This document shows positions 1 through 19,280 of a stretch of 19,280 nucleotides of DNA, in pieces. Within the stretch, counting starts at the first letter, position 1. Every line of letters starts with the position of its first letter. A model generated the notes under the pieces. That model made no database searches. It had not been told where the DNA came from and was given only the letters and a program-made list of their open reading frames with translations. Made by a program: the position numbers and the translations under genes. Source of the DNA: Archangiaceae bacterium (GTDB lineage Bacteria; Myxococcota; Myxococcia; Myxococcales; Myxococcaceae); assembly GCA_043750125.1 (NCBI GenBank), contig JAYVCD010000149.1:1-19280 (forward strand), written 5' to 3'.

Positions 1-350
1 GTCACCACCACCTGCGCGCCCAGCGCCTTGAGCCGGTTGATCTTCTCCAGCGACATCTTGTCCGGCATCGTGAAGATGCACTTGTAGCCCTTCACCGCCG
101 CGATCAACGCCAGGCCCATGCCGGTGTTGCCCGACGTGTTCTCGATGATCGTCCCGCCCGGCTTCAGCAGCCCGGCCTTCTCGGCCTTGGCGACGATGTG
201 CACCGCCATCCGGTCTTTGATGCTGCCCCCCGGATTCATGAACTCGAGCTTGGTGTAGAGCGTCGCGTCGTTCGGCCCGGTGAGCTTGTTGAGCTTCACC
301 ATCGGGGTGCGGCCAATGGCCTGGAGGACGTTGTCGTAAACGTTGTGCAT
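1..350 (-). CDS. PLP-dependent cystathionine beta-synthase / cysteine synthase family protein (5' part; continues beyond window start)
   Basis: Not in the ORF track; translated by hand from ATG 350: MHNVYDNVLQAIGRTPMVKLNKL...TKLEFMNPGGSIKDRMA...KPGGTIIENTSGNTGMGLALIAAVKGYKCIFTMPDKMSLEKINRLKALGAQVVV. The PLP-lysine motif (NPGGSIKDR) and TSGNTG loop are present; YKCIFTMPDKMS is CBS-like. Confidence 0.93.
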   Translation of the reverse strand, partial: MHNVYDNVLQAIGRTPMVKLNKLTGPNDATLYTKLEFMNPGGSIKDRMAVHIVAKAEKAGLLKPGGTIIENTSGNTGMGLALIAAVKGYKCIFTMPDKMSLEKINRLKALGAQVVV

Positions 351-371
351 GGGCCTGCGTATATCCTGTGG

Positions 372-596
372 CTACTGGAACCTGCGAACCCGATCCGCCT
401 TCATCAGCGACTCGATCCGTTCCAGGGTTTCTGCTTTGTAGACGCGAGATCCGCAGTTCGGACACGCCCCCTGCGGCACATCGGTCAGCACCACCACCTT
501 CGCGGCCACCGTCATCCGCACCTCGACAAAACGCTGCTCGTACTGTCCGGTGCAGGGACACCGGCCATACTCTTTCTTTCCGTAGTCGGCTCCCAT
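372..596 (-). CDS. YgiT-type (MqsA N-terminal-like) zinc finger protein, stand-alone, 74 aa
   Basis: CPC...VVVLTDVPQGACPNCGSRVYKAETLERIE matches the YgiT finger pattern (VP-xxx-CxxCG followed by a helix). GC-rich third positions; co-oriented with the downstream CBS-like gene (21-bp gap). Confidence 0.8.
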   Translation of the reverse strand: MGADYGKKEYGRCPCTGQYEQRFVEVRMTVAAKVVVLTDVPQGACPNCGSRVYKAETLERIESLMKADRVRRFQ

Positions 597-600
597 GCGG

Positions 601-619
601 CAGACCTACAATAACAACC
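601..619. promoter_or_regulatory. Candidate bidirectional promoter with overlapping -10 hexamers
   Basis: TACAAT at 607-612 (+) and TGtTATTGT on the minus strand (hexamer 613-608), inside a 27-bp AT-rich gap between divergent starts at 596 and 624. Confidence 0.5.
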
Positions 620-623
620 AACT

Positions 624-1484
624 GTGACCCGCGTTCCCTCTTCTGGCCCCCCCAAGGCGCCGCCTCAGCCCGTCCGGGCCCGGAAGATCCTGTCTGGCCG
701 CCCGGTCGACAAGCCGGTCAAGCTCAAGACCGGAGCCGACGAGACCGAAGCGCCGGTGCAGACCGGCCAGCCCAGCGAAGGCGCGGGGGCCACTCACGAC
801 CCGCTCGAACACGCCAAACTCGCCGAGGCCTGGCAGCCCGAGTCCCACGCGGAAAAGGCAGAAGAGAAGCAGGCGAAGGACGAGCTGCACGAGGAAGAGA
901 AGGCGGCCGAAGGCGGAGCGGGCTCCGCGTCGAGCGCGAAGGGATTCCTCAAGCAGATCAAGCCCGCCCTGCGGCCCCCAAACACCCCGGTCCAACAGCA
1001 GCCGCAAAAGAAGGGGAAGGACGGGTTCGAAGGCCAGCACGCGTTGGGCAGGACCGCTGCCCCTTCCAACCCCAACCCGGTCCGCGCGGGCGTGCCGGTG
1101 AAGGCCGCCGTGCCGGTGAAGGGCGCTCAGCCGGCGATCCCCGCTCCGCGCCCTTCGCGCCCCGCCGACGCGTTCAGCGTGCTCCACGCCGCCCAGGAAG
1201 CCGGGGTCTTCTTCCAGGAAGAGGACCACAACGGCCCCGCCGAGCAGTCCGACCCCGAGCTCACCGCCGCGATCGAAGAGGCGATTCGCCTGCTCTTCGG
1301 AGTGCGCGGAATCCTTCGCGTCTCGGGTGGCTTCAACCAGGACCACCAACCCGCAATCATCGTCGTCGCGACCCAGGGTTTCGCCGAGGCGTCGGTGAAG
1401 CTCGTCCCGCCGAAGGTTCATCGCTTTGAGACGATTCTCGCTGTTCCGTACGACATGCTCCCGCTCAAGCGCGAGCGCCTCTAG
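624..1484 (+). CDS. Hypothetical protein: long Pro/Ala/Lys/Glu-rich disordered N-terminus plus ~80-aa folded C-terminal alpha/beta domain
   Basis: 286-aa ORF with typical high-GC3 codons, GTG start, stop 9 bp before the amgK-like gene. Confidence 0.8.
   Translation: MTRVPSSGPPKAPPQPVRARKILSGRPVDKPVKLKTGADETEAPVQTGQPSEGAGATHDPLEHAKLAEAWQPESHAEKAEEKQAKDELHEEEKAAEGGAGSASSAKGFLKQIKPALRPPNTPVQQQPQKKGKDGFEGQHALGRTAAPSNPNPVRAGVPVKAAVPVKGAQPAIPAPRPSRPADAFSVLHAAQEAGVFFQEEDHNGPAEQSDPELTAAIEEAIRLLFGVRGILRVSGGFNQDHQPAIIVVATQGFAEASVKLVPPKVHRFETILAVPYDMLPLKRERL
1091..1126 (+). repeat. In-frame 18-bp tandem duplication (VPVKAA/VPVKGA)
   Basis: cgtgccggtgaaggccgc / cgtgccggtgaagggcgc, 17 of 18 bases identical. 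Confidence 0.7.
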
Positions 1485-1493
1485 GCCCATCTC

Positions 1494-2537
1494 ATGACCG
1501 AACCCGAGCTCGAATCGTCCCTGCGCACCCAGGTCAAGCTGGCCACCGGAATCGATGCTTCGACCCAGCCCGTCCTCAAGCTGAAGGGCGACGCTTCCAA
1601 CCGCAGCTATTACCGGGTCGGCACCGCTCCGAGCTCGACCGTGCTGATGGTGATGCCGAAAGACGCGCTGACCAAAAGCGAAGAGGTCACCCAGGGAGCG
1701 CCGCCCACCGAGCTGCCTTTCCTCAACGTCCACCGCTACCTCACGGCGCTCGGGGTCCGGGTGCCGAAGATCCTCAGGTACGACGAGCCGGCTGGAATGA
1801 TGGTGCTCGAAGACCTCACCGATTTGACCTTCGAGGCCGCGCTCAAAGGCGGCTCTCGCCACGCCCTGTATTCCCAGGCGGTGCGGTTGTTGGCCCGGCT
1901 TCGCGCCGACGCCGAAGCCCGCCCGGATCTCTCGTGCCTCGCCTTCACCCGCGCCTTCGACGAGAACCTCTACGACTGGGAATTTCACCACTTCCGCGAA
2001 TGGGGCCTCGAGGCCTGGAGCGGAAAGAAGCCTTCTGACTCCGAGCGTTCGCAGCTCGACCAAATCTTCAAGCGGCTCTCGGCCCAGCTGGCCGCCGCAC
2101 CCAAAGGCTTCACCCACCGGGACTACCAAAGCCGGAACCTGATGGTGAAAGACGGCGAGCTGGTGGTGATCGATTTTCAAGACGCGCTGCTCGGCCCGCG
2201 CCAGTACGACCTGGTGGCGTTGCTGCGCGACAGCTACGTCGAGCTCGACCGCCCCTTCATTCTGGAGATGCTCGCCATCTACGTCGCCGAGTTTCAGGCC
2301 CGCACCGGCGAGAAGATCTCGATGCCTCAGTTCACCGCCTTCTTCGACCTGCTCACCGTGCAGCGCAAGCTCAAGGACGCCGCGCGCTTCGAGTTCATCA
2401 ACCGGGTCAAAGGAAACGCCGGCTTCCTCGTCTCCATCCCCGCGTCGCTGCGCTACGTCCAAGAGGCGTTGCATCAGCAGCCGCTGCTCGCCGACCTCCA
2501 CCGGCTGGTCGCGAAGTACGTGCCCGAGCTGTCGTGA
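1494..2537 (+). CDS. amgK: Aminoglycoside phosphotransferase (APH)-fold kinase, AmgK-like anomeric MurNAc/GlcNAc kinase
   Basis: Motifs LKGDASNRSYYR, LEDL, HRDYQSRNLM, VIDFQDALLGPRQYDLVALLRD and QRKLK are typical of the AmgK family. GTGA overlap with the downstream nucleotidyltransferase. Confidence 0.85.
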   Translation: MTEPELESSLRTQVKLATGIDASTQPVLKLKGDASNRSYYRVGTAPSSTVLMVMPKDALTKSEEVTQGAPPTELPFLNVHRYLTALGVRVPKILRYDEPAGMMVLEDLTDLTFEAALKGGSRHALYSQAVRLLARLRADAEARPDLSCLAFTRAFDENLYDWEFHHFREWGLEAWSGKKPSDSERSQLDQIFKRLSAQLAAAPKGFTHRDYQSRNLMVKDGELVVIDFQDALLGPRQYDLVALLRDSYVELDRPFILEMLAIYVAEFQARTGEKISMPQFTAFFDLLTVQRKLKDAARFEFINRVKGNAGFLVSIPASLRYVQEALHQQPLLADLHRLVAKYVPELS

Positions 2538-3568
2538 AAGCGATGGTGCTGTGCGCGGGGCTCGGCACTCGGCTGAGCCCGCTGACCCGGGTGTGGCCGA
2601 AGCCCGCCATTCCGCTGCTGGGTCAGCCGCTGTTTCGCTATGCGCTCGCGACTCTCAAGCGCGCGGGCATCACCCAGGTCGGAATCAACACCCACCACCT
2701 GCCCGAGGTGATGGAAGCCACCGCGAAGGCCGAATGCGCTTTGGCCGGCCTGCCGCTGACCGTGAACCGCGAAGAGGGAATCATCCAGGGCACCGGGGGC
2801 GGAATCCGGGGGTTGCGCAACTTTCTTCAAGATGAGGCCTTCGTGGTCCTCAACGGCGACGTGCTCTTCGGCTGCGACATCGCCGCCGCCGTCGCAGCGC
2901 ACGACCAGAGCGGAGCCGACGCGACCATGGTGTTGGCGCCTCTTCCCCAGAACGAAAAATTCAACCCGGTCGAGCTCGACGCCTCGCATCGGGTGCGGCG
3001 CATCGCCGGCCACGGCCCCGGCGGCCCCCGACTCACGTCCTGGCACTTCACCGGGGTCCACGTGTGCAGCCCGGCGGTCTTCGACTTCATGAGCGCAGAC
3101 GGGCCCGAGGACATCAACCGCGACGTCTACCCGCGGATGCTCGAAAAAGGCCTCACTGTCCACGGCCATCGCATCGATCCCTACGCCCACTACTGGAGCG
3201 ACCTGGGTACCCCGCAGCGCTACTTCGCCACCCATCGCGATCTGCTCTTCAGCCAGGTGGGCCTGGGCCCCTTCAGCGGCGCCTCACCGTTCGAAGACAC
3301 TCCCCGCGGCAGTGGCAACTGGTGGGCGCACCCCAGTGCCCGCCTCAACAATCTGCGCGGTGCAGGCCCTGCGTGGTTTGGAAAAGGGTGCGTGCTCGGG
3401 GACGACGTGACCGTCGGCTCGGGAACCTCGGTCGGGCCCGGCGCGCAGATCGGCAAGGGCGCGATGCTCAACCGCACCGTGGTCTTCGATGGCACCGAAG
3501 TCGAAGGCGGCCAGCTGTACGAAGACTGCCTGCTCGCCCCCGGGGGCATCCGGATCGAGCTCGGCTAA
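2534..3568 (+). CDS. murU: Sugar-1-phosphate nucleotidyltransferase (MurU-like by context) with C-terminal hexapeptide/left-handed beta-helix tail
   Basis: MKAMVLCAGLGTRLSPLT...PKP, GTGGG, VLNGDV, WSDLGTP. Translationally coupled to amgK. The gene symbol rests on context; family membership is firm. Confidence 0.75.
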   Translation: MKAMVLCAGLGTRLSPLTRVWPKPAIPLLGQPLFRYALATLKRAGITQVGINTHHLPEVMEATAKAECALAGLPLTVNREEGIIQGTGGGIRGLRNFLQDEAFVVLNGDVLFGCDIAAAVAAHDQSGADATMVLAPLPQNEKFNPVELDASHRVRRIAGHGPGGPRLTSWHFTGVHVCSPAVFDFMSADGPEDINRDVYPRMLEKGLTVHGHRIDPYAHYWSDLGTPQRYFATHRDLLFSQVGLGPFSGASPFEDTPRGSGNWWAHPSARLNNLRGAGPAWFGKGCVLGDDVTVGSGTSVGPGAQIGKGAMLNRTVVFDGTEVEGGQLYEDCLLAPGGIRIELG

Positions 3569-3607
3569 CCCATCTCACTTCGACGCCTGCCTCTGCCTGG
3601 TCGACCC

Positions 3608-3677
3608 GCAGCGCACACATAGGGGCATCAATGCCCTTCGGTGTGCGTTGCAAGAAGGGCATTGTGGGCCCGACGCA
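3608..3677 (+). promoter_or_regulatory. Structured intergenic element (long hairpin with a competing stem and pseudoknot) upstream of the HD-GYP gene
   Basis: 3608-3651 folds on itself (17 Watson-Crick pairs, 2 G-U, 2 mismatches). A competing perfect 11-bp stem pairs 3629-3639 with 3654-3664. Function unknown. Confidence 0.45.
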
Positions 3678-3884
3678 ATTTCAGCTGCTGCTTCACCAGA
3701 AAAAGAACAGCCCTGTTTCCAGCTTGCGCCAGCGCCACGCTCGCCATCGTCCCCGCGAAGGCCACCGCTTGCATCAGTCGCGGCGACCAGCCCAACCGCT
3801 CTTGATGCACCCTTCGAGCTTGCAGGGCCTGCACCCCTTCGCAGCGACATGCAGACCCGCCTCAATCTGGTTAAGGTCGATCGC

Positions 3885-4841
3885 TTGAGGCTCTACGCAT
3901 TGATTTTCTCGGGCGTGTTGCTGGCCGCGCTCGTCCCGACCGCCTTGGTCGCAGTGGTCGCGGTCATCTACGCCAATGGAATCACCACCCCGATCTTGAT
4001 CGCCTCGGTCAGCGGCCTGACCCTCGCCGGGCTGTTGGCGATCACCCTCGCGCGGCGCGTCACCCGGCCGCTCAACGGGTTTCGCGAGTTCGCGATGAAC
4101 ATCGCCCGCGGCAAGTTCGGCGGCCAGGTCGAGCACGACGCCAACGACGAGCTGGGCGAGCTGGCGAAGACCTTCAACTACATGTCCGCCAGCATCGAGG
4201 CCTACGACGCCGAGACCCAACGGCTGGCCGACGACATCGAGTCCGGGTACCTCGAGACGATCGTCGCACTCGCCAACTCGCTCGATTCCAAAGATCCGTA
4301 CACCCGCGGTCACGGCCAACGGGTCGCCGAGCTGGCGGTGTCGATCGGCCGGAACCTCAAGCTGTCCGAGCTCGAGCTCAAGCAGCTGAAGTACGGCGGC
4401 ATCCTCCACGACATCGGGAAGATTGGAATCGTCGAGACCATCTTGCTCAAGCAGACCCGCCTCAACGACACCGAGATGGAAACGATGCGGGCCCACCCGC
4501 TGATCGGCGATCACATCATCAAGCCCGTTCGGATGCTGTCCACCGTCCGCGCGGCGGTGCGAAACCACCACGAGTGGTGGGACGGCACCGGCTACCCGGA
4601 TCAGCTCAAGGGCGAGGCGATTCCGCTGATGGCGCGGATCATCGCGGTCGCCGACACCTGGGACGCTTGCACCTCGACCCGGCCCTACCAGGTCGCGTTT
4701 GCCGAGGAAGAGGCGCTGGCGGTGATCGACAAGCTCACCGGCCGCCACCTCGACCCCGCTCTGACCGTGGCACTCAAGCAGGTGATCTTCGAACGAAAGA
4801 CCGGGACCCGCCCCCGGACCGACGTGAAGGTCGCGGGCTGA
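3885..4841 (+). CDS. Membrane-anchored HAMP + HD-GYP cyclic-dinucleotide phosphodiesterase (PmxA-like, RxxQ variant)
   Basis: Two adjacent N-terminal hydrophobic helices, HAMP (TRPL...DELGELAKTFNYM), KDPYTRGH, LHDIGK, HHEWWDGTGYPDQLKGEAIP, VADTWDACTSTRPYQ. Start placed at TTG 3885 (TAAGGT 7 nt upstream); in-frame ATG 3849 is the alternative. The track start at 3489 overlaps murU and is unlikely. Confidence 0.92.
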   Translation: MRLYALIFSGVLLAALVPTALVAVVAVIYANGITTPILIASVSGLTLAGLLAITLARRVTRPLNGFREFAMNIARGKFGGQVEHDANDELGELAKTFNYMSASIEAYDAETQRLADDIESGYLETIVALANSLDSKDPYTRGHGQRVAELAVSIGRNLKLSELELKQLKYGGILHDIGKIGIVETILLKQTRLNDTEMETMRAHPLIGDHIIKPVRMLSTVRAAVRNHHEWWDGTGYPDQLKGEAIPLMARIIAVADTWDACTSTRPYQVAFAEEEALAVIDKLTGRHLDPALTVALKQVIFERKTGTRPRTDVKVAG

Positions 4842-4893
4842 GACGGGGTGGGGCAGGGTCGTTTCGAAGGCTTGATTTGCTCTCACCCCCGTT
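4842..4893 (+). terminator. Imperfect GC-rich hairpin after the HD-GYP stop (possible terminator or processing stem)
   Basis: gacggggtggggcag (4842-4856) pairs imperfectly with ttgctctcacccccgtt (4877-4893); the U-tract is very short. Confidence 0.3.
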
Positions 4894-4906
4894 TAAGAAC
4901 AGAAGA

Positions 4907-5677
4907 ATGAAACCCGCAGTTCTTGCTGTGCTGTTGACGACCGGTTGCGCCACCGCGCACCTGACCGGGCCGGTGCCGATCACCGCCCCCGACCCCGGCG
5001 TGGCGCGGATCATCGTCCTCGAGCCCTTTTTCGAGACCGCCGAGTGGAAGACGACCGTGCTGACCGAGACCGCCACCATGATGGGCGGCAGCACCGTGCT
5101 GGGTCCCACCACCGGAAGCCCTTTTGCCAATGACGTGACCGTTCAGCGCGTCATTACCGAAAAGCCGCTGTTCGCCAAAGTGCCGATGCTGGCTGAAGAG
5201 CAACGCCAGGTGCTCGCCGAAGTTCAGCGGCTTCGCCCCAACTGGCGCGTGACCTCGACCGGCGGAGCGGGAATCCTCACCGGCCCCGTCACCCTCGTTC
5301 GGGTGATTGTCGGCGATGCCGAAATGGAAGAGTCCAACCGGTCGCTGAAGAACCTGGCCTTCGGGTTCGGACTGCTGATCTGGCCGCTGTTGCTCGCGAC
5401 GATCTCTCCGGTTCAAGAGACGCAGCGGATCTTCGGAGTGCTCAATCGGTACACCCTCGATGCCGAGCAGCTCAAAAGCCGACTGGTGCGCTACCCCAGT
5501 CAGCCCGATTTTGCGGTGAACACTGCAAACCTGCCGCCGTTCGAGCGGAGCTTCGGCCTCGATCTCTCTTACGAAGAAGGACTGTTGGCCAACGAGCTGC
5601 CCCGCGAGAACCTGCTCATTCGAGGCTTCAGCTTCAAGCTCGCGTCCGCCATCGTCGCACTGGTCGAGGAACCGTAA
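4907..5677 (+). CDS. Putative lipoprotein of unknown function, 256 aa
   Basis: From ATG 4907: MKPAVLAVLLTTG-C lipobox-like signal; internal hydrophobic segment LAFGFGLLIWPLLLATI. The upstream extension in the track overlaps the HD-GYP gene and is rejected. Confidence 0.8.
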   Translation: MKPAVLAVLLTTGCATAHLTGPVPITAPDPGVARIIVLEPFFETAEWKTTVLTETATMMGGSTVLGPTTGSPFANDVTVQRVITEKPLFAKVPMLAEEQRQVLAEVQRLRPNWRVTSTGGAGILTGPVTLVRVIVGDAEMEESNRSLKNLAFGFGLLIWPLLLATISPVQETQRIFGVLNRYTLDAEQLKSRLVRYPSQPDFAVNTANLPPFERSFGLDLSYEEGLLANELPRENLLIRGFSFKLASAIVALVEEP

Positions 5678-5681
5678 AGCC

Positions 5682-6029
5682 ATGGGCAACTTCTGGGACT
5701 CCATCAAGCCTGCCACCCGCGTCCCGGTCGCGCTTCGGGTCGATCTGTCGGAAGACCAGCGCACGCTGGCGCTGCATTGGGAGGACGGCCTCGACACCCA
5801 GGTTACGGCGCGGGCGCTGAGGCAAAACTGCCCCTGCGCCGAGTGCGTCGAAGAGTGGAGCGGAAAGCGCACCTTCGACCCCGAGAAGATCCCGGCCGAG
5901 ATCAAGATCATCGAAATTTCGGAGGTCGGAAACTACGCGCTGACCTTTACCTTCGGCGACCTTCACCGAATCGGGATCTTCAACTGGAAACACCTGCGCG
6001 AATTGTCGCCGGTGAAGACCGATGGCTGA
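5682..6029 (+). CDS. DUF971 / GBBH-like N-terminal domain protein
   Basis: LHWEDG...LRQNCPCAEC...VGNYALTFTFGDLHRIGIFNWKHLREL is the characteristic DUF971 pattern. Confidence 0.9.
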   Translation: MGNFWDSIKPATRVPVALRVDLSEDQRTLALHWEDGLDTQVTARALRQNCPCAECVEEWSGKRTFDPEKIPAEIKIIEISEVGNYALTFTFGDLHRIGIFNWKHLRELSPVKTDG

Positions 6030-6594
6030 GAATCGAAACGACGACGAGGCGTGGAATCCCACCGGCCGACAGCTTCGTGCCGACGGGTCGATGACCTCAG
6101 AGGTCAAGCCGGTCGAAGCGCCCGTTGAAAAGCCGTTGCCTTCCCTTCCTTCTTCCGAGCTGCCACGACTCGACTCGCTCTCGACCGGAGATCTCGTCCT
6201 CGACCGCCCGGCGCCTGCGTCGCGCGTTCCCTTCGTCGAGCCCGGTGCCTACCGGCCCGAAGTCATTCCCACCCGCTCGAGCCCGACGAAGTGGGTTTTG
6301 ATGCTGGTCGCGTTGGCCGCACTGGCGCTGGCGGCCTTTGCGCTCGTGCCGGGGCTGCAGCGAAAGCTGCCCCTTCCGATGCGGACCCCCGGAAGCCTGG
6401 TGATCGATTCCGAGCCCTCGGGGGCGACGGTGAAGATCGCCGGGAAGCAGGTCGGCCAGACGCCGTGGGCGGGCGACAACCTGTGGATCGGGGAAGTGAA
6501 GTACGAAATTTCGGCCGCCGGCCACAAGCCCAGGTGGGGCACGTTTCAGGGCGGCGATGCAGTGAAGCTGAACGTGAAGCTGTCGAAGAAGTAG
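6022..6594 (+). CDS. Single-pass membrane protein with C-terminal PEGA domain
   Basis: TM segment WVLMLVALAALALAAFALV followed by GSLVIDSEPSGATVKIAGKQVGQTP (PEGA); 8-bp overlap with DUF971. Confidence 0.85.
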   Translation: MAENRNDDEAWNPTGRQLRADGSMTSEVKPVEAPVEKPLPSLPSSELPRLDSLSTGDLVLDRPAPASRVPFVEPGAYRPEVIPTRSSPTKWVLMLVALAALALAAFALVPGLQRKLPLPMRTPGSLVIDSEPSGATVKIAGKQVGQTPWAGDNLWIGEVKYEISAAGHKPRWGTFQGGDAVKLNVKLSKK

Positions 6595-6597
6595 GGA

Positions 6598-7104
6598 CTA
6601 CTTCACCAGCCGCAGGTGGCCGCGACGCGGAGGCTCGGGCGGATCTTTGGGCAGCTCGGCCCCGTCCTCGCTCTTCCTTTCCATCAACACCTCACGCAGC
6701 ACCGTCCGGGCTTCCGGTCGGCCCTCAGGCTGGGTGGTGCCCGCAAGCTCGCCGGTCTGCTGAAGCCGTTCGGGAGTCGCCTCGAGCAGCTCGCGCGGCA
6801 TGTCGTCGGGGTACATCCAGAACTCTTTGCTGTGGTGGCTGCTGATTGCGTAGAGCGCGCTCCAGGGCACGGCAATCGTAAAGCGCCTTCCGCCAAAGGT
6901 CAGGGTGCAGCGAACGCCCCACTCGCCGACCGCCAGGTCCGGCGGCTCGAACCGGTACGACAGGTTGAGCAACAGGTGCGGCTCTTGTTTCAGATCCTCG
7001 GGAACCAGCACGCCCGGTCGGCGCGCGTCGAGGTGGATCATCGTCAGGCCCTGTTCGAGCGAGCCGAGGAGCCGGGTCTTTTTTTCGTCCGTCCGTTTGT
7101 CCAT
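6598..7104 (-). CDS. sspB: ClpXP specificity-enhancing factor SspB family (stringent starvation protein B)
   Basis: IHLDARRPGVLVP, LLLNLS, LTFGGRRFTIAVPWSALYAI, and a C-terminal ClpX-binding-type tail RRGHLRLVK. Confidence 0.88.
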   Translation of the reverse strand: MDKRTDEKKTRLLGSLEQGLTMIHLDARRPGVLVPEDLKQEPHLLLNLSYRFEPPDLAVGEWGVRCTLTFGGRRFTIAVPWSALYAISSHHSKEFWMYPDDMPRELLEATPERLQQTGELAGTTQPEGRPEARTVLREVLMERKSEDGAELPKDPPEPPRRGHLRLVK

Positions 7105-7110
7105 TGACGC

Positions 7111-7584
7111 TCAACGCTTGCGGAGGACCCTGTCCATCTCGCGCTTTGATTCTCGTTCTTTGATCGTCTGCCGCCGGTCTTCGTGCGTCTTGCCCGTACA
7201 CAACCCGAGCCTCACCTTCGCCTTGCCGTCCTTGAAGTAAATCATGAGCGGGATGATGGAATAACCCCGTTCGACCACCTTCGCCCCCCACTTGTCGATC
7301 TGCTCCCGGTGCAGCAACAGCTTGCGGGGCCGGGTGGGCAGATGGGCAAAATGGGTCGCCGCTTTGTACGCCCCGATGTGGGCGTTGACGAGGAACAACT
7401 CTTTGCCTTTCGGAAGCGCGTAGGAATCGTTGAGGCTCGCTTCCCCATTGCGCAGCGCCTTGACCTCGGAACCAATCAGCTGCAGCCCGGCCTCGAGGGT
7501 GTCCTCGACCGTGTAATCGAACCGAGCGCGCCGATGCTCGGTGACGATCGATTCTGCGCCCGGGGGCTGATCGTGTTTTGCCAC
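7111..7584 (-). CDS. smpB: SsrA-binding protein SmpB
   Basis: RRARFDY...EAGLQLIGSEVKALR, RPRKLLLHREQI, GK...DRRQTIKERE tail. Confidence 0.97.
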   Translation of the reverse strand: MAKHDQPPGAESIVTEHRRARFDYTVEDTLEAGLQLIGSEVKALRNGEASLNDSYALPKGKELFLVNAHIGAYKAATHFAHLPTRPRKLLLHREQIDKWGAKVVERGYSIIPLMIYFKDGKAKVRLGLCTGKTHEDRRQTIKERESKREMDRVLRKR

Positions 7585-7604
7585 TGAAACTGTGCTCCTA
7601 CCCT

Positions 7605-8462
7605 TTATCCGGCGACGACGCTCAGGTTGTCGATCAACCGCGTCTTGCCGACGTAGGCGGCGATCAACGCGCGGGCCGCCACCCCCGGCTCGAGGCGCTG
7701 CAGCGACTTCAAGCTCTGAGCATCGACCAGCGCGATGTAGTCCTCTCGAAGCTGGGCGTCGCGCAGAAAGCTTCGTATCCGCTCGATCAACACCGCCGCG
7801 TCGCGCTCGCCGGCCTTCGCCAGCTGCTGGGCCGCCTTCAGCCCCCGCGACAAGGCCAACGCCTGCCGCCGTTCATCGACGGTGAGGTAGGTGTTGCGGG
7901 AACTCAGCGCCAACCCGTCGGGCTCGCGCACCGTCGGCATCCCGACGATTTCGACCCCCAGGTTCAAGTCGACGTTCAGGGTGCGAATCACCTGCAGCTG
8001 CTGGTAGTCCTTCTCGCCAAACAGCGCCAGGTGCGGTCGAAACATCGCCAGCAGCTTGGTCACCACCGTGGCCACGCCCTTGAAGTGCCCGGGCCGCTTC
8101 TCGCCACACAGCCCCTGGCTGACCGCGGTCACCTCGACGAAGGTCTGAAAGCCGGGGGGGTAGATTTCCTTCGGCTCGGGGGTGAAGACCACTTCGGCTC
8201 CCGCGCTCTGGCACTTGGCCAGATCTCCCTGCAGATCTCGCGGGTAGCGCGACAGGTCTTCGGTCGGTCCAAACTGGGTCGGGTTGACGAAGATGGTCGT
8301 CGCCACCACGTCGGCCCGACCTCGGCCTTCGCGAATCAGTGACAAATGCCCCTCGTGCAGAAACCCCATCGTCGGGACCAGCGCGAGCCGCTTTCCGGTC
8401 GACCACTGCTTCGCCGAGAAGGCTTGAACCTCGGCGACCGTGCTCAGAATCTGCAAGCTCAC
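7605..8462 (-). CDS. panC: Pantoate--beta-alanine ligase
   Basis: [62 protein letters not shown] overlap with panB. Confidence 0.98.
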
Positions 8463-9346
8463 ACCGGCACGCCGTAGACGGCGCTCTTCTCTTCGGGCTC
8501 GCTGGACGAAACGTCGGGGTTGCTGGCGACCAGGCGAATCGACGACGAGTGGAACGAGTGCTCGTTGTCCGGAAAGGTCTCGGCGCGCACTTCGGTGAAG
8601 AACGTCTGCGCCGCCTGTGTGATGCCGGTGAACATGTCGGCGTAGCGCTTGACGAACTTCGGCTTGAAGTCCGGGTTCAACCCCAGCAGGTCGTAGCAGA
8701 CCAGCACCTGGCCATCGCAGTGCTTGCCCGCGCCGATCCCGATGGTGGGAATGCTCACCCGGGCGGTGATCTGCCGCGCCAATTCGAGCGGAACTCCTTC
8801 CAGCACCACCGCGTAGCAGCCGGCCTTTTCGAGCGCGACCGCGTCTTCGAGCAGGCGACGGGCGGTCTGCTCGTCTTTGCCCTGCACCACGTAGCCGCCC
8901 ATTTTGTGCACCGACTGCGGGGTGAGGCCCAGGTGCCCCATCACCGGAATCGAGGCGCGGACGATGCGCTCGATCGTCTCGGAAAACTCGGCGCCGCCTT
9001 CCAGCTTCACGCTGCCGACGCCGCCCTCGGACACCAGCCGGCCCGCGTTGCGCACCGCCTCTTCGGTCGAGTTCTGATAGCTCATGAACGGAAGGTCGCC
9101 GACCACGTGGGCGCGCTTGGCTCCCCGGCTGACGGCTTTGCAGTGGTAGACCATCTGGTCCATCGTGACGGGCAAGGTCGAGTCGTTGCCCTGGACGACC
9201 ATTCCCAGCGAGTCGCCCACCAGCAACACGTCGGCCCCTGCGTCATCGAGGATCCGGGCGAAGGTGGCGTCGTAGGCGGTGACCATGCAGATCTTCTGAC
9301 CTGCGGTCTTTTGCTTCTTGAGCGTATGGATGGTGACCTTGTTCAC
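8459..9346 (-). CDS. panB: 3-methyl-2-oxobutanoate hydroxymethyltransferase
   Basis: [40 protein letters not shown]; strong SD GGAGGTG before the GTG. Confidence 0.98.
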
Positions 9347-9481
9347 GGGTTCACCTCCGGGGGGAGTGCGGGTGGATTGTTGGTTTTGCAGCCTCGGCGC
9401 CGGTCAAACCGGTCGTCGTGCTCCCATCGCATTCGCCTGGCGCTCAAAAAGGCCACCTTCGGCTCGTTCGATATTTCCTAT
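9347..9481 (-). promoter_or_regulatory. 135-nt panB leader with a bulged hairpin and an SD-occluding hairpin (candidate cis-regulatory RNA)
   Basis: Minus strand: cgacg-a-ccggt-ttg-accgg-cgccg (9418-9395), and cactcc-cccc-ggaggtg covering the SD. Confidence 0.3.
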
Positions 9482-10126
9482 TTAACGGCGACTGGCCAGC
9501 GGTTGGTAGTGGTGTGTGCCCTTCTTTGTCTGGCGAATCACCGCGACCAGATTCTCTAGATCTTCCGCGTTGTTGACGAAGTCGATGTCCGAGGTGTTGA
9601 CCACCAACAGCGGGGTGTCGGTGTAGTGAAAAAAGAATTCGTTATACCGGCGGCATAAATCTTCGAGGTAGGTCGGGTCGAACTTTCGCTCGAACTCGCG
9701 CCCCCGCTTGCGGATCCGCGCCATCAGGACGTCGTTTCGGGCCTGAAGGTAGATGACCAGGTCCGGCTTGGTGACCCGCGGCCCCAGCGCTTCGAACACC
9801 CGCTCGTAGAGCGCCAGCTCGTTCGGGTCGAGCGTGAGGTGGGCGAAGATCCGGTCCTTCGCGAACAGATAGTCGCTGACCGTCATCGCGCTGAAGAGGT
9901 CTTGCTGGAACAATTCCTGCTGCTGTTTGAAGCGGCTGAGCAGGAAAAACATCTGGGTCTGAAAGGCAAACTTCGCCTTGTCCCCGTAGAACGAAGAGAG
10001 AAACGGGTTCTCTTCGACCACTTCCATCACCCGGCGCGCATGAAAACGCTCCGCGAGGATGTGGGTAAGGGACGACTTTCCGACCCCAATCGGACCATCC
10101 ACGACGATGTAGCGGTGATCGCCCAA
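9482..10126 (-). CDS. Deoxynucleoside kinase family protein
   Basis: YIVVDGPIGVGKSSL P-loop, ENPFL, QMFFLLSRFKQ, PDLVIYLQA, RIRKRGREFE; TTG start preceded by GGAG. Confidence 0.95.
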   Translation of the reverse strand: MGDHRYIVVDGPIGVGKSSLTHILAERFHARRVMEVVEENPFLSSFYGDKAKFAFQTQMFFLLSRFKQQQELFQQDLFSAMTVSDYLFAKDRIFAHLTLDPNELALYERVFEALGPRVTKPDLVIYLQARNDVLMARIRKRGREFERKFDPTYLEDLCRRYNEFFFHYTDTPLLVVNTSDIDFVNNAEDLENLVAVIRQTKKGTHHYQPLASRR

Positions 10127-10212
10127 TCGCGCTCCAGGGCCGGTAAATCGGCCTCAAAACGTGGCGCGATTAGACTGTGTTTTGGTAAATGTCGAGCAAT
10201 CACGAAGGTATT

Positions 10213-10241
10213 TTGACGGCCAATGTCATGTAACGTATGGT
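10213..10241 (+). promoter_or_regulatory. Sigma70/SigA-type promoter, probably leaderless
   Basis: TTGACG (10213-10218), 17-bp spacer, TATGGT (10236-10241); ATG 10248 follows after 6 nt with no SD. Confidence 0.7.
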
Positions 10242-10247
10242 CACGTG

Positions 10248-10529
10248 ATGGCGAATTCGCGGGGGAAGTCGTCGCACGGGAAGAAGGTGATTGAGCTTCG
10301 GGGAGTCGAGGAGATTGCGGACGTTCCTCCCGAGATTTCGACCAGCCCGCTCTACGGGGTCGCGATGCTCAAGATCGCCATGGAGCTGAAGAAGGCCGAC
10401 GCGCGACCGCTCGAGGAGCTGGTCAGCAGCGTGCTGCAGCGCATGCATCTGCCGGAAGAAGAGTTCCGTCAGTTCCTCGCCAGCAATGGTGGGCTGCTGC
10501 GGGCGATCGCCCTGAAGAAGAGGTACTGA
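10248..10529 (+). CDS. Hypothetical helical protein, 93 aa
   Basis: MANSRGKSSHGKKVIELRG...LLRAIALKKRY with high-GC3 codons. Start moved from the track's 10161 because that extension runs through the AT-rich promoter. Confidence 0.8.
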   Translation: MANSRGKSSHGKKVIELRGVEEIADVPPEISTSPLYGVAMLKIAMELKKADARPLEELVSSVLQRMHLPEEEFRQFLASNGGLLRAIALKKRY

Positions 10530-10531
10530 AA

Positions 10532-10684
10532 ATGAGCGGGGCAGCGAAAAAGGTCAGAGTCCCGGTGAAGGTCGTCGAGCGCGCCAAAGCGTTGGCTTCG
10601 GTCAAAGTCGTGGGGAAGACTTCAGCGCAGCTGAAGAAGGCGAAGGTCGTCGCCGCGCTCAAGCGCCTTCACCCGATGGACTGA
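10532..10684 (+). CDS. Small, highly basic hypothetical protein, 50 aa (absent from the ORF track)
   Basis: MSGAAKKVRVPVKVVERAKALASVKVVGKTSAQLKKAKVVAALKRLHPMD. GAGG upstream; fills the gap exactly (2 bp after the previous stop, 7 bp before the next start). Confidence 0.72.
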   Translation: MSGAAKKVRVPVKVVERAKALASVKVVGKTSAQLKKAKVVAALKRLHPMD

Positions 10685-10691
10685 AGGAACC

Positions 10692-11585
10692 GTGGAACAG
10701 AGCCTGCTGACTGTCGTGCTGCTCCCGGCCGCGCTGGGGGTGATCATGCTCGGCCTGGGCTTGACGCTCACCCTCGACGATTTCCGGCGGGTGGTCGCCT
10801 TTCCCCGAGCCGTCTTCGTCGGGCTCTCGTGCCAGATGTTGGTGCTGCCCCTGGTGTGCTTCGCGGTGGCGAAGGCGTTTGCGCTGCCGCCCGAGTTCGC
10901 AGTCGGGCTGATGTTGCTGTCGGCCTCGCCCGGCGGAGCGACCGCCAACCTCTTCAGCCACCTGGCCCACGGAGACGTAGCGCTGAACATCACGCTCACG
11001 GCGGTCAACAGCGTGCTGTCGCTGTTCAGCCTGCCCTTCATCGTCAACTTCGCTCTCGAGAGGTTCATGGGCGAGGGAAAGATGATCCCGCTCCAGTTCG
11101 GCAAGGTGCTGCAGGTCTTCGCGATCGTGCTCATTCCGGTGGCGATCGGAATGGCGATCCGCGCGGCGAACGCCCCCTTCGCCCGGAAGCTCGAGAAACC
11201 GATTCGGGTCATCTCGGCGACCGTGCTGCTGGTGGTCATCTGCGGGGCGATCATCAAGGAGCGCGCACGGGTGCTCGAGTACCTGCAGTTGGTTGGCGCC
11301 GCAGCGTTCACCTTCAACGTGGTCAGCATGGCGATCGGGTTCTTCGTGCCCCTGGCCTTCAAGCTTCCCCGCCGGCAGGCGATCGCAATCGGGATGGAGA
11401 TCGGCGTTCACAATGGGACGCTGGCGATCGCGATCGCCTCGAGCCCCCTGCTGCTGAACAACTCGCTGATGGCGATACCGGCGGCGATCTACAGCTTGAT
11501 CATGTTCTTCACCGCTTCGGCGTTCGGGTTCCTCGTCAGCCGCCGCCGCTCGCCGGTGCAGAAGTCGGTTGAGGGGTCTGATTGA
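10692..11585 (+). CDS. Bile acid:sodium symporter (BASS/SBF) family transporter
   Basis: IMLGLGLTLT..DFRRV, SPGGATANLFSHLAHGDVALNITLTAV, AIGMEIGVHNGTLA; polytopic hydrophobic pattern; AAGGA SD. Confidence 0.95.
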   Translation: MEQSLLTVVLLPAALGVIMLGLGLTLTLDDFRRVVAFPRAVFVGLSCQMLVLPLVCFAVAKAFALPPEFAVGLMLLSASPGGATANLFSHLAHGDVALNITLTAVNSVLSLFSLPFIVNFALERFMGEGKMIPLQFGKVLQVFAIVLIPVAIGMAIRAANAPFARKLEKPIRVISATVLLVVICGAIIKERARVLEYLQLVGAAAFTFNVVSMAIGFFVPLAFKLPRRQAIAIGMEIGVHNGTLAIAIASSPLLLNNSLMAIPAAIYSLIMFFTASAFGFLVSRRRSPVQKSVEGSD

Positions 11586-12096
11586 GGCGGCCCAGGTCGT
11601 AGGAGGCCGCTTTGAGCCTGGCGGTGATTCTCTGGAACACCGCGGGATCCATCTGGGGGGTCCGGCTCAAGATCCACAGGTAATCGCGGGACGGGTGGCC
11701 CACGACCGCGAACTCGTAGTCTTCACCGAGATCCACAATCCAATACGCGCCCCAGAAGGGACGAAAGAAGCTCACTTCCAGTCGGGCGTTGGTCTGGGGG
11801 TCGACCACCCGCGCCCTGCCGATGGCGGTCTTCAGCGGCCCGTCAATCAAGTCCAGGTGGCACGAGTTGGTCACGTCGATTTGCCCGTCTGGCCGCAGCG
11901 CATAGTTTGCGGTGGTGGCGGTGCAGCCCTTCTGGAAGCTCTGCGGGAAGCTGGCGATCTCGTACCAGGTGCCCAGGTAGCGCTGCAGTTCGACCTTCGG
12001 CACCGTCGTCAGTGGCGGAAGCTTCAGCCGTTCGGTGGAAGAGATGGCACAGGACGCGAAGGCCAGCGCGAGGATGAGGAGCGGTCGAAATGTCAT
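11536..12096 (-). CDS. blc: Outer-membrane lipoprotein lipocalin (Blc family)
   Basis: Lipobox FAS-C, RYLGTWYEIA, LEVSFFRPFWGAYWIV, YLWILSRTP. Confidence 0.93.
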   Translation of the reverse strand: MTFRPLLILALAFASCAISSTERLKLPPLTTVPKVELQRYLGTWYEIASFPQSFQKGCTATTANYALRPDGQIDVTNSCHLDLIDGPLKTAIGRARVVDPQTNARLEVSFFRPFWGAYWIVDLGEDYEFAVVGHPSRDYLWILSRTPQMDPAVFQRITARLKAASYDLGRLNQTPQPTSAPASGGG

Positions 12097-12136
12097 CTCT
12101 CGATCTAACCTTGGGCCTTCAGCCCTACCTCTTCAA

Positions 12137-12964
12137 CTACAGCGATCTTTCGAGCGCGGCGAACTCGGCGACGGACAGCGTCTCGGCCCGTCTGATTCCG
12201 TCGATCCCCGCGCGCAGCAGCGCTCCGGTCAAATCCATCGCCTTGAACGCCGGGTCGCCTTTGAGCGAGTTGAGCAGCGTCTTGCGCCGGTGCGCGAAGC
12301 CCGCCTTGACCAGCTTGCGAAATCGCAGCTCGTCGGTCACTTCCGCCGCCGGGCTCTCGCGCCGGGTCAGTCGCACCACCGCCGAATCGACGTTGGGAGG
12401 AGGGTGAAACAGGCTGCGCGACAGCTTGAAGACCAGCTCGACCTGGTAGCGAAGGCCCAGCAGCACCGACAGCAGCCCATAGTCCCTGCCCCCCGGAGCG
12501 GCGGCCAGCCGGGTGACCACTTCGAGCTGCAGGGTAAAGACCGCCCGGGTCACGTGCTCGGACTGATCGAGCACTTCAAAAAGAATCGAGCTCGACAGGT
12601 GGTAGGGAAGGTTTCCGACGACCGCCACCTGATCCACTCCGGCGGTCTTGGCGAAGTCGATTTCCGCCGCGTTCCCCGCGACCACCGTCAAGCCCGGCAG
12701 CTTCATCGACTCGAGCACGCGGACCATGTCGCGGTCGCGCTCGACGGCAGTGACCTTCGCTCCGGTCGCCAGCAACGCGCGCGTCAAGTGGCCCAACCCC
12801 GGCCCCAGCTCGACCACCGGGTCGTCTTTCTTCAGCTCGACCGCGTCGGCAATCTTCTTCAGCGCGTGTTCGTCGCCCAGAAAGTTCTGGCCCCAGCTGT
12901 ACTTCGGCTTGAGCCCGAACCGCCGAAGAAGGTCGGCCGGGGAATCAGGATTTACAGCCGCCAT
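12137..12964 (-). CDS. rsmA: 16S rRNA m6,2A1518/1519 dimethyltransferase RsmA/KsgA
   Basis: GQNFL, VELGPGLGHLT, VERD, VVGNLPYHLSS, FHPPPNVDSAVV, FAHRRKTLLN. Start placed at ATG 12964 (13-bp overlap with tsaD). Confidence 0.96.
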   Translation of the reverse strand: MAAVNPDSPADLLRRFGLKPKYSWGQNFLGDEHALKKIADAVELKKDDPVVELGPGLGHLTRALLATGAKVTAVERDRDMVRVLESMKLPGLTVVAGNAAEIDFAKTAGVDQVAVVGNLPYHLSSSILFEVLDQSEHVTRAVFTLQLEVVTRLAAAPGGRDYGLLSVLLGLRYQVELVFKLSRSLFHPPPNVDSAVVRLTRRESPAAEVTDELRFRKLVKAGFAHRRKTLLNSLKGDPAFKAMDLTGALLRAGIDGIRRAETLSVAEFAALERSL

Positions 12965-13950
12965 GCAGGATCCGAGTTGAGCGAAAAGTCGGCGCGGGTG
13001 CCGCGCTTGAGGGCTTCGTACCCTGCAACGGCGATCATCGCTCCGTTGTCTGTGCACAGCCTGGGCGGGGGAAGGAACAGCCGAACGCCGGCTTCGAGCG
13101 CACGTTCCTGGGCCAACGTACGCAGCCGCGAGTTCGCCGCGACCCCGCCGCAAATGACCAGCGTTTTGCAGCCGTGCTTCTTCACCGCGGCGAACACCTT
13201 CTTCGTCAGCACGTCGGCGACCGCCTCTTGAAAAGACGCACAGACGTCAGCCAGCGCCTGACCGGTGGGAGCACCGTGCTGGCGCACGTGATTGAGCACC
13301 GAGGTCTTGAGGCCCGAGAAGCTCCAGTCGAAGACTTCCGGGCCCGGCAGCGCGCGCGGAAAGCGAATGGCTCTGGGGTCTCCGGTTTGCGCCAGCGCGT
13401 CGATCGGCTGACCGCCGGGGTAGGGCAGCCCCAGGACTTTGGCGACCTTGTCGTAGGCTTCCCCCGCAGCGTCGTCTCGGGTCGCCGCGAGCCGGTGGTA
13501 GGTCCCGAAGGCCGGAACTTCGTAGAGGCTGGTGTGCCCGCCCGAGACAATCAGCCCGAAAAACGGCGGCTCGGGAGCCTCGGGCAACAACCGGATCGCG
13601 AGCAGGTGCCCTTCGAGGTGATTGACGCCCGCGAACGGAAGTCCGCTCGCCCACGACAGCGCCTTGGCCACCTGAAGCCCCACCAGCAGCGCTCCTTGCA
13701 GGCCCGGGCCACTGGTGACCGCGAGGCCATCGAGATCCGACAACTGCAGGCCGGCGCGGGTGAGCGCTTCGTCGATCACCGGCATCACCTGCACCACGTG
13801 GTTGCGGCTCGCGAGCTCCGGGACGACTCCCCCCCAGCGGCGGTGAATGTCGATCTGGGTCGAGACTACGTCGGACAGCGCCACGCGGCCATCGAGCACC
13901 ACCGAAGCGGCGGTCTCGTCGCACGACGTTTCGATGCCCAACACCTTCAC
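12952..13950 (-). CDS. tsaD: tRNA N6-threonylcarbamoyltransferase TsaD
   Basis: VLGIETSCDETA, GGVVPELASRNH, NHLEGH, VSGGHT, DDAAGEAYDK, FSGLKT, GGVAANSRLR, CTDNGAMIA. Confidence 0.98.
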   Translation of the reverse strand: MKVLGIETSCDETAASVVLDGRVALSDVVSTQIDIHRRWGGVVPELASRNHVVQVMPVIDEALTRAGLQLSDLDGLAVTSGPGLQGALLVGLQVAKALSWASGLPFAGVNHLEGHLLAIRLLPEAPEPPFFGLIVSGGHTSLYEVPAFGTYHRLAATRDDAAGEAYDKVAKVLGLPYPGGQPIDALAQTGDPRAIRFPRALPGPEVFDWSFSGLKTSVLNHVRQHGAPTGQALADVCASFQEAVADVLTKKVFAAVKKHGCKTLVICGGVAANSRLRTLAQERALEAGVRLFLPPPRLCTDNGAMIAVAGYEALKRGTRADFSLNSDPAWRL

Positions 13951-16556
13951 TTCAGCTGGCCGAGCGCCGCCCGAACCTCGTCGGCCATCGAGCCGGTCGG
14001 TTTCAGCTTCAAGTACTGCTGGTAGGGCGCGCGGGCTTCGTTGGTGCGGCCCATGTTCTGAAATGCCATTCCCAATGCCAGCCAGGCCTGCGGGTTGGCC
14101 GCATCGGCAGCGACCGATTCCTTGAGCAGCGGAACGGCGTCGCGGTAACCGGTATCTGAGAGCACCATCGAGATCCCGAGCCCGGTCTTCGCCTCATGCG
14201 AGTCGGGCTGAAGCTCCAGCGCCTGCTTGTAGGCCTTGAGTGCAGTGCCCCAGCGCTCTTTCTGAATCGCTTTTTTCGCGTCGGCGATCAGCTTCTCGTA
14301 GTCGCCCTCACCCGTGCCCCCGTCCGAAGCCGCAGCCCACCTGGAACCGGCGTCGACGATGGGAAGGCGGACTTCGGCCGCCCCGGCATCGACCGTCACT
14401 CGGGCAGCCACGAAGGGCACCGAGGCGTCGGGGACCTGTAGGACGTTGACCTGCGCTACGGAGGCATCAAAAAATTCTGCCTCGAGCGCGTACCCGCCCG
14501 CGTCTTCGACCGCGGCGGCGATCATCGCCGGTCGGTCTTCAACCCCTGGAGCGGGAAGCGGAGCTTTGAAGAAGTAGATGACGACGGTGGCAGCCAGCCC
14601 TCCGATCGCGAACCCCAACAAGATCGTTCGGCCCAGGGGGAACCGGGCCCGAAGGACGGGCGGCTGGGTGTCTTCATCATCGGTCGTAGGCTCAGTCAGA
14701 ATCGACGGAGTGTTTTCCTGGCCAAAGAAGCTGTCTTCCGCCGCGGTGCCGCGGCCAATCGGAGAGAGCCTCGGCGCTAGGACCGGAACGAGGCCATGGC
14801 CCGGGTAGGGGGGCAGCGCCAACTGCTTCGGCAAAGACCCGGGGGGAGGCGTCATGTCCGAGGGAGGAGGTGGCACCTGCAGCGCCGGCGGGATGTCCGG
14901 GCCCAAAGTGGGGGTCAGGATGTCCGGCTCAGGGTCGATGTCGAGCGGAACCAGATCGTCGAGCAACGGCAGCGTCGCAACCGGAATCCGCGGAGGGAGA
15001 ATGGCCTTTTCGAGTGCCGCGCCTCCAAAGACGGGCGCCCTGGGGACCTCGGGAATGGGTGAGCGTTCCCCGTCAGGTCGGGTCCACGCGCGAACGGGCG
15101 CCCAGATCGACGACGAGCCGATGCCTTCAGAATCGAGCTGGCTCCACTTGTCGAGCAGGTGGGCGCGCGCGCGCTGCAGCTCGTTCGAGCGCGGAGGCTC
15201 GACCAGAAATTGCGACGCCGGATCTTGCCTCGTCGGGTTCACGAGCGGGACCGGGGTGATCGGAAGCTCGGGGGTGGGTGGCCCCCGCGGCCGGGGAGCG
15301 AACCTGATGACTTCCGCGGGGGGCTTGAAGACCGCCGGACGTTCGACCGGACGGTCGAGCAGGGTGGGGGGCAGCTCGGGTTCGGCTGCCGCAACTTGAA
15401 GCGCGACCTGTTGCTCGACGGTGGGCGTGGGCGGCGAAGGCAGCGCGACGACCTCGAGCGCGATCGGATCACTCGGGTCCAGACCCTGAACCGGCATCGT
15501 GGGGCTGACGGTCACTTCCGGCGGGCGGCCCGGTTCGGAGCCCACCGGCTCGGGTCCGATGTTGAGCCATTCTTCGATTCCCGGCTTCTTCTTCGAGGGC
15601 TCTTCGGGGGCCGAAGCCGCTCCGAGCTCTTTGATCAGCCCTTCGAAGTACAGCTTGCTGATGATCCCCAGCGCCGCGAGATCTTCGAAGTCCGAGTCAT
15701 CGACGACCTTCGCCAGGGTTCGGCGCCCGTCGAAGAGCCGCAACAGCCCATTCACTTCGTCCGGAATTTCAGAAAGTCGATCGGCCAGCTGGGTGTAGTC
15801 GAGCTCGAAGACGGTCTCGAGTGGAGGCAGCTGCTCGAGCATTCGGCCCCACTCGTCGAGCCGCCGCATGCCTTCCATCAACAGGCCCTGCGTCGACATC
15901 TCGATTCGCTCGGGGCGCTCGACCGCTCCGAAGCCGACCTCGAACTTGCCCTCGAAGGTATTGAGCATCCGGTAGAAGGCGTTTTCGCCCTTCAGTCGGC
16001 CCAGCTCGGAATCAATGACCTTTCCTTCGCGGAAGTAGATGAGCCCGGTGCGCTCTCCTTCGATCTTGATGGTGCCCGTCTTCCGACCGATCTCGAACGT
16101 CTGGACCAGGTCGACGACGCCCATGTCCGAGAGGCTTCCTGCGAACCCGGCTTTGGTCTCGCGCTTCTCGTTGCGTTCCTTCTCGACCTTCTGAAGGATC
16201 ATCTTCACGCGGGTGACGATCTCTTTGATGTAGATCGGCTTGGTCAGGTAGTCGTCGCCACCCAGTTCCAGGCCCTTGATCTTGAACTCCACCGACTTCT
16301 GATTGGTGAGGAAGACGTAAGGGATGTGACGGAAACGCTCGTCGCTCTTGAGGATGCGACACAGCTCGAACCCGTCCAGCTCGGGCATTCGGGTATCGGC
16401 GAGGACGAGGTCCGGAGGACTGATCTGGACTTTCTCCAGAGCGTCTTTGCCATGGATCGCGGTCGTGACCTGGAAGCCAGCCTTCTTCAGGCTGACTTCC
16501 ATCACGCGCAGACTCTTCGCGTCTCCATCGACCAGCAGGAGATGCTGCTTCGCCAC
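13947..16556 (-). CDS. Membrane-anchored response regulator: REC - DUF4388 - Pro-rich linker - TM - TPR (PglH-like)
   Basis: Receiver (LLVDGD, LVLADTRMPELDG, FLT, TKP), DUF4388-like block (FAGSLSDMGVVDLVQ...KTG...IYFREGKVIDS), TM TILLGFAIGGLAATVVIYFF, and C-terminal TPRs (YKQALELQP, AWLALGMA, YQQYLKLKP). Confidence 0.9.
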   Translation of the reverse strand: MAKQHLLLVDGDAKSLRVMEVSLKKAGFQVTTAIHGKDALEKVQISPPDLVLADTRMPELDGFELCRILKSDERFRHIPYVFLTNQKSVEFKIKGLELGGDDYLTKPIYIKEIVTRVKMILQKVEKERNEKRETKAGFAGSLSDMGVVDLVQTFEIGRKTGTIKIEGERTGLIYFREGKVIDSELGRLKGENAFYRMLNTFEGKFEVGFGAVERPERIEMSTQGLLMEGMRRLDEWGRMLEQLPPLETVFELDYTQLADRLSEIPDEVNGLLRLFDGRRTLAKVVDDSDFEDLAALGIISKLYFEGLIKELGAASAPEEPSKKKPGIEEWLNIGPEPVGSEPGRPPEVTVSPTMPVQGLDPSDPIALEVVALPSPPTPTVEQQVALQVAAAEPELPPTLLDRPVERPAVFKPPAEVIRFAPRPRGPPTPELPITPVPLVNPTRQDPASQFLVEPPRSNELQRARAHLLDKWSQLDSEGIGSSSIWAPVRAWTRPDGERSPIPEVPRAPVFGGAALEKAILPPRIPVATLPLLDDLVPLDIDPEPDILTPTLGPDIPPALQVPPPPSDMTPPPGSLPKQLALPPYPGHGLVPVLAPRLSPIGRGTAAEDSFFGQENTPSILTEPTTDDEDTQPPVLRARFPLGRTILLGFAIGGLAATVVIYFFKAPLPAPGVEDRPAMIAAAVEDAGGYALEAEFFDASVAQVNVLQVPDASVPFVAARVTVDAGAAEVRLPIVDAGSRWAAASDGGTGEGDYEKLIADAKKAIQKERWGTALKAYKQALELQPDSHEAKTGLGISMVLSDTGYRDAVPLLKESVAADAANPQAWLALGMAFQNMGRTNEARAPYQQYLKLKPTGSMADEVRAALGQLK

Positions 16557-16589
16557 AGTGAAAAACCTCGGTTAAAGAGAAGGGGGGAT

Positions 16590-16919
16590 CTAGGACGCCG
16601 CGAGGTATTCCGCCAGAACTGCGCGGTCTTCCTCGGTCATGACGAGGAATTCGAAACCCATGCCGCCTTGCTGGAAGGGCTCGGGAAAGCGACGGACCCA
16701 GGCCACCCGGCCCTGAGCGCGCATCGGTCGGGGGACTCCGGGGACGCGAAACTCGAGGGCCAGCTGCTCGCCTTGCTCGAGCAAGAGGTCGGCGCGGACG
16801 AAGCTGCCTCCGATCGAAAGATCGGCGCCGGTGAAATGGAGCTCGCCTCGGGCATCGAGGCCGATGAAATCGACCTGCAGCGCATGGCGCTGGAAACGGC
16901 GTTTCTGGGGGGTGCTCAT
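16590..16919 (-). CDS. Stand-alone PilZ domain protein
   Basis: RxxxR (RRFQR) and DxSxxG (DLSIGG), plus GRVAWVR...GMGFEF typical of myxobacterial PilZ domains. Confidence 0.92.
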   Translation of the reverse strand: MSTPQKRRFQRHALQVDFIGLDARGELHFTGADLSIGGSFVRADLLLEQGEQLALEFRVPGVPRPMRAQGRVAWVRRFPEPFQQGGMGFEFLVMTEEDRAVLAEYLAAS

Positions 16920-16926
16920 GGTCGGT

Positions 16927-19280
16927 TCACTTGAAGAATCCCTTTTTCGTTTCGGCCTTCTTCTTGCGCATGTCGATCAGCCGCAGCTCCTGGTTCGCCT
17001 CGAGGTGGCGCGGGTTGAGCTGCACCGCCTGTTTGAAATGGGTTTCGGCCCGGCCGATGTCGCCTTCGACCCGGGCGATGACTCCCAATTGATAGTGGGC
17101 GCGATCACACTGGGGGTCGGTCTTCAAAGCCGACGCCATCATGTCCTTGGCGTGTTGGGCCTCGGCTTTCCGGGTGGGGTCCATGTAGATCGCCCAGGCC
17201 TGCGCAGCCAGGGCCACGCCCTTCTTGTCTTTCGCGAAGGCGCGCCCAAAGTGATCGTCGGCCTGGCGGTAGTCCCGTTTCTTGAAGAACACCTCACCCA
17301 ACTTCATCAGCTCGTCGGACCCGCCCGCTGCAGGCGGCTTGGGCGCAGGAGCGGCGTTGCCACTGGCGAGGTTGCTCATGTAGGCGGCGCGCTTCGCGTC
17401 GTCGTAGAGGGTTTCGTAGGCTTCGCGAATCGACTCGAACACCAGGGTCATTTTCTCCTGGTAGGAAGGAAGCGACGCGGGCAACCGGTCGGGGTGAAAA
17501 ATTTTGGCGAGGGTGAGGAAGGAGGTTTTCACCTGGTCTTTGCCCGCACCCACCGGAATGTTGAGGATCGCGTAGAGCTCTTTCTTCCCCTTCAAAACCT
17601 GGAGGCGTTGGTCGATCTGGGTCGCCAGCTGTTGTTCGGGAGCGGTGGGGGCGGCGTGATCGGTCGGGACCGGGGGCTCGAAGATCGGCAGGGGGGCGGT
17701 AGGAGCATCGTGGGAAGCGGTCGGAATGAGCCGGTTGGGCATCGTGCCCATGTTGTCCATCGCGCGGCGGAGCAGCCGCTGACGGCGCAACCGAGAGGCC
17801 TCTGCCGGATCTGAAGGGTCACCCAAGTCGTCGTCTCCAAGCCCATCGTCATCACGGGCAGCTTCAGGTTCAGCGATCGACTCGATGGAGGCCTCGATGA
17901 TCGGTGAGTCGTCCTCGCTAACGAGGGATTCGGAGCGACCCACCAGTTGCTCGAGGTTTGAATCGGCGCGCTTGAGGGCCTCTTCGAACGAGGTGTGTCC
18001 CGGGGTGCCCCCAGGGCTTCCCACGGGGGGCTGAACCAGCTTCCAGAGGTCGCCTTCGCCTTCGTCGGTGTGACCTGCGGGCCCGAAGATGAGCGGTTTG
18101 CTGGGCACCGACTGGTTCCAGGACGGAGGAACGGCGAAATTTGCGTTGGTGGTCTCCTTCGTCGAGGCCCGCAAGGCTTCGTTCATTCGCTTCAGCAGAC
18201 TGTCCTGCGCACGGTGCTGCTCGAAGATTTTTTTCTCTTCGGGACGAGCCGATTGCATTGCCTGTTCCATCGGTACCGGCTGAGGGGAAGCACGCGGAGT
18301 CGGCTGAGGCCCAAACCAATTGGAAGACGCGCTGTCTTGCTGGTCGTTCTCCATCCGCTTGCGGATCTCTTCGGCCCGGCGAAGGTCGTCTTGCATCTGG
18401 GCTTCGTCGGCGGCACGCCGCTCGGCAGCCATCGAGGCTTCTTCGGCAGCGCGCGCTCTTTGGTCTTCGGCCAGGCGCGCGGCCGTTTCCATTTCGCGCT
18501 GAGCGTTCTCGCCGGCCAACCGGACTTCTTCCGAGAAGAGCGCGGCTTCTTCCGCAAGGCCCGTCTGGATCGCTTCTTCCAGGCTGCGCGCTTCTTCCGC
18601 CGCCAGGGCTTCCGCAGCAAGGCGAGCTTCTTCTACCCGGCGCGCCTGCTCGGCGACTCGGGCTTCTTCGGCGACGCGAGCTTCTTCGAGGCGAGCTTCT
18701 TCGAGGCGGGCTTCTTCGGCGAGGCGGGCTTCTTCGGCGAGGCGGGCTTCTTCGGCGAGGCGGGCTTCTTCGGCGAGGCGAGCTTCTTCGAGGCGGGCTT
18801 CTTCGGCGAGGCGGGCTTCTTCGAGGCGGGCTTCTTCGGCGAGGCGGGCTTCTTCGGCGACCCGAGCTTCTTCAGCGAGGCGGGCTTCTTCAGCGAGGCG
18901 GGCTTCTTCGGCGACCCGAGCTTCTTCAGCGAAGCGAGCTTCTTCAGCGAGCCGTGATTCTTCTGCGATGCGAGCGTCCGCTGCTGCCCGTGCTTCATCG
19001 GTGATCCGCGCCTGTTCTGCGAGGCTTAATTCTTCCGCGACTCGCGCTTGTTCCGCGGCGCGAGCTACCTCCGTGACTCGGCTTTCTTCTGCGACGCGCG
19101 CCGCTTCAGCGACGAGGGCTTCCTCAGTGAGCCTCGTCTCTGCAACGACGCGAGCTTCTTCGGCGACGCGAGCTTCTTCAGCGACCCGAGCTTCTTCAGC
19201 GACGACGCGAGCTTCTTCAGCGACACGAGCTTCTTCAGCGACACGAGCTTCTTCAGCGACACGAGCTTCTTCAGCGACAC
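16927..19280 (-). CDS. Large J-domain (DnaJ) + TPR protein with (A)EEAR[LV] repeat region; 5' end outside the window
   Basis: The frame of the track ORF 16927..18519 stays open to the window edge (checked codon by codon; at least 783 aa). J-domain ELYAILNI...LAKIFHPDRL (HPD at 17496-17488) followed by TPRs. Confidence 0.92.
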   Translation of the reverse strand, partial: VAEEARVAEEARVAEEARVAEEARVVAEEARVAEEARVAEEARVVAETRLTEEALVAEAARVAEESRVTEVARAAEQARVAEELSLAEQARITDEARAAADARIAEESRLAEEARFAEEARVAEEARLAEEARLAEEARVAEEARLAEEARLEEARLAEEARLEEARLAEEARLAEEARLAEEARLAEEARLEEARLEEARVAEEARVAEQARRVEEARLAAEALAAEEARSLEEAIQTGLAEEAALFSEEVRLAGENAQREMETAARLAEDQRARAAEEASMAAERRAADEAQMQDDLRRAEEIRKRMENDQQDSASSNWFGPQPTPRASPQPVPMEQAMQSARPEEKKIFEQHRAQDSLLKRMNEALRASTKETTNANFAVPPSWNQSVPSKPLIFGPAGHTDEGEGDLWKLVQPPVGSPGGTPGHTSFEEALKRADSNLEQLVGRSESLVSEDDSPIIEASIESIAEPEAARDDDGLGDDDLGDPSDPAEASRLRRQRLLRRAMDNMGTMPNRLIPTASHDAPTAPLPIFEPPVPTDHAAPTAPEQQLATQIDQRLQVLKGKKELYAILNIPVGAGKDQVKTSFLTLAKIFHPDRLPASLPSYQEKMTLVFESIREAYETLYDDAKRAAYMSNLASGNAAPAPKPPAAGGSDELMKLGEVFFKKRDYRQADDHFGRAFAKDKKGVALAAQAWAIYMDPTRKAEAQHAKDMMASALKTDPQCDRAHYQLGVIARVEGDIGRAETHFKQAVQLNPRHLEANQELRLIDMRKKKAETKKGFFK
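18655..18948 (-). repeat. Coding minisatellite block 1: 17 units encoding (A)EEAR[LVF]
   Basis: 13 units of 18 bp and 4 units of 15 bp (294 bp); main unit gccgaagaagcccgcctc. Confidence 0.95.
19144..19280 (-). repeat. Coding minisatellite block 2: AEEARV(V) units, running off the window
   Basis: Seven full units (five of 18 bp, two of 21 bp) between 19275 and 19144; main unit gctgaagaagctcg[tcg]gtc. Confidence 0.95.

What the first reader, a model, noticed from the sequence alone, without database searches (positions are those of the whole stretch)
3885..4841. Sensor-less PmxA-like HD-GYP enzyme with RxxQ signature: candidate 3',3'-cGAMP phosphodiesterase
Seen: the HD, HHE and GYP motifs are intact, but the distal substrate motif reads RPYQ (4680-4691) instead of the usual RPY[R/K]. 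The two TM helices are joined by only a few residues (YANGITTP), leaving no extracytoplasmic sensor. Established (recalled, not re-checked): Myxococcus xanthus PmxA is a cGAMP-preferring HD-GYP enzyme whose specificity is attributed to Gln at this position, and it has a periplasmic Cache domain before its HAMP. The gene order here also resembles my recollection of the pmxA neighbourhood. Inference: this is a naturally sensor-deleted PmxA orthologue that is constitutive, responds to membrane state or a partner protein, or is controlled mainly through expression.
Basis: partly seen in the sequence, partly recalled or inferred. Interest (0 to 1): 0.72.

Follow-up and report, generated by a model that had tools for sequence, protein, structure and literature searches.

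The report
Sensor-stripped cGAMP eraser in myxobacteria
This gene is a real, lineage-wide short version of the myxobacterial signalling enzyme PmxA that lacks the outside sensor and both neighbouring partner genes, so it likely destroys the messenger cGAMP without an outside cue, and the joint loss suggests that those partners feed the sensor in Myxococcus.

Summary
Observation confirmed. 3885-4841 encodes a 318-aa 2TM-HAMP-HD-GYP protein. R266/Q269 align with PmxA R515/Q518, every metal-binding residue compared is kept, and the gene sits in the pmxA locus. It is a PmxA orthologue with the dCache domain deleted in frame. The genome has two Hypr-signature GGDEFs, so cGAMP is the likely substrate (not assayed). 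It is not an artefact and not rare: 13 of 150 pmxA-bearing family genomes carry the short form (12 seen whole), and Anaeromyxobacteraceae, cultured species included, have a similar one. New here is a co-loss pattern. None of the 13 keeps the FecR-lipoprotein or LysM-FN3 operon partners (MXAN_2063/2062), against 134 and 135 of the other 137. The one long form seen without partners has a decayed Cache. Partnerless genes have a -10-like box just before the start. Related genera deleted the gene but kept the synthase. Best reading: a membrane-anchored, expression-controlled cGAMP drain. The co-loss, only two or three independent events, points to FecR/LysM-FN3 as PmxA's unknown input. The scan's earlier notes held nothing on this.

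The parts
3872..3877 (+). TAAGGT, -10-like box 7 nt before the start codon; no Shine-Dalgarno seen (putative own promoter, near-leaderless)
   Evidence: TAnnnT 7-12 nt before the start in 10 of 10 main-clade short forms and 1 of 26 long forms; 1-6% per sequence in shuffles. The sigma-70 scan found no full promoter here.
3885..4841 (+). Sensor-less PmxA orthologue, 318 aa, 2TM-HAMP-HD-GYP
3888..3971 (+). TM1 helix; keeps PmxA's N-terminal pattern (R2, L3, I7, V17, P18, T19 at the same positions)
   Evidence: model helix 2-29; direct comparison with the long form
3972..3983 (+). About 4-residue turn in place of the roughly 255-residue dCache_1 domain
3984..4046 (+). TM2 helix, running into HAMP
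4047..4199 (+). HAMP domain (27 of 52 residues identical to P0116)
4269..4763 (+). HD-GYP domain (117 of 173 residues identical to P0116 over PmxA 378-550); H143, H175, D176, H204, H228, H229, G236-Y237-P238, D257 kept
4680..4691 (+). RPYQ = RxxQ signature (R266, Q269)
   Evidence: signature defined in 10.1101/600031
4907..5677 (+). Lipoprotein-like gene of no known family; locus marker that stays when pmxA is deleted, so probably not a partner
5682..13950 (.). Conserved downstream block DUF971/GBBH-like_N, PEGA, sspB, smpB, panC, panB, dNK, rsmA, tsaD that marks the pmxA locus

Best explanation
The gene is an orthologue of M. xanthus PmxA that lacks the periplasmic dCache domain and both operon partners, and it likely works as a membrane-anchored, cGAMP-preferring phosphodiesterase whose output is probably set by how much is made rather than by an outside signal. 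Shown: architecture, intact active site, RxxQ, orthology, purifying selection, absence of the partners, Hypr-signature synthases in the genome. Inferred order of events: the FecR-lipoprotein and LysM-FN3 genes were lost, the dCache domain then had no input and was deleted in frame while TM1 stayed (a separate deletion), and the gene came to stand directly behind a -10-like box. The TM hairpin and HAMP would now serve as anchor and dimer scaffold, and the enzyme would act as a steady drain opposing the GacA- and GacB-like synthases. In related branches the constraint loosened further (Q to S, or complete deletion).
For: Orthology: shared downstream gene order, and nitrilase-rimP-nusA-infB upstream in short-form relatives; tree of HAMP-HD-GYP places 9 short rows in one clade (98/95) among long PmxA rows; single hit per genome. 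Activity: dN/dS 0.03-0.12 in the HD-GYP part against four relatives; catalytic columns invariant in 43 aligned short proteins; the isolated cytoplasmic PmxA 384-568 is active without any sensor (PMC4877007 passages). Specificity: Q518R switches PmxA to c-di-GMP (10.1101/600031). Synthases: G000 C279 (GHVIGS, GGDEY) and C432 (GAF; GHLAGS, GGDEF) fit the Ser/GGDE[F/Y] rule; the C279 type with Ser is in 24 of 24 genomes searched. Partner loss: 0 of 13 short-form genomes have either orthologue, against FecR in 134 and LysM-FN3 in 135 of the other 137, including single-contig G012. G112 is long but partnerless, and its Cache is 33% identical to PmxA's against 45-73% for comparable relatives. -10-like box: 10 of 10 short forms, and among 26 long forms only G112. 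TM1 is less conserved among short forms than among long ones at equal HD-GYP distance (0.42 against 0.62).
Against: No assay. Of six Rxx(Q/N) candidates tested in the paper three looked selective, two cut both nucleotides and one was inactive, and PmxA itself also cuts c-di-GMP in vitro. HAMP is as conserved in short as in long forms (0.60 against 0.61) and the TM hairpin is under purifying selection within the genus (0.06-0.29), which fits continued signalling through the membrane too. Removing a sensor can lock a HAMP protein off as well as on (own knowledge). The co-loss rests on two or three independent events, and G158 joins the short clade in the gene tree (91/81, long branch) but not in the marker trees. 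Long forms in other families (G028, G039, G040) keep a homologous Cache with at most weak FecR/FN3 hits. The -10-like box is a pattern match among related genomes only.
Confidence: 0.6

Rival explanations
1. The TM hairpin is itself the sensor, as in intramembrane-sensing kinases: it reads membrane state or a new partner protein and regulates the enzyme through HAMP.
For: Same 2TM-short loop-HAMP plan as intramembrane-sensing kinases (search listing only). HAMP not relaxed; loop YANGIT nearly fixed in the genus; Anaeromyxobacteraceae short forms keep TM1 and HAMP well conserved (0.60 and 0.75).
Against: Across the short clade the loop varies in sequence and length and nearly vanishes in P0043/P0044; only small hydrophobic residues and the inherited Pro18 are conserved in the hairpin. 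The downstream lipoprotein stays when the gene is deleted, so it is a poor candidate partner.
Confidence: 0.2
2. The short form is a weakened or broadened relic on its way out: low activity or mixed cGAMP/c-di-GMP activity, dispensable.
For: Longer branches in the short clade; 14 of 43 short clusters have RPYS while 67 of 67 long ones have RPYQ; five genera in the same marker-tree clade have no gene although GacA stays.
Against: The window's branch keeps RPYQ, all metal ligands and low dN/dS; the form has persisted across at least five genera.
Confidence: 0.15
3. The short form is ancestral and PmxA gained its dCache and partners later.
For: Short forms occur in three other families (G025, G027, G030, G036); the trees do not fix the root inside the family.
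Against: Long forms in two other families carry a homologous Cache (E 1e-27 to 1e-32 to the PmxA Cache profile); P0163/P0164 keep what looks like the first helix of the Cache followed by a degenerate linker.
Confidence: 0.05
4. Assembly artefact or pseudogene.
For: The genome is a fragmented bin (460 contigs).
Against: Same form in 11 other genomes seen whole and 43 protein clusters; contig bridging with no differences.
Confidence: 0.01

Closest known systems
PmxA (MXAN_2061), Myxococcus xanthus cGAMP phosphodiesterase
   Same: Orthologue at the same locus; TM1, TM2, HAMP, HD-GYP; RxxQ; 68% identity in HD-GYP; host has GacA- and GacB-like Hypr GGDEFs.
   Different: [quoted passage not shown]
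GAP subclass of HD-GYP enzymes (Rxx[Q/N]; Bd2325 and others in 10.1101/600031)
   Same: Signature residue and intact active site.
   Different: Activity not measured; I found no description of a 2TM-HAMP-HD-GYP member without a sensor.
Anaeromyxobacteraceae 2TM-HAMP-HD-GYP proteins (P0123, P0241 and about 100 more clusters)
   Same: Same sensor-less plan; 114 RPYQ and 5 RSYQ among the 120 listed.
   Different: Other family, other gene neighbourhood, probably a separate loss; I found no study of them.
Intramembrane-sensing histidine kinases (SaeS, GraS)
   Same: Two TM helices with a very short outside loop.
   Different: Kinase output and dedicated accessory proteins; here the plan arose by deletion of a Cache and no accessory protein was found.
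LysM-FecR proteins beside CHASE2 sensor kinases (COG4254; PMC5192318)
   Same: Precedent for a periplasmic LysM/FecR protein encoded beside a membrane sensor, as in the ancestral pmxA operon.
   Different: CHASE2 kinase rather than dCache HD-GYP; binding not shown in the passages read.

Membership tests
HD-GYP phosphodiesterase | HD, HHExxDGxGYP and the other metal ligands intact | tested here: met
   motif definition from 10.1101/2021.11.05.467447 passages; top fold matches are HD-GYP structures
GAP (cGAMP-preferring HD-GYP) | Q or N at the PmGH K317 / PmxA Q518 position | tested here: met
   Q269 aligns with Q518 and with the PmGH Lys
GAP (cGAMP-preferring HD-GYP) | Measured preference for 3',3'-cGAMP over c-di-GMP | not testable with these tools
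   needs an assay; 3 of 6 signature candidates looked selective in the paper
Hypr-cGAMP pathway | A Hypr GGDEF (Ser at the 348 position with GGDE[F/Y]) in the same genome | tested here: met
   two of 18 GGDEF hits examined (of 22 found): C279 and C432
PmxA orthologues | Conserved locus and clade membership | tested here: met
   of the six HD-type hits in the genome only this one has RPYQ
PmxA as described | Periplasmic Cache domain between the TM helices | tested here: not met
PmxA as described | Operon with FecR lipoprotein and LysM-FN3 genes | tested here: not met
   genome 89% complete, but also missing in single-contig G012
Intramembrane sensors | Activity controlled through the TM hairpin or a membrane partner | tested here: inconclusive
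   TM1 and loop relaxed, HAMP not

The most novel reading that the evidence does not exclude
The short form is a natural deletion experiment that reveals PmxA's input: MXAN_2063 and MXAN_2062 form one periplasmic module (a FecR domain split over two genes, plus a peptidoglycan-binding LysM and an FN3 domain) that binds the dCache and couples cell-wall state to cGAMP breakdown. Lineages that lost the module turned the enzyme into an unregulated drain, changed its specificity or deleted it.
Probability: 0.4. Interest if true: 0.68.

Novelty: new variant of a known kind. Interest (0 to 1): 0.45.

Why it matters
I found no paper that names what PmxA's Cache domain senses, and PMC8844925 calls the function of MXAN_2063 and MXAN_2062 unknown. 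PmxA is needed for efficient sporulation, with a fitness profile like that of the lytic transglycosylase LtgB. The co-loss gives a direct test in a genetically tractable organism. The short enzyme, if active, is also a compact cGAMP drain and a natural test of what a HAMP-HD-GYP does by default without its sensor. On its own the enzyme is an ordinary domain-loss variant.

Tried and rejected
A longer protein from ATG 3489 or 3849, or a frameshifted Cache upstream: rejected; no Cache remnant by tblastn or profile and relatives start at the 3885 codon. Module loss following loss of fruiting-body development: rejected; a close match to a 229-aa regulator that I take from recall to be FruA is in 7 of 30 genomes searched, and 12 genomes with the full module lack it. 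Downstream lipoprotein as new partner: unlikely; it is present beside long forms and stays after pmxA is deleted. Riboswitch or other RNA: no Rfam match in the window at gathering thresholds. No full sigma-70 promoter on the + strand. No RNA holder listed. A Fisher test on the co-loss is not used because kin are not independent. The complex prediction for FecR + LysM-FN3 + dCache was not available, so binding is untested. Solved-structure searches with the partner alignments gave only LysM/FN3 and weak matches, and a profile comparison of the two partners gave nothing. Earlier scan notes: one unrelated HD-GYP note, none on PmxA.

Full report
What is there. The window is one whole contig (G000:C149) of a 6.2-Mb, 89%-complete bin; the closest loci come from records titled Myxococcales, Archangiaceae or Myxococcaceae bacterium. 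3885-4841 encodes 318 aa. Pfam gives HAMP and HD_5/HD and no Cache. The model shows two N-terminal helices joined by four residues, and its best fold matches are HD-GYP structures. TTG 3885 is the conserved start.

Relation to PmxA. P0116, named by NCBI from M. xanthus, has 568 aa with H424, G485 and R515, the published PmxA numbering (PMC4877007 passages; 10.1101/600031, whole text read). I used it, and a protein of genome G188 with the same numbering, as stand-ins. The window's protein is identical at 117 of 173 HD-GYP and 27 of 52 HAMP positions, and Q269 lies on Q518. In G188 the order is infB-nusA-rimP, nitrilase, FecR lipoprotein, LysM-FN3, pmxA, DUF971, sspB, smpB, panC, panB, dNK, rsmA, tsaD; the first three match the MXAN_2063-2062-pmxA operon of PMC8844925 (passages). 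The window shares the downstream block; its upstream side is rearranged. Short-form relatives G012, G016, G208, G209, G210 and G145 keep the nitrilase upstream, without FecR or LysM-FN3. In a tree of 45 HAMP-HD-GYP rows, 9 short rows form a clade (98/95) among long family members; three truncated rows were left out.

How common. Of 208 family genomes 150 have a hit. Thirteen are short: 12 with the N-terminus seen and G001, a 91%-identical congener cut by a contig end. Of the other 137 I inspected 43 as long; most of the rest are classed by alignment start and open frame, and 8 are truncated. The protein search listed 120 of 591 hits; the top 43 are short clusters of 290-354 aa. A second search, with a short form from another family, listed 120 of 613 hits, 109 of them sensor-less by length, including proteins named from Anaeromyxobacter diazotrophicus and A. 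paludicola. So the form is real, old and not rare. Contigs of runs X1 and X2 cover 3500-4105 without differences, though they may be the source sample.

Is it working. dN/dS against four relatives is 0.03-0.12 in HD-GYP, 0.15-0.44 in HAMP and 0.06-0.29 in the hairpin. Catalytic columns are invariant in 43 aligned short proteins. The genome has 22 GGDEF hits; of 18 examined two have the Hypr serine with GGDE[F/Y] (rule from PMC6456294 passages). One is GAF-GGDEF, like GacB; the other is cut by a contig end and matches REC-GGDEF proteins, like GacA (the gene names are my assignment by architecture). The Gln is a good but imperfect predictor: Q518R switches PmxA, yet of six candidates three looked selective, two cut both and one was inactive.

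Co-loss of the partners. Profile searches of all 208 genomes found FecR and LysM-FN3 orthologues in 138 genomes each, using a cut that I placed afterwards at the gap in scores (orthologues E below 1e-24, paralogues above 1e-16). None of the 13 short-form genomes has either, single-contig G012 included. Of the other 137, 134 have FecR and 135 LysM-FN3; the misses are G112, G157 (truncated, form unknown) and, for FecR, G129 (contig break). These counts include the unpublished G148 as one positive. G112 is long but partnerless; its Cache is 33% identical to PmxA's against 45-73% for the other non-Myxococcus-like family members and scores about half as well on the Cache profile. Marker trees place the main short clade, G158 and G112 apart, so there are up to three events, not thirteen; the gene tree joins G158 to the short clade with weak support. 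Because TM1 is retained, the Cache deletion is separate from the loss of the upstream genes. Long forms in two other families have a homologous Cache but only weak partner hits, so the link may be confined to this family. The window's genome has other FecR/FN3 genes beside Cache-like HAMP kinases (C360, C51), and LysM-FecR genes beside CHASE2 kinases are described (PMC5192318 passages). The FecR gene covers Pfam positions 1-73 of 97, and in a fused paralogue (C37) the match to it is followed by a match to the middle of the LysM-FN3 protein, which suggests one FecR domain split over two genes. Binding is untested because the complex predictor was not available.

Control by expression. A TAnnnT box lies 7-12 nt before the start in 10 of 10 main-clade short forms, against 1-6% per sequence in shuffles, and in 1 of 26 long forms, that one being G112. 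G158 has such a box before an upstream ATG. Long forms follow the LysM gene closely, 11 of 26 with a Shine-Dalgarno-like word. This is a pattern among kin, with no RNA evidence. At equal HD-GYP distance TM1 is less conserved in short than in long forms (0.42 against 0.62) while HAMP is not (0.60 against 0.61; ungapped comparison), which leaves membrane sensing open.

Further decay. Fourteen of 43 short clusters have RPYS; 67 of 67 long ones have RPYQ. An RxxS enzyme is reported, as a personal communication, still to cut c-di-GMP (10.1101/2021.11.05.467447 passages). Five genera without any hit fall in one clade (100) with the main short forms. In single-contig G008 the nitrilase abuts the lipoprotein gene, five such genomes have only paralogous HD-GYPs, and the GacA-like gene stays. 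The loss does not follow fruiting genes (FruA label recalled).

Literature. Searches found no paper on a sensor-less PmxA or on the function of MXAN_2062/2063. The library is partial; the journal version of the GAP paper and its list of 539 candidates, and the tables of 10.64898/2026.08.28.747804 (passages and section 24 read), were not seen and may bear on novelty. Papers were seen as listings only.

Verdict. Real feature, new variant of a known kind. The enzyme alone is modest. The co-loss is the useful part, since it names a testable input for PmxA. Interest 0.45.

Noticed in passing
L069:10772-12138 (G188), orthologues of MXAN_2062/2063: The FecR lipoprotein stops at Pfam position 73 of 97, and the middle of the LysM-FN3 protein looks like the missing C-terminal part; a fused paralogue exists in G000 C37:615-2573. 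Likely a FecR domain split over two genes.
   Followed up: partly
L065, L066, L067 (G016, G209, G210) and 14 clusters among P0021-P0045: A sub-branch of the short form has RPYS in place of RPYQ; specificity may have changed.
   Followed up: partly
L139:9409-9445 (G008): Clean deletion of the whole pmxA module in a single-contig genome that keeps a Hypr GGDEF; what removes cGAMP there is unknown.
   Followed up: partly
L170:2917-7873 and L171:2336-6731 (G000 C360, C51): FecR and FN3 genes beside Cache-like HAMP histidine kinases: the same module plan with a kinase output.
   Followed up: partly
P0163, P0164: Anaeromyxobacteraceae-like homologues with an apparent Cache remnant (first helix plus low-complexity linker) between the TM helices.
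   Followed up: no
window 3569-3884: 316-nt gap between the murU-like gene and this gene, against under 100 nt in G003 and G151; no Rfam match and no Cache remnant.
   Followed up: partly
window 4907-5677: Lipoprotein-like gene with an internal hydrophobic stretch and no Pfam or NCBIfam match, conserved at this locus in many uncultured family members and not found at the locus in the Myxococcus-like genomes fetched.
   Followed up: partly
L029, L031 (G004, G002): The short gene is inverted relative to the downstream block and follows a sigma-54-type activator gene, yet keeps the -10-like box.
   Followed up: no
window 13947-18519: REC-DUF4388-TPR, PilZ and DnaJ-TPR genes in a row; the PilZ protein could be a cyclic-dinucleotide reader.
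   Followed up: no
window 18630-19000: Tandem low-complexity repeat coding; the minus strand reads as repeated EEARLAE/KKPAS-type units at the 5' side of the DnaJ-TPR gene.
   Followed up: no
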